From: Centroscyllium fabricii
Lineage: Eukaryota
Length of the DNA stretch: 64,000 nt
Direction: 5' to 3'
Assembly (NCBI GenBank): GCA_051313645.2
Contig: JBNRSN020000001.1
Span: 523,714,001-523,778,000, forward strand
Shown here: one piece after another, positions 1 to 64,000 of the stretch
Layout: every line of letters starts with the position of its first letter
How positions within the stretch are numbered: the stretch's first letter is position 1
The notes under the pieces: generated by a model
Seen by the model: the letters and a program-made list of their open reading frames with translations, nothing else
What the model was told of the DNA's origin: nothing
Databases searched by the model: none
Program-made: the position numbers and the translations under genes

Positions 1-1620
1 GTCAGACATGATCTCCCCCTGACAAAGCCATGCTGACTATCCTTGATTAATCCTTGCCTCTCCAAGTGGAGACTTCTGTCCCTCAGAATTTTTTCCAATA
101 ATTTCCCTATCACTGATGTTAGGCTCACTGGTCTGTAATTCCCTGGTTTATCCCGACTACCCTCTTGAATAATGGTACGACGTTAGCTGTTCTCCAGTCC
201 TCAGGCACCTCCCCTGTGGCCAGAGAGGTTCTGAAAATTTGTGTCAGAGCCCCTGCAACCTCTTCCCTTGCCTCACACAGCAGCCTGGGATACATCTCAT
301 CAGGGCCTGGGGATTTATCCACTTTTAAGCCTGCTAAAATCGCTAGTACCTCCTCCCTCTCAATACTAATTTGTTCAAATATATCACAGTCCCCCTGCCT
401 GATTGCTATGCCTATTTTTCTCCATAGTGAACACAGATCCAAAATATTAAGTTAAAACCTCACTTACATCTTCCGGCTCTAGACACAGATTGCCACTTTG
501 GTCTCTAATGGGCGCTGCTCTTTCCCTGGTTATCCTCCTGCCCTTAATATACTTAGAAAACACCTTGGGATTTTCCTTTATTTTGTCCGCCAGTGTATTT
601 TCATGCCCACTCTTTGCTCTCCTAATTTATTTTTTAAGTACCCCCCTGCACTTTCTATACTCCTCCAGGGCCTCTGTCTTTAGCCCTTTGTATCTGCCAA
701 AAGCCTCCCTTTTTTTCCTAATCCATTCTTGTATATCCCTTGACATCCAGGGTTCCCTGCGATTGTTGGTCCCACCCTTGACCTTTATGGGAACATAGTG
801 ACATTGTACTCTCCCAATTTCCTTTCTGAAAGACTCCTACTGCTCTGATGTGGATTTTCCTACAAGTAGCTGATCCCAGTCCACTTTGGCCAGATCCTGC
901 CCTAACATATTAAAATCGGCCTTCCCCCAATTTAAAACCTTTATTTCCGGTCGTTCTTTGTCCTTTTCCATGACTACCTTAAATCTCACCGAATTATGGT
1001 CACTGTCACCAAAATGCTCTCCTACTGACACTTCTACCACTTTCCCAATTACATTCTCTATAATTAGGTCCAGTACCGACCCTCTCTTGTAGGACTTTCT
1101 ACATGCTGGCTCAATAAGTTCTCCTGAGTGCACTTTAAGAATTCCGCACCCTCTAAGCCTTTCACACTCTGACTATCCCAGTTAATATTGGGGAAGTTGA
1201 AATCCCTTACTATTATTACCCTATTATTTCTACACTTCTCTGAGATTTGCCTACATATCTGTTTCTCTATCTCCCCATTACTGTTTGGAGGCCTATAGTA
1301 CACTCCCAGCAAAGTGCTTGCCCCCTTTTTGTTTTTAAGTTCTACCCATAAGGCCTCATTAGAGGAACCTGCTAAGATATCATCCCTCCTTACGGCAATA
1401 ATTGACTCCTTGATTAATATTGCGACACCCCGTCCTCTTTTACACCTCCCCTCTGTCTCATCTCAAGATTTTAAAGCCTGGAATATTGAGCTGCCAGTCC
1501 TGCCCCTCCCTCAACCATGTCTTTGTGATAGCAACAATATCATACTCCCATGTGTTCATCAACACCTTCAATTCATCTGCCTTACACGCAAGTCACCTTG
1601 CATTAAAATAAATGCCATCC
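1..1620 (-). pseudogene. CR1 ORF2 (APE endonuclease and linker), disrupted
   Basis: ORF pieces 1064-1312, 837-1133 and 125-442 carry CR1 endonuclease motifs in different frames. Confidence 0.85.
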
Positions 1621-1755
1621 AGCCTTATCATACTCCCTTGTGCCATTACATATTTGCTCTGCCTTCCAGGCTGACTTGTTTTTTCCTCTATATTTGGCTG
1701 TGCATCACCCCCTACTATAGCTCCACCCCGTATCCCATCCCCCTGCCAAGTTAGT

Positions 1756-2712
1756 TTAAACCCCCTCCCCCCCAACAGTACTAGCAAACCGCCCCGTAAG
1801 GATGTTGGTCCCGTTCCGGTTCAGGTACAACCCGTCCGACTTGTACAGGTCCCACCTCCCCCAGAAGCAGACCCAGTGATCAAGGAAACTAAAGCCCTCT
1901 CTCCTGCACCAACGCTTTAGCCATGCATTCATCTGCTCTATCCTCCTATTCCTATACTCACTAGCACGTGGCACCGGGTGTAATCCAGAGATCACAACCT
2001 TTGAGGTCCTGCTTTTTAATCTGCTGCCTAGCTCCCTAAATTCTTATTGCAGGACTTCATCCCTCTTTCTACCCATGTCGTTAGTACCAATGCGAACCAC
2101 AACCTCTGACTGTTCGCCCTCCCCCTTCAGAATGGCCTGCAGCCGTTCAGTGACAACCTTGACTCTGGCACTAGGGAGGCAGCATACCATCCTGGAGTCA
2201 TGTCTGCAGCCACAGAAAAGTCTATCTGTTCCCCTTATGATAGAATCCCCTATCACTATTGCTCTCCCATTCTTCTTCCTCCCCTCCTGTGCAGCTGAGC
2301 CACTCGTAGTGCCACGGACTTGGCTCTTGCTGCATTCCCCTGAGAAACCATCTCCTCCCATCAGTATCCAAAGCGGAAAATCTGTCAGAGAGGGAGATGG
2401 ACCCAGATGACTCCTGCACTACCTTCCTAGCTCTTTTACTCTATTTGGTGGTCACCCATTTCCTGTCTGCCTGTGCATTCTTTGTGTGCGGTGCGACCAC
2501 CTCGTTAAACGTGCTAACCATGACGATCTCAGCTTCACGGACGCTCCACAGTGACTCCAGCCGCAGCTCCAGCTCCAAAACACGGATTTCGAGCAGCTAC
2601 AGCTGGGGACACTTTTCTTCCTGCATGTGTGTTCACCCTGGACACCTAAAGTGTCCCTGACTTCCAACATAGCACAGGAGGCGCACTCCACGCAGCCAAG
2701 CTGCTCTGCCTT
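1756..2712 (-). pseudogene. CR1 ORF1 (N-terminal Zn-finger plus SGNH esterase), frameshifted
   Basis: ECASCAM...HTCRK Zn-finger-like start; SGNH blocks IVIGDSIIRG, IGTNDM, DGLYLN. Confidence 0.85.
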
Positions 2713-3099
2713 GTCCTACCCTTAATTTACTCCCTTTACTTCCTTTAAATTAAAGAATATTAAATACACTTGGGCCCTTACTTCCCTTTAAACACTACTT
2801 ACTCTAAACTAGAGACCTTACTTTTATTTTAACGACTGGACTGTAGAAATACTCACCAGGTCCTACTTACCAACCAGCTCCTTCCCTAGTTGTAATGTCA
2901 CTTTAGCGGTTTTGCAGTTGTCGTTGTTTGACTGCTCCCGCTCTCGGACTCTTTCCTTGGTGCAAAGTAAGAACCAATTCCTACAGGGTGAAAAGTTAGG
3001 AAAAAAACAAAGGCGAAGCAAGGGAGCTCCTGCTGCCACTCCTCACCCAACTCGCTGACTCACCCAACTCACAGCACGCTGTTTCAACCGCACTCTCCA

Positions 3100-3245
3100 G
3101 GTTTTTCCAGTTCTGATGAAGAGTCATTGACCTGAAACGTTGACTCTGTTTCTCTCTCTCCACGGATGCTGCCTGGCCTGCTGAGTGCTTCCCGCGTTTT
3201 CTGTTTTTATTTCAGATGTCCAGCATCCGCGGTATTTTGCTATTG
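3100..3245 (+). mobile_element. Penelope-like element (family B) terminal fragment
   Basis: Same sequence as 43020-43155 and as the end of the GIY-YIG-bearing element at 38584-38720; contains a hammerhead-like core. Confidence 0.75.
3109..3145 (+). ncRNA. Minimal type I hammerhead ribozyme motif (family B)
   Basis: agtt-CTGATGA-a-gagtc att gacct-GAAA-cgtt-gact: core intact, stem I agtt/gact, imperfect stem II, palindromic ACGT stem III. Confidence 0.65.
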
Positions 3246-3915
3246 TATGACAAAGAATACGTTATTTTCACCAAAAAAAAAATTGAATGGGCACAAGCAA
3301 GGCAAATATTTTATTAAAAACTAAAGTTTAAAAAAGATTTTTTTTTAATGAAAGATAAATAGAATCATAGAATGATACAGCATGGAAGGAAGCCATTCGG
3401 CCCATCGTGCCTGTGCCACCTCTTTGGTAGAACGATCCAATTAATCCCATCCCCTGCTCTTTCCCCAGAGCCCTGTAATGTTTTTCCTGCGGGTATTTAT
3501 CGAATTCTCTTTCATATGTCACTATTGAATCTGCTTCCACCACTCGGTCAGGCAGCGCGTTCCAGGCCATAATAACTCGCTGCCTAAAATAATTCTCCTC
3601 ATCTCAGCTCTGATTCTTTTGCCAATCACGTTAAATCTGTGTCCTCTGGCTACCGACCCTTCTGCCACTGGAACCAGTTTCTCTGTATTTACTCTATCAA
3701 AACCATTCATGATTTTGAACACCTCCTGTCAAACCTCCTCTTAACCTTCTCTGCTCCAAGGACATTAAACCTAACTTCTCCGGTCTCTCCGCACAACTGA
3801 AGTCCCACAGCCCTGGTATCATTCCAGTAAACCTCTTCTGCACCCTCTCCAAGGCCTTCTCATCCTTCCTAAAGTGCGGTGCCCAGGATTGAACACAATT
3901 ACCCAGCTGATGCTC

Positions 3916-4305
3916 GGGCGGCACGGTGGCATAGTGGTTAGCACTGTTGCCTTACAGCACTAGAGACCCGGGTTCAAATCCAGCCTCGGGTGCTGTCTGT
4001 GTGGAGTTTGCACATTCTCCCCGTGTCTGCGTGGGTTTCCTCCGGGTGCTCCGGTTTCCTCCCACAGTCCAAAGATGTGCGGGTTAGGTTGATTGGCCAG
4101 GATAAATTGACCCTTAGTGTTAGGGCGATTGAATATGTGGGGTTGCGGGGATAGGGTAGGATATGTGTCGGTGCAGGCTCGATAGGGATCGAGGGATATG
4201 GGGACAAGGCAAGGAAAGGGTTTGGATGATCAGCCATGATCTCCTTGAGTGGCGGAGCAGGCTCGAAGGGCCGAATGGCCTACTCCTGCTCCTATCTTCT
4301 ATGTT
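3916..4305 (+). mobile_element. HE1-like tRNA-derived V-SINE
   Basis: A-box GGTGGCATAGTGG, B-box GGTTCAAATCC, V-domain TCTGTGTGGAGTTTGCACATTCTCCCCGTG, CR1-derived tail. Confidence 0.9.
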
Positions 4306-4446
4306 TTAACAAGTGATTTGTAAAGGTTTAGAATAGCTTCCTTGCCTTTGTACTCTGTACTCTATTAATAAAGTCAAGGATCCCGTGCGCTTTTTAACAG
4401 TCTTCTCAACTTGTTCTGCCTCTTTGAAAGATTTGTGTACGTACAC

Positions 4447-4672
4447 TGTAGTGTATGTGATAAGGCGTATGATGGACAGCCTGTGAGCCTATAACAGAGC
4501 TGCACTATTTTGTGTATGGTGGAAGATTACTGTAATACCTCTTTAGGCCACCTAGTATAAATAGCGCTGTACTGCAAGTTGTATTCAGTTTCCACTTGGG
4601 CATTGGCCAAGTAAAGACCTCTTGTTTGTTGTTGACCTGTGTCCGAGTATTTATTGTGCTACCAGCACAACG
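4447..4672 (+). mobile_element. Solo LTR
   Basis: Interrupts the CR1; starts TGT, ends ACG (near-CA); TACAC duplicated at 4442-4446 and 4673-4677; TATAAATA and AGTAAA inside. Confidence 0.7.
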
Positions 4673-5005
4673 TACACCCCCAGGTCTCTCTGTTCCTGCA
4701 GCCCCTTTCAAATTGCACTATTTAATTCATATTCCCCTCATTCTTCCTACCAAAATGTATCACGTCACACTTCTCTGTGTTAAATTTCATCTGCCATGTG
4801 TCTGCCCATTTCACCAGTCTGTCTTTGCCCTCCTGAAGTCTGTTGCTATCCTCCTCATTGTTTACTACATTTCTGATAGTACATAAACCTAAAATGACAT
4901 CATCATAAACCATGTCGGTAATTTTGCCTGAGGCTGGGACTCGCTGCTGGGTCTCTTCAGCACACACCTCAGCCATATACATTCACAATTTACTCTTCAT
5001 CAATT

Positions 5006-5140
5006 ATAAGAAGTCGCACAACACCAGGTTATAGTCCAACGGTTTTATTTTAAATCACAAGCTTTCGGAGCGCTGCTCCTTCCTCAGGCGAAGTGAAGTT
5101 AAGTTGATCCGAAGAAAGCACATATGCTGGAGAGAGAAAT
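5006..5140 (-). mobile_element. Penelope-like element (family A) terminal fragment with hammerhead motif (5055-5091)
   Basis: Minus strand tcgc-CTGAGGA-aggagcagcgctcc-GAAA-gctt-gtga, followed by the family-A terminal sequence. Confidence 0.75.
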
Positions 5141-5414
5141 CTGATATCTCCCACATCTCGCCTCAATTAGGTGCGGGAGATTTGACAGTACTTTAAGTGC
5201 AAAGTAGAGAATTGTTAGGGACTCCCCATTAAGTGTGTGTCCATGAGTGAATACATATACGGCATATACCATGTTCCATGGTGATACAGGCCCTTAAAGT
5301 ATATTGATTTTACGACGAAGAAACATAGATGCTGGATTTTGTCAGCCCCGAGGAGGCGGGTATGGAGGCAGGACTGCCGGTAAAGTTGCAGGATTTGGGG
5401 GCAGATGGCAAACC

Positions 5415-5822
5415 CACGGTGGCATAGTGGTTAGCACTGTTGCCTCACAGCACTGGAGACCCGGGTTCAAATCCGGCCTCGGGTACTGTCTGTGTGGAGT
5501 TTGCACATTCTCCCCGTGTCTGCGTGGGTTTCCTCCGGGTGCTCCGGTTTCCTCCCACAGTCCAAAGATGCGCGGGTTAGGTTGATTGGCCATGATAAAT
5601 TGACCCTTAGTGTTAGGGGGATTGAATATGTGGGGGTTACGGGAATAGGGTGGGATATGTGTCGGTGCAGGCTCGATAGGGATCGAGGGATATGGGGAGA
5701 GGGCAGGGATAGGGTACTGGGTTTGGATGATCAGCCATGATCTCATTGAATGGCGGAGCAGGCTCGAAGGGCCAAATGGCCTACTCCTGCTCCTATCTTC
5801 TATGTTTCTATGTTTCTATGTT
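5415..5822 (+). mobile_element. HE1-like V-SINE, inserted in a GC-rich MITE-like remnant (about 5330-6200)
   Basis: Near-identical to 3916-4305; (TTTCTATG)n tail. Confidence 0.9.
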
Positions 5823-6202
5823 TCAACCTGCCTCTGTGACCTCTTGCCAGGAGGCGGCAAGCAATCCTGACCCGGGTCCCGTCTCCTCGAGGCGGGAAAG
5901 TGATTAAAGCCTATCAACTGCCTGTTAACAGGCAGATAACAGACAGAAAATAGGATTGCTCCCATTTTACCTTCCAAGGTGCAGGCTTCCCGATCTCGGA
6001 GAACCCCGCTGGTTTGGAGGGGACGAGTAGGAGGTCTGCTGGGGTCGGCGAGGTCTGAAAGTGAGATGTAGAGGCAAGTGATGGGTGCAAGTGTGGAGTG
6101 GTAAGTATGTGAGATGAGTGTTAAGTGTTATAAAAAGTTCACTTACCTTTGTTTCTGCCTACAGCCTTCAGCCGCTGTGAATCCGGAGTCCTGACATCTT
6201 CA

Positions 6203-6379
6203 GGGGATAGGGTGGGATATGTGTCGGTGCAGGCTCGATAGGGATCGAGCGATATGGGGACAAGGCAGGGACGGGGTACTGGGTTTGAATGATCAGCCAT
6301 GATCTCATTGAATGGCGGAGCAGGCTCGAAGGGCCGAATGGCCGACTCCTGCTCCTATCTTCTATGTTTCTATGTTTCA
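6203..6379 (+). mobile_element. HE1-like SINE 3' fragment
   Basis: 3' half and tail of the same SINE family. Confidence 0.85.
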
Positions 6380-6520
6380 TTGTAGATTTCACAAACTGGC
6401 TGTTGGATCCTCTGAACCAAAAACCAGGTGATTTCTGCAAAGTTGAAAGGTTTGATGAGTCCTGAACACAAGGCTTCATCAAACTACACAGTATGTCAGT
6501 GTTTGACAGCTTCACAGAGC

Positions 6521-6921
6521 TAGAAACATAGAAGAGAGGAGCAGGAGTAGGCCATTCGGCCCTTCGAGCCTGCTCCGCCATTCAATGAGATCATGGCTGA
6601 TCATCCAAACCCAGCACCCCGCCCCTGCCCCCCCCCCATATCCCTCGATCCCTATCGAGCCTGCACCGACACATATCCCACGGTTTCCCTGTAACCCCAC
6701 ATATTTAATCACCCTAACACTGCGGGTCAATTTATCCTGGCCAATCAGCCTAACCCGCACATCTTTAGACTGTGGGAGGAAACCGGAGCACCCGGAGGAA
6801 ACCCACGCAAACACGGGGAGAATGTGCAAACTCTACACAGATAGTACCCGAGGCTGGATTTGAACCCGGGTCTCCAGTGCTGTAAGGCACCAGTGCTAAC
6901 CACTACGCCACCGTGCCGCCC
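6521..6921 (-). mobile_element. HE1-like V-SINE
   Basis: Reverse complement of the SINE consensus, full length. Confidence 0.9.
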
Positions 6922-7164
6922 TGTCAAACACTGACATTTCTCTTGACAGATGACACGTCAGACGATGACGTGTTCTGTCAATGACTTCCCCCTAATTGGC
7001 CTGCTGAGCCCGCAGGGGGGGGGCTTAACAATGTCAATCAGGGGAAAATCCCTCTGGTTGGCCAGATGCCGATGGAGGCAGGATTCAAAGCCGGCAATCA
7101 GCAGTTCCACCTCCAAAAGCTTCCCATTGACAAAATCCAGCCCATAGGAACTGGAGGAGGCCAC

Positions 7165-7380
7165 TCAACCCCTTGAGCCTCGTCCATCATTCAATTAGAT
7201 AAAGGTTAATCTGTAGCTCAATTCCATTTACCCGCCTTAGCCCCATATCTCTTGATACCGTTATTTAACAAAAATCTGTCGATCTCAGTCTTCAAAACTC
7301 CAATTGTCCCAGCATCCACAGCCCTTTGGGGCAGAAAATTCCCAATTTCTCCTACCCTTTGTGTGGAAAAAGAGCTTCCT
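7165..7380 (-). mobile_element. CR1 3' fragment
   Basis: FSTQRV...LPQRAVDA...KTEIDRFL...GIKRYG C-terminal CR1 motif. Confidence 0.75.
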
Positions 7381-7457
7381 GACATAGGAATGGAACAAAT
7401 ATCGCACAAAAGAGCCGCATTTGAATGATTAAAAATTAAACTGATCTCCAACATATA

Positions 7458-8891
7458 CAGGTTGAGCACCGTTAATCCGGCACCCTCGGGTCCAGGCCGG
7501 TGCCGAACCACTGAAAATTACAAACCACTGAATGTTCGGGGGGAGCGCGCGGGTAGAACACTCCCCGGGTCCTGGAGCGCGCAGTAGAACACTCCCCGGG
7601 TCCGGGAGCGCGCGGGTAGAACACGCCCCGGGGCCCGGAGCGCGCAGGTAGAACACTCCCCGAGTCCTGGAGCGCGCAGTAGAACACTCCCCGGGTCCGG
7701 GAGCGCGTGGGTAGAACACTCCCCGGGGCCCGGAGCGCGTGGGCAGAACACTCCCCGGGGCCCGGAGCGCACGGGTAGAACACTCCCCGGGGCCCGGAGC
7801 GCGCAGGTAGAACACTCCCCGGGGCCCGGAGCATGCGGGTAGAACACTCCCTGGGGCCCGGAGCGCGCGGGTAGAACACTCCCCGGGGCCCGGAGCGCAC
7901 GGTAGAACACTCCCCGGGTCCTGGAGCGCGCAGTAGAACACACCCCGGGTCCTGGAGCGCACGGATAGAACACTCCCCGGGGCCCGGAGCGTGCGGGTAG
8001 AACACTCGCCGGGGCCCGGAGCGCGCGGGTAGAACACTCCCCGGGGCCCGGAGCACGCGGGTAGAACACTCCCCGGGGCCCGGAGCGTGCAGTAGAACAC
8101 TCCCCGGGTCCAGGAGCGCGCGGGTAGAACACTCCCCGGATCCGGGAGCGCGCGGGTAGAACACTCCCCGGGGCCCGGAGTGCGCGGGTAGAACACTCCC
8201 CGGGGCCCGGAGCGCGCGGGTAGAACACTCCCCGGGGCCCGGAGCATGGGGGTAGAACACTCCCCGGGGCCCGGAGCGCGCGGGTAGAACACTCCCCGGG
8301 GCCTGGAGCGTGCGGGTAGAACACTCCCCGGGGCCCGGAGCGCGTGGGTAGAACACTCCCCGGGGCCCGGAGCGTGCGGGTAGAACACTCCCCGGGGCCC
8401 GGAGCGCGTGGGTCGAACACTCCCCGGGGCCCGGAGCGTGCGGGTAGAACACTCCCCGGGGCCCGGAGCGCGCGGGTCGAACACTCCCCGAGGCCCGGAG
8501 CGCACGCGGTAGAACACTCCCCGGGGCCTGGAGCGTGCGGGTAGAACACTCCCCGGGGCCCGGAGCGCGCGGGTAGAACACTCCCCGGGGCCCGGAGTGT
8601 GCGGGTAGAACACTCCCCGGGGCCCAGAGCGTGCGGGTCGAACACTCCCCGTGGCCCGGAGCGCACGCGGTAGAACACTCCCCGGGAGGGAGCCCGGGGA
8701 TAGAACAGTTACAAAACCTAAAAAAAAAAGAAACCCAAATGCCCGACGCCTTCGGCACTCGCTCACCTTTCCCGAGAAACGGTGGCACCGCCGAGCGACT
8801 GCGCCGCAGAATGAAGAGCGCCGGTTTCCATTCGTGCCGGACCACTGAAGCTGCCGGAACATCGGGTGCTGGGTTACCGGTGCTCAACCTG
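7458..8891. mobile_element. pogo/Tigger-like MITE with expanded internal minisatellite
   Basis: TIRs CAGGTTGAGCACCG...CGGTGCTCAACCTG with TA TSDs (7456-7457, 8892-8893); relatives at 23431 and 44318. Confidence 0.85.
7543..8707. repeat. GC-rich minisatellite, unit about 30-32 bp (GGGTAGAACACTCCCCGGGGCCCGGAGCGCGC), roughly 36 copies
   Basis: Direct tandem repeats with no unique spacers. Confidence 0.97.
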
Positions 8892-9099
8892 TATATGCAT
8901 AAGAGTAAAAGGAAACATGTTCAGTACATCATCAGGGAACATTGGTTTAAAAAATACAGCTTCTTCAACGGTTGAGCAAGTTTGTCCAGCGAGTATTTGA
9001 GACGCAATAACCAGAAAGATTCCGAGTGATCTCCCGTTAACTAGTCTAATCTGGGACCGTGTTAGCATTGCTGTAGTTGTCCTCAGCATCAATCAGAAT

Positions 9100-9330
9100 T
9101 CTCACTCCCGACTACCAACCAGAAAGCCCCACTGGAAGTGCACACATGGTGACGTCGGGTGAGGACAGGCATGGGCTCCTGTGTGACGCTCCACGTGGTT
9201 GAATGGCCTGTTGACATTCACCGTTGAAGGCTCGCACCTGAAGCATGGCCACTTGTGCAAAGTAATGCAGGGGTCCCCTTGCACCTGTGGAACTGTGTAG
9301 CAAGGAGTCCGTGGGAAAGGGGAGAAAAAT
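9100..9330 (+). mobile_element. Old degenerate SINE-like repeat (relatives near 20450-20700, 44040-44315, 46690-46945/51826-51945, 53160-53450)
   Basis: Shared motif GCTCACACATGAAGAATGGCCACTTG in several diverged copies; tRNA-like head seen in the 51830-51945 copy. Confidence 0.5.
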
Positions 9331-9344
9331 TAGCAAGAAAATGC

Positions 9345-9569
9345 TGTGCTAATCGTGTAAATACCACTGTACATAGTTGATGGCTCACCTTGTATTGTAT
9401 TGTAGGCCAGGTCAGCCACACCCCTAACTCCTCCCCTCAGGTCGGAGCATGTAGGTGAGGGCTGTCCTGCCCCCGCACATTCTTCGCCTTGAACTCATCA
9501 GGAGACCAGCTCCATAGTTAGTTAGTTTAGGTAACTACTCGTCTTTGCGTTTTAATTGACGATACGTCA
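9345..9569 (+). mobile_element. Solo LTR related to the Gypsy element at 46946-51825
   Basis: TG...CA ends; 5-bp TSD AATGC (9340-9344, 9570-9574); shares GGTCAGCCACAC, GGTAACTACTCGTCTTTG and TTGACGATACGTCA with that LTR. Confidence 0.88.
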
Positions 9570-10452
9570 AATGCGTGAGGAGGGAAAGGGTTAAATCAGA
9601 ACAGAAAGGAATACATTGGATTCCTTCTAGCTAGTTGGTTAAATAGTGATCGAACTCAGATTACATTGGGGAGGGGACGTATTATTCTCTTTTGTTGGTG
9701 TACTGTGAAGAATTACTGACCTCCGCTTTCCAAATTAGCGCTGGCCGGTCTCCGAGGATGAGGGGAGGCAAATTCCTTCCTGTGGAGCCTGAAGTTCATG
9801 ACTCCAGCTTGCATTACATGCAGCTGCAACCACTAACTATCCCTTCTACACAAACCAGGCAGGGCAGGGACAAAGTGTTTGAGTTTCATCCATGATCTCC
9901 TCAGTATTTGTTTGACTGATAAAAATTATTTAATATTACAGGACCCGTACAGACCGTTTGGAAGGAAGCAGTGGATTAAGTAACAGAGTCCTGATGAAAA
10001 ACAATTGCAAGCTTTTTTGAAGGGGGTAATGCAGTATTTTCATCATGACGGTATCACACAGGGTGGCTCAGTAGAAGCGCTCTCACCTCCAGAGTCTGAA
10101 GGCTGTGGGTTTGAGCCCCACTCCAGAGACCTGAGCACAAAATCTAGGCTGACGCTCCAGTTCAGTGCTGAGGGAGTGCTGCACTGTTGGAGGTGCCGTC
10201 TTTCAGATGAGATTTTAACCTTGCTCTCTCAGATGGATGTAAAAGATCCCATGGCACTATTTGAGGACGAGCAGGGGAGTTCTCCCTAGTGTCCTAGCCA
10301 ATATTTATCAACAACAACTTGTATTTATATAGCGCCTTTAACGTAGTAATGCCCCAAGGCGCTTCACAGGAGTATTACAAGACAGAAAATTTGACACCGA
10401 GCCACATAAGAAGAAATTAGGGCAGGTGACCAAAAGTTTGGTCAAAGAGGTA

Positions 10453-10812
10453 AACACAGAAGATAGGAGCAGGAGTAGGCCATTCGGCCCTTCGATCCTG
10501 CTCCGCGATTTTGACGAGATCATGGCTGATCATCCAAACGCAGCACCCCCCCTCCTACCCTCTCCCCATATCCCCCGACACCCCCAACTCTAAGAACTAT
10601 ATCTCACACACATACTCATGAGCAATTTTTAGTATCTCCAATTCACCTAACCTGCATGTCTTTGGGTGGTGGGAGGAAACCGGAGTACCCGGAGGAAACC
10701 CACACGAACACGGGGAGAACATGCAAACTCCACGCAGAGAGGTCCCGGGCCAAGCAGGATTCGAACCCAGGAGCTCCTTATTGCGAAGCAGCAGTGCTAA
10801 CCACTGCACCAC
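10453..10812 (-). mobile_element. V-SINE, second subfamily (same as 52783-53157)
   Basis: tRNA head GGTGCAGTGGTTAGCAC...GGTTCGAATCC, V-domain, CR1 tail. Confidence 0.85.
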
Positions 10813-11214
10813 AGTATTTTCAAGAATGTCTCAAAGGAGGAGAGAGAGATAACGAGGCGGAGAGGTTTAGGGAAGGAATTTCAGAGCATTGGGCCTAGGC
10901 AACAGAAGGCACGGCCACCGATGGTTAAGCGACTATAATCAGGGATGCTCAAGAAAGCAGAATTTGAGGAGTGCTGATATCTCAGGGGGTTTGGGGGGGT
11001 GGGGTCAGTTGCTGGGCTGGAGGAGATTACAGATATAGGGAAGGAAGGGGCGAGGCCATGGAGGGATTTGAAAACAAGGATGAGAATTTTGAAATCGAGG
11101 CGCTGCTTAACCGGGAGCCAATGTAGGTCAGCGAGCACAGGGGTGATGGGCGAACGGGACTTGGTGCGAGTTAGGACACGGGCAGCTGAGTTTTGGATGA
11201 CCTCAAGTTTATAT

Positions 11215-14200
11215 TGTAGTCCATGCAGGCCTGAAGAACCACGCTGGAGCCAGTAAGACAGGAAAACACTCGTTTATTACATTACAGGGACCAGGTAGCA
11301 AAGAGACTGAACCACCTGGAGCAGGCTTATTTAAAGGGCCCGCGGTTGGTGATCTCATCACGCCGGAAGTCGAGGTGACGTCACCGCGTCACCCGATGGG
11401 CGGGGCCGTGCCCCGCGGTGCTCCCGAGGCGGATTCGATACCTTTGGTGGGCGTGTCGCCACACAGCTCCCCCCCAGAATCTGTGAGGGAGAATAAAGTG
11501 AAAATAAAAAAAGGGAGAATAAAGTGAAAATAAAAAATGAGTCTCATGCGAGGCGTTGAGGTGGCCGGATGATGCGGCCGGCACGTGTCGTGCGCTGCTC
11601 CTTGTTCTGCGTGGGAGTGTGGGCGGGATTTGGTGCGGGAGGGCGTCCGCGTTTTGGTGGCTGCGCGGGGACTGTTGTCTCGCCCGCCATTACGTGTGCC
11701 GGTTTGAGCCGGTCTATCGAGACGGTTTCAGTTCTGTTGCCCATTTTGATTTCAAAAGCCTTAGCTCCCGCCCGAAGCACTCTGTACGGTCCGTCGTACG
11801 GTGGCTGTCGTGGCGTTCGATGTGCGTCGTGGCGGACAAACACATATTTGGCGTTCTTGATGCCGTCCGGTACACGTGCTGCCGGCTCTCCGTGCCGGGC
11901 CACCGGTAGTGGTTTGAACGCTCGTGCCTGGTTGTTGAAGTCTTTGAGGCACTGGTCGGCTGACCAGGGAGCGTTATGTTCTGCGAGGAACTCGCCTGGT
12001 ATGGTTAAAGGTTGGCCGTAGATGAGTTCCGCCGCTGAGGCGTGTAGGTCTTCTTTGGCCGCTGAGCGCAGGCCGAGCATTACCCAGGGCAGGCGGTCGG
12101 TCCAGGTTGCGTCCTTCAGACTGGCCCGCAGGGAAGCTTTGATGGAGCGGTGGAACCATTCGCAGAGTCCATTGGCCTGTGGGTGGTAAGCGGTGGTTCT
12201 GTGCAGGGTTACCCCGAGGTCGCGGGCGATGGTCGCCCATAATGTCGACGTGAATTGGGGGCCCCTGTCCGACGTGATGTCGGTGGGTACGCCGAAACGT
12301 GCAACCCAGGTGGCGATGAAGGCCCTGGCCAGGTCCGCGGTGCTGGTAGCGATGAGTGGGACTGCCTCTGGCCAGCGAGTGCTGCGGTCGACCATGGTCA
12401 TGACGTGCGTGTGTCCCCGTGATGGTGGTAGTGGTCCGACCAGGTCGATGTGGACGTGGTCGAAGCGTCTAGCTGGTATGGTGAACGTTTCCAGCGGTGC
12501 CTTGATGTGTTTGTGCACCGTGGCGTGCTGGCAGGCAATGCAGGCATTGGTCCAGGCGCGGACATCCTTGCGCAGGCCGCGCCAGATGAAACGTGCCGAA
12601 ATCAGCTTAGTGGACGCGCGGGTGCCAGGATGGGACAGGCCATGAAGGGTCTGGAAGATGTGTCGCCTCCATGCGTGGGGGACGACGGGTCTGGGCTGCG
12701 GGAGGGAGACGTCGCAGCGGACCGCTGTGGCTGTGGGCCCGTGTGCTACGCTGGCCAAGTGCAGGCCGGGGAGGTTGGTAGCTGGGTCGAGCAGGTCAGG
12801 GTCGGTTAGTTGGTCGGCCGCCAGTTTGGCGTAGTCGACTGCCGTTTGTACGGCGCTGATGGTGGGTCATGACAGGCAGTCAGCAACCACGTTGTCGCGG
12901 CCGGCGATGTGCTGTATGTCGGTGGTGAATTCCGACACGGCCGCGAGCTGGCGCTGCTGCCTGGCCGACCAGGGTTCGGCGATCTTAGCCATTGCTGACA
13001 AAAGTGGCTTGTGGTCCACGAAGGCTGTAAAGTGGCGGCCCTCTAAGAGGAAGCGGAAGTGACGCACTGCGAGGTAGAGAGCGAGTAGCTCCCTGTCGAA
13101 GGCGCTATACTTAACCTCTGGGGGCCGAAGTTGTCGGCTGAAAAAGGCCAGGGGTTGCCAGGAGTTGCTGGTCCACTGCTCGTAGACCGCTCCGACCGCA
13201 TGGTCAGAGGTGTCGGTGGTGAGGGCCACTCTGGCGTTGGGCCTAGGGTGGGCTAGGAGCGTGGCATTGGCCAGGGCGGTTTTGGTTGCGGTGAAGGCGG
13301 TGGTGGCTTCGGCCATCCACTCGACCGCAGTTTTGTTAGACTGCCCGCGGGTGGCCTGATAAAGGGGTGCCATGAGAGCGGCTGCTCCTGGGATGAAGCG
13401 GTTATAAAAATTAACCATCCCGAGGAATTCCTGCAGCCCCTTGATGGAGTGCGGGCGGGATAATTCCTGGACCACCTGCACCTTGGAGGGCAGGGGTATG
13501 GCCCCGGTCTGGGAAATGCGGTGGCCGAGGAAGTCGATCGTCTCGAGGCCGAACCGACATTTGGAGGGGCTTAATATGAGGCCGTGTTCGACCAGGCATT
13601 TGAACAGGGTCCTGAGATGGAGGAGGTGTTCCTGGGGGGAGGTGCTGGCCACGAGGATGTCGTCTAGGAAGACGAACGTGAACTGCAAGTCCCGTAGGAC
13701 TGAGTCCATGAGGCGTTGGAAGGCCTGGGCCGCGTTTTTGAGTCCGAAAGGCATTTAGAGAAATTCGAATAGTCCAAATGGGGTAATGAAGGCTGTCTTA
13801 GGGACATCCGCCGGGTGCACTGGTACCTGGTGGTAGCCCCGTACCAGGTCGATCCTGGAAAAGACCGTGCAGCCCGCTAACCTTGCTGAGAAATCTTGGA
13901 TGTGGGGGACGGGGTACCTGTCTGGGGTGGTGGCGTTGTTGAGGCGGCGGTAGTCTCCGCAGGGGCGCCAGCCACCGCCCGGCTTGGGGGCGATGTGGAG
14001 GGGGGAGGCCCAGGGGCTGCTGGAGCGGCGGATTATGCCGAGTTGTTCCATGGTGCGGAACTCGGTACGCGCGATCTCCAGTTTGGCCGGGTCCAGCCTG
14101 CGGGCGTGGGCATGGACGGGAGGGCTGGTGGTGGTGATGAAATGCTCCACCCAATGTTTGGCCGTACGGGCTGTGAAGGTGTGGTTGGTGAGGGCTGGGA

Positions 14201-15701
14201 ACTCCGCGAGGAGCGTGCCGTACGTGTCGGAGTTCCGGGCTCGGCAGTGTGCCGCTGCGTGGGCCTGGTGTGCCGGCCCTGTGGAGCATGGGATGGTCGA
14301 CATGTTATGGATGTCGACCAGTCGGCGCCGGGTCACGTCGACCAGGAGGCCGTGGGCGCAGAGGAAATCTGCCCCGAGGAGGGGTAGTTTGACTTGGGCG
14401 GTGATAAAGTCCCAATGGTACGTGTGGCCTGCTAGCTTGATGGTGAGCTTGTGGGTGCCGTACGTTTTTATTTCGGAGCCGTTTGCGGCTTCGAGTGGCG
14501 GGCCCCGGGTGCCTTGTTTGGTTTCTGCGGGGGAGGCTGGCACAATGCTGTGCTGCGCGCCTGTGTCGCAGAGGAACCGGAGGCCTGTGCCGCTGTCCGT
14601 GACATAGAGCAGTGCTCCAGAGCGACCTACGGACATGGTGGGGCTTGAGCTGGGCTGGGGTTTGAAGGTGCAGGGCTGGACGCAGCGCTGCGCTTTGGCT
14701 TCAAACCGGGTGTGGTAGTAACACCAGCTGGTGCCTGTTGTACGCGGCCTTTTGCGGGGTTGCGTTGGTCTGGGTTCAGACTTGGGGTCGGACCTGGGGT
14801 GCGCGTAGCGGGGCTCGGCTGCCATAGCAGCGGGCTCGCACGTGGCGGAGCGGGTGCGCTCGGCCGTCATAAGCTTGTCGGCCTCCTCAGCCAGCCGTTC
14901 TCCACTGTAGTGGCAGAGGGCCGTCAGAGCCGGTCTGACGGAGGGGGGCAGTTTGAGGAGGAACAAGGTGCGCTTGATGGAGGCTGGGTCTGCGTTCAGC
15001 GCTTCCATTTGGGCCCAAAGGTCCGATGGGTCTGCGTCCCCGAGTTCGGGGAGGTTGATGAGCTGGCAGTCGCGCTCAAATTGGGAGGGGGTGAATTTCT
15101 TTAGCAGCGCGGCCTTAAGGAATTCATACCTGCCTGCTGCTGGTGCACGCTGTAGCGTCGGCCACATCCGGTCGACCATGGTCTGTGGTAGGGCCGTGAA
15201 GAGCAGGTCGTATCGATCGTCCCCCTGGATGCCATGGATGCGGCAGCTGGTCTCGATGCAAAGGAACCAGGCCGCTGGGCGTAGCTCCTAGAACTCTGGC
15301 AGAGTTGGTTTTTGGCCAGAGTTCTGGCCCAGTCTTTGATGTCGCGCTGCTTGGCTCCCTGATGGCATGTTGGTTGGGAGTGTTCTGAGGCAGCTTGGCC
15401 CTCAGTCCTGCAGCAACTGCTTCATTTTTGTTCCCTTGGAAGACGTTCCAAGTACGGGGTCACCACTGTAGTGCATGCAGGCCTGAAGAACCACGCTGGA
15501 GCCAGTAAGACAGGAAAACACTCGTTTATTACATTACAGGGACCAGGTAGCAAAGAGACTGAACCACCTGGAGCAGACTTATTTAAAGGGCCTCATCACG
15601 CCGGAAGTCGAGGTGACGTCACCGCGTCACCCGATGGGCGGGGCCGTGCTCCGCGGTGCTCCCGAGGCGGATTCGATACCTTTGGTGGGCGTGTCGCCAC
15701 A
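11215..15701 (-). mobile_element. Full-length Gypsy LTR retrotransposon 1 (CsRn1-like)
   Basis: LTRs 11215-11463 and 15467-15701 (TG..CA, differ by a 14-bp indel and about 3 substitutions); TSD ATAT; PBS TGGTGACCCCG complementary to the tRNA-Trp 3' end; PPT TTCTGGGGGGGGAGCTG. Confidence 0.97.
11544..15368 (-). pseudogene. gag-pol polyprotein of Gypsy-1, single frame with three in-frame stops
   Basis: Gag CYYHxxxxxxxxxCxxxC, protease DTGA, RT FLDD, RNase H, integrase HHCC/DDE and GPY; ORF pieces are all in one frame (1275 codons). Confidence 0.92.
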
Positions 15702-15901
15702 ATATAGGCTGGAATGTGCGAGGCCAGCCAGGAGTGTGTTGGAATAGTCAAGTCTAGAGGTAACAAAGGCATGGATGAGGGTTTCAGCAGCAGATGAGCT
15801 GAGGCAAGGGCGGAGACGGGCGATGTTATGGAAGTGGCAATAGGCGGTCTGAGTTATGCTGCGGATATGTGTTCGCCATACCAACATCACTAAAACTGAA
15901 T

Positions 15902-16649
15902 GGGGCAGAAATTCCGATGACCGCGGGGCCGCAGTGCGTGTGTACGGAGCAGGTACTCACGCGTGCGGCCCTGGAATTGCAGGAAGATGCTATTCCCCTG
16001 TGCTACCTGCAATTCCGAAGAAGACCAGTGGGGCATCGTGAGCTAAATCGCGTTGGCCTGCGCACCAGGAGGTGCGCAGTGCTCTTCCGATTTTTTTCAG
16101 AGTTTTTTATCGGGGTAAGTATTGAAGATTTTACGCCTGAAAATATCAGCCGTAACGATCCCTTTTTAGCAGGTAAGTCTTCATTTTATAGAATTTAAGT
16201 ATTTTTTTCAGCAGGTTTTTAATTTTTTTAAACTTTAAAGACAGGTAAGTATTTTTAGGGCAGTTAAAAACTTTTTTTTTTAAATCAAAATTTTTATTTT
16301 TTGTTTAAAGTAGGTAATTTATGTTATAGTAATGTTAAAAAATGTGGTGTTTTTTAAAAATTTATTTTACTGTTTAATGTGTTTTTGAAGCTCTTCCTTA
16401 CACCGATTTCTCTGTCAAAGTTCTGAATGGAGGATTCCTTCCATTGATTGGCTCCCCGCGGACCACGTGGTCCCGCGCGCGCTCTCGCACTAACTCCGTC
16501 ACTGAGTTGCCTCAGCACGGCGCCTGCGGCCTGGAGCAGCACTGCAAATTGGGATTCACATCCCAGAATTGGAGAACGGCAGGAGCGCAAGGTAAGTGGA
16601 CCTCGGAGGCTTACACTCGCAGGAAGCCTCCGAGGCTAATTTTTGGGCC
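15902..16649 (+). mobile_element. Non-autonomous DNA transposon (PIF/Harbinger-group-like MITE)
   Basis: TIR GGGGCAGAAATT...AATTTTTGGGCC; flanks AAT/ATT; interrupts a DeuSINE at ATT; family copies at 18746, 24838 and 32105. Confidence 0.75.
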
Positions 16650-16959
16650 ATTATCTGGTCATTTTCACATTGCTGTTTGTGGGATCTTGCTGTGTGCAAA
16701 TTGGCTGCCGCGTTTCCAACATTACAACAGTGACTCCACTCCAAAAGTATTTAATTGGCAGTAAAGCATTTTGGGACATCCTGAGTTCCTGAAAGTTGCT
16801 GTATAAATGAAAGTTGTTTCTTTATTTTGATGTGGCATATGTGATCGTGTTATGCATTTGTCAGGCACAATTTCATGGATAAGGAGCACCTTTAAAAGGA
16901 ATGCTGTACATCATCTGATTAGTGATCTGCTTTTCACTTCTAATCTGTAACTTTAGCCA

Positions 16960-17820
16960 TCATCTTGGGCCTCCGCCACAAACTCCACATGCTCACCACC
17001 GATTCCATCCACCTCCCCAGCCACTGTCTCGAGTTAAACCACACTGTTCGCAACCTTGGCATCCTCCTTGACCCTGAGCTGAGCTTCCGATCCGTCGGCA
17101 TAACATTACCAGCCTCGGCCTCTGCCTCACCCCATCTACTGATGAAACAGTCATCCATGCCCATGTCACCTCCTAACTTGACTATTCCAATGTTATCCGA
17201 GCCGGCCTCCCATCCTCAACCTTCCACCGACTTCGGCTCATCCAAAACTCTGCTGCCCGCATCGTGTCAGACACTAAGTCCCGCTCACCTATACCGCTTC
17301 TCTTCTTAGGCAGTCCCTCGGAATCGAGGGTGACTTGCTTCCACATTAAAAATGAGTTCTCAGGTGATTGATGAGTCCAATGCGGGACCTACAGTCTCTG
17401 TCACAGGTGGGGCAGATGGTGGTTGAAGGGGGCGGGTGTGTGGGGTGCTTGGGTTGACGTGCGCTCCTTCCGCTGCCTGTGCTTGGGTTCCACTTGCTCC
17501 CAGTGAAGAAACTCCAGGTGTTTGTCGACTTCCCAGATGCTTCTCCTCCATTTTGTGCGGTCTTGGGCCAGGGATTGCCAGGTGCTGATGGGGATGTTAG
17601 ACGTTTTCAAGGAGGCTCACCTATTACCCCTGTGCTCACTGACCAATATTGGCTCCCAGTCTCCCAACGCTTCAAATTTAAAATTCTAATTCTTGTGTTT
17701 AAATCCCTCCATGCCCTCACCTTTCCCTGTCTCCGTAACCTCCTCCAGCCCTCCGGGGACTCTGGTCCTCCAACCACTCCTTTCACCCTACCATTGGTGG
17801 CTCTACCTTCAGCCAGTTAA
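16960..17820 (+). mobile_element. L2 LINE fragment, interrupted by an RTE fragment
   Basis: VRNLGILLDPELSF and WLPVSQRFKFKILILVFKSLH motifs. Confidence 0.8.
17296..17614 (-). mobile_element. RTE-clade LINE 3' fragment
   Basis: WQSLAQDRTKWR motif, C-terminal CPTC...RIGL..H Zn-finger; flanked by a GCTCACCTAT duplication. Confidence 0.75.
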
Positions 17821-18612
17821 TGATGCATTTTGGGGGGAATAACAAGGCAAGGGAATACACAATGAATGGTGAGACCCGAGGAAAGACAGAAGATCAGAGG
17901 GACCTTGGTGTGCATGTACATAGATCCCTGAAGGCAGCAGGACAGGTGGATAAGGTGGTTAAAAAGGCAGATGGGATACTTGTCTTCATCAGCTGAGGCA
18001 TAGAATATAAGAGCAGGGACGTTATGATGGAGCTGTACAAAATGCTAGTTAGGCCACAGCTGGAGTATTGTGTGCAGTTCTGCTCATCACATTACAGGAG
18101 GGATGTGATTGCATTGGAGAGGGTGCAGAGGAGATTCACCAGGATGTTACCTGGGCTGGAGCACTTCAGCTATGAAGAAAGACTGGACAGGCTGGGGTTA
18201 TTTACCTTGGAGCAGAGAAGGCTGAGGATGGACCTGATTGAAGTGTACAAAATTATGAGGGGAATAGATAGGGTAGATAGAAAGGAACTTTTCCCCTTAG
18301 TAGAGGGATCAATAACTAGGGGGCATAGTTTCAAGGTAAGGGGCAGGGAGGTTTAGAGGGGATTTGAGGAAAAACGTTTTCACCCAGAGGGTGGTTGGAG
18401 TCTGGAACTCACTGCCTGAAAGGGTGGTAGAGGCAGAAACCCTCACAACATTCAAGAAGCATTTAGATGAGCACTTGAAACACCATAGCATACAAGGCTA
18501 CGGACCAAATGCTGGAAAATGGGATTAGAATGGACAGGGCTTGATGGACGGCGCGTATATGATGGGCTGAAGGGCCTCTTTCTGTGCTGTAAAACTCTAT
18601 GACTTTGACTCT
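17820..18612 (+). mobile_element. CR1 3' fragment
   Basis: LYKMLVRPQLEYCVQF, LERVQRRFTRM motifs; CR1 3' hairpin and tail. Confidence 0.9.
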
Positions 18613-18745
18613 ATTAACAGTATGCTGTGGAATTCCCTCCCTAAACCTCTCCTCCTCTCCACCTCCCTCTCCTCTCTTAAAACCTTTCTTAAAACCCACC
18701 TCTTTAACCTAGCTTTGGGGAGATTTTCTCTGTTAAAGTCACTAC

Positions 18746-19507
18746 GGCCCAGAAATTCGGGTTGGAGGCTTCCCGCGAGTGCAAGCCTCCAACCCACACT
18801 TACGGAGCGCATAGAACTTTCTCCTCTTCTGGGAGTTGAGCTCCCGATTCCAGGCCCTGCTCCAAGCCCCAAGCGCCGCGCTGAGGCAACTCAGCGTCGG
18901 AGCTAGTGCGAGACTCCGTGCGGGACCACGTGGTCCACGGGGAGCCAATCACTCCCAAGAATCCTCCATTCATAACTTTGACAGACAGATCTGTCAAAGT
19001 TATGAAATGCAAGAGCCCCAAAAACACACTAAACATTAAAATAATTTTTTTTTAAACACCACATTTTTTAACATTACCATCACTAACATAAATTACCTAT
19101 TTTAAACAAAAAATAAAAATTTTGAAGAAGTATTTTATGTTTTTAACTGGGCTAAAAAACGACCTACCTTTGTTTAAATTGTTTAAAATTTAAAACCTGT
19201 GAAAGAAATACTTAAATTGAATAAAATAGAGACTTACCTTCTAAAAAGGGGTCGTTACGGCTGATATTTTCAGCCGTAACTTTCCCGATACTTACCCCGA
19301 TAAAAAACTTGGAAAAAAATCGGGATTTCAGTACGCACTTCCTGGTGCGCAGGCCAACGCGCTCTGGCTCCTGACCCCTCCAGACCCGGCATCGGAAGTG
19401 CTGGTTCTGTGCGCATGCTCGGTGTACGCATCGAACCAGCGCTTCTGAGGGCCGCACGCGTGAGTACACCGTCCGCACTCGCGCGATGCGGCCCTAATTT
19501 CTGGGCC
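18746..19507 (-). mobile_element. Harbinger-group-like MITE (same family as 15902-16649), reversed
   Basis: TIR GGCCCAGAAATT...AATTTCTGGGCC; internal similarity to the 15902 copy. Confidence 0.78.
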
Positions 19508-19606
19508 AATACAAAATGGATGTTGTGGTTATTGTTGTAACTTCTCTCTCTCTCTTTCTTGCCTTTCTCTAGTTTATTGATCCTGCAGTAAGTTATTTCA
19601 CCTCAA

Positions 19607-20424
19607 CGGTGGTTGGCCAGTTCAAAAACAACGATGAATCAGCCTACAGGGATGAGATCCAGCGCCTTGTGGGATGGTGTGCCGACAACAACCTGGCACT
19701 GAACACCAAGAAAACTAAGGAGATTATAGTGGACTTCTGGAAGACTAAAAGCAGAAGACACTCCCCCAGCTTCATCCAAGGGGCTGAGGTGGAAAGGGTG
19801 TCCAGCTTCAAGTTCCTCGGGGTCCACATCTCAGAAGACCTCTCCTGGTCACTAAACACCTCCTCTCTGGTTAAGAAGGCCCAACAGCGCCTGTACTTCC
19901 TAAGGAAGCTGAAGAAAGCCAGGCTGTCATCCGGCATCCTCTCCAACTTCTACCGCTGCACAATCGAAAGCATACTGACAAGCTGCATCACAGTCTGGTA
20001 TGAAAATTGCACCATCTCGGACCGGAAGACCCTGCAGCGGGTAGTCAAAACTGCCCAACGAATCACCGGCACCCAGCTACCGTCAATGGAAAGCATCTAC
20101 CTCAAATGCTGCCTACGGAGGTCTCTGAACATTATTAAAGACCTCACACACCCCAGCCACAGTCTGTTCGCCCCCCTGCCCTCCGGGAGACGCTACAGAT
20201 CAATTTGCACCCGCACGACTAGATTTAAGAACAGCTTCTTCCCCAGGGCTGTCAGCCTCCTGAACTCTAAAAATAAACTCCCGTACCTGCACACCTGAAA
20301 ATGTACTTTATTGTATGCAATTTGCATGTAATTTATTTGCACTACTCTCGGGAGCGTCGAGTCTTCGTTTCTTTGTATTGTACTAGTACTCTGCAATGAC
20401 AATAAAACTTGAATTGAATTGAAT
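19607..20424 (+). mobile_element. Rex1/Babar LINE, 5'-truncated, with an open 229-aa RT C-terminal frame (19609-20298)
   Basis: WCADNNLALNTKKTKEIIVDF, KKAQQRLYFLRKL, LPSGRRYRSI motifs; AATAAA plus (TTGAA)n tail. Confidence 0.88.
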
Positions 20425-20739
20425 AAGCGTTGCACTTGAGACAGAACACCCTTGTGCTCGGGAGGAGAAAATAATCCAGGGTTCCAGTTCCTGATCACGA
20501 TCCAGTGATTCCTGTTAGAAAGTTTATGGGCCTCAAGCGAGGGTCAAGATAGTGTTCAGCTGTGATGCACCATACGATGGGGCAGCCAGCCTCTGCTCAC
20601 ACATGAAGAATGGCATCTTGAACGAGGTAGCAGAGGGTACACAGCGCCTATGGATCCTTACCCAGCATAAGCCAAGACCTTCAGGCTGGCAAGAGAGGGG
20701 CAAATGGGTTAGTATAAGAATGTTGATTTATGGTTGTAC

Positions 20740-21296
20740 TGTACCATGACCTGGCCAGTAGCCTAGTCAGCTCTAGAACCCCAACATCAGGTTTATTAAC
20801 CCCATACAACTGAAGAAGGACCAACAAAGCCACGCTGCTTCAGAAACTACCAGACTAACTTTTTAAAAAAAAATTGCAGCCCAGAAGATGTTTCGCCCCT
20901 GTAGCATCTCTACCCACACTGCGTAACTAACCTTCAGACCCAAGGACAAGGGCTAGTTAACTGAAAAATTCCACTTCTACCAGCATGACCAATACCACTA
21001 CTTTTCAGATTTCGCCCCTCTGTCCAGGATGCTGTGGTGCTTTGTAGATTCCTGCATAAGCCGCGTTCAGCTCCAGAATTCTTCCCCAACAGACTCCCGC
21101 AGAGAACTCTCCAGACTGTGCACCATGTTGTCGTGTTGTGTGGTTGGTACAATAACATACTCGGACACAGATCGATCAACAAACGAAAGGTCTTTACTCG
21201 GCCAGCGCCCAGGTGCTTGCTAGGCCTACAGGAGAGCACAAGCACTTCCTTCACCTTTATCTACGTTACCTACTCCAGAGCAGGCAAGCATTGACA
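20740..21296 (-). mobile_element. LTR-element remnant (LTR end related to the 4447 solo LTR, followed by TGG)
   Basis: Minus strand AGTAAAGACC...TGTGTCCGAGTAT...ACAACA TGGTG resembles 4610-4672; boundaries uncertain. Confidence 0.4.
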
Positions 21297-21361
21297 GCTC
21301 TCATTTCTAGCTGCAAGATGTGATAGAGGGCAGCCCACAGGAAGTGGGCGTGTGGATATTA

Positions 21362-22143
21362 GGGGAGGAATTTCATGTCCCCGTGAGGCGGGGTTTTCGG
21401 TGGCTCGGCCGGCAAAATAGCGCAACCAGTGGGTCGCAACCCCCCCTCCCCCAACCGGATCCCCACTGCTTTTTCATTTTCCCCCGCCCTGATTCCCCGC
21501 CCCAAAACCTTCCCGCCACCGACCGGCGGGGATGGGTTGTCACCTCATTAAGGGCCCTTAATTGGCATCTTTAATGCCATTTTAAGGGCCCTCAGCCATT
21601 TTGCCCTGTTTTCCATCCTAACCCCGTCACCTTAAACCACCCAGCGGGAGCACAGCGCTGGTCATTACTTTCTCCTTCAAGGTGTGAAGGACATGCTGCC
21701 AAATGCTGGGCATGCCTCCAGCACTTTAGAGGAGTAAGTTACTCCGTGCTGGCTGCAGCAGCTGTGAGCAGAGACTGAGAAAACTCAGCTTTGCACATTT
21801 CCTCACAGCCGGTGCGAGCTGTCAAGGATTTTCTGCCCACCCGCCCACCTGTCAGTCACCAGCACTTGACCTTTCCCATTGGTTCCACTCGACTGTGATG
21901 TCACAGTGGAGTGTTTCCATGGGAACTGTCAACAACTAGTGCTGGAACTGTCAATCAAGCTCCTCGCAGCCCCGATGCAGCCTGACTCGATTGACTTAAT
22001 TACCACCCGCTGCCACCGACGTGGATTTAACAACCCAATTAAATTAAAATTGCGTGGCCTTCCCAGCTGTTTGGGCGGGCAGGACAGGAAGCCACCCAGA
22101 CTAATCCCCACCAGGTTCCCGTACTTACGGCAAAGTCCACCCC
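21362..22143. mobile_element. GC-rich Harbinger-like MITE
   Basis: Imperfect TIR GGGGAGGAATTT / AAAGTCCACCCC; TTA/TAG flanks. Confidence 0.5.
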
Positions 22144-22509
22144 TAGGTGAGGACAGGTTGACGCCCCCATCTTAATTGAATAGTTGCAAGCACTCACCAG
22201 TGAAGTTCATACATGAAAATGTATAATTTGGGTGAGATACCTGAGGGTAGCTAATACCCATACAACTGTGAGAGGAGTCATAAAAAGAGAAGATTGTATA
22301 AAAAGCAATGAAGTCTCTATTCACAAAGCTTTTACAAATCTATTAAAATGTGTTTTCCACTTGCTCTCCACAAATCAAAATGCATTTTACAGATTTATAA
22401 AAGCTTCACGGAGAGGTATTTAAACTAGGTTTGCTTGTTGTCAAGAATTTGCTTTTTACCTGAATTCTATTGGAGCTGCTTTGCCTGCAGTTTTTCTGTT
22501 AATGGTTTA

Positions 22510-22908
22510 AAACATAGAAACATAGAAGATAGGAGCAGGAGTAGGCCATTCAGCCCTTCGAGCCTGCTCCGCCATTCAATGAGATCATGGCTGATCATCC
22601 AAACCCTGCACCCCGCCCCTGCCCTCTCCCCATATCTCTATCGAGCCTGCACCGACACATATCCCACCCTATTCCCGTAACCCCACATATTGAATCCCCT
22701 TAACACTAAGGGTCAATTTTTCTCATGTCCAATCAACCTAACCCGCACATCTTTGGACTGTGGGAGGAAACCGGACCACCCGGAGGAAACCCACGCAGAC
22801 ACGGGGAGAATGTGCAAACTCCACACAGATCGTACCCGAGGCTGGATTTGAACCCGGGTCTCCAGTGCTGTGAGGCAACAGTGCTAACCACTGTGCCACC
22901 GTGCCGCC
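22510..22908 (-). mobile_element. HE1-like V-SINE
   Basis: Full-length reverse copy. Confidence 0.9.
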
Positions 22909-22934
22909 CATTTGATTATTATTTTTTGCTGAAC

Positions 22935-23405
22935 AGAAATCCCTGGTCCGTGCCCCCATCAACGGCAGACTTGATTTTGCCACTCCTCACCATAAACAAA
23001 CACTAACCCACCCGGAGCTCTGCCATTGCCTCCTTTCCTGAAGAAAGTCATGCTCACCTATCTCTCACGATCTCACTTCCTCTTACCTCGGCAACCTCCT
23101 GAGCATTACATCTTGCCTCATACGCTTCACTCTTCTGGGTCTGGTCTAAGCCCCTCAGTCCCTCTACTCCACCAATAGTGGCAGAACCTGCAGTCACCCC
23201 AGGCCTGCACTCTGGAATTCTGTCCTGAAACCCAGCTCCCCACCTTCAAAAGGCTCCTCATAATCTATCTTTTCAACCTTGTCTTTGACTACCTCACCAA
23301 ACTCTCTGCCCAATTCTAAATTGGTTTCTAATTTCCCTTTCTCTTGCGAAGCATCTTGGGACATTTGGCCATGTTAAAGATGCTAATTAAACAGTAGTTG
23401 TTGTT
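22935..23405 (+). mobile_element. Old L2 3' fragment
   Basis: Degenerate CTCTGGAATTC...CTTCAAAAG and GTAGTTGTTGTTG tail. Confidence 0.5.
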
Positions 23406-23430
23406 GAAGGCTTCACAAGCTACATAAGTA

Positions 23431-23921
23431 CAGGTTGAGCACCATTAATTCGGCACGGTCGGGACCAGGACTGTGCCGAATTTTTGAAAACTCCGAATGA
23501 TTGAAGTTCGGCGAGCGCATGTGCAGACCATTCAAAATGGCCACCGCAAAATTTTGAATGGTCTCCGCATGCGCTAGCTGAAGCATCAATCATTTGGAGA
23601 GAGGCCCGGGCATGCGCAGCCAAGCACAGTGGCCATATTGCGCATGCGCAGACCAGTCGGGGAGGCCTGGGCATGCGCAGCCATGCGCGGCAACCATTTT
23701 GCACATGCGCAGGGCAGTCGGGCAGAGGCCCGGGCATGTGCAGCCATGCGCGGTGGCCATTTTGTGCATGTGCAGACCAGTCGGGCAATCGGGGAGAGGC
23801 CTGGGCATGCGCAGCCAAGCGCGGCGGCCATTTTGCGCATGCGCGCACCAGTCGGCCAGATTCGTGCCTGACGTTTGAAGTTGCCGGACTAACGGTGTCC
23901 GGATTAATGGTGCTCAACCTA
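23431..23921. mobile_element. pogo/Tigger-like MITE with internal GCGCATGCGC/GCCATTTT repeats
   Basis: TIR CAGGTTGAGCACCATTAAT...ATTAATGGTGCTCAACCT; TA TSD. Confidence 0.8.
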
Positions 23922-24274
23922 TACATTTCTTCAAAGGGATTGCAAAACATAAAATGATTTGTGGTGTCAACATCTACACATGTCCCTAAGCTAAACTATA
24001 TATTCACAGATCTACATGACCTGCCCAAACAAATTGTGCCTTTGAACACTGGGACATTGATCTATATCTACATCCACGTGAGCCCCTGATCTTGGCCATG
24101 AGAAGATGACTGGATGCCAGTCCCTTCCTCATCAGATTAGGAGGGAGAGGGGGCAGGAAATATTCTTGTGTGTGCATAGTAACCAGTCACAATTGGTGGA
24201 AATCTTTGAACTGGTCACATGTCTGTGCTCTTAGCCCAGGAATTATGCTATGTGACAATAATTTTTTCTTAAAT

Positions 24275-24735
24275 TGGTTTATGGGATGTGGACATCACTG
24301 GCAAGGCCAGCATTTATTGCCCATCCCTAGTTGCCCTTGAGAAGGTGGTGGTGAGCCACCACATTGAACCACTGCAATCTGTGTGGTGAAGGTGCTCCCA
24401 CAGTGCTGTTAGGGAGGGAGTTCCAGGATTTTGACCCAGCGACGATGAAGGATCGGCAATATACTTCGAAGTCAGGATGGTGTGTGAATGGAGGGGAATT
24501 TGAAGGTGATGGTGTTCCCATGCACCTGCTGCCCTTGTCCTTCTCAGTGGAAGAGGTCGCGGGTTTGGTTGGTGCTGCTGAAGGAGCCTTGATGAGTTGT
24601 TGCAGTGCATCTTGTAGGTGGTACACACTGCAGCCACGGTATGCCGGTGGTAGAGTTTTTGAATGTTTAAGGTGGTGGATGGGGGCCAATCAAGCGGGCT
24701 GCTTTGTCCTTGATGGTGTCGAGCTTCTTGATTGT
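24275..24735 (-). mobile_element. CR1/L2-group LINE 3' fragment (family with GGGCAATAAATGCTGGCC tail)
   Basis: TVAAVCTTYKMHC motif; same family at 31305-31460, 37872-38574 and 59545-61546. Confidence 0.75.
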
Positions 24736-25311
24736 GAGGGGCAAAAATATCCAGCATTTAAAAATTGAGTTCCTATAATGAAGACTGAATAACAAGACAA
24801 CAGAATTTTGATATACAAGTATTGCTCATGGGTTAATGGGCCAGAAATTCCGATGAGCGCAGGAGGTTTTGGAGCCGGGTGTTAGCACATCCGAGCTCCG
24901 AATTGCAGGGAGCAGCCATTTCCAGCTGCTACCTACATTTCCGAAGGTGGCAAGCAGGGGGTCGTGAGCTGCTGCGAGCTGCTGTGAGCTGGATCACGTT
25001 TGCCTGTGCACCACGAGGTGCGCAGTGCACTTCCGATTATTTTCTGAGTTTTTTATCGGGGTAAGTATTGAAGATTTTACACTTAAAAATATCAGACGTA
25101 AGCACCCGTTTTTAGCAGGTAAGTCTTTATTTTATAGAATTTAAGTATTGTTTTTACAGGTTTTTAATTTTTTTAAACATTAAAGACAGGTAAGTATTCT
25201 TTTAGGCCAGTTAAAGACTTTAAATTTTTATCTAAATTTTAATTTTTTCTTTAAAATAGGTAATTTATGTTAGTTAGAGTTGTGTTTTTTAAATTTTATT
25301 TTTGTGTTTAG

Positions 25312-28300
25312 TGTAGAGGCATGCAGGCCTGAAGAACCACGCTGGACACAGAGGATTCGGAAAACAATCATTTAATGTTCACACAACTAGGGCCAGGTAG
25401 CAAAGAGACTGAGCCACCTGGAACCAAGGGATTTAAAGGACCCGCGGTTGGTGACGTCACTGCCGGGTGTCCACCTGGCGACGTCATCACGCCGGAAGTC
25501 GCGGTGACGTCATCACGCCGCCCGGCGGGCGGGGCCGTCTCGCAGAACTCCCGAGGCGGATTCGATGGTCCTGGTGGGCGTGTCGCCACACAGCTCCCCC
25601 CCAGAATCTGTGAGGGAGAGCGAAGTTTAAGCTAAAGTAGAAAGGAGCATAAAGTAAAATAAAAAAATGGAGCATAAAAGTTGAGTCTCAGGCGAGGTGT
25701 TGAGGTGGCCTGAGGATGCGGCCCGCCCGTGTAGTCTCAGGCGAGGCGTTGAGGTGGCCTGATGATGCGGCCAGCATGTGTCGTGCACTGCTCCTTGTTC
25801 TGCGTGGGAGTGTGGGCGGGCTTTGGTGCGGTAGGGCGTCCGCGCTTTGGTGGCTGCGCGGGGACTATTGTCTCACCCGCCATTAAATGTGCCGGTTTGA
25901 GCCGGTCGATTGAAACAGTCTCAGCTCTGTTGCCCATTTTAATCTGGAACGTTTTAGGACCCGCCCGAAGCACTCTGTACGGTCCGTCGTACGGTGGCTG
26001 TAGTGGTGTTCGATGTGCGTCGTGGCGGACAAACACATACTTGCCATTTTTGATGCCGTCTGGAACACGTGCTGGCGGCTCTCCGTGCCGGGCCACCAGA
26101 AGTGGTTTGAACGCCGCTGCCTGGTTATTGAAGTCTTTGAGGCAGCGGTCGGCTGACCAGGGGGCGTTGGTTTCTGCGACGAACTCGCCTGGTACGGTTA
26201 GGTGTTGGCCATAGACAAGTTCCGCCGCCGAGGCGTGCAGGTCTTCCTTAGCCGCTGAATGCAGGCCGAACATTACCCAGGGCAGGCGGTCGGTCCAGGT
26301 CGCATCTTTGAGGCTGGCCCGCAAGGAAGCTTTGATGGAGCGGTGGAACCGTTCGCAGAGGCCATTGGCCTGTGGGTGGTAGGTGGTGGTTCAGTGCAGG
26401 GTTGCCCCGAGGTCGTGGGCGATGGTTGCCCATAGGGTTGAGGTAAATTGGGGGCCCCTGTCTGATGTGATGTCGGTGGGGACGCCAAAACGTGCGACCC
26501 AGGTGGCAATGAAGGCCCTGGCCAGATCCGCGGTGGTGGTAGCGGTGAGGGGGACCGCTTCTGGCCAGCGGGTGCTGCGGTCGACCATGGTCATGACATG
26601 TGTATGTCCCCGTGATGGTGGTAGTGGTCCGACCAGGTCGATGTGGATGTGGCTAAAGCGTCTAGCTGGGATGGCGATCATTTCCACTGGTGCCTTGATG
26701 TGCTTGTGCACCTTGGCGCGCTGGCAGGCATTCCAGGTGTTGGTCCAGGCGCGGACATCCTTGCGCAGGCCGCGCCAAACGAATCATGCAGAGATCAGCT
26801 TTGTGGACGCGCGGACACCGGGGTGGGACAGGTCATGGAGGGTCTGGAAGATGTGTCGCCTCCATGCGTGGGGGACGACGGGTCTGGGCTGCGGGAGGGA
26901 GACGTCGCAGCGGACCTCCGTGGCTGTGGGCCCGTGTGCTACGGTGGCCAAGAGCAGGCCGGGGAGGTTCGTAGCTGGGTCGAGCAGATCGGGGTCGGTC
27001 AGTTGGTCGGCCGCCAGTTTGGCGTAGTCGACGGCCGTTTGAACGGAGTTGATGGTGGGGCGTGACAGGCAGTCAGCAACCACGTTGTCGCGGCCGGCGA
27101 TGTGCTGTATGTCGGTGGTAAACTCCGACACAGCCGCGAGCTGGCGCTGCTGCCTGGCCGACCAGGGTTCGGAGATCTTAGCCATTGCTGACACGAGTGG
27201 CTTGTGATCCACGAAGGCTGTAAAGTGGCGGCCCTCTAGGAGGAAGCGGAAGTGGCGCACTGCGAGGTAGAGAGCGAGTAGCTCCCTATCGAAGGCGCTG
27301 TACTTGACCTCCGGGGGCCGGAGTTGTCGGCTGAAAAAGGCCAGGGGTTGCCAGGAGTCGCCTGTCCACTGCTCGTAGACCGCTCCGACGGCGCGGTCGG
27401 AGGCGTCGGTGGTGAGGGCTACTCTGGCGTTGGGCCTAGGGTGGCTGAGGAGCGTGGCGTTAGCCAGGGCGGTTTTGGTTGCGGTAAAGGCGGTGGAGGC
27501 TTCGGCCGTCCACTCGACCGCAGCCTTGTTGGACTGCCCGCGGGTGGCCTGATAGAGGGGTGCCATGAGAGCGGCTGCTCCTGGGATGAAGCGGTTATAG
27601 AAGTTAACCATCCCGAGGAATTCCTGCAGCCCCTTGATGGAGTGCGGGCGGGGGAATTCCTGAACCGCCTGCACCTTGGAGGGCAGGGGTATGGCCCCGG
27701 TCTGGGAGATGTGGTGGCCGAGGAAGTCGATCGTCTCGAGGCCGAATCGACATTTGGAGGTGCTTAATATAAGGCCGTGTTCGGCCAGGCGGTTGAAAAG
27801 GGCCCTGAGATGGAGGAGGTGTTCCTGGGGGGAGGTGCTGGCCACGAGGATGTCATCTAGGTAGACGAATGTGAACTGCAAGTCCCGCAGGACTGAGTCC
27901 ATGAGGCGCTGGAAGGCCTGGGCCGCGTTTTTAAGTCCGAAGGGCATTCGGAGGAATTCAAATAATCTAAATGGGGTAATGACGGCTGTCTTAGGGACGT
28001 CCGCCGGGTGCACTGGTACCTGGTGGTAGCCCCGTACCAGGTCGTGCTTGGAAAAGACCGTGCAGCCGGCTAGCCTTGCTGAGAAATCTTGGATGTGGGG
28101 GACGGGGTACCTGTCCGGGGTGGTGGCGTTGTTGAGGCGGCGGTAGTCTCCGCAGGGGCGCCAGCCGCCGCCGGGTTTGGGGGCAATGTGGAGGGGGGAG
28201 GCCCAGGGGCTGCTGGAGCGGCTGATTATGCCGAGTTGTTCCATGGTGCGGAACTCAGCGCGCGCGATCTCCAGCTTGGCCGGGTCCAGCCTACGTGCGT

Positions 28301-29938
28301 GGGCATGGACTGGGGGGCCTGTGGTGGTGATGTGGTGCTCCACCCCGTGCTTGGCCGTACGGGCTGTGAAGGTGGGGTTGGTGAGGGCTGGGAACTCCGC
28401 GAGGAGCGTGCCGTACGTGCCGGAGTTCCGGGCTCGGCAGTGGGACGCTGTGTGGGCCTGGTGTGCCGGCCCTGTGGAGCATGGGATGGTCGACATGTTG
28501 TGGATGTCGACCAGGCGGTGTCGGGTAACGTCGACCAGGAGGCCGTGGGCGCACAGAAAGTCGGCCCCGAGTAGGGGTATTTTGACTTGGGCTGTGATGA
28601 AATCCCACTTGTACGTGTGGCCTGCTAGCTTGATGGTAAGCTGGCGGGTGCCGAACGTAACTATCTCGGAGCCGTTTGCGGCTTCGAGTGGTGGGCCTTG
28701 GGTGCCTTGCTTGGTTTCTGCGGGGGAGGCTGGCACGATGCTGTGCTGCGCGCCTGTGTCGCAGAGGAAGCGGAGGCCTGAGCCACTGTCCGTGACGAAG
28801 AGCAGTGCTCCGGAGCGGCCTACGGACATGGTGGGGCTTGGGCTGGTTTGGGGTTTGAAGGTGCAGGGCTGGACGCAGCGCTGCGCTTTAGCTTGAAACC
28901 TGGTGTGGTAGTAGCACCAGCCGGGGCCTGTGGTGCGTGGCTTTTTACGGGTCCGCACCGGTCTGGGTTGGGACCTGGGGCCGGGCCTGGGGTGCGCGTA
29001 GTACTGCTCCGGTGGAGCGGCGGTGGGTTGGCACGTGGCGGCTCGGGTGCGCTCGGCCCTCATCAGCTTGTCGGCCTCCTGAGCCAGTTGCTCCTTGGTA
29101 TAGTGCTCAAGGACCGTCAGAGACGGTCTGACGGAGGGGGGCAGTTTAAGGAGGAACAAGGCGCGCTTAATGGTGGCCGGGTCACAATTGAGCGCTTCCA
29201 TTTGGGCCCAGAGGTCCGATGGGTCTGCGTCCCCGAGTTCGGGGAGGTTAATGAGCTGGCAGTCGCGCTCAAATTGGGTGGGGGTGAAATTTTGTAGCAG
29301 CGCGGCCTTAAGCGTTTCATACCTGCCAGCGGTTGGTTCGTGCTGTATGGATGACCACATTCGGTCGATCGTGGGCTGTGAAAGGGCCGCGAAGAGCAGG
29401 CTGTATCGATCGTCCCCCTGCACGCCATGTATGCGGTAGGTGTTCTCTGTGTTGAGGAACCAGGCCGCTGGACGGAGTTCCCAGAACTCTGGTAAGTTTG
29501 GGATTTGGCCGTAGTTCTGGCCCCGTCTGTGGAGTCGTGCTGTTTGGCTCCCTGCTGGCATGGTGGTTGTGATTCAACTGAGGCAGCTTGGCCCTCAGTC
29601 CTGCAGCAACTGCTTCATTATGTTCCCTTGGAATTCGTTCCAAGTATCGAGGTCACCACTGTAGAGGCATGCAGGCCTGAAGAACCACGCTGGACACAGA
29701 GGATTCGGAAAACAATCATTTAATGTTCACACAACTAGGGCCAGGTAGCAAAGAGACTGAGCCACCTGGAACCAAGGGATTTAAAGGACCCACGGTTGGT
29801 GACGTCACTGCCGGGTGTCCACCTGGCGACGTTATCACGCCGGAAGTCGCGGTGACGTCATCACACCGCCCGGCGGGCGGGGCCATCTCGCAGTACTCCC
29901 GAGGCGGATTCGATGGTCCTGGTGGGCGTGTCGCCACA
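25312..29938 (-). mobile_element. Full-length Gypsy LTR retrotransposon 2 (CsRn1-like)
   Basis: 279-bp LTRs 25312-25590 and 29660-29938 (about 5 differences); TSD TTAG/CTAG; PBS TGGTGACCTCG (tRNA-Trp-like); PPT next to the 3' LTR. Confidence 0.97.
25737..29561 (-). pseudogene. gag-pol polyprotein of Gypsy-2; 925 codons open, then two in-frame TGA stops in the integrase
   Basis: CHCC gag motif, DTGA protease, YLDD RT, TDAS RNase H, integrase DDE/GPY; one frame, 1275 codons. Confidence 0.93.
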
Positions 29939-31499
29939 CTAGATGTGTTTTTGAAGCTCTTCCTTTTCAAATCTTACACAGATTTCTCCATGTAAGTTTT
30001 GAATGGAGGATTGCTTCCATTGATTGGCTCCCTGCCGATCACGTGGTCTCGTGCGATGTCTCGGACTAACTGCGCCGTTGAGCTGCACCAGCAGGTCGCT
30101 TAGAGCTTTCAGCAGTTGTATAACTTGGGAGTTCACATCGTAGAATTTCAAAACGTCAAAAGTGCAGGGTAAGTGTACCTTGGAGCCTTGCACTCACAGG
30201 AAGGCTCCAAGGCTAATTTCTGGGCCAATATCTGATCAGCAAAACTTACAATTCATTAATCACAGCGCTGAATTGAAGACTGGCATTTGTTTTATGAAAC
30301 ACTGAATCAGTTCCAGGTGCTTCCTGAACCTATATTTTATACAAGTCAGTCAAATGCGTCCAGTCCTATTAAATTCCTGGATCTTTCTGTCTGGATAAAA
30401 ACACAGATTACAGGAAACACACGTGTCTTAAGATTACTCTAACTTTCCAATTCTGCAGCAGCTGCTGATTGCATCCATTTTATTTCTCATTAAAGAGAAC
30501 GGTTCATTACAAGTAGAATAGGTGTTAATTTCCTCTCTGTCAGTGTTTTCAGGCTTGTTTACCTGGGAACCCAAGTGTAACTAAAGAAAAATTCCCACAG
30601 CATGTGGCGAGAGATCTTGGTGGGGCGACAGAGAGCTGCACTGCTTAAAGATGCAGCCTCACATCTCAAAACCCCAAGGTTTAATTATCATGTGCAGCCT
30701 AGTGTAGAATCAGAAGGTCTCTGTGGTAGATGAGCATTTGTCAGATTGATGACCCACAAAGAGGGGGAGGGAATGGAAAAAAATGAAAAGATTTTACAAT
30801 ATAAGCAGAGTCTGGCACAGAAGCCTTTTTAATTTGATATTTTAGTCTTCTAGAATGTTAACTAATAATAATAATTAAATGTTGATTGAATTCACAATTG
30901 GAACTATTCTGTGAGAATTATGCAGCATTACATTGCACATTTTTTGGAGATGGTAGTTGGAAATTTAAGATTATCGACGAGCAATTCAATTAGAAGAATT
31001 TATAATAGAAAGTGTTGGGTGTTTTCACTTTTTAGCAGGTCATGTTAGAAATACCAGTTCTTGTGTGACATCGGTGTTGCCCCAATTGACAGCTGTGCAA
31101 AGGAAGTGGAGATACCTTCTCATGCCAGGTGTCCATCACGTGAACATTGCCCAAAATTGGTCATGGATGTGTGCGCAATATATAACATTCTGCTCTCGTC
31201 TTTAACTATTTCTGGCAAACTAATAGGAGGCTTGGTCCTTAGTTCTTAAGTGATACCTTTACTGGGGAGAATGAGTAAGAATGAGTTTCATCAGGTCAGA
31301 ATCCTGACACTCCCTCCCTAACAGCGCTGCGGGAGCACCTTCACCACACAGACTGCAGCGGTTCAAGAAGGCGGCTCACAACCACCTTCTCAAGGGCAAT
31401 TAGAAATGGGCAATAAATGCTGGCCTTGCCAGCGACGCCCACATCCCAAAAATGAATTAACAGCAGGTTTCACGTTAAAAAGACATGGCGGTGAATGTC

Positions 31500-31940
31500 A
31501 GCTGTGGCTCAGTGGGTAGCACACTCACCTCCGAGTCAGAAGGTTGTGGGTTCACTCCAGGGACTTGAACACATAAAGCTAGGCTGACACTCCAGTGGAA
31601 TGCTGAGGGAGCGCTGCGCTGTCGGAAGAGCCGTCTTTCGGATGAGACGTTAAACTGAGGCCCCGTCTGCTCTCTCAGGTGGGCGTAAAAGATCCCCATG
31701 GTGCTATTTCAAATAAGAGAAGGGGGAGTCATCCCCGGTGTCCTGGGCCAATATTTATCCCTCAACCAACATAACAAAAACAGATTATCTGGCCATTAAC
31801 ACATTGCTGTTTGTGGGAACTTACTGTTCGCAGATTGGCTGCCGCGTTTCCCAGATTACAACAGTGACTACACTTTAAAAGTACTTCATTGGCTCTAAAG
31901 TGGTTGTGAAAGGCGCTATATAAATGTAAGTCTTTCTTTC
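31500..31940 (+). mobile_element. Deu-domain SINE
   Basis: tRNA head GTGGCTCAGTGG; Deu core GATGAGACGTTAAA...GATCCC...ATTGCTGTTTGTGGG; L2-type tail GCGCTATATAAATG. Confidence 0.85.
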
Positions 31941-31999
31941 CACCGTATGCAAATTTATCTCTTAGCAATACAGGTACCAGTGGGACGATGGGCATACAA

Positions 32000-32220
32000 T
32001 TCAATTCAATTCAATTCAATGTTATTGTCATTGCACAGTCTATAATCACAGTGCAACGAAAAGTGAGCTCGCCAGCTCCCAGGACATGGGTACTTGGAAC
32101 TTTCACCAGCTGTACAACTCGGGAGTTCACAGCGTAGAATTTCAAAACGGCAAAAGTGCAGGGTAAGTGTAACTAGGAGCCTTGCACTCGCAGGAAGGCT
32201 CCAAGGCTAATTTCTGGGCC
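32000..32220. mobile_element. Rex1-type 3' tail (minus strand, about 32000-32085) plus the right end of a Harbinger-group MITE (32105-32220)
   Basis: (AATTC)n tail; MITE end AATTTCTGGGCC followed by ATT. Confidence 0.6.
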
Positions 32221-32540
32221 ATTGAGTTATAGAAACATAGAAACATAGAAGATAGGAGCAGGAGTAGGCCATTCGGCCCTTCGAGCCTGCTCCGCCATTA
32301 AATGAGATGATGGCTGATCATCCAAACCCAGCACCCCGTCCCTGCCTTCTCCCCATATACCTCGACCCCTATCGAGCCTGCATTGACACATATCCCATCC
32401 TATCCCCGTAACCCCACATATTCAATCTCCCTAACACTAAGGATCAATTTATCCTGGTCAATCAACCTAACCTGCACATCTTTAGACTGTGGGAGGAAAC
32501 CGGAGCACCCGGAGGAAACCCACGCAGACACGGGGAGAAT

Positions 32541-34230
32541 CATAGAATCATAGAATCATAGAAACTTTACAGTGCGGATAAAGGCCATTCGGCCCATCCA
32601 GTCCGCACCGGCCCGGGAAACTCCTCACTATACTAACCCCATTTACCCGCATCTGGCCCATAACCCTGTATGTTACGGTCCTTCATGTGCTGGTCCAAAT
32701 ATTTTTTAAATGTTGCGATGGTTTCTGCCTCCACCACCCTTACAGGCAGGGAGTTCCACACTTCCACCACCCTCTGAGTAAAGAAATTTCTCCTTACCTC
32801 CCCCCTAAACCTCCCCCCACTAATCTTGAATCTATGTCCCCTGGTACTTGACTCTCCCACCAAGGGAAACAATGCCCCTTTATCCACCTTATCGTGTCCT
32901 CTCATGATCCTGTATACCTCGATCATGTCACCCCTCAATCTTCTCTTCTCCAAGGCAAACAACCCCAGCCTGTCCAGCCTTTCCTCGTAGCATAAGTCCC
33001 CCAGACCAGGTATCATCCTGGTAAACCTTCTCTGCACCCTCTCCAGGGCAACCACATCCTTCCTGAAGTGCGGTGACCAGAACTGCACACAATACTCCAG
33101 CTGAGGTCTCACCAGCGTGTTATACAAGTTTAACATTACCTCCCTACTTTTGTACACTATGCCCTGGTTAATAAAGGCCAGAATTCCGTATGCCTTCTTA
33201 ACCACCTTGTTTACGTGTCCAGCAACCTTCAGGGAGCTGTGCACCTGTACCCCAAGGTCCCTCTGTTCCTCGGTCCTACCTAACGTTTTTTTGTTCATGG
33301 TATATTCCCTTACCCCATTTGGTCTGCCGAATTGTATGACCTCGCATTTCTCTGGGTTGAACTCCATTTGCCATTTTTCTGCCCAACTAACCATTACATT
33401 TATATCTTCCTGGAGCCTTTTACTATCTTCTTCGTTATTTACCACCCTTCCAATTTTCGTATCATCAGCAAATTTGCTGATCGTTCCCCCTACTCCCGTG
33501 TCCAAATCATTAATGTATACTAGAAACAGTAAGGGTCCCAAAACCGATCCTTGGGGGACACCGCTGGTTACTGGTTTCCAGTCACAGAAGCAGCCCTCTA
33601 CCATTACCCTTTGTCTCCTGTCCCCCAGCCAATTTTGAATCCACTGTGCCACGTTGCCCTGTATCCCATGTGCTTTTACCTTTGTTATCAGTCTCCTATG
33701 TGGGACTTTATCAAAAGCCTTGCTGAAGTCCATATACACCACGTCGACCGTACTCCCTTCATCCACCCTTTTTGTTACCTCTTCGAAGAATTCCAAGAGA
33801 TTAGTTAGGCACGACTTACCTTTGACGAAGCCATGTTGACTATCTCTTATCAGACCCTGCCTTTCCAAATGCAGACTGATTTTGTCCCTCAGAATTTTTT
33901 CCATTACTTTCCCCACTACAGATGTAAGACTGATTGGCCTATAGTTACCCGGTTTGTCCCTACTACCCTTTTTAAACAGGGGTACTACATTAGCCGTTCT
34001 CCAGTCCTCGGGTACCTCCCCTGACGCGAGAGAGGACCTGAAGATTTGAGACAGGGGGCCCGCAAGCTCTTCCCTGGCCTCGAACAGCAGCCTGGGGAAC
34101 ATCGCGTCCGGCCCTGGTGATTTGTCTACCTTTAAGCTTCCCAAGATTTCTAGTACTTCTTCCCTTGTAATGGTAATATCCTCGATTACCCCCCCTACAT
34201 TCTGTCCGATTACGATGTCGGTTCCGTCCC
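32541..34230 (-). mobile_element. Young 5'-truncated CR1 LINE
   Basis: (TTCTATGA)n tail; uninterrupted RT frame. Confidence 0.95.
32633..34230 (-). CDS. CR1 ORF2 reverse transcriptase region, open but lacking its own start
   Basis: QHGF, DFSKAFD, GVPQGSVLGP, FADD motifs with no stops; the listed start codon lies in the flanking SINE. Confidence 0.85.
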
Positions 34231-34845
34231 TGCAAACTCCACACAGATAGTCACCCGAGGCCGGATTTGAACCCGGGTCTCCAGTGCTGTGAGGCAACAG
34301 TGCTAACCACTATGCCACCATGCCGAGTTAATTATACAGAGTTATGGATAAATAATAAATAAATAGATAAATGAATAAAGAGTGCAAATAGCATTTCAAA
34401 GAGTAGATGAGCAAGTGCTGGGGGGCAAAAGGGCTGTTAATGTTAATACCGTACTCTGACTACATGCCCTTATAAAAAGTGTAATTTTACTGTCAGAAAA
34501 TATCACCCATGTCCCCCTCAGCCTAGTGGCTAAAGGTTCCACCAGTTGTGTCAGAAAACCAAGCAGACCAGAAGCTCTCGGGTTTGCTACCCACACACAT
34601 GCACTTTGAAGCAGGGTTCAGTGATACCAGTCAGGACTGGTAACCCTGTCGAAGGTGCTGATGGAGGCCAATTGTGGCGCCCTAACTGTTACTCTGACTA
34701 AGATCACAAAAGACTGGAACTGAACCTGAGAAAGTATGATCCCTTTTGTTCAGTGCAACGTTGAGTGAGGCCTTTAGACACTAGACCATTAGAAAACTTC
34801 AAAAATATTTTCAAAGTGTTTAAAAAAAAAACAATGTCAGGCATC

Positions 34846-35238
34846 GGCGGCACGGTGGCATAGTGGTTAGCACTGTTGCCTCACAGCGCTGGAGACCCGG
34901 GTTCAAATCCGGCCTCGGGTACTATCTGTGTGGAGTTTGCACATTCTCCCCGTGTCTGCGTGGGTTTCCTCCGGGTGCTCCGGTTTCCTCCCACAGTCCA
35001 AAGATGTGCGGGTTAGGTTGATTGGCCATGATAAATTGACCCTTAGTGTTAGGGAGATTGAATATGTGGGGTTACAGGGATAGGGTGGGATATGTGTCAG
35101 TGGAGGCTCGATAGGGATATGGGGGGTGGGCAGGGGCAGGGTACTGGGTTTGGATGATCAGCCATGATCTCATTGAATGGCGGAGCAGGCTCGAAGAAAC
35201 AATGGCCTACTCCTGCTCCTATCTTCTATGTTTCTATC
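34846..35238 (+). mobile_element. HE1-like V-SINE
   Basis: Full-length copy. Confidence 0.9.
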
Positions 35239-35651
35239 TCAAATTTTGGCTCCAGCAGTTACTGTATATAAAATGAAGGCACTCTTAGGTGAGTTAAGAG
35301 GTACAATCGCAGTTCTAGGTTAACAAATCTCTGCCTATCACTTCCTGCTTTGTAGGCACTCTAGGGCCAATTAACAAAAGCATGCATTTCTTTTTGAGGC
35401 TTGGAGTGGTTTATCTTAGTTTTTCACGACCCCAAACGGAATGTAGACAGCAGCCTGGTTAACGACAAAGTTAACTTTCCAAATGGTGAGGTGCAGAGGA
35501 AGCAGCAGTGTTACTGATGTATTCCAGGTTTGGCTTTGATGGGCTCAAAGTCAAAGGTAATTGAACAAAATGAGACCAGGCTACTACTCCTGGGACATTC
35601 ACATCATTCCCAAAGAGGCGCTGCACCAGTATAACTGCCCAGAGCCATTTG

Positions 35652-37078
35652 ATAGAAACATAGAAACATAGAAAATAGGTGCAGGAGTAGACCATTCGGC
35701 CCTTCGAGCCTGCATCGCCATTCAACACGTTCATGGCTGAACATGCTACATCAGTACCCCGTTCCTGCTTTCTCGCCATATCCCTTGATCTCCCTCGTTG
35801 TAAGTATTACATCTAACTCCCTTTTGAATATATTTAGTGAACTGGCCTCAACAACTTTCTGTGGTAGAGAATTCCACAGGTTCACCACTCTCTGGGTGAA
35901 GAAGTTTCTCCTCATCTCGGTCCTAAATGGCTTACCCCTTATCCTTAGTCTGTGCCCCCTGGTTCTGGACTTCCCCAACATTGGGAACATTCTGCCTGCA
36001 TCTAACCTGTCTAAACCGGTCATTATTTTAAACGTTTCTATGAGATCCCCCCTCATTCTTCTGAACTCCAGAGAGTACAAGTTCAGTTGATCCAGTCTTT
36101 CTTGATATGTCAGTCCGGCCATCCCGGGAATCAATCTAGTAAACCTTCTCTGCACTCCCTCAATAGCAAGAATGTCCTTCCTCAAGTTAGGAGACCAAAA
36201 CTGCACACAATACTCCAAGTGTGGCCTCACCAAGGCCGTGTACAACTGCAGCAACACCTCCTTACTCCTGTACTCAAATCCCCTCGCTATGAAGGCCAAC
36301 ATGCCACCTGCTTTCTTAATTGCCTGCCGTACCTGCATTTCCCCCTTCAGTGATTGATGTACCATGATGCCCAGGTCTCGTTGCACCTCCCCTTTCCCTA
36401 ATCTGTCACCATTCAGATAATAGTCTGTCTCTCTATTTTTACCACCAAAGTGGATAACCTCACATTTATCCACATTGTACTTCATCTGCCATACATTTGC
36501 CCATTCACCTAACCTGTCCAAATCACTCTGTAGCCTCTTAGCATCCTCCTCGCAGCTCACGCTGCCTCCCAATTTAGTGTCATCCGCAAATTTGGAGATA
36601 CAACATTTAATCCCTTCATCCAAATCATTAATATATAATGTAAACAGCTGGGGCCCCAGCACCGAACCTTGCGGTACCCCGCTGGACACTGCCTGCCATT
36701 CTGAAAACTGCCCATTTACTCCTACTCTTTGTTTCCTGTGTGCCAACCTGTTCTCAATCCACCTCAACACATTACCCCCAATCCCATGTGCTTTAACTTT
36801 GCACACCAATCTCTTGTGTGGGACCTTGTCGAAAGCCTTCGGAAAGTCCAAGTACACCACATCTACTGGTTCTCCCCTGTCCATTCTACTGGAAACATCC
36901 TCAAAAAATTCCAGAAGATTTGTCAAGCATGATTTCCCTTTCGTAAATCCATGCTGACTTGGACCTATCATGTCACCACTTTCCAAATGGTCTGCTATGA
37001 CATCCTTAATAATTGATTCCATCATTTTATCCACTACCGATGTCAGGCTGTAATTCCCTGTTTTCTCCCTCCCTCCCT
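35652..37078 (-). mobile_element. CR1 LINE, 5'-truncated, with open RT frame (35751 to about 37070)
   Basis: QHGF, GVPQGSVLGP, FADDTK motifs; (TTTCTATG)n tail. Confidence 0.93.
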
Positions 37079-37871
37079 GATTGTTGAGGTGGGTTCCCAA
37101 AAGAAATATTTTGGTTTTACTGCTGTGACTTTCATTAGTGATTTGTTTTCTTGCTAACTTTCTTCCCTTCCCTCCGCTCCTGAAGCCATTTAGGTCGATT
37201 TTCACTTGCTTTGCCTGAGGTTAATGGGACGGGAACGGCCTCGAAACGGATTTGGCAGCCGTATGGCTCCATTAACCGCGGCGATGCGTCCGGCTCCATT
37301 TTGAAAGGGGCCTACTGTCGGAGTCCAAAGTGCCCGTCTGTTTCAGGCATTAGGGACGTTCTGATATGCAAATCAGGGTCCTACGACGTAAATAAAACCA
37401 CGATTTCCATTTTTTAAGTTGAAACCGGTGCGGGCTCCGATCAATTCCACGAGCGATGGAGCTGAAAAGGTCCGGCAACTGTAAGTTTGGAATTATTTTT
37501 GCAGAATTGCTCCCCCAGTCTTTGCAAAATTATTCAGGGCCACTGTCGCTCTGGGACTCCACCTGCATGATTTTGCTTCAAATACAGGCCAGCGTGCTCT
37601 GCCGGTCGTTTGCCCGAAAGTCAAAATAAACACCACTGACTCCTTGCTGGCGGATTAGTGCTGATTCTGTGACTGTGCCATCCCGGGGAAGAGCAGCACC
37701 AACAGCGAGTGCAGGTCAGGAAATTATCGTGCCACTAATTGCTACCCTGCTGAGATAATCTATCTCAACACAGTCTGGGAATCAAAGGGTGTTGGAAGCA
37801 GATTCAATAGTAACTTTCAAAAGAGAATTGGATAAATACATTTGTAGGGCTATGGGGACAAAGCAGGGAGT

Positions 37872-38574
37872 TTTTTTTAATCCATTGATGGGATGTGGGC
37901 GTCGCATGCTGGCTAGGCCTGCATTTAGTGCCCATCCCTAATTGCCCTTGAGAAGATGGTGGTGAGCCGCCTTCTTGAACCACTGCAGTCCATATGGTGT
38001 AGGTACACCCACAATGTTGTTAGGAAGGGAGTTCCAGGATTTTGGCCCAGCGACAGTGAACGAGCGGCAATGCAGGTCCAAGTCAGGATGGTGTGTGGCT
38101 TGGAGGGGAACTTGTAGGTGGTGCTGTTCCCATGCGTCTGCTGCCCTTGTCCTTCTAAGTGGTAGATGTCACGGGTTGGAAGGTGCTGTTGAAGGAGCTT
38201 TGACAAGTTGCTGCAGTGCATCTTGTAGATGGTACACACTGCAGCCACAGTGCGCCAGTGGTGGAGGGAGTGAATGTTGAGGGTGGTGGATGGAGTGCCA
38301 ATCAATCGGCCTGCTTTGTCCTGGATGGTGTCAAGCTTCTTGAGTGTTGTTGGAGCTGCACTCATCCAGGCAAGTGGAGAGTATTCCATCACACTCCTGA
38401 CTTGTGCCTTGTAGATGGTGGAAAGGCTTTGGGGAGTCAGGAGGTGAGACACTTGTCACACAGCCTCAGGCCTGCTCTTGTAGCCACAGTATTTATATGG
38501 CTGGTCCAGTTCAGTTTCCGATCAATGGTAACCCCCAGGATGTTGATAGTGGGGGATTCAGCGATGATAATGCC
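37872..38574 (-). mobile_element. CR1/L2-group LINE 3' fragment nested in a CR1 tail
   Basis: YKAQVRSVMEYSPLAW motif; polyA tail at about 37872. Confidence 0.8.
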
Positions 38575-38583
38575 AGTGGGACT

Positions 38584-39465
38584 GTAACAAAATACTGCAG
38601 ATGCTGGAAATCTGAAATAACAACAGAAAATGCTGGAAAAAATCTCAGCAGTTCAGGCAACATCCGTAAGAGAGAAATAGGAGTCAACGTTTCGGGTCGG
38701 GGCCCTTTATCGAGACTGAAATTAAACAGCCGAGAAGGACAGAAGAGGGCTGTGAGAGAACAAAGGGATGAGAAGAGACAATGAGCATTATTCAAAACGA
38801 GACGAGGTGTAATAGGACCGAAGACAGCTCAAGATTAGGTGTGAAATGCGCCGGCTGAATAGGAGACCGCTGCTCTGTGGGAGAGAGAAAAAAAAGTGCA
38901 GGGGGGGCGGGGGAGGGCCGAGGCAAAGGTGTGGATAATGTAAAAAAAGGTGAAAATGTAAAGGGTTATGATCTGAAATTGTTGAACTCGATATTGAGTC
39001 CGGACGGCTGTAAAGTGCCTAATCAGAAGATGAGGTGTTGTTCCTGGAGCTTACGCTGAGCTTCGGTGGAACAATGTAATAGGCCAAGGACAGAGAGATC
39101 AGAGTGGGAGTGAAGCAGAGAATTAAAGTGACAGGCGACCGGAAGCTCAGGATCACCCTTGCGGACTGAACGGAGGTGTTCCACAAAGTGGTCACCCAAT
39201 CTGCGTTTGGTCTCCCCAATGTAGAGGAGACCACATCGTGAGCAGCGAATACAGTATACTAGATTGCAAGAAGTACAAGTAAATCACTGTTTGACCTGGA
39301 AGGGGTGTTTGGGGGCCCTGGACAGTGGGAAGGGGGAGGTGTAAGGGCAGGTGTTGCATCTCCTGTACTTGCACGGGAAGGTGCTAGGCGAAGGGAAAGG
39401 GCTGCTGGGGGTGATAGAGGAGTGGACTAGGGTGTCTCTGAGGGAGCGGTCCCTACGGAAAGGGG
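38584..39465 (-). mobile_element. Penelope-like element (family B), 5'-truncated
   Basis: GIY-YIG coding region, 3' terminal repeat with a degenerate hammerhead (about 38682-38718); TSD AGTGGGACT (38575-38583, 39466-39474). Confidence 0.88.
38966..39460 (-). pseudogene. GIY-YIG endonuclease domain of a Penelope-like element
   Basis: Manual translation FTCTSCNLVYCIRCSRCGLLYIGETKRRLGDHFVEH...PVACHFN...GLNIEFNNFRS*, with an internal stop. Confidence 0.88.
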
Positions 39466-39705
39466 AGTGGGACTAATTGGATAGCTCTTTCACAGGCGCA
39501 ATGGGCAGAATGGCCTCCTTCTGTGCTGTATCATTCCACGATACTCTGAAGTTGGGACATTCCCAGCCCATCTCATGTCTCAGATATTCATCGGATAAAG
39601 TTGCTGAGAAAAAAAAAATCACTTCACACTAGCTCCTCGTACCTTTATTGTTGGTATCCCATGGTACAACAAACCTGTACATCTAGTGTGTTTGGAAGTC
39701 AGTGG

Positions 39706-40620
39706 AACAACAACAACTTGCATTTATAGAGCAACTTTGATGTAGAAAAACATCCCAAGGTACTTCACAGAGGTGTAAGGAAGACAGCGGACACTTTTCC
39801 AATGAAGCAGATATTAGAAAGTGTGAACAAAAGCTTAGTCAGAGAGGTACGATTTACATAGAAACATAGAAGATAGGAGCAGGAGTAGGCTATTCGACCC
39901 TTCGAGCCTGCTCCGCCATTCAATGAGATCATGGCTGATCATCCAAACCAAGCACCCTGTTCCTGCCTTGTCCCCATATCCCTCGATCACTATCGAGCCT
40001 GCACCGACACATATCCCACCCTATCCCCGTAACCCCAGATATTCAATCCCCCTAACACGAAGGGTCAATTTATCATGGCCAATCAACCTAACCCGCACAT
40101 CTTTGGACTGTGGGAGGAAACCGGAGCACCCGGAGGAAACCCACGCAGACACGGGGAGAATGTGCAAACTCCACACAGACAGTCACCCGAGGCTGGATTT
40201 GAACCCGGGTCTCTAGTCTAAGGAGGTTCTTAAAGAGGAACAGGAAGCTCGTGATGCAGGGGCATTTAAGAAGTGATTTAAAGAGCATGGAGCCAAGGCG
40301 ACTGAAGGCATGCCTGTCAATGGTGGCATGAAGGCAAGAGGTATGTCAGAGAATGAAGAGTTCAGGGAGGATGGTAGCACTTGAGAGAGTTACAGAAATA
40401 GGGAGGAGTAAATCCGTGAATAGATTTTCAATTTGAGGCTTTGAGGAACTGGAGCAGATGTCGGTCCTCGAGGGTAGAATGATTGGTGAGTGGGACTTGG
40501 TGCAGGATAGGAGGCAGGCAGCAGAGTTTTAGATGGACTGGCATTTACAGAGTGGAGGATGGGAGATTGATCAGGGGAGCATTGGAATAGTCAAGTCTAG
40601 AGGTGACAAAGGCATGAATA
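39706..40620 (-). mobile_element. Old L2 fragment, interrupted by an HE1-like SINE (39857-40216)
   Basis: ACAACAACTTGCATTTATA tail; GGAATAGTCAAGTCTAGAGG as in the L2 at 15740. Confidence 0.7.
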
Positions 40621-41651
40621 AACAAGATGTGGAGGTGCCGGTTTTGGACTGGGGTGGACAAATGTAAGAAGTCACACAACACCAGGTTATAGTCCAACAG
40701 TTTTATTTGAAATTACAAGCTTTCGGAGCGCTGCTCCTTCACCAGGTGTAAGAGAGATGCATTTAAACACAGCATATATAGACGGAGAACAATGTAATCT
40801 TTCCAACTGCCCTTCATCACACCTCGGCAGAGAGACATTCATAGCAATCAAAGGTGTGAACGGTGTTTTAACAGATCAGTCAGCCAGGCAGGCACCACCC
40901 TAGGAACAATGAGGTACAGTCACAAAGGGTCAAATGATGCAGTCTGGGTCTGTGTGAAGTCCCACACAGAACAATTTTTTTTAAAGATTTATCTTGCTGG
41001 AAATCGCAGCCGGTTCAGCCGCATCTGCGTGGTGAGGACAAGCCAAAGACGACTCGAGTCTGGATGACTGTACGTCAGGTGGGGTCACATGTAGCGCGAC
41101 ATGAAGCCAATATCTCGTTTAGGCTGCACTCATGAGCACGGCCTCAACCGAGATATTGGCTTCATGTCGCGCTACATGTGACCCCCACCTGACGTAGAGT
41201 CATCCAGACTCGAGTCGTCTTTGGCTTGTTCTCACTACGCGGATACGGCTGTACCGGCTGCGATTTCCAGCAAGATAAATCTTTTTTTTAAATTGTTCTG
41301 TGTGGGTTTTCACACAGACCCAGACTGCAACATTTGACCCTTTGTGACTGTACCTCATTGTTCTTCTGATGGTGCCTGCTTGACTGATCTGTTTAAACAC
41401 CATTCACACCTTTGATTGCTATGAATGTCTCTCTGCTGAGGTGTGATGTAGGACAGTTGGAAAGATTACATTGTTCTCCGTCTATATATGTTGTGTTTAA
41501 ATGCATCTCTCTTACACCTGATGAAACATAGAAACTAGGAGCAGGAGTAGGCCATTCGGCCCTTCGAGCCTGCTCCTAGCAACGCTCCGAAAGATTGGGA
41601 TTTCAAATAAAACTGTTGGACCAAAACCTGGTGTTGTGTGATTTCTTACAT
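40621..41651. mobile_element. Palindromic Penelope-like insertion 1 (family A)
   Basis: Arms 40662-41124 and 41141-41651 are inverted copies; 16-nt loop; ORF end THEHGLNRDIGFMSRYM*; probable TSD CATGAATA. Confidence 0.88.
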
Positions 41652-41656
41652 GAATA

Positions 41657-42125
41657 GGAGGCGGTGGCATCATGGTTATGTCACTAGACTAGTAAGCCAG
41701 TGGCTCAGTCAAATGCTCTGAGGATATGGGTTCAAATCCCACCACGGCAGCTGGTGGAATTTAAATTCAATTCAATTTAATTCTGAAATTAAATGTTAGT
41801 CTTAGTAATGGCGACCATGATACCATTGTCGATTGTTGCAAAAACCCATCTGGTTCACTAATGTCCTTTAGGGATGGAAATCTGCCGTCCTTACCTGGTC
41901 TGGCCTACATGTGACTCCAGACCCACAGCAATGTGATTGACTCTTAATGCCCTCTGAAATGGCCCAGCAAGCCACTCAGTTGTAAACAACCGCTACAAAA
42001 AACAATAAGACTGCAGCGGTTCAAGAAGGCGGCTCACCACCATCTTCTCAAGGGCAATTAGGGATGGGCACTAAATGCAGGCCTAGCCAGCCAGCGACGC
42101 CCACATCCCATCACCGAATAATAAA
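41657..42125 (+). mobile_element. tRNA-derived SINE with the tail of the GGGCAATAAATGCTGGCC LINE family
   Basis: A-box GGTGGCATCATGG, B-box GGTTCAAATCC; 3' end matches 61455-61546. Confidence 0.75.
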
Positions 42126-42439
42126 AAAAAACAATACTGAGCTACAGGCTTTACATTGGAACCGAACTACCATCATATTATTTTCAGATCCTAATGCCAT
42201 TCATTCTATTGGACCCATGCATGGAGAACGATCATTCTCTTCCTGATACAGCAATGCCATTGTGACTTGCTCGGATCCAGATTTTGCATCTGATTACACA
42301 GTCACCATGAATAACATCCTTGTTTAATCTTCCTGGAATACTGCTCCAGACATCTGGGTAGTTAAACGCATCATCTGCTAGGAGCTTCCCTCGGCCACGA
42401 AGTGATGATATGCGCGTGGTGGAGTAGGCAACATATAAG

Positions 42440-42862
42440 GACATAAGAACATAAGAATTAAGAGCAGGAGTAGGTCATACAGCCCCTCGCGCCTGCTCCG
42501 CCATTCAATAAGATCATGGCTGATCTACAACCTCAACTCCAATTTCCCGTCCGATCTCCGTATCCCTCAATTTCTCTAGAGTCCAAAAATCTATTGATCT
42601 CAGGCTTGAATATCTTCAAAGACTTGGCATTCACAGCCCTCTGGGGCAGAGAATTCCAAAGATTCACCACCCTCTGAGTGAAGAAATTCCTCCTCATCTC
42701 AGTCTTAAATGGCTGACCCCTTATCCTGAGACTATGCCCCCTAGTTCTAGACACTCCAGCCAGGGGGAAACAACCTTTCAGCATCTATCCTGTCAATCCC
42801 CCTTCAGAATCTTATATGTTTCAATGAAATCACCTCTCATTCTTCTAAACTCCAAAGTGTAT
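42440..42862 (-). mobile_element. CR1 3' fragment
   Basis: TRGHSLRIRG...RRNFFTQRVVNLWNSLP motif. Confidence 0.88.
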
Positions 42863-43019
42863 ATGTCTATAGCTAACTTAACCTTCCTTCCCTCTGTAGC
42901 CTACCATTACACCTCTCACCATTCATGGGATACTCTGCTTCTCTCTCCTCTTACCATTGTGGCAATAATTCAAGGACCCAACAGCTTACCACAAGCTCGA
43001 TGATATAGACAAAAACAGA

Positions 43020-43155
43020 TAGTTCTGAAGAAAGGTCATCGACCTGAAGCGTTGACTCTGTTTCTCTCTCCACCGATGCTGCCTGGCCTGCTGACTTTCT
43101 CCAGCGTTTTCTGTTGTTGTTTCAGATTTCCAGCATCCGCTGTATTTTGCTATTG
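43020..43155 (+). mobile_element. Penelope-like family B terminal fragment with a mutated hammerhead
   Basis: agtt-CTGAAGA-a-aggtc atc gacct-GAAG-cgtt-gact. Confidence 0.72.
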
Positions 43156-43294
43156 CAAAAACAGATAGTATTGACTTAATCATGCTTTCTATTATTGAAA
43201 GAAAAGACCAACACATACAAATATTGCAATTCTTCACAAACCGCTTTCTCAATTTTCTCCCAATTTCTCTCAAAGGCTTATTGTTTCATGGGTG

Positions 43295-44037
43295 TGGAGG
43301 TGCCGGTGTTGGACTGGGGTGGACAAACGCAAGAAGCCACACAACACCAGGTTATAGTCCAACAGTTTTATTTTAAATCACAAGCTTTCGGAGCGCTGCT
43401 CCTTCCTCAGGTGAAGTGTCGAGATTCATTTAAACATAGCATATACAGAGAGAGAGAGAACAATGTGGTCTCTCCAACTGTTTCACATCACACCTCAGCT
43501 GAGGGACATCAAAGCAATCAAAGGTGTTCTAACATATCAGTCAACCTGAGATCAAAGGGTGCAGTCAGAAAGGGTCAAATGTTACAGTCTGCTGTCCTTG
43601 AAAATTCCACAGAATGATTTAAAAACAAGGATTTTTCTTACTGAAAATCGCAGAACAAGCCTGACGTAGAGTCATCCAGACTCGAATCATCTTTGGCTTG
43701 TTCTGCGATTTTCAGTAAGAAAAATCCTTGTTTTTAAAAATCATTCTGTGGGATTTTCAAGGACAGCAGACTGTAACATTTGACCTTTTGTGACTGCACC
43801 CTTTGACCTCAGGTTGACTGATATGTTAGAACACCTTTGATTGCTTTGATGTCCCTCAGCTGAGGTGTGATGTGAAACAGTTGGAGAGACCACATTGTTC
43901 TCTCTCTCTCTATATACATGCTGTGTTTAAATTAATCTTGACACTTCACCTGAGGAAGGAGCAGCGCTCCAAAAGCTTGTGATTTAAAATAAAACTGTTG
44001 GACTATAACCTGGTGTTGTGTGGCTTCTTGCGTTTGT
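43295..44037. mobile_element. Palindromic Penelope-like insertion 2 (family A)
   Basis: Arms 43323-43661 and 43695-44037; 33-nt loop; 14-bp TSD TTGTTTCATGGGTG (43281-43294, 44034-44047). Confidence 0.9.
43378..43414 (-). ncRNA. Minimal type I hammerhead ribozyme motif (family A), intact
   Basis: tcac-CTGAGGA-a-ggagc agc gctcc-GAAA-gc-tt-gtga. Confidence 0.75.
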
Positions 44038-44317
44038 TTCATGGGTGCCAGCAGCTCTCTGGTACTTTGCCCAAATGGCTATTCCTCATGTGTGAGCCAA
44101 GACAGTGAATGTCAAGAGCCTATTCAACTGTTAAGGGCGTTACAGCTGATCCCAGCCTTGTCTTCATCAATATCCAAAACATGTGCTTTCTACCAAGGGT
44201 CACTGCTGGTGATCAAATGTGAGAACGCAGCTGAATCCTGTTGTAGCATGACTGCTACTGCCTGGCTCGGGTCAACAAACTCAGCAAAGAGCAGGGATTG
44301 ACCTTGGGAACTTACTA

Positions 44318-44689
44318 CAGGTTGAACACCGGTAATCCGGCACCCGATGGTCCGGCAGCTTCAGTGGTTCGACACGATTGGTAACCGGCGCTCTTCATTT
44401 TTGCGGAGCAGCCGCTCGGCAGCGCCACCGTTTCCCACAAAGGGTGAGCGAGCGCCGAAGGCGTCGGGCGTTCTGTTATTTTAGGTTTTGTAAGTGTTCT
44501 ATCCCCGGGCTCCCTCCTGGGGAGTGTTCTACCCGCGCGCTCCGGGCCGGGGGAGTGTTCTACCCGTGCGTTCCGGGCCCCGGGAAGTGTTCTACTGCGC
44601 GCTCCCCCCGAACCTTCAGTGGTTCAGAATTTTCAGTGGTCCGGCATCGGCCTGGTTCCAACGGTGCCGGATTAACGGTGTTCAACCTG
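44318..44689. mobile_element. pogo/Tigger-like MITE (short version of 7458-8891, reversed)
   Basis: TIR CAGGTTGAACACCG, TA TSD, about 4 minisatellite units. Confidence 0.85.
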
Positions 44690-44844
44690 TAGTACCGAAG
44701 GCCCAGCACCCCATTAGTTAATGAAATTGCTCATTAAGTCTTTGGGAGTATTTCATAAATATGTAAGGAAAACAGTGCAAGATTCAAAGGATTACCACTT
44801 TCTTCACACCAAGCAAGATCCATCTTTCTGTTTCACTATTGCTA

Positions 44845-45328
44845 TCACCAGGTTGATACCTGGGATGGCAGGAATGACATATGAGGAGAGATTGGGTCGA
44901 TTGGGCTTATACTCGCTGGAGTTTAGAAGAATGAGAGGGGATCTCATTGAAACTTATAAAATTCTAACAGGACTGGACAGACTAGATGCAGGAAGGATGT
45001 TCCAAATGGTCGGGGAGTTCAGAACCAGAGGTCACAGTCTAAGGATAAGGGGTAAGCCATTTAGGACACAGATGAGGAGGAATTTCTTCACCCAGAGAGT
45101 GGTGAACCTGTGGAATTATCTACCACAGAAGGCAGTAGAGGCCAATTCATTAAATATATTCAAGAAGGAGTTGGATATATTACTTAAGGCTAAAGGTATC
45201 AAGGGATATGGGGAGAAGGCAGGGACAGGGTACTGAGTTTGGATGATCAGCCATGATCTCATTGAATGGCGGAGCAGGCTCGAGGGGCTGAATGGCCGAC
45301 TCCTGCTCCTATCTTCTATGTTTCTATG
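44845..45328 (+). mobile_element. CR1 3' fragment whose tail matches the HE1-like SINE tail
   Basis: TRLIPGMAG...WNYLPQKAVEA...GYGEKAGTGY*; tail TGGATGATCAGCCATGATCTC...TTCTATG. Confidence 0.9.
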
Positions 45329-46211
45329 AATGCAGGAGACATTCATTGGTGATCGGAGGGGCATTGAGAATTAAACCCAGATTGCGCAGCTTTTTCGTCA
45401 TGCTTACTGCAGCAGATGTGATCAGAAAGCCTGCAGAGGGCACTGTACATGGAGAACACAATTCCTAATATGTATATGTATATATATCTCACGCAGTCTG
45501 AATAACTGGGATTCTTGGCAAATATTCAACAAGTCAGCTTTGTCAAAGTCCGAATATGTAGGTCACTCAATGCACCAACAGAAATGTTCTGTGTCAACCA
45601 AGTAAACCAGTTCTGTATAACTTAAATCCTCAAATGTGAATGCGACTGTAAAAAAAAAACAGAATGAGCCACTGAGGTTAATTAACTCTTTTTCCCATCT
45701 GGCGAGTTTGTTTTTTTTCTTTTCGTGCAGCTTTTGGAATTCCAGTGGGTTTCAGGCTAGACGTCTGCAATCAGCAGAATCAGCTATAACCTGCTTAAGT
45801 GAAAACTCTTTTTAAGAGCGTTGCTGTGGAGTGATGGTTCTTAGTGGGCTATTTCTCCAGTTTTAAATGAACTTTAGATGCTTTGCATCGGCCTTACACT
45901 GAGGCCAAGATTGATTACACCAGTGGCTCAGCTTCACAGTGAATTCAAAGCTGAGGATTCGGAAGGTCAAAAACAAAATGCCACATGTTGAATCGCCTAA
46001 TTACAGAGTACTACTTCGCCTTTATATTTGTGTAACACCATTACCTTACTGAATCAGCTAAAATGGAACACAATTAATCACTGCAACATGCTCAGGAATC
46101 AAACCTGAGACTTTCCTGTTCTATACCAGGCAGCATCTTTAACAGTCTCACTTAATAACGTTTCATTACTGCATTCATATTTATTTTTTGCTTCTTCTTT
46201 ATCCCATTTCC

Positions 46212-46683
46212 GTGGCTCAGTGGGCCGCACTCTCTCTCGCCTCTGAGTCCGAAGGTTGTGAGTTCACAGTCCCCACTCCAGGGACTTGAGCACACAAAGC
46301 TAGGCTGACACTCTCCCAGTACAGTGCAGAGGGAGTGCCGCACTGTCGGAGGTGTCGTCTTTCGGATGAGACATTAAACTGAGGCCCCGTCTGTTCTCTC
46401 AGGTGGGCGTAAAAGATCCCATGGGTACTATTTTCGAAGAAGAGCAGGGGAGTTATCCCCGGTGTCCACGGCCAATATTTATCCCTCAACCAACATAACA
46501 AAAAACACATTATCCAGTCATTGTCACATTGCTGTTTGTGGGAGCTTGCTGTGCGCAAATTGGCTGCCGCGTTTCCCACATTACAACAGTGACTACACTT
46601 CAAAAAATGTACTTCATTGGCTGTAAAGTGTTTTGAAACGTCCGGTGGTCGTGAAAGGTGCTATAGAAATGCAAGCCTTTCTT
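46212..46683 (+). mobile_element. Deu-domain SINE
   Basis: Same structure as 31500-31940. Confidence 0.85.
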
Positions 46684-47326
46684 TGACGCTGCGGGCACAC
46701 ACCAGGGCAGCCTCCTCGACCTCAGCCTAGGGGCCATCCCTCATTTCTAAATCTACGCAGCGAACGTCAGCAGACTGTGCTGTCGTGGAGGGCATCACGG
46801 CCAGACCTGATCCTGTTCTGAGTCTAAATCTGCGCTATCCAGCGGGGTTCTTCAATAGCAAGCAGGAGTTAGGACCCTGGCTGATTTCTTTTCCCCTTTC
46901 CTGACACAGGAGCACTAAGGTCAATAGATTATTCCTATTGCTCTCTGACGTATCGTCAATAAGACAAAGACGAGTAGTTACCTTAACTAGAGGCTTTTAA
47001 TCACTTTACAATGGAGCTAGTCTCCAGTCGAACATTGAGTACAGAATGAATGGGGGCAGGTCAGACCTCACCTATAAGGCGCTCACCTTAGGGGAGGAGT
47101 TAGAGGTGTGGCTGACCTGACCTCGCGACAGTGTCGTTATACAAAACTATATACAATGCACCCAGCCACTATACATGCTGGTCTGTAGTGTGCTCAACTA
47201 TATACACTGGTAATCATGATAACCACATTCACCCCTTCTTTGAAAATTGAGTCCGGCGGGGTGAATGGACAGAACCTGTTAGTGCAAGGAATTATTTGTT
47301 TTAGTATAGTATGGTATGAGTCCAGC

Positions 47327-50190
47327 TCAACAGTTCACAATGAGTCTCTCTGGCGGTCGTGTCTGCCTTGAGGACCGCCGGGGTTCTGGTAGTGGCGCTG
47401 GTGCCGGTTGTGGCGGCGGGGCCGGGTCCTCCGGCAGCTGTGCCTGCGGTGTGGCGTCTGGCTCTGGGTCCTCAGCTGGTAGTGTCGGGGGCCCCGGTGT
47501 GTGCGTGTGCCTAGGCCAGTATCCGGTGGGTTGTGGTTGGTGTGTAGGCCAGTGGTCAGTAGGCGGTGGCTGGTCGGGCTGAGGCTCGACCAGGGGCTCT
47601 GCTGTGGTGCTCCCGGCGGGCGCTAGGTCCCTGATGGAAACAGTGTCCTCGCGCCCGTCTGGGAACTGCACGTAGGCGTACTGCGGGTTGGCGTGCAGCA
47701 GCTGCACCTTTTCCACCAGGGGATCGGTCTTATGGCCGCGGACATGTTTCCTAAGTAAGACCGGCCCTGGCATCGTGAGCCACGGTGGGAGTGCTGTCCC
47801 CGAAGTCGACTTCCTGGGGAATGAAAACAATAAGTCGTGAGGTGTGGCGTTGGTAGCCGTACACAGCAGAGAGCGGATGGAGTGGAGCGCGTCTGGGAGG
47901 ACTGCCTACCAACGGGACACTGGAAGGCCTCTGGACTTCAGGGCCAGGCTGACCGCCTTCCAGATGATCCCGTTCTCCCTTTCTACCTGGCCGTTCCCCC
48001 GGGGGTTGTAACTGGTCGTTCTGCTCGAGCCAACCCCTTTCTGAAGCAGAAACTGACGCATTTCGTCGCTCATGAACAACGACCCCCGGTCGCTATGGAT
48101 GCAGCTGGGGAGACCGAAAATGGCGAACAGCGTGGTGAAGTGTTTGATCACCATTGCGCTCGTCATATCTGGGCAGGGGAAGGCAAAGGGGAAGCGGGAG
48201 AACTCGTCTACGACCGTGAGGAAGTACGAGTTGCGGTCGGTGGAGGGGAGTGGGCCTTTGAAGTCCACGCTTAGACGTTCAAAGGGGCGGGTGGCCTAAA
48301 TGAGATGTGCCATGTCTGGCCTGTAAAATTGGGGTTTGCACTTGGCGCAAACAGGGCACTCTCGGGTCATAGCCTTGATCTCCGTGATGGAGTAGGGGAG
48401 GCTACGAGATTTAACGAAATGGGCAAGTCTGGTGATAGCCGGGTGGCAGAGGCGATCGTGGAGTTCCTTCAGCCGGTCTAGCTGGGCACTGGCGCAAGTT
48501 CCCCTGGACAGTGCATCCGGGGGTTCGTTGAGTTTGCCTGGTCAGTAAAGAATGTCGTACTCGTAAGTCGAGAGCTCGATCTGCCACCGCAGGATCTTAT
48601 CATTCTTGATTTTACCCTTTTGTTTATTGTTAAACATAAACGCGACTGACCGTTGGTCGGTGAGCAGGGTAAAACGCTTACCGGCCAGGTAATGACGCCA
48701 GTAGCGCACGGCCTCCACGATGGCCTGGGCCTCCTTTTCCACTGCAGAGTGGCGAGTTTCGGGTCCCTGTAGGGTGTGGGAGAAAAACGCTATGGGCCTG
48801 CCTGCATGGTTCAGGGTGGCGGCAAGGGCAAAGTCCGAAGCGTCACTCTCCACCTGGAAAGGGATGGACTCATCAACGGCGTGCATGGTCGCCTTGATAA
48901 TATCTTCCTTAATCAGGGCGAACGCCTTTTGGGCTTCTACCGAGAGGGGAAGACGTCAGCCTTGAGGAGCGGTCTGGCCTTGTCCGCGAACTGGGGAACC
49001 CATTGCGCGTAATAGCAGAAAAATCCCAGACATCTCCTCAGGGCTTTGGGGTTGTGAGGTAAGGGCAGTTCCTGTAAGGGGCGCATACGCTGTGGGTCGG
49101 GGCCGAGGACCCCGTTTTCCTCCACGTATCCGAGGATGGCGCGCCGATCTGTACTAAAGACGCACTTGTTTTTATTTTACATGAGATCGAGCCGTTTCGC
49201 CGTGTGGAGGAATTTGGCCAGGTTGGCATCGTGGTCCTGCTGGTCATGGCCGCAGATGGTCACGTTGTCCAGGTAGGGGAAAGTGGCCTGCAACCCATTC
49301 TGGTCAACCATGCGGTCCATCTCCCTTTGGAATACCGACACTCTGTTGGTCATGCCGAAGGGGACCCGGAGGAAGTGGTAGAGCCGACCGTTCGCCTCGA
49401 AGGCGGTGTACGGGCGGTCGGCTTTCTGGATCGGGAGTTGGTGATACGCCGACTTAAGGTCGATTGTGGAGAAAACCTTATACTGGGCGATCTGGTTAAC
49501 CATGTCCGAGATGCGTGGAAGGGGGTAGGTGTCGAGCCCGCGGTATTGGTTAATGGTCTGGCTGTAGTCGATCACCATCCGCAGTTTCTCGCCAGTCTTA
49601 ACCACTACGACCTGGGCCCGCCAGGGGCTGGTGCTGGCTTCAATTATCCCCTCCTGCAGCATACGCACGACCTCCGACCTGATAAATGCCCGATCCCCCG
49701 CACTGTAACGCCGACTCTTGGTAGCAATAGGTTTGCAGTTGGGGTCGAGTTTGGCGAACAGCGAGGGGGGGTCGACTTTCAGGGTGGATAGGCTGCAAGT
49801 TGGGCCCCGCTTTAGGAAGGGATTTTCCCGGCTACTGACGGTGAGGGGGGCCAGGGTCCCGCCGAACTCCATTGTCACGCTCTGCAGGTGGCACTGGAAA
49901 TCCAGTCCCAGTAAGACTGGGGCGCACAACTGCTGGAGTGTGTACAGTTTAAAATTACGGTACACACAGTCCCTGACTGTGAGCGTGACGGAGCAGTAGC
50001 CGGTGACGTCCGCCGTGTGGGACTTTGAAGCAAGGGAGATTTGGTAGTGCGTGGGCAGGGTCTGCAGTCCGTAGCGCCGCACTGTGTCGGGGTGAATGAA
50101 GCTCTCTGTGCTTCTGGTGTCGAACAGGCAGTTGGTGATATGGCCGTTAACTTTAATCCCCATCATGGAATTTGATAGGGTGTGACGCCT
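47327..50190 (-). pseudogene. Gypsy-3 pol (protease, RT, RNase H, integrase), frameshifted and with stops
   Basis: LFDTRS (protease site variant), IDLKSAYHQ, YLDN, SDAS RNase H, HSDRG and NGQVER integrase. Confidence 0.88.
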
Positions 50191-50252
50191 AGCCTGGTCG
50201 ACCGTGGCTGAGGCCGAAGTGTGTGTGTGTGTGTGTGTGTGGGGGCCCTCCG

Positions 50253-51518
50253 CTAACTGGGGCCGTGCACAAGATGGCGGCGCCCGTGGTTCGCACGCAG
50301 CCGACCGCGGTGGACAAGATGGCGGCGCCGGGGGGTCGCACATGGCTGGCCGCTGAAGACAAGATGGCGGCGCCGGGGGGTCGCACATGGCTGGCCGCTG
50401 AAGACAAGATGGCGGCGCCATGATTCGCACACAGCGGGCCGCGGTGGACGCAGTGGCGGTGCCCATGGTTCGCACGTGGCGGTCCGCGGTGGCCGAGTTG
50501 GCGCCGCCCGTGATTCGCACGCAGTGGGCCGCACTGGGCGAGATGCCGGCGTTGGGGGGTCGCCTATGGCCGGCCGCGGCCATCTTTGGTGTGGCGGTGC
50601 CCGTGCCGTGTGCGCGGCCGGCCTCTGCCGTATCAGGGTGGGAGACGGGGGCGCTTGTAATCTACCCCCGGACCGCTGCTGGGTCGCGCTGCAACAGCAG
50701 CTTACCTGAGGCCATGGGATGGCTTTGGAGCTCTCGCAGGCCGCGCTGTTGTGTCTGGAGCTGGGCGCTGGGGCCGACTTGCAGGCCCTGGCGTAGTGTC
50801 CCTTTTTACTACATCTCTCACAGGTCGCGGTCCTCGCGGGGCATTTCGCTCGCGGATGCAGTCCCTGGCCGCAGAAGTAGCATTTTCTGTCCGCCGGCGT
50901 CTTCGCAGCTGCCGCTGCCATTGTGGGGGTCTCGACCTGTCGTGGGGCCGCCCAGGAATCGAGGGTGTCGTGTGGGCCTTGGCCGCTGTATGCCTCTAGC
51001 CTGCGGCGTGCTCCATCCACCGCGTTAGAGATGGAGATCGCCTCCTCCAGCGATAAAGTCTCTTTTTCCAGCAACCACTGGCGGGCCTGGCTGGACCTGA
51101 TCCCCATCACGTAGGCGTCTCGAACGAGAAGATTTGTTTCCTCCTGCGCCATTTGTGGCTGGCAGTCACAGGCCCGGGCGAGGGCTTGAAGCGCCAACAA
51201 ATACTGTTCATTAGACTCACCGAGCCGTTGTTGTCTGGTCGCCAGCACGTGTCTGGCATAGACCGAGTGGACCGGGCGCACGTAGCATGCCTTCAGTTTC
51301 TCCACGGCCTCTTCGTACGTTGTTGCGCCGCGGATGAAGGAGTACACCCGGCTGGTGATCCTGGACGAGAGAACGTGGAGTTTGTTCTCGTCGGTCATCG
51401 CCTTGGCGGCCGCCACGTAGGCCTCGACAAGGCTGAACCAATGTTTAAACGTATTGGCGCCGTCTGGTTCCTGTGGATTAATATCCAGCTTTTCGAGTTT
51501 CACAGCGCCGCTCTCCAT
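50253..51518 (-). pseudogene. Gypsy-3 gag (two CCHC-type knuckles)
   Basis: CYFCGQGLHPRAKC and CERCSKKGHYARAC; ATG 25 nt downstream of the 5' LTR; 3' end uncertain. Confidence 0.85.
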
Positions 51519-52139
51519 TTCAAAAATTTAAAGTGATTAAAATTGACGTATCGTCAATAAGACAAAGACGAGTAGTTACCTTAACTAGAGGCTTTTAATC
51601 ACTTTACAATGGAGCTAGTCTCCAGTCAAACATTGAGTACAGAATGAATGGGGGCAGGTCAGACCTCACCTATAAGGTGCTCACCTGAGGGGAGGAGTTA
51701 GAGGTGTGGCTGACCTGACCTCGCGACAGTGTCGTTATACAAAACTATATACAATGCACCCAGCCACTATACATGCTGGTCTGTATTGTGCTCAACTACA
51801 TACACTGGTAATCATGATTACCACACTCTCCCAGCTGTGAACAGCCTAACTCAGCTAAGAATGGGGAGTCGAACCTGAGACCTTGCTGGTCTGTATAGTT
51901 CATTAGCACAGTGGACAGCAGATTTACCGCCTGAGCCATCAGGGCACATCGTCTCACGATTATTTTTTTCTGAGGATATCACAAAACATGAGTGACTATC
52001 CGAGATCACCATCAGGCAAACCTTCGTCTGTCCAGTTCCAAACGGTTTCTATGCATTTCAAAGAGCTGTTTGTAAGTGCAGAACTGCTGCATTATAATAA
52101 AAACATGGAACCTCAGCTCACCTAACTGTTCAACTGGTT

Positions 52140-52692
52140 AAGAACATAAGAAATAGGAGCAGGAGTAGGCCAATCGGCCCCTCGAGCCCGCTCCGCCATT
52201 CAACAAGATCATGGCTGATCTGATCTTAACCTCAAATCTACTTTCACTCTCCATCCCGCCCCAGCCCATGCGATCTCCCGGGAGAGGCGAAAAACCAGAT
52301 AAAAACCCAGTGGCCAAATTGGGAGAAAATATCTGGGAAATTCCTCTCCGACCCATCTAGGCGATCGAAACTTGTCCAGGAGATCACATGGCCGATCTGA
52401 ACCAAGCCTCACGTCCACTTACTTGCCCGCTCACCGTAACCCCTAATTCCCTTTACTTCCAAGAAACTGTCTATCTCGGTTTTAAACTTATTCAAAGTTG
52501 TAGCTTCCACAGCTCTCTGAGGCAGCAAATTCCACAGACCCACCACCCTCTGAGTGAAGATGTTTCTCCTCATCTCAGTTTTGAAAGGGCAGCCCCTTAT
52601 TCTCAGATTATGCCCCCTAGTTCTAGTCTCACCCATCTGTGGAAACATCCTCACTGCATCCACCCGATCAAACCCCCTCACAATCTTATATT
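52140..52692 (-). mobile_element. CR1 3' fragment with an extra structured module in its 3'UTR
   Basis: ORF 52409-52681 is the CR1 C-terminus; tail at 52140; extra segment about 52224-52393. Confidence 0.88.
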
Positions 52693-52782
52693 AAGGTGGA
52701 GGAATAGTTAATCCGTACAATGGGAACAGGATGGCTCCAGGTTCATACCCAGTCTGTGCTGAGTTACCTGAGTTCAGCCAGG

Positions 52783-53157
52783 ACGACACGGTGGCGCAGT
52801 GGTTAGCACTGCTGCCTCGCAATAAGGAGCTCCTGGGTTCGAATCCTGCTTGGCCCGGGACCTCTCTGCATGGAGTTTGCATGTTCTCCCCGTGTTCGTG
52901 TGGGTTTCCTCTGGGTACTCCGGTTTCCTCCCACCACCCAAAGACATGCAGGTTAGGTGAATTGGAGATACTAAAAATTGCCCATGAGTATGTATGTGAG
53001 ATATAGTTCTTAGAGTTGGGGGTGTCGGGGGATATGGGGAGAGGGTAGGAGCGGGGTGCTGGGTTTGGATGATCAGCCATGATCTCATCAAAATGGCGGA
53101 GCAGGCTCGAAGGGCAGAATGGCCGACTCCTGCTCCTATCTTCTGTGTGTTTCTGTG
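52783..53157 (+). mobile_element. V-SINE, second subfamily
   Basis: Near-identical to the reverse complement of 10453-10812. Confidence 0.88.
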
Positions 53158-53454
53158 TGGTAGGAGGGACACTACGATTGGCTCCAGAACTCTTAGATTA
53201 TGGAAGGTAAATATTAGCCAGGGCGCCCCCTCTTGATTGTTGTCTGGTCCTCCATGTTTTAACTACACTTGTGTGGATGTTGCATGAGGACAGGATTGGG
53301 CTTTACTGTGATGTCCCGATTGGCTAAGTAACTCACTGGCACTTACTGTGGAGGTTCATACATGTACAATAGCCACTTGGGCAAGATACTCGAGAGCAAC
53401 TGGTGCCCGAAAACCATACCCTAGTGAGGACTCAATGCTTTCTGGGGAAAAAAA

Positions 53455-54586
53455 GAAAGACTTACATTTTTATAGCACCTTTCACGACCACCGGACGTCT
53501 CAAAGCGCTTTACAGCCAATGAAGTACTTTTTGAAGTGTAGTCGCTGTTGTAATGTGGGAAACGCAGCAGCCAATTTGCGCACAGCAAGCTCCCACAAAC
53601 AGCAATGTGATAATGACCAGATAATCTGTTTTTGTTATGTTGGTTGAGGGATAAACATAGAAACAAAGAAGATAGGAGCAGGAGTAGGCCATTCGGCTCT
53701 TCGAGCCTGCTCTGCCATTCAATGAGATCATAGCTGATCATCCAAACCCAGCACCCTTTCCCTGCCTTATCCCCATATCCCTATCGAGCCTGCACTGACA
53801 CATATCCCACCCCAGCCCCGTAACCCCACACATTCAATCCCCCCTAACACTAAGGGTCAATTTATCCTGGCCAATCAACCTAACCCGCACATCTTTGGAC
53901 TGTGGGAGAAAACCGGAGCACCCGGAGGAAACCCACGCAGACACGGGGAGAATGTGCAAACTCCACACAGATAGTACCCGAGGCCGGATTTGAACCCGGG
54001 TCTCTAGTGCTGTGAGGCAACAGTGCTAACCACTATGCCACTGTGCCGCCCTCATAAATATTGACCCAGGACACCGGGGATAACTCCCCTGCTCTTCTTC
54101 GAAATCGTGCCATGGGATCCTTTACGTCCACCTGAGAGAGCAGATGGGGCCTCGGTTTAATGTCTCTGATAGGCCATCAATAATCCAAGCGAGAGGTTTA
54201 CGGACTTAAAGGTAGGCTTTTAATAACTAAGAACTGTGGTGCATGTTTCCACACTGAGTTCTCCAGGTCGAATGGCTCAAACCGCTCTGGAGTCCTCCAT
54301 ATAACAAAAGACAAGGGCGAAGCCCGACATATAGAATAGACAAAGGTGGGCGGTACATACATTCCATACATTCCTAGCACAGGCAAGTCCAGGTGAAAAG
54401 CACAGTCTGATGAACATACATATTTCATCACAGTCTCATTTGAAAGACGGCACCTCCGACAGTGCAGCACTCCCTCAGCACTGCACTGGAAGTGTCAGCC
54501 TAGTTTTATGTGCTCAAGTCCCTGGAGTGGGGACTGTGAACCCACAACCTTCTGACTCAGAGGTGAGTGTGCCACCCGCTGAGCCA
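53455..54586 (-). mobile_element. Deu-domain SINE split by an HE1-like SINE (53654-54051) and a solo LTR (54167-54432)
   Basis: The Deu sequence resumes across both inserts. Confidence 0.82.
54167..54432 (-). mobile_element. Solo LTR, distant relative of the Gypsy-3 LTR
   Basis: TG...CA; TSD GTCTC (54162-54166, 54433-54437); shares TCAATAA and AGGCTTTTAAT.ACT with the Gypsy-3 LTR. Confidence 0.8.
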
Positions 54587-55452
54587 GGAGGAGAAGACAT
54601 TGGCACAAAAAGGAAGGGGAATTATTAAAACAAACAAAACTACTCAGGATTTCTAGTGTCCATGGAAGAGTATAGTCAATGGGTTAAACATTTAAGCGAT
54701 TGGTATTTATTATGTTTCTTCCCAGAATACCTTAATTTCTCAGAGTCCTGGAAGTGTGTTGTGCAATCTGCCATCCGTTTGACACATAGCAAACACGAGC
54801 ACACCCATCACTGAAAAGTGAAACGGAGACTTGTCCTTTCCCAAAGATGGCAATTTGACATTTTTGTTCCCTATTAATTCTGTAATTAAGTTGTTTTTAA
54901 GTCAATTATTTGGACAGAACAGCTTCCATTTCATGGTTCAAAAGGAACTGTAAACATGCTTTATTTCCACTGGTGTGTCTGGCATTTGCTATAAATGTCT
55001 AGGAATAGTTGAAAGATTGTTCGACATTCTGCAGAGCCTTGAAGTGTGCAGCGCTCTGGTCCCATCGCTCAGGAACAGACAATCCACACGTTCTAAGATA
55101 AAACCACTACAAATACAATACTTAGACATCTATCTTAATTAAGATTTCCCGACGTATTTTATTCTTCAAGTGCCGAGTTTCTTGAAACAAATGCTACAAA
55201 CATTGCATTTTGACAAATGCAAGTTCTTTTCTTGATACGAGTCTGCGCCGGTAATTACTCAAAGGAGATGGGAAGTTTGGGGGCTTTCTTTCTATGCGAA
55301 GTCATCCACCTTTTCACAGAAGAAAGTGATCTACATAATATCAGAATGGTCTTTGATGTTTTAGTAAAACTTCCCAGCCAGTGCTGTGGCTTTCCAGGGT
55401 ACTGCAGCCTCGCACAGCTTCCAAGCGAGTCTGAAATCATTCCGACTGATAC

Positions 55453-58300
55453 ACCCCATCCCCACCTCCCCCATTCACCCCATCCCCCCACCTCACCCCC
55501 CATTCACCCAATCCCCCCACCTCAACCCCCATTTACCCCATCCCCAACCTCCCCACCATTCACCCCATCCCCCCACCTCAACCCCCATTCACCCCATCCC
55601 CAACCTCCCCACCATTCACCCCACCATTCACCCCATCCCACACCTCCCCCAACCACCCCATCTCCCACCTCCTCCACCCACCCCACCCACCCACTACCCC
55701 CATTCACATCATCTCCCCCCTTCCCCCATTCACCCCGTCCCCCACCTCCCCATCCCCCGCCTCACCCACATTCACCCCAACGCCCACCCCCCCACCCAGC
55801 CCACCCCCCACCTCACCCCCACCCATCCCTACAACCCCCATTTACCCCAACCCCCACCTCCCCCCATTATCCCCATCCCCCAACTAACCCCCATGCATCC
55901 CACCCCCACCTCCCCCACTTTTCAGCTCATCACCCCACCTCCCCCCACCCACCACTCCTCCCTCCATTCACCCCATCCCCCACCCCCCATTCACCCCATC
56001 CCCCCACCTCCCCCCACCCACCCCATCACCCCAACTCTCCCATTCACCCCATCACCCACCTCCCCCATTCCCCCATCCCCCACCTCCCCCCATTGCCCCA
56101 TCGCCCCCACCCCCCCATTCACCCCATAACCCCCCTCCCATTCACCCCATCCCCCACCCCCCCATTAACCCCATCCCCCACCTCCCCATTCACCCCATCG
56201 CCCATCTCCCCCATTCACCCCACCCCCCACCTCCCCATCCCCCACCGCCCCCCATTCACCCCACCCCGCACCCCCCATACACCCCACCCCGCACCCCCCA
56301 TACACCCCATCCCCCCACCCACCTCATCCCCCACCTCCCCCCATTCACCCCATCCCCCTCCTCCCCCACATTCACCCCCCATCTCCCACTTCCCCATTCA
56401 CCTATCCCTCACCTCCCCCCACCCACCCCATCCCCCAACTCCCCCCATTCACCCCCCCCCCCGCCCCCATTCAATTCAATTCAATTCACTTCAAATTGCT
56501 TTATTGGCATGACAAGATACATCTTATGTTGCCAAAGCACAGAAAAAGGACATATACAATTGAACATACACATGCAGATCTAGACATACAGTGAATGGAT
56601 AACTATGCAAACACATACATATATACCCACATATAAATCTCATATACTCTTCTTAGCTTCAGTGGTCACTGGTTGTCCCTCTGCTTATGGCAAGCTGTGA
56701 CGTAGTTTGACGCTAATTTTATACAGTCCCTCTGTTCCCCCAATAGATATGGGAGTTTTTGGTGGACGTTCAAATTTTTGAATTCAGGGCATGTTTTTAC
56801 AAATTTTGGGTAGAAATTCCCCCTTATGTCCTGATAGTTTTCACAAGTTGTGAGGAAATGCAGCTCTGTCTCCACCACTCCCTGACTGCAGTGAGAGCAC
56901 AGCCTTTCCTCTCTGGGCAGCCAGGTCTGTCTGTGTCTGCCTTTTTCGCTGGCTAGGTTATGCTCACTAAATCTGTACATTGTCAGGGTTTTTCTCAGTT
57001 TGCTATCTTTCACCATGGTCAGGTAATCAGCCATGTTGTACAGTCTGTTTAGGGCCAAATAACAATCTAGTTTGTTTTGGGCTTTTGTCGTTTCTGTCAT
57101 TTCGATTTGGATTGACTTTTTAATGGCATAGAAAGCCCTTTTTGCTTTCTCTTTCAGTTCATTCACAGCCAAGTGAAAATTTCCCATGGAACTGATTTTT
57201 AAGCCTAAGTATGTGTAATTTGTAGTTTGTTCAATTTTAGTTGCTCCTAGTGTGAAGTTTGTTTTGGTTCCCTGATGTCTGGATCTTTGCTGGAACACAC
57301 GAACTTTAGTTTTTGGGGGGTTTATTGTCAAGGCCCAGTTCTGGCAGAACGACTCGAGCCGATCAAGGTTCTACTGTAGACCCTCTTCTGTTGGTGACAG
57401 CAGAACCAGGTCATCTGCATATTGGAGAAATGTAACCTTGGAGTCATATAGGGTGAGGCTAGGTGCTGTAGATTGTTCCAGTAGTTTTGCCAATTCATTT
57501 TTATAAATATTAAAAAGAGACAGTGATATAGACCCAATCTCTCCTCCCCCCATTTACCCCATCCCCGACCCCTCCCATTCACCCCATCCCCCACCTCCCC
57601 CCATTCACCCCATCCCCCACCTCCCCCCATTCACCCCATCCCCCAGCCCCCCATTCACCCCATCCCCCCATTCACCCCATCCCCCACCTCCCCCCATTCA
57701 CCCCATCCCCCACCTCCTCCCATTCACCCCATCCCCCACCTCCCCCCATTCACCCCATCCCCCACCTCCCCCCATTCACCACCTCCCCCCATTCACCCCA
57801 TCCCCCAGCCCCCCATTCACCCCATCCTCCAATTCACCCCATCCCCCACCTCCCCCATTCACCCCATCCCCCACCTCCCCCCATTCACCCCATCCCCATT
57901 TCCCCCATCCCCCAGCCCCCCATTCACCGCATCCCCCACCTCCCCCCATTCACCCCCTCCCCCTCCCCCATTCACCCCATCCCCCTCCCCCCATTCACCC
58001 ATCCCCCCATTCACCCATCCCCCCACCCCCCATTCACCCTCCCCCCATTCACCCTATCCCCCCTCCCCCCATTCACCCATCCCCCCATCCCCCCTCCCCC
58101 CATTCACCCTATCGCCCTCCTCCCATTCACCCCATCCCCCATATCCCCCCATTCCCCCCATCCAACCTCCCCCCATTCACCCATCCCCATTCACCCATCC
58201 CCCTCTTCACCCCTCCCCCATTCACCCATCCCCCATTCACCCCATCCCCCCATTCACCCCATCCCCTACCTCTATCCCCCCACCATCCCTCCGCCAGCCT
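55453..58300. repeat. C-rich minisatellite (CCCCATTCACCCCATCCCCCACCT-like), split by a LINE at 56468-57545
   Basis: Degenerate repeats of about 20-25 nt at 55453-56470 and 57541-58300. Confidence 0.93.
56468..57545 (-). mobile_element. RTEX-like LINE fragment with internal deletion
   Basis: QYADDLVLLS RT motif; C-terminal RLCSHC...ETELHFLTTC Zn-finger; AATAAA plus (TTGAA)n tail. Clade call is from memory of motifs. Confidence 0.7.
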
Positions 58301-58325
58301 ACACCATCCACTCTATTCTATATAA

Positions 58326-58394
58326 ATTGCAAGAAGTCACACAACACCAGGTTATAGTCCAACAGTTTTATTTTAAATCACAAGCTTTTGGACA
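58326..58394 (-). mobile_element. 69-bp Penelope family A terminal fragment
   Basis: 13-bp TSD CTATTCTATATAA (58313-58325, 58395-58407). Confidence 0.8.
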
Positions 58395-60198
58395 CTATTC
58401 TATATAAGCAGCCCTGGGTGCGCAGTGATGCTCCCTGTCCCTGGAGAAGAAGCCTGACAGCGAGGGAATCCCAACTAAAGTAGTCCCGTTGCTGGCAATA
58501 ACGTTTACATTTCTGGCATGTTTATTATTTTCTTCTGTTAAAAAAAATGGAACAATATGGAAGAGAAATAATTTCCCCTTGAAGTGAGTTCCCCTTTTAA
58601 AGGCAACGTACTTGGTAGAATTCTAAATATAACCAAAACACATCTACAAATTTCTAAAATAAGTAATTTCTGCCTTACCAGCTAAAGTGCTCAGTCAGTC
58701 TTGTCACTGTAAAATGCATTTTGCTAAGTGAGTTACTTTCTGTTTGGTGCTCATCAGCTGCACATTTTGTTGCAAGGCCAAAGATACATCTTTTTCCTCC
58801 TAAAACACTCATGTAATTGGTAACTCTTTACTCTACTGAAAAGGTCATAACCCTTCCATTAAAATGTGGATTCTATATCAAAGTCTAAAAGCATGAATCC
58901 TACAATTAAATAAAGAAGATTTCATTTTATCTATTCCAGCAGTTATAATCCTCGAGTCCAAAGCTGACTTTTGTTCTAATGTATTAGTCTGACACTTTAT
59001 TCTGTAAGTAAGATACCGGAGGGCTGTTACTTATCAACTCCAATTACAGACAGGGAGACAGAATCATTACAGCACTGAGTTCTCGCAGGCCTCGCGAAAC
59101 TCAAAGCGAGCTGCAAATTATCACTGAGTCATTGCTGATTGAGGCTAGTAAATGTTTGTTGAAAAGTTTACCACTCATAGTTAAAGTCTCGACATTTTCG
59201 ATTATGAGCAATACAATCCATACAGCTCAAAAATACCCACAGACATTTAATGTTGCTTTTGCGTCATGCAATATGACACACCATTTCCTGCCTTAGTAAT
59301 AGCTTAATAAACATAAACAACTATAATGCATCTACAAAACCTGAATCAAGCTGTTCCTACTCTATCGACTAGCTAAAGTGTTAAATTAACCTCCTCATTG
59401 CTGAATTTATTACAGTTTGCTTGTTATAAATCTAGTCTAATCCTATAACTTATGTTCTGATTATACTGATCTCTGATATCTTAAATCTAGGCTAAGAATT
59501 TGTTTCCAATGCTTCGTTAACTGACTTACTCTGTTTACACTTGGGCTGATAACTGGCAAGGAACATTCGCACCACACAAGTGCCAGGCAATGACTATCTC
59601 CAACAATGATGTGGAGGTGCCGGTGTTCAATCCCCCTAACACTAAGGGTCAATTTATCCTGGCCAATCAACCTAACCTGCACATCTTTGGACTGTGGGAG
59701 GAACCGGAGCACCTGGAGGAAACCCACGCAGACACGGGGAGTATGTGCAAACTCCACACAGATAGTCACCTGAGGCCGGATTTGCACCCGTGCCCCTAGC
59801 GCTGTGAGGCAACAGTGGTAACCACTATGCCACTGTGCCGCCCATAGCGTGTAGCGTGACATGAAACCAAGATCCCGGTTGAGGCCGTCCTCATGAGTGC
59901 GGAACTTGGCTATCAGTTTCTGCTCGACGATTTTGCGTTGTCGTGTGTCTCGAAGGCCACCTTGGAGTCACACGACAACGCAAAATCGCATCTGCAACAT
60001 TTGACCCCTTGTGACCCCACCTCATTGTTCTTTGATGTAATGTTTTCCTGACTGACCTGTCTGGACACCATTTACACCTTTGACTGCTGTGATTATCTCT
60101 CTGCCGAGGTGTGATAAAGGGCAGTTAGAAAGATTACCTGTAATCATCTAGCAGTGTTCTCTGACTATATATGCTGTACCTATATGCATCTCTTCACT

Positions 60199-60235
60199 TC
60201 ACCTGACGAAGGAGCAGCGCTCCGAAAGCTTGTGA
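60199..60235 (+). ncRNA. Minimal type I hammerhead ribozyme motif (family A), intact
   Basis: tcac-CTGACGA-a-ggagc agc gctcc-GAAA-gc-tt-gtga; predicted cleavage after 60231. Confidence 0.78.
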
Positions 60236-60236
60236 T

Positions 60237-60781
60237 ATCTTTCCTAAGGAATTTCCTAAGGAAGCTGAAAAGGGCCAAGCTGACATCTGGCATCCTCACC
60301 AACGTCTACCGCTTCCCGATCGAAAGCATACTGCCAAGCTGCATCACAGTCTGGTATGGAAACTGCACCATCTCGGACCGGAAGGCCCTGCAGTGGGTAG
60401 TCAAGACTGCCCAACGAATCACCGGCACCCAGCTACCATCAATTGAATGCACCTATCTCAAACGCTGCCTACGGAGGTCTCAGAACATTATTAAAGACCC
60501 CACACACCCCAGCCATAGTCTGTTCACCCCGCTGCCCTCCGGGAGACGCTACAGATCAATTCGCACCCGCACGACTAGATTCAAGAACAGCTTCTTCCCC
60601 AAGGCTGTCAGTCTCCTGAATTCTAACAAAAAGCTCCAGGATCCGCACACCTGAAACGTACTTTATTGTATGCAATTGTATGTAACTTATTTGCACTACT
60701 CTCGGGAGCGGCGAGTCTTCATTTCATTGTATTGTACTAGGACACTGCAATGGCAATAAAATTGAATTGAATTGAATTGAA
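60237..60781 (+). mobile_element. Rex1/Babar LINE 3' fragment
   Basis: Highly similar to 19900-20424; TSD TTGTGAT (60230-60236, 60782-60788). Confidence 0.87.
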
Positions 60782-61949
60782 TTGTGATTTCTAATAAAGC
60801 TGTTGGACTGTAACGGGGTATTGTGTGACTTCTTACATATCTCCAACAAGTGAGAGTCTAACCACCGCCCCATGACATTGAACGGCATAACCATTGCCAA
60901 TCCCCCACCATTGACGAGAAACTTAACTGGACCAGCCATATAAATAATGTGGCTACAAGAGCAGGTCAGAGGCTGGGTATTCTGCAGCGAGTGTCTCACC
61001 TCCTGACTCCCCAAAGCCTTTCCACCATCTGCAAGGCACAAGTCAGGAATGTGATGGAATACTCTCCACTTGTCTGGATGAGTGCAGCTCCAACAACACT
61101 CAAGAAGCTCGACACCATTCAGGACAAAGCAGCCCGCTTGAGTGGCACTCCATCCACCACCTTAAACATTCACTCCCTCCACCATCGGCGCACCGTGGCT
61201 GCAGTGTGTACCAGCTACAAGATGCACTGCAGCAACTCGCCAAGGCTTCTTTGACGATTACTCCCAAACCTGTAACCTCTTCCACCTAGAAGGACAAGGG
61301 CAGCATACGTATGGGAGCACCACCACCTCCAAGTTCCCCTCCAAGTCACACACCATCCTGACTTGGAAGTATATCGGCCGATCCTTCATCATCGCTGGGT
61401 CAAAGTCCTGGAACTCCCTCCCTAACAGCACTGTGGGGGCACCTTCACCACACGGACTGCAGTGGTTCAAGAAGGCAGCTCACCACCACCTTCTCAGGAG
61501 CAACTAGGGATGGGCAATAAATGCTGGCCTTGCCAGTAATGCCCACTGTTGTGTCTCCTAGCGCTCGTAGTGCTTTGTAAAGATGACTCTGGACTCAGTA
61601 GTTTGATTTTATTATCTTGGTACTTTACTTATTACAAATGGCTGCTCCCTCATGGTGCGGGGTGATACATCCAACTGCCTGTGAGACGGCTGCAGCACTT
61701 CTTTTCCAGCACCGTAGTGCTGCTGTTTGATTTAGGTGTTAGTACACGTGTATAAAGTAGTCCCACAAATAACTATGTAACATCCTCTTTCCCAACAAAA
61801 CTAATTACATCAATTTCTATATTACAAATGTTTACAGCTAACTAACGTTAACAAACTACAGAAACGTGAGCTTTCTTTGCTCATTTTATATACAGATATT
61901 TGTCCATGTTCTTTTACTGTTCCGTATGAATTATATTTGTCTTATATAA

Positions 61950-63996
61950 TTATTCGCGATACCGCTCAGGTGGTTGTATGTTACTCCTCCATCTTGTGGA
62001 CTTGGTTGCAACTATTCCTTTCTGCGGTGTTTCGGTGTGTTCTTTTCTTGTTTTCGGTGCTGTCTTGTTTTGCTCAGGAGAGTGCATGTTTGCAGTTGTT
62101 GTCTTTGATGTGTTTGTTTCTGGTGTTATATTGTTGTCCGTGTCTGGCATCATATCTGCTGTTAATGTTGTCCGCTGTTTGGCCACTTCAGGTGAGGGCC
62201 TGATATGGATCCTGTTTCTCCTGTATTGGTTCCCAGGTTCTGTCTCTACCAAGTTGGATTTTGGAGTGTCAGCTTTTCCAATAACCTTGGCTGAACTCCA
62301 TGTTTTCTGTCACAGATGGCATTCCCCTTTAAGGAATCCATTTTGAATTTCAGGTTTTGTTCTCTGTTTTGGTTCATTGTACCTCAATTAACTGTTCACA
62401 TACCTGTGTGTTCCTGGTTCTCAATACCTGCATCTTATTGGTTTGCACTAATGAATCTTGTTTGCCTGATCGGCTTATAAGCTGGGTGCTTAGACCAGGC
62501 AAGTGCCGGATCATTCTACTTACTACTTGTTACTACGAACTACTGGAAGGAGTGGTTGCTGTCTGAGCTCCTAGAGAGGCAATGGGTTTGGGCGTTCCCC
62601 TGCCTTGTAGATGATGTATTCTCTTCTGGAAACTCGGGTAGAGTGAGTCTTAGCTGTGGAGCGGACTTCGGAGAACTACGGTTGTCTACATTCTGGACAT
62701 TGCACTCTGCCACCTGGGCTCAGGTTTGGACATTCCATTAGTTAAGTAAGGGCGTTCCCCTGCTAAGTAGATCAAGTATTCTCGTTCTGTGAACTCCGTT
62801 GGGTTGAGTCCCCGCGGTGGAGCGGACTTTGAAGAAATCCTGGTTCTACTTCCTGGACATTGGTCGTTATCACCCGAACTAAGGTTTGGACATTTCAGTA
62901 GAGTATGTGGGGAGTTTCCTTGTTTGTAAAGATGGATTCTTCCTCTGAAGACTCCGTTGGAGTGAGTCCCTGCTGTAGGGCGGACTCGGGAGTATTCCTA
63001 ATTCAACAGCCTGGATTTTGCTAACCACAACCTGTCGAAGTTTTGTACCAGTTCGGAAAGGAACTTGTTTTTCTGTATCTAACTAATTGTATACCATTTA
63101 ATTATGTATTGTAACTTTATGAATGTATGCATGTATGTTTGTTATTACAGCAGTTTTTGTATATAAAGGAATTTAAGGACCTAGACAGTTTTATCAGTGT
63201 CTTGCATTTGGGCCCCACACCCCACCGTTACAGTTTTTGACAACGGATCTTGTATGTGCACTGACTCTCCATTTAGCAGCTCCGGTAGTAGTTTTGCATG
63301 CTTGTTATAGTGTGTGCTCCCTGTAGCTTGTGTTTCCATCAGCTTCTGCCAAAGGTCTTCTTGGTCCTGGGGAGGGTATATCTTTGCTGGTAGAGTAGTT
63401 CTGTATCGTCTACCGTTCAGTAGTTCTGCTGGTGACTTTGAGTCTGTTCTCAAGGGTGTCGGTCTGAGTGCCAAAAGGGCGAGGTCTTGGTCCTCTCCCA
63501 TCTCCTTGCTTTTAATGAGAGCTCTTTTGACTGTTTGGACCTGCCTTTCAATAAAACCATGTCCCCTTGGGTAATGTGGGGATGACGTTATTATTTTAAA
63601 TCCGTATTTTCCAGCGAGTGCTCTGAATTCGCTGGAGGTGAATTGTGTCCCATTGTTGCAGATGACCTTCTCTGGGATGCCCTGTTCTGCGAATAAGTTT
63701 TTTGCAATTTTTGTGAATGTTGTGGCTCTCATGTCGTTTATTCTACTGACAAAAGGAAATTTTGAGTAGTAGTCTGTGACTATGATGTACCACTCCTGGT
63801 TGCACATGAACAGATCTGCTCCAACCGTGTGCCATGGTCTTGGGGGTACTTCCATTTGAATCATCTCCTCCTTCTGCTGTGGGTTTTGGTATTTCTGGCA
63901 TATGCTGCATGTGGAGACCATTTGTTCTATGCTTTTGTACATGTCTATCCAGTACACCGCTGATCTGGCTGTTAGTTTACATTTCTCCATCCCCAT
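61950..63996 (-). pseudogene. Gypsy-4 integrase, interrupted by a solo LTR
   Basis: CSICQ Zn-finger, GADLF, DYYSKF, ERQVQT; DPLSKT|WSSAKV...YRRNRIHIRP rejoin across 62308-63232. Confidence 0.85.
62308..63232. mobile_element. Long solo LTR (925 bp) with three diverged internal repeats of about 160 bp
   Basis: TGTCAC...GTTACA ends; GTTTTC/GTTTTT flanks; splits an integrase reading frame. Confidence 0.75.
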
Positions 63997-64000
63997 ATGG

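Follow-up and report, generated by a model that had tools for sequence, protein, structure and literature searches.

Inverted, truncated copies joined to a tail of 30–40 nt at one end have been described as typical of Penelope-like elements (PLEs; PMC8557442, PMC3846280), so that the short tails and inverted pseudo-LTRs (pLTRs) that the original prediction for this locus named as known for PLEs are in print, and a curation guide lists the same pattern of inverted copy plus tail (PMC8969392). Self-priming has been proposed from palindromes at the junctions (PMC3846280), and the formation of the inverted copies as well as the completion of integration are called open in PMC8557442 and PMC11167929. 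The biochemistry of PAc (Poseidon_Ac of the green anole) shows that this protein, a predicted dimer, nicks and extends both strands of its target, and that reverse transcription (RT) starts at two sites bounding the tail, one of which lies 85–92 nt past the ribozyme cut (111–118 minus 26; PMC11167929). The minimal hammerhead ribozymes of PLEs, in turn, are reported to need a same-strand dimer, and pairs on opposite strands, 100–700 bp apart, have already been reported in Schistosoma (PMC4209133).

The locus analyzed here, copy A (40621–41651), lies in 64 kb of repeat-rich vertebrate-type DNA from the shark Centroscyllium fabricii (the window, that is, the whole stretch analyzed), and its structure is itself the published PLE insertion signature. 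Specifically, it shares with the inverted-pLTR-plus-tail units of PLEs with a C-terminal EN (EN+ PLEs; PMC8557442; PMC3846280 for Pen2a_Av) an inverted 5'-truncated copy adjoining the 5' end, a head-to-head junction with a short palindrome, a tail of 30–40 nt at one end only and a target-site duplication (TSD) of variable length. It differs from these rotifer and other EN+ units in that the shark arms are short (340–510 nt), which makes the whole unit a near-perfect hairpin without coding capacity, and the TSDs of the shark copies measure 12–14 nt, compared with the 8–10 nt quoted for rotifer copies. The inverted arms around a 16-nt loop within the last ORF codons, and the roughly 36 extra nucleotides on the left arm alone, are as originally predicted (Table 1): the two arms, 40662–41124 and the reverse complement of 41141–41651, are identical in 426 of 459 ungapped columns (92.8%), the loop occupies 41125–41140, where the end of the ORF is translated, and the 36-nt tail is present on the left side only. 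Of the element span, which had been drawn from 40621, all but the beginning stands, as 40621–40625 are likely target duplication rather than element. The last 5 nt of the left TSD recur at 42130–42134, beyond a later repeat (41657–42129) that we take to be SINE-like and that likely split the right TSD. A second, smaller insertion of about 50–54 nt sits in the right arm only and is missing from the left. This insert (41523–41579, in the right hammerhead) forms an 11-bp stem, the last 3 bases of which extend the repeat's own hairpin, and its site is a GGAGCAG-like stretch that resembles the insert's own sequence.

Table 1. Features of the five insertions of the family in the window (positions of the 64-kb stretch).
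Feature	Positions	Strand	Remarks
Copy A, left TSD	40613–40625	+	8 nt recur at 41649–41656; likely 13 nt in all
Copy A, one-sided tail, 36 nt, long 3' end	40626–40661	-	+91 from predicted hammerhead cut
Copy A, left arm, 5'-truncated PLE 3' end	40662–41124	-	3' UTR, hammerhead remnant, ORF stop at 41085–41087
Copy A, left minimal-hammerhead remnant	40713–40749	-	Core CUGGUGA (A6 changed); stem I mismatched
Copy A, 16-nt loop, element-sense ORF sequence, part of the right, tail-less arm	41125–41140	+	14/16 sense vs 11/16 antisense to copy C ORF end
Copy A, final 18 codons and stop of RT/GIY-YIG ORF	41125–41181	+	Translation CTHEHGLNRDIGFMSRYM, then stop
Copy A, right arm	41141–41651	+	Ends at short 3' end (+53 to +55)
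Copy A, right minimal-hammerhead remnant	41514–41600	+	Stem II split by later insertion; helix-III palindrome changed
Later insertion, end of another high-copy repeat	41523–41576		15 other matches in the 64-kb window
Copy A, right TSD, first 8 nt	41649–41656	+	3 nt overlap element end
Later repeat, presumably SINE-like	41657–42129	+	High contig depth
Copy B, left TSD, 14 nt	43281–43294	+	
Copy B, one-sided tail, 32–34 nt	43295–43326	-	
Copy B, left arm	43327–43661	-	Intact minimal hammerhead (43378–43414)
Copy B, 33-nt loop, element-sense, belongs to tail-less right arm	43662–43694	+	31/33 sense vs 19/33 antisense
Copy B, right arm	43695–44033	+	Hammerhead G12 changed to A
Copy B, right TSD	44034–44047	+	First 4 nt equal the element's next bases; X13/X14 contigs join 43280 to 44034
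Copy C, left TSD, 12 nt	59595–59606	+	Repeated at 60838–60849
Copy C, left arm	59607–59967	-	Tail stub 59607–59628; later 219-nt repeat 59629–59847; ORF end 59848–59967 (40 aa); 3-nt loop 59957–59959
Copy C, right arm	59968–60838	+	Intact hammerhead core 60203–60235; 543-nt repeat inserted at 60240–60782
Copy D, single-arm tail-less 3' end	5005–5100	-	Intact hammerhead; no TSD found
Copy E, single-arm tail-less 3' end	58326–58394	-	13-nt TSD, 58313–58325 / 58395–58407

The same asymmetry had been noted at 43295 and 59607, each time with its own TSD and fold-back point, and both copies are confirmed. In copy B (43295–44033; TSD 14 nt, loop 33 nt), the arms agree at 330 of 339 positions (97.3%), while copy C (59607–60838; TSD 12 nt, loop 3 nt) is broken up by two later repeats and by a deletion, and little of its left arm survives. 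The fold-back point indeed changes from copy to copy, the loops of 16, 33 and 3 nt in A, B and C lying at distinct places. The bases at the tail end of copy C (59607–59612) could begin an ATG, and the long end may coincide with the start codon of the ORF. Next to copy B, a second stretch (43010–43155) is absent from the orthologous contigs of X13 and X14, making it another lineage-specific insertion.

Comparison of the copies with the window by BLAST yields five insertions of the family, three of them palindromes (A, B and C) and two with a single arm (D and E). A scan of the whole window for fold-backs (25-nt arms, loop up to 60 nt) returned four sites, namely A, B, C and one unrelated 25-bp inverted repeat with an 18-nt loop (23511–23578) inside a region of short tandem repeats (23420–23995). 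A foldback DNA transposon or MITE, which would have fixed terminal inverted repeats, symmetric ends and one structure throughout the family, was discarded as an identity for these units: their ends are asymmetric, the axis differs per copy, each arm is the 3' end of a retroelement, and some copies have a single arm. Scans with a DNA pattern for further copies returned none in metagenome contigs and none in viral contigs, and the lone match in a bacterial genome (L002) was taken as chance. Several other features were observed in the window. Copy E sits at the end of long C-rich low-complexity tandem arrays (55200–58330; GC skew -0.37 to -0.57). An element of about 370 nt that is flanked by TA and bounded by terminal inverted repeats (44318–44690), and which holds a few units of the GC-rich tandem repeat seen at 7429–8920, is presumably a non-autonomous Tc1/mariner-type DNA transposon. 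Three stretches on the minus strand (11544–15287, 25737–29573 and 47327–51527) show gag, protease, RT, RNase H and integrase motifs by eye, the first two being closely related and each interrupted by stops; we take them to be coding regions of Gypsy-like LTR retrotransposons.

The protein data agree with the original assignment to the Penelope-like elements. The 40-aa ORF end at the centre of copy C matches 23 of 24 candidate proteins at 74–100% identity, those with names being from sharks, and the domains are found in the matching proteins: P0004 (643 aa, 97% identical to the window's ORF end) contains Pfam RVT_1 (E 5e-9) and P0006 (87% identical) a GIY-YIG domain (E 2e-5), with no significant Pfam match for the 40-aa piece by itself. 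The 18 codons of copy A share 14 of 18 residues with the C-terminus of P0004, an RT/GIY-YIG protein. In alignment A1, P0004 and its relatives carry a DKG motif as well as a CCHH motif with two Cys between the GIY- and YIG-like motifs, the features by which EN+ PLEs are defined in PMC8557442. The RT–EN linker reads CX4CxxC in P0004 and in five of the six other A1 rows that cover the site (P0024 is without the first Cys), in agreement with the CX2-5CxxC linker that sets Neptune/Nematis apart from Penelope/Poseidon; the Neptune-type label is read from this motif in homologues, the window holding only the last 18–40 codons and no full-length copy. As judged through its homologues, the family is a Penelope-like element with a C-terminal EN. 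Its DNA has the corresponding marks: all three palindromes combine an inverted 5'-truncated copy with a one-sided tail of 30–40 nt and a variable TSD, and a minimal hammerhead lies in the terminal repeat. Read in element sense, each arm runs from the ORF end through the 3' UTR and the minimal hammerhead to the 3' end, and the 5'-truncated ends face each other. Copy A is almost certainly a decayed insertion made of two 5'-truncated Neptune-type PLE 3' ends, head to head. As a separate observation, gene models of shark XRCC5, FAM204A and FAM210B isoforms (P0002, P0016 and P0022) contain the element's ORF end (the last ~100 aa in P0002), which would be either an exonised PLE or an annotation error.

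The two arms of a unit most likely derive from one subfamily in a single event. Of the 330 alignment columns that A and B share in all four of their arms, 51 pair the left arm of each copy with its own right arm and one speaks for a different pairing; in the multiple alignment, from which the C-left rows were left out as misaligned and from a different part of the element, identity is 91–96% from arm to arm and 79–80% between copies. In this comparison, which had been set beforehand as a test, the arms are closer to each other than to other copies. One TSD frames each unit, with 8 contiguous nt in A (likely 13, later split), 14 in B and 12 in C, and 13 nt flank the single-arm copy E. Moreover, contigs of X13 and X14, two related organisms of one study among the 4 of 21 sequencing runs whose contigs were compared, join 43280 directly to 44034 and thereby present the empty site of copy B with a single 14-nt target copy. 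The divergence between the arms of copy B (9/339, 2.7%) is below that of the flanks relative to X13/X14 (6.2–6.3%; 51/811; Fisher p 0.013 against X13), which fits arms that were identical at insertion, and the arms of copy A differ by 7.2% (Fisher p 0.56 versus flank divergence), which predicts an age for copy A equal to or above that of the split from those organisms.

Two discrete 3' ends recur in the family. Counted from where the ribozyme is predicted to cut, the short end lies at +53 to +59 in each of the five insertions, D and E with their single arms among them; the three palindromes all have their long end at +87 to +92, the positions in copy C being assigned by homology. Since the short end is the only 3' end of D and E, it should be a start or cut site rather than a point at which self-copying stalls, and in our analysis it behaves as an RT start site; pairing between target and RNA at this end amounts to 3 nt in A, 4 nt in B and 1 nt in C. 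The family resembles PAc in that two discrete 3' ends bound an AC-rich tail downstream of a minimal hammerhead, and the long end, 87–92 nt past the cut, falls where one PAc start does (85–92 nt), a likeness by position (PMC11167929). PAc differs in belonging to the Poseidon rather than the Neptune clade, and the text of that paper, as far as it was available, draws no link between two-strand extension and the inverted structure.

The ownership of the loop provides a second line of evidence: a snap-back product would have its loop continuous with the arm that is the original cDNA, the opposite arm being the copy. In A (by 14 against 11 of 16 positions) and in B, it is the tail-less arm that continues into the loop, and in C it is the tailed arm; the polarity of C is read from a 3-nt loop and a single diagnostic base, which falls in a glutamine codon whose residue is invariant in A1. 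Under snap-back, the tailed arms of A and B would therefore be copies with bases that their template lacks. A self-copying cDNA that halts just short of its priming end, as originally proposed, hence fits only C among the three palindromes, and the short end occurs in D and E as well. With respect to the turns, A and C fold back at natural imperfect palindromes, that of A coinciding with the loop in the ORF; copy C could form an 8-bp hairpin with a 3-nt loop, and the loop of copy B folds as a hairpin (-3.3 to -5.5 kcal/mol). Microhomology at the junctions was rejected as evidence on mechanism: the 2–3 nt in A and B equal background, at least 2 nt being available at 59 of 61 and 284 of 315 possible stop points.

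Copy A may well have arisen in a single event in which both nicked target strands served as primers and the cDNA ends were then joined, a reading that we hold with moderate confidence. Specifically, the GIY-YIG nuclease of the element would nick both target strands about 12–14 nt apart, and each 3'-OH would prime RT on element RNA, one at a proximal start (~+55) and the other at a distal start (~+90), such that the one-sided tail would be the RNA between the two starts. Both cDNAs, whether a single RNA was read twice or sister RNAs from one source were copied, would stop early and anneal by their 3' ends at a short self-complementary spot. Fill-in would then produce the palindrome, the loop belonging to the cDNA that ran further, and repair of the staggered nicks would leave the TSD; if only one strand primed, a single-arm copy such as D or E would result. 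Family, geometry, TSDs, discrete end positions, both loop polarities and the copy B empty site are observed, and from the discrete ends in single-arm copies and the two polarities, together with the two-strand extension and two starts of PAc, we infer the priming from both strands and the joining of the cDNAs. In LINE-1 twin priming, two target nicks likewise prime two cDNAs, which are joined at short complementarity and leave an inversion inside one TSD, and which copy different, non-overlapping parts of the RNA. The shark arms, in contrast, overlap fully, and in this reading their cDNAs would copy the same part of the RNA from starts 32–36 nt apart and so give a palindrome; this weakens the case for counting the locus as L1-type twin priming and leaves the claim that it works like it unaffected. 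A literature search by title and start of abstract returned no twin-priming account of PLEs and no shark PLE structure; subscription reviews (2005, 2006) fell outside its scope, and the idea may be in print.

Other routes to the same structure can be envisaged, some of which require a single molecule only. A strong rival, if somewhat unlikely, is that a long-end cDNA, or an antisense-templated self-primed product, copied itself fully into a snap-back hairpin, of which the element's nuclease then cut one strand at the short site before the hairpin was joined to the target. Such later trimming would yield near-identical arms without reading the RNA twice, permits either loop polarity, suits the turns of A and C at natural palindromes and the folding loop of B, and is close to the published proposals of self-priming (PMC3846280) and EN-mediated resolution (PMC8557442); recognition by the D. 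virilis EN, moreover, depends on the tail (as cited in PMC11167929). What speaks against it is that in vitro both tail boundaries are RT starts and both target strands are extended (PMC11167929), and that D and E, which have no hairpin, share this short 3' end. The original prediction, in which a target-primed cDNA from the tail snaps back and its self-copy stops ~35 nt before the priming end, is improbable: for A and B it would make the tailed arm a copy with sequence that its template does not have, and the supposed stop coincides with the 3' end of the single-arm D and E. Copy C, with its loop on the tailed arm and its 8-bp hairpin around 3 nt, does fit an early stop, but as a general rule this is contradicted by two of three copies.

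Explanations that do without a joint origin of the arms fare worse. Two independent insertions in opposite orientation, with the arms later homogenised by gene conversion, would be helped by the great abundance of the family (summed contig depth of 10^5–10^6 over the arms versus about 7 over unique flank, which is not a copy number) and by the ability of PAc to nick its own pLTR (PMC11167929). They are nevertheless very improbable, given that a single TSD frames both arms in three of three palindromes with no internal TSD at the centre, that the junction always joins two 5'-truncated ends, and that two relatives lack both arms of B together. Least credible of all, and close to negligible, is a fold-back artefact of sequencing or assembly. 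Among the contigs listed from the four runs, none spans the centre of A or B, or the junctions of copy A; yet the arms of A differ by 33 substitutions and a one-arm insertion, in balance between the arms (15 left-derived, 14 right-derived), TSDs are present, and contigs cross the outer junctions of B with 0 differences (both in X1, the right one in X2), although these runs may be the source sample.

Priming from both strands has weak points of its own. It draws on three palindromes, among which units with two long or two short ends number 0 of 3 (a chance of 1 in 8 under even odds), and start-site use by PAc, without a strand difference, would allow long/long and short/short palindromes too (PMC11167929). 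In addition, the junction overlaps are at background, the natural palindromes of A and C suit intramolecular snap-back equally well, and the literature examined yielded no demonstration for any PLE that one RNA is read twice. More tentatively, symmetric dual priming could be general to PLEs, with a dimeric RT-nuclease acting on both nicked strands from RNA starts ~35 nt apart and a second enzyme loading on the free tail to re-read the same RNA.

A distant relative adds to the picture of the tail. A protein-seeded metagenome scan gave one locus from 92 candidate stretches (L001; 59% identity to P0004 residues 467–642), in which no fold-back was found and the layout is kept: stop codon, UTR, a minimal hammerhead whose stem II differs, a 20-nt motif (19 identical to shark) and the tail core. 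The tail is predicted to pair with the upstream conserved motif over 9 bp in B-left and L001 and 7–8 bp in A-left. Pairing holds in 26 of 27 cells, and the changes seen are G-U changes on one side of the helix, with none on both sides. Shuffled tails reach equal stem length in 201/2000 cases for B-left (9 bp), 631/2000 for A-left (7 bp) and 97/2000 for L001 (10 bp with G-U). Given how often the shuffles match, the stem is a weakly supported candidate RNA structure. In the predicted fold, the short end lies in the loop of the tail stem and the long end just beyond, a placement that resembles the "AC-rich stem loop" of PAc (PMC11167929). The 9-bp stem, which the relative (59% protein identity) also has, may as modelled set where the two RT starts fall. 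The shared hammerhead, motif and tail core lie at L001:986–1090 and at 43295–43414 of the window (minus strand); with a second pairing, to the neighbouring stretch, the RT starts would sit in a pseudoknot-like or switchable structure.

The hammerheads belong to a known type. The stem-II motif occurs five times in the window versus 0.01 expected by chance, and its layout (CUGANGA, an extra base, a 5-bp stem II, GAAA, a palindromic AGCU and a 4-bp stem I) is that of the minimal type-I form. Specifically, it shares with the minimal type-I hammerheads of metazoan PLEs (PMC4209133) the CUGANGA core, the extra base before G10.1-C11.1, a short stem I, a palindromic 15.2-16.2 and the absence of helix III; unlike those, both copy A motifs are mutated, and Rfam at its gathering threshold gave no family and no match in the 64 kb. 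Judged by sequence over the whole hammerhead region, three of six arms are intact (B-left, C-right and D) and three broken (A-left, A-right and B-right). The left motif of copy A has the core CUGGUGA, and stem II of the right one is split by a 54-nt piece of another repeat.

It had been suggested that the hairpins place a ribozyme on either strand. This is literally true of the motif, which lies on both strands, but intact hammerheads number 0 of 2 in copy A and 1 of 2 in copy B, and in predicted folds of the whole of A or B, on either strand, the motif sits inside an arm–arm duplex of 342–434 bp; folding z-scores of the hammerhead regions are unremarkable (-1.3 to +0.8). With motifs broken or buried and a same-strand dimer reported to be needed, a functional role for a ribozyme on either strand is unlikely in these models. 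Copy A is a passive scar, its hammerheads broken and such that they would lie within the arm–arm duplex. The suggestion of long dsRNA agrees better with the models, as the predicted folds give a long arm–arm duplex if a copy were transcribed through. The differences between the copy A arms, balanced as they are, show no single dominant substitution class, and A-to-I editing is not readable from genomic arms.

These findings bear on how PLEs complete their integration. If dual priming is true, one step would explain the one-sided tail, the head-to-head inversion and the joining of the second end without a separate second-strand step, and the in vitro result of 2024 would be tied to a genomic pattern. 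In the short, abundant, TSD-bounded copies of sharks, the arm that owns the loop can be compared with the arm that owns the tail, a readout that separates snap-back from priming on two strands; independence of loop side and tail side across thousands of shark copies would then be the genomic signature of dual priming. Furthermore, hairpins of 350–500 bp at such high density could be a candidate source of dsRNA in shark introns.

Follow-up and report, generated by a model that had tools for sequence, protein, structure and literature searches.

How does an LTR retrotransposon start reverse transcription when the site next to its LTR does not look like the complement of a tRNA? This question was raised by a broken Gypsy element in a 64,000-nucleotide stretch of Centroscyllium fabricii DNA (hereafter, the window), whose primer-binding site (PBS) lacks the usual TGG and is complementary to a segment of the element's own LTR. 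To our knowledge, self-priming has been shown only in Tf1 of fission yeast, and it is predicted for the chromovirus kin of Tf1 and for one plant Copia lineage.

Structure of the element and of its primer-binding site

The element has the features of a Ty3/gypsy LTR retrotransposon (TG...CA LTRs, target site duplication (TSD), polypurine tract and domain order; Table 1). Stops and frame changes leave seven separate pieces of coding sequence, but the order gag, protease, reverse transcriptase (RT), RNase H and integrase is that of Gypsy elements, and intact relatives agree. The two LTRs are 97.2% identical over 289 columns. A single-sequence structure model of the C-terminal end of the integrase yielded one beta barrel followed by a tail (mean pLDDT 63), and its top structure matches were RSV integrase and Tudor/SH3 folds, none of them at E <= 0.001. 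A chromodomain, which the first-pass annotation had not seen in the element, was matched neither in the element's pieces nor in any of the eight full-length relatives scanned. Near the start of the 5' LTR lies a perfect 18-bp palindrome (51806-51823), which has one mismatch in the 3' LTR copy.

Table 1. Features of the element and related sequences, in window coordinates
Feature	Position	Strand	Remarks
Broken Gypsy element		-	4,880 nt (4.9 kb)
5' LTR	51544..51825	-	282 nt, TG...CA
3' LTR	46946..47227	-	own arm copy at 47008-46995
TSD GAGAG	46941..46945	-	partner 51826-51830; flanks both outer ends of the element
Polypurine tract	47228..47241	-	before the 3' LTR
gag frame	50253..51518	-	two CCHC-type knuckles (by-eye reading)
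Protease and most of RT	49177..50661	-	separate frame
RT end and RNase H	48542..49176	-	two broken pieces
Integrase	47327..48541	-	three pieces: zinc-binding, core, C-terminal beta barrel with proline-rich tail
TATA-like box TTATAGG	51669..51675	-	TATAAA at the same place in relatives
Initiator-like TTCATTC	51642..51648	-	predicted start 51645, 39 nt before the arm
Small hairpin	51610..51624	-	immediately 5' to the arm; weak and missing from some families
LTR arm (candidate self-primer)	51593..51606	-	ends in ATTAAA (51599-51594) and one A
GCC	51590..51592	-	right after the arm; predicted cut just before it
LTR-end hairpin	51542..51558	-	ATTGACG-ATA-CGTCAAT; spans the terminal CA
PBS	51529..51542	-	1 nt beyond the LTR; pairs with the LTR arm at every position
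Control Gypsy elements	11215-15701 and 25312-29939	-	canonical TGG primer sites
Solo LTR, related family B	9345..9569	+	TSD AATGC; arm deleted in this copy
Solo LTR, related family C	54167..54432	-	TSD GAGAC

The terminal CA of the 5' LTR is followed by a single A (51543) and then by the PBS, TTTTAATCACTTTA, which is the exact 14-nt complement of the LTR arm TAAAGTGATTAAAA. The loop between the two is 50 nt, and the gag ATG lies 24 nt after the PBS start. Fourteen pairs were reached in none of 5000 dinucleotide shuffles of the LTR and 13 in only one, most shuffles giving 4–5. Folding of 51660-51500 yielded the arm-PBS stem, the z-score for the whole sequence being just -1.4. The last two bases of the LTR-end hairpin fall outside the LTR, and its final T doubles as the first base of the PBS. 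The features that the first-pass annotation had reported from this locus, namely a 14-nt self-complementary PBS without TGG placed 1 nt after the LTR, an ATTAAA within the complementary LTR segment 50 nt upstream, and the hairpin at the LTR end, were all confirmed.

The two other Gypsy elements of the window, which we take to be CsRN1-like, served as controls. They carry TGG sites with G-TGGTGACC after the LTR, and their longest complement is just 6–7 nt. The PBS of the element and of its relatives (five families) was also compared, on either strand, with host Lys and Cys tRNA genes, the sole types among 11 tRNA loci typed, and the longest match was 5–8 nt; the comparison with host tRNAs proposed by the first-pass annotation thus covered these two types of gene.

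Conservation and co-variation of the pairing

The two solo LTRs that had been listed as relatives with 5-bp TSDs proved real. The families found through them, B and C, have different arms, each with a matching PBS, and the copy at 9345 has lost its arm by a deletion of ~13 nt relative to family B. Initial searches put the number of candidates at 3573 in family A, 1811 in B, 219 in C and 867 in A', figures that are not copy numbers. From family A, 138 copies were fetched, 134 remained after removal of duplicates, and 127 had both arms complete; pairing between arm and PBS was perfect in 94 of these 127. Further families were recovered by searching with gag. Among 148 gag-ranked copies of other families, 87 had at least 12 perfect in-register pairs beginning 1 nt after the LTR end, and in all 87 a poly(A) hexamer stood at the end of the arm. 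The other 61 had fewer than 12 pairs, and many of those examined carried substitutions or had lost the LTR. Two families with a 100-nt leader have the same layout and differ from each other in the hexamer (AATAAA versus ATTAAA), the PBS following suit.

The sister family A', which has the same gag start as family A but a different arm, allowed a forward test, in which the arm was seen first and the PBS was read afterwards. In this way 28 of 30 loci were read, and in 9 of the 10 copies of the 5' LTR before gag the PBS matched the arm at 13 of 13 positions.

To follow the changes pair by pair, we aligned 17 representatives, one natural copy per family, chosen by hand and mostly well kept. Over 11 pairs, 186 of the 187 cells were Watson-Crick (99.5%) and none was G-U, although these cells overcount independent events because the 17 families are related. 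Eight of the 11 pairs had changed on both sides, one-sided (G-U) changes were absent, and one position took four pair types. For the structure as a whole, this percentage of pairing was reached in none of 500 shuffles, and controls in which the pairing was slid gave 28–43%. The LTR-end hairpin in the same alignment was 80% paired, with G-U pairs and mismatches. The GCC that follows the arm is invariant in all 17 representatives.

More distant relatives were collected from metagenome contigs: 80 loci with 40–65% RT identity, 41 of them with a gag match and 38 evaluable. At least 13 perfect pairs were present in 24 of the 38. These loci are redundant and correspond to ~10 families in all, of which 8 had at least one copy with 13–19 pairs, one had 11 pairs and one had an interrupted helix; in two loci (L146 and L147) the arm-PBS stem was out of register. 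Two others, which represent one family (L100:1338 and L126:117), had 15 of 15 pairs in register before the same GCC, but their arms end in TTTTGAAGA, which contains no poly(A) hexamer; the poly(A) signal of these two must lie elsewhere or be different. The first-pass annotation had staked its reading, beforehand, on the complementarity being conserved in relatives, and it was indeed kept, through changes on both sides of the helix, both in the element's own genome and in metagenome contigs.

Individual copies of family A were less informative. In one copy (L409, 1 of 127) arm and PBS were changed at the same pair, roughly as often as expected by chance, and the 3' LTR of this copy could not be located. 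Another copy (L415) carried a substituted arm in each of its LTRs but kept the original PBS, and a variant in the distal part of the PBS occurred in 8 of 123 copies without a match in the arm; correction of the PBS from the primer was therefore not seen directly. A copy that had looked like a recombinant (L359, G000:C714:636384-636774) was rejected, because its family A 5' LTR carries a nested A' LTR within U5. Window position 51588, which lies 5 nt beyond the arm and is not a CpG site, is variable in 19 of 123 family A copies, with no linkage to lineage markers. This variation could be a template end mark or a palindrome-driven hotspot. We also observed near-identical long-leader copies every ~40–50 kb at G000:C712:93.30-94.39 Mb (L214, L218, L219 and L224-L230), a recurrence that suggests a large tandem segmental array.

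Predicted RNA start and the priming reaction

RNA polymerase II usually starts transcription ~30 nt after a TATA box. A TATA-like box was located 67–96 nt upstream of the arm in 15 of the 17 own-genome representatives (canonical TATAAA in 10), and in 7 of those 15 an Inr-like YCA(G/T)T followed ~30 nt after it, whereas a TATA at -22 to -40 of the arm was present in none of 22 representatives. Families B and F have degenerate boxes only (CATATAGG in 12 of 30 loci of B and mostly TACTTAGG in F). From the TATA and Inr positions and the usual spacing, we infer that the RNA starts ~40 nt before the arm (at 51645 here) and ~60 nt before it in the long-leader families. The arm thus likely lies ~40 nt inside R, and this spacing across families supports the earlier suggestion of an arm placed ~40 nt beyond a plausible TSS. 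None of the 5 metagenome representatives had a TATA-like box within 110 nt, so the promoter geometry may differ in these members, and the RNA of members with a short LTR, L105 for example, could begin directly with the arm.

We consider it highly probable that the element is self-priming in some form; the reading offered by the first-pass annotation largely holds, the complementarity being kept by co-variation across families. For the more specific proposal that an internal R arm, cut just after the hexamer, serves as the RT primer, we see about an even chance on the sequence evidence. Transcription would start ~30 nt after the TATA-like box, and the 5' R arm would fold back onto the PBS. The element's RNase H would then cut behind the arm, after the hexamer and before the invariant GCC, as in Tf1, and RT would copy ~50 nt of U5/R from the cut primer. 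In each round the PBS would be re-copied from the primer, which would explain why the pairing is so strictly Watson-Crick. In a secondary role rather than its chief one, this helix would mask the poly(A) signal at the 5' end, and the 3' copy of the hexamer would stay open because no PBS follows the 3' LTR. In 19 of 20 representatives the hexamer is indeed predicted to be closed when placed in its 5' surroundings, and to be more open without the PBS, but this closure is implied by the arm-PBS pairing itself and is true by construction.

Several points speak against priming from an internal arm. The primer would be ~50 nt long with its last 14 nt paired, and a stop or a second cut is needed at plus-strand transfer; the hairpin able to stop RT is weak and not general, and no conserved stop hairpin ahead of the arm could be established across families. 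In addition, an internal arm leaves just the stretch from the hexamer to the poly(A) site, perhaps 15–25 nt, for the first strand transfer. A linkage test for the strand-transfer junction favoured neither copy of the arm. With few downstream sites (123 of 139 copies) linkage seemed broken after the arm, but the break was lost when more gag sites were used (68 of 79 copies), U3 and R being linked to gag with r2 up to 0.74.

The geometry might instead be simply that of Tf1, with the genomic RNA beginning at the arm or only a few bases away from it, so that the arm would be the 5' end of the RNA. According to the accessible parts of the reports, Tf1 primes with its first 11 bases (PMC7175516) and Tf2 uses alternative start sites (PMC5341516). 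In several families the bases before the arm are also pyrimidine-rich and Inr-like, and no upstream TATA is present in the metagenome members. Nevertheless, such a start fits poorly with the TATAAA at -67 to -96 in 10 of 17 representatives and with the lack of any TATA at -22 to -40 in all 22, and we regard it as a minor, though real, possibility. A somewhat fainter one is that the RNA primes from its own 3' end, the 3' R arm pairing with the PBS and being cut or trimmed to the helix. The arm always lies just ahead of the expected poly(A) site, and it can be reasoned that the 40 nt of R before the arm would gain a use in strand transfer and that the primer would have the length of the arm. However, the 5' arm is just 36–58 nt from the PBS and would fold first, and no precedent was found in the literature searched.

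It could also be that the helix serves solely to mask the poly(A) signal at the 5' end, like the HIV-1 polyA hairpin in the available text of PMC2645353, and that something else primes. The hexamer at the arm end in every paired own-genome copy and its predicted closure speak for this. On the other hand, L100 and L126 retain the helix without the hexamer, and pairing that outlasts the poly(A) signal points to priming as the main job of the helix. Moreover, the primer position is precisely where the 3' arm of the helix starts, and this arm takes up most of a 25-nt leader, so that no other primer site is left, and the absence of G-U from 187 cells differs from the G-U pairs and mismatches of the neighbouring end hairpin. 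We therefore think it improbable that hiding the signal is all that the helix does. Priming by a host tRNA, a tRNA fragment or another host RNA, with an incidental match to the LTR, appears very improbable. Half-tRNA primers do exist in Copia lineages (PMC6317226, in the part available), and our comparison covered Lys and Cys tRNA genes, but there is no TGG, the matches to those genes are short, and the PBS differs from family to family within one genome while tracking the LTR arm each time.

Relation to known elements

The element shares with the Tf1/sushi group, as far as the available descriptions of that group go, a PBS complementary to its own LTR and a stem at the LTR end. Tf1 reportedly has a U5 stem-loop. 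In both Tf1/Tf2 (Schizosaccharomyces pombe) and Tj1 (S. japonicus), as well as in Tf1/sushi elements and Tcn1, the accessible text of PMC7175516, PMC4600332 and PMC6317226 describes Ty3/gypsy elements with no tRNA site, which also holds here for the Lys and Cys tRNA genes compared. The primer of Tf1 consists of the first 11 bases of its RNA, which pair with the PBS and are cut off by RNase H between bases 11 and 12 (PMC7175516; further background on Tf1 and Tf2 self-priming in PMC4600332 and PMC5341516, all seen in part). By contrast, the arm described here ends in a poly(A) hexamer and is predicted to lie ~40 nt inside R. The element probably works like Tf1, but the lack of a detected chromodomain separates it from the Tf1/sushi group and the position of its primer is probably different. 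Hairpin priming is treated as chromoviral in the portion of PMC3601003 that we could consult.

Self-priming has been described for Tf1/sushi, Tcn1 and the plant Copia TAR lineage in the accessible part of PMC6317226. For the TAR lineage of Ty1/copia (Houba, Osr-1) it was likewise predicted from complementarity to the LTR, by a test that asks for an LTR complement of at least 10 nt starting 0–5 nt after the LTR, and such a complement is present in our element. However, the TAR lineage consists of plant Copia elements with another domain order and a separate origin. The HIV-1 polyA hairpin is similar in that the poly(A) hexamer is held in an RNA helix that represses its 5' copy (same part of PMC2645353), but that hairpin forms at both ends and a tRNA acts as primer, whereas here the partner is the PBS, which occurs after the 5' LTR only. 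Skipper of Dictyostelium and the fungal GalEa are also LTR elements without TGG whose priming is unexplained; in the sections available, the papers on them (PMC5006619, PMC5445492) report no LTR complement to the site, in contrast to the element described here. The accessible sections on bivalve TRIMs (PMC6934838) and SM-Tcn1 (PMC2864245) describe elements that lack a tRNA site and mention no LTR complement. In literature outside subscription journals and Repbase reports, we found no non-chromoviral animal Gypsy element with a PBS that pairs with a poly(A)-signal segment, although a prior mention is possible.

The closest RT relatives were found in sharks and rays (75–81% identity) and then in corals, insects and crustaceans (about 60–64%); a second RT search added further insects, spiders and a nematode among the annotated hosts. 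In a 31-row RT tree, which left out 7 loci without usable RT, the 29 relatives formed one group, well apart from the only other elements included, the two Gypsy elements of the window that have TGG sites. RT identity among the clade's own members was 56–81%. The RT scored 80 bits against Ty3 RT and 70 bits against a chain of 8r0s, presumably a caulimovirus-type polyprotein. Searches for a name of the clade on Cigr-1 and Saci-2 gave no result, and its four RT motifs were not found in the readable supplements of PMC6238403, a paper that lists large unnamed mollusc clades, without a passage on the PBS in the text available.

These data suggest a further, probably independent case of self-priming in a compact Gypsy clade with RT relatives annotated in sharks, rays, corals, insects, spiders, crustaceans and a nematode. 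If R does enclose the arm, the first bases of the RNA would not be the primer, and priming and the silencing of the poly(A) signal at the 5' end would be coupled through one short helix. Priming from the 3' end, if true, would be a third mode for LTR elements besides tRNA and the 5' end used by Tf1. PBS finders based on tRNAs will miss or mis-type such elements.

Other parts of the window contain an array of a 32-nt unit at 7520-8713 in which long open frames are kept on the minus strand, and two LINE-type RT frames on the minus strand (32633-34309 and 35751-37220), which we assume to be CR1-like and which are accompanied by many short related repeats across the window.
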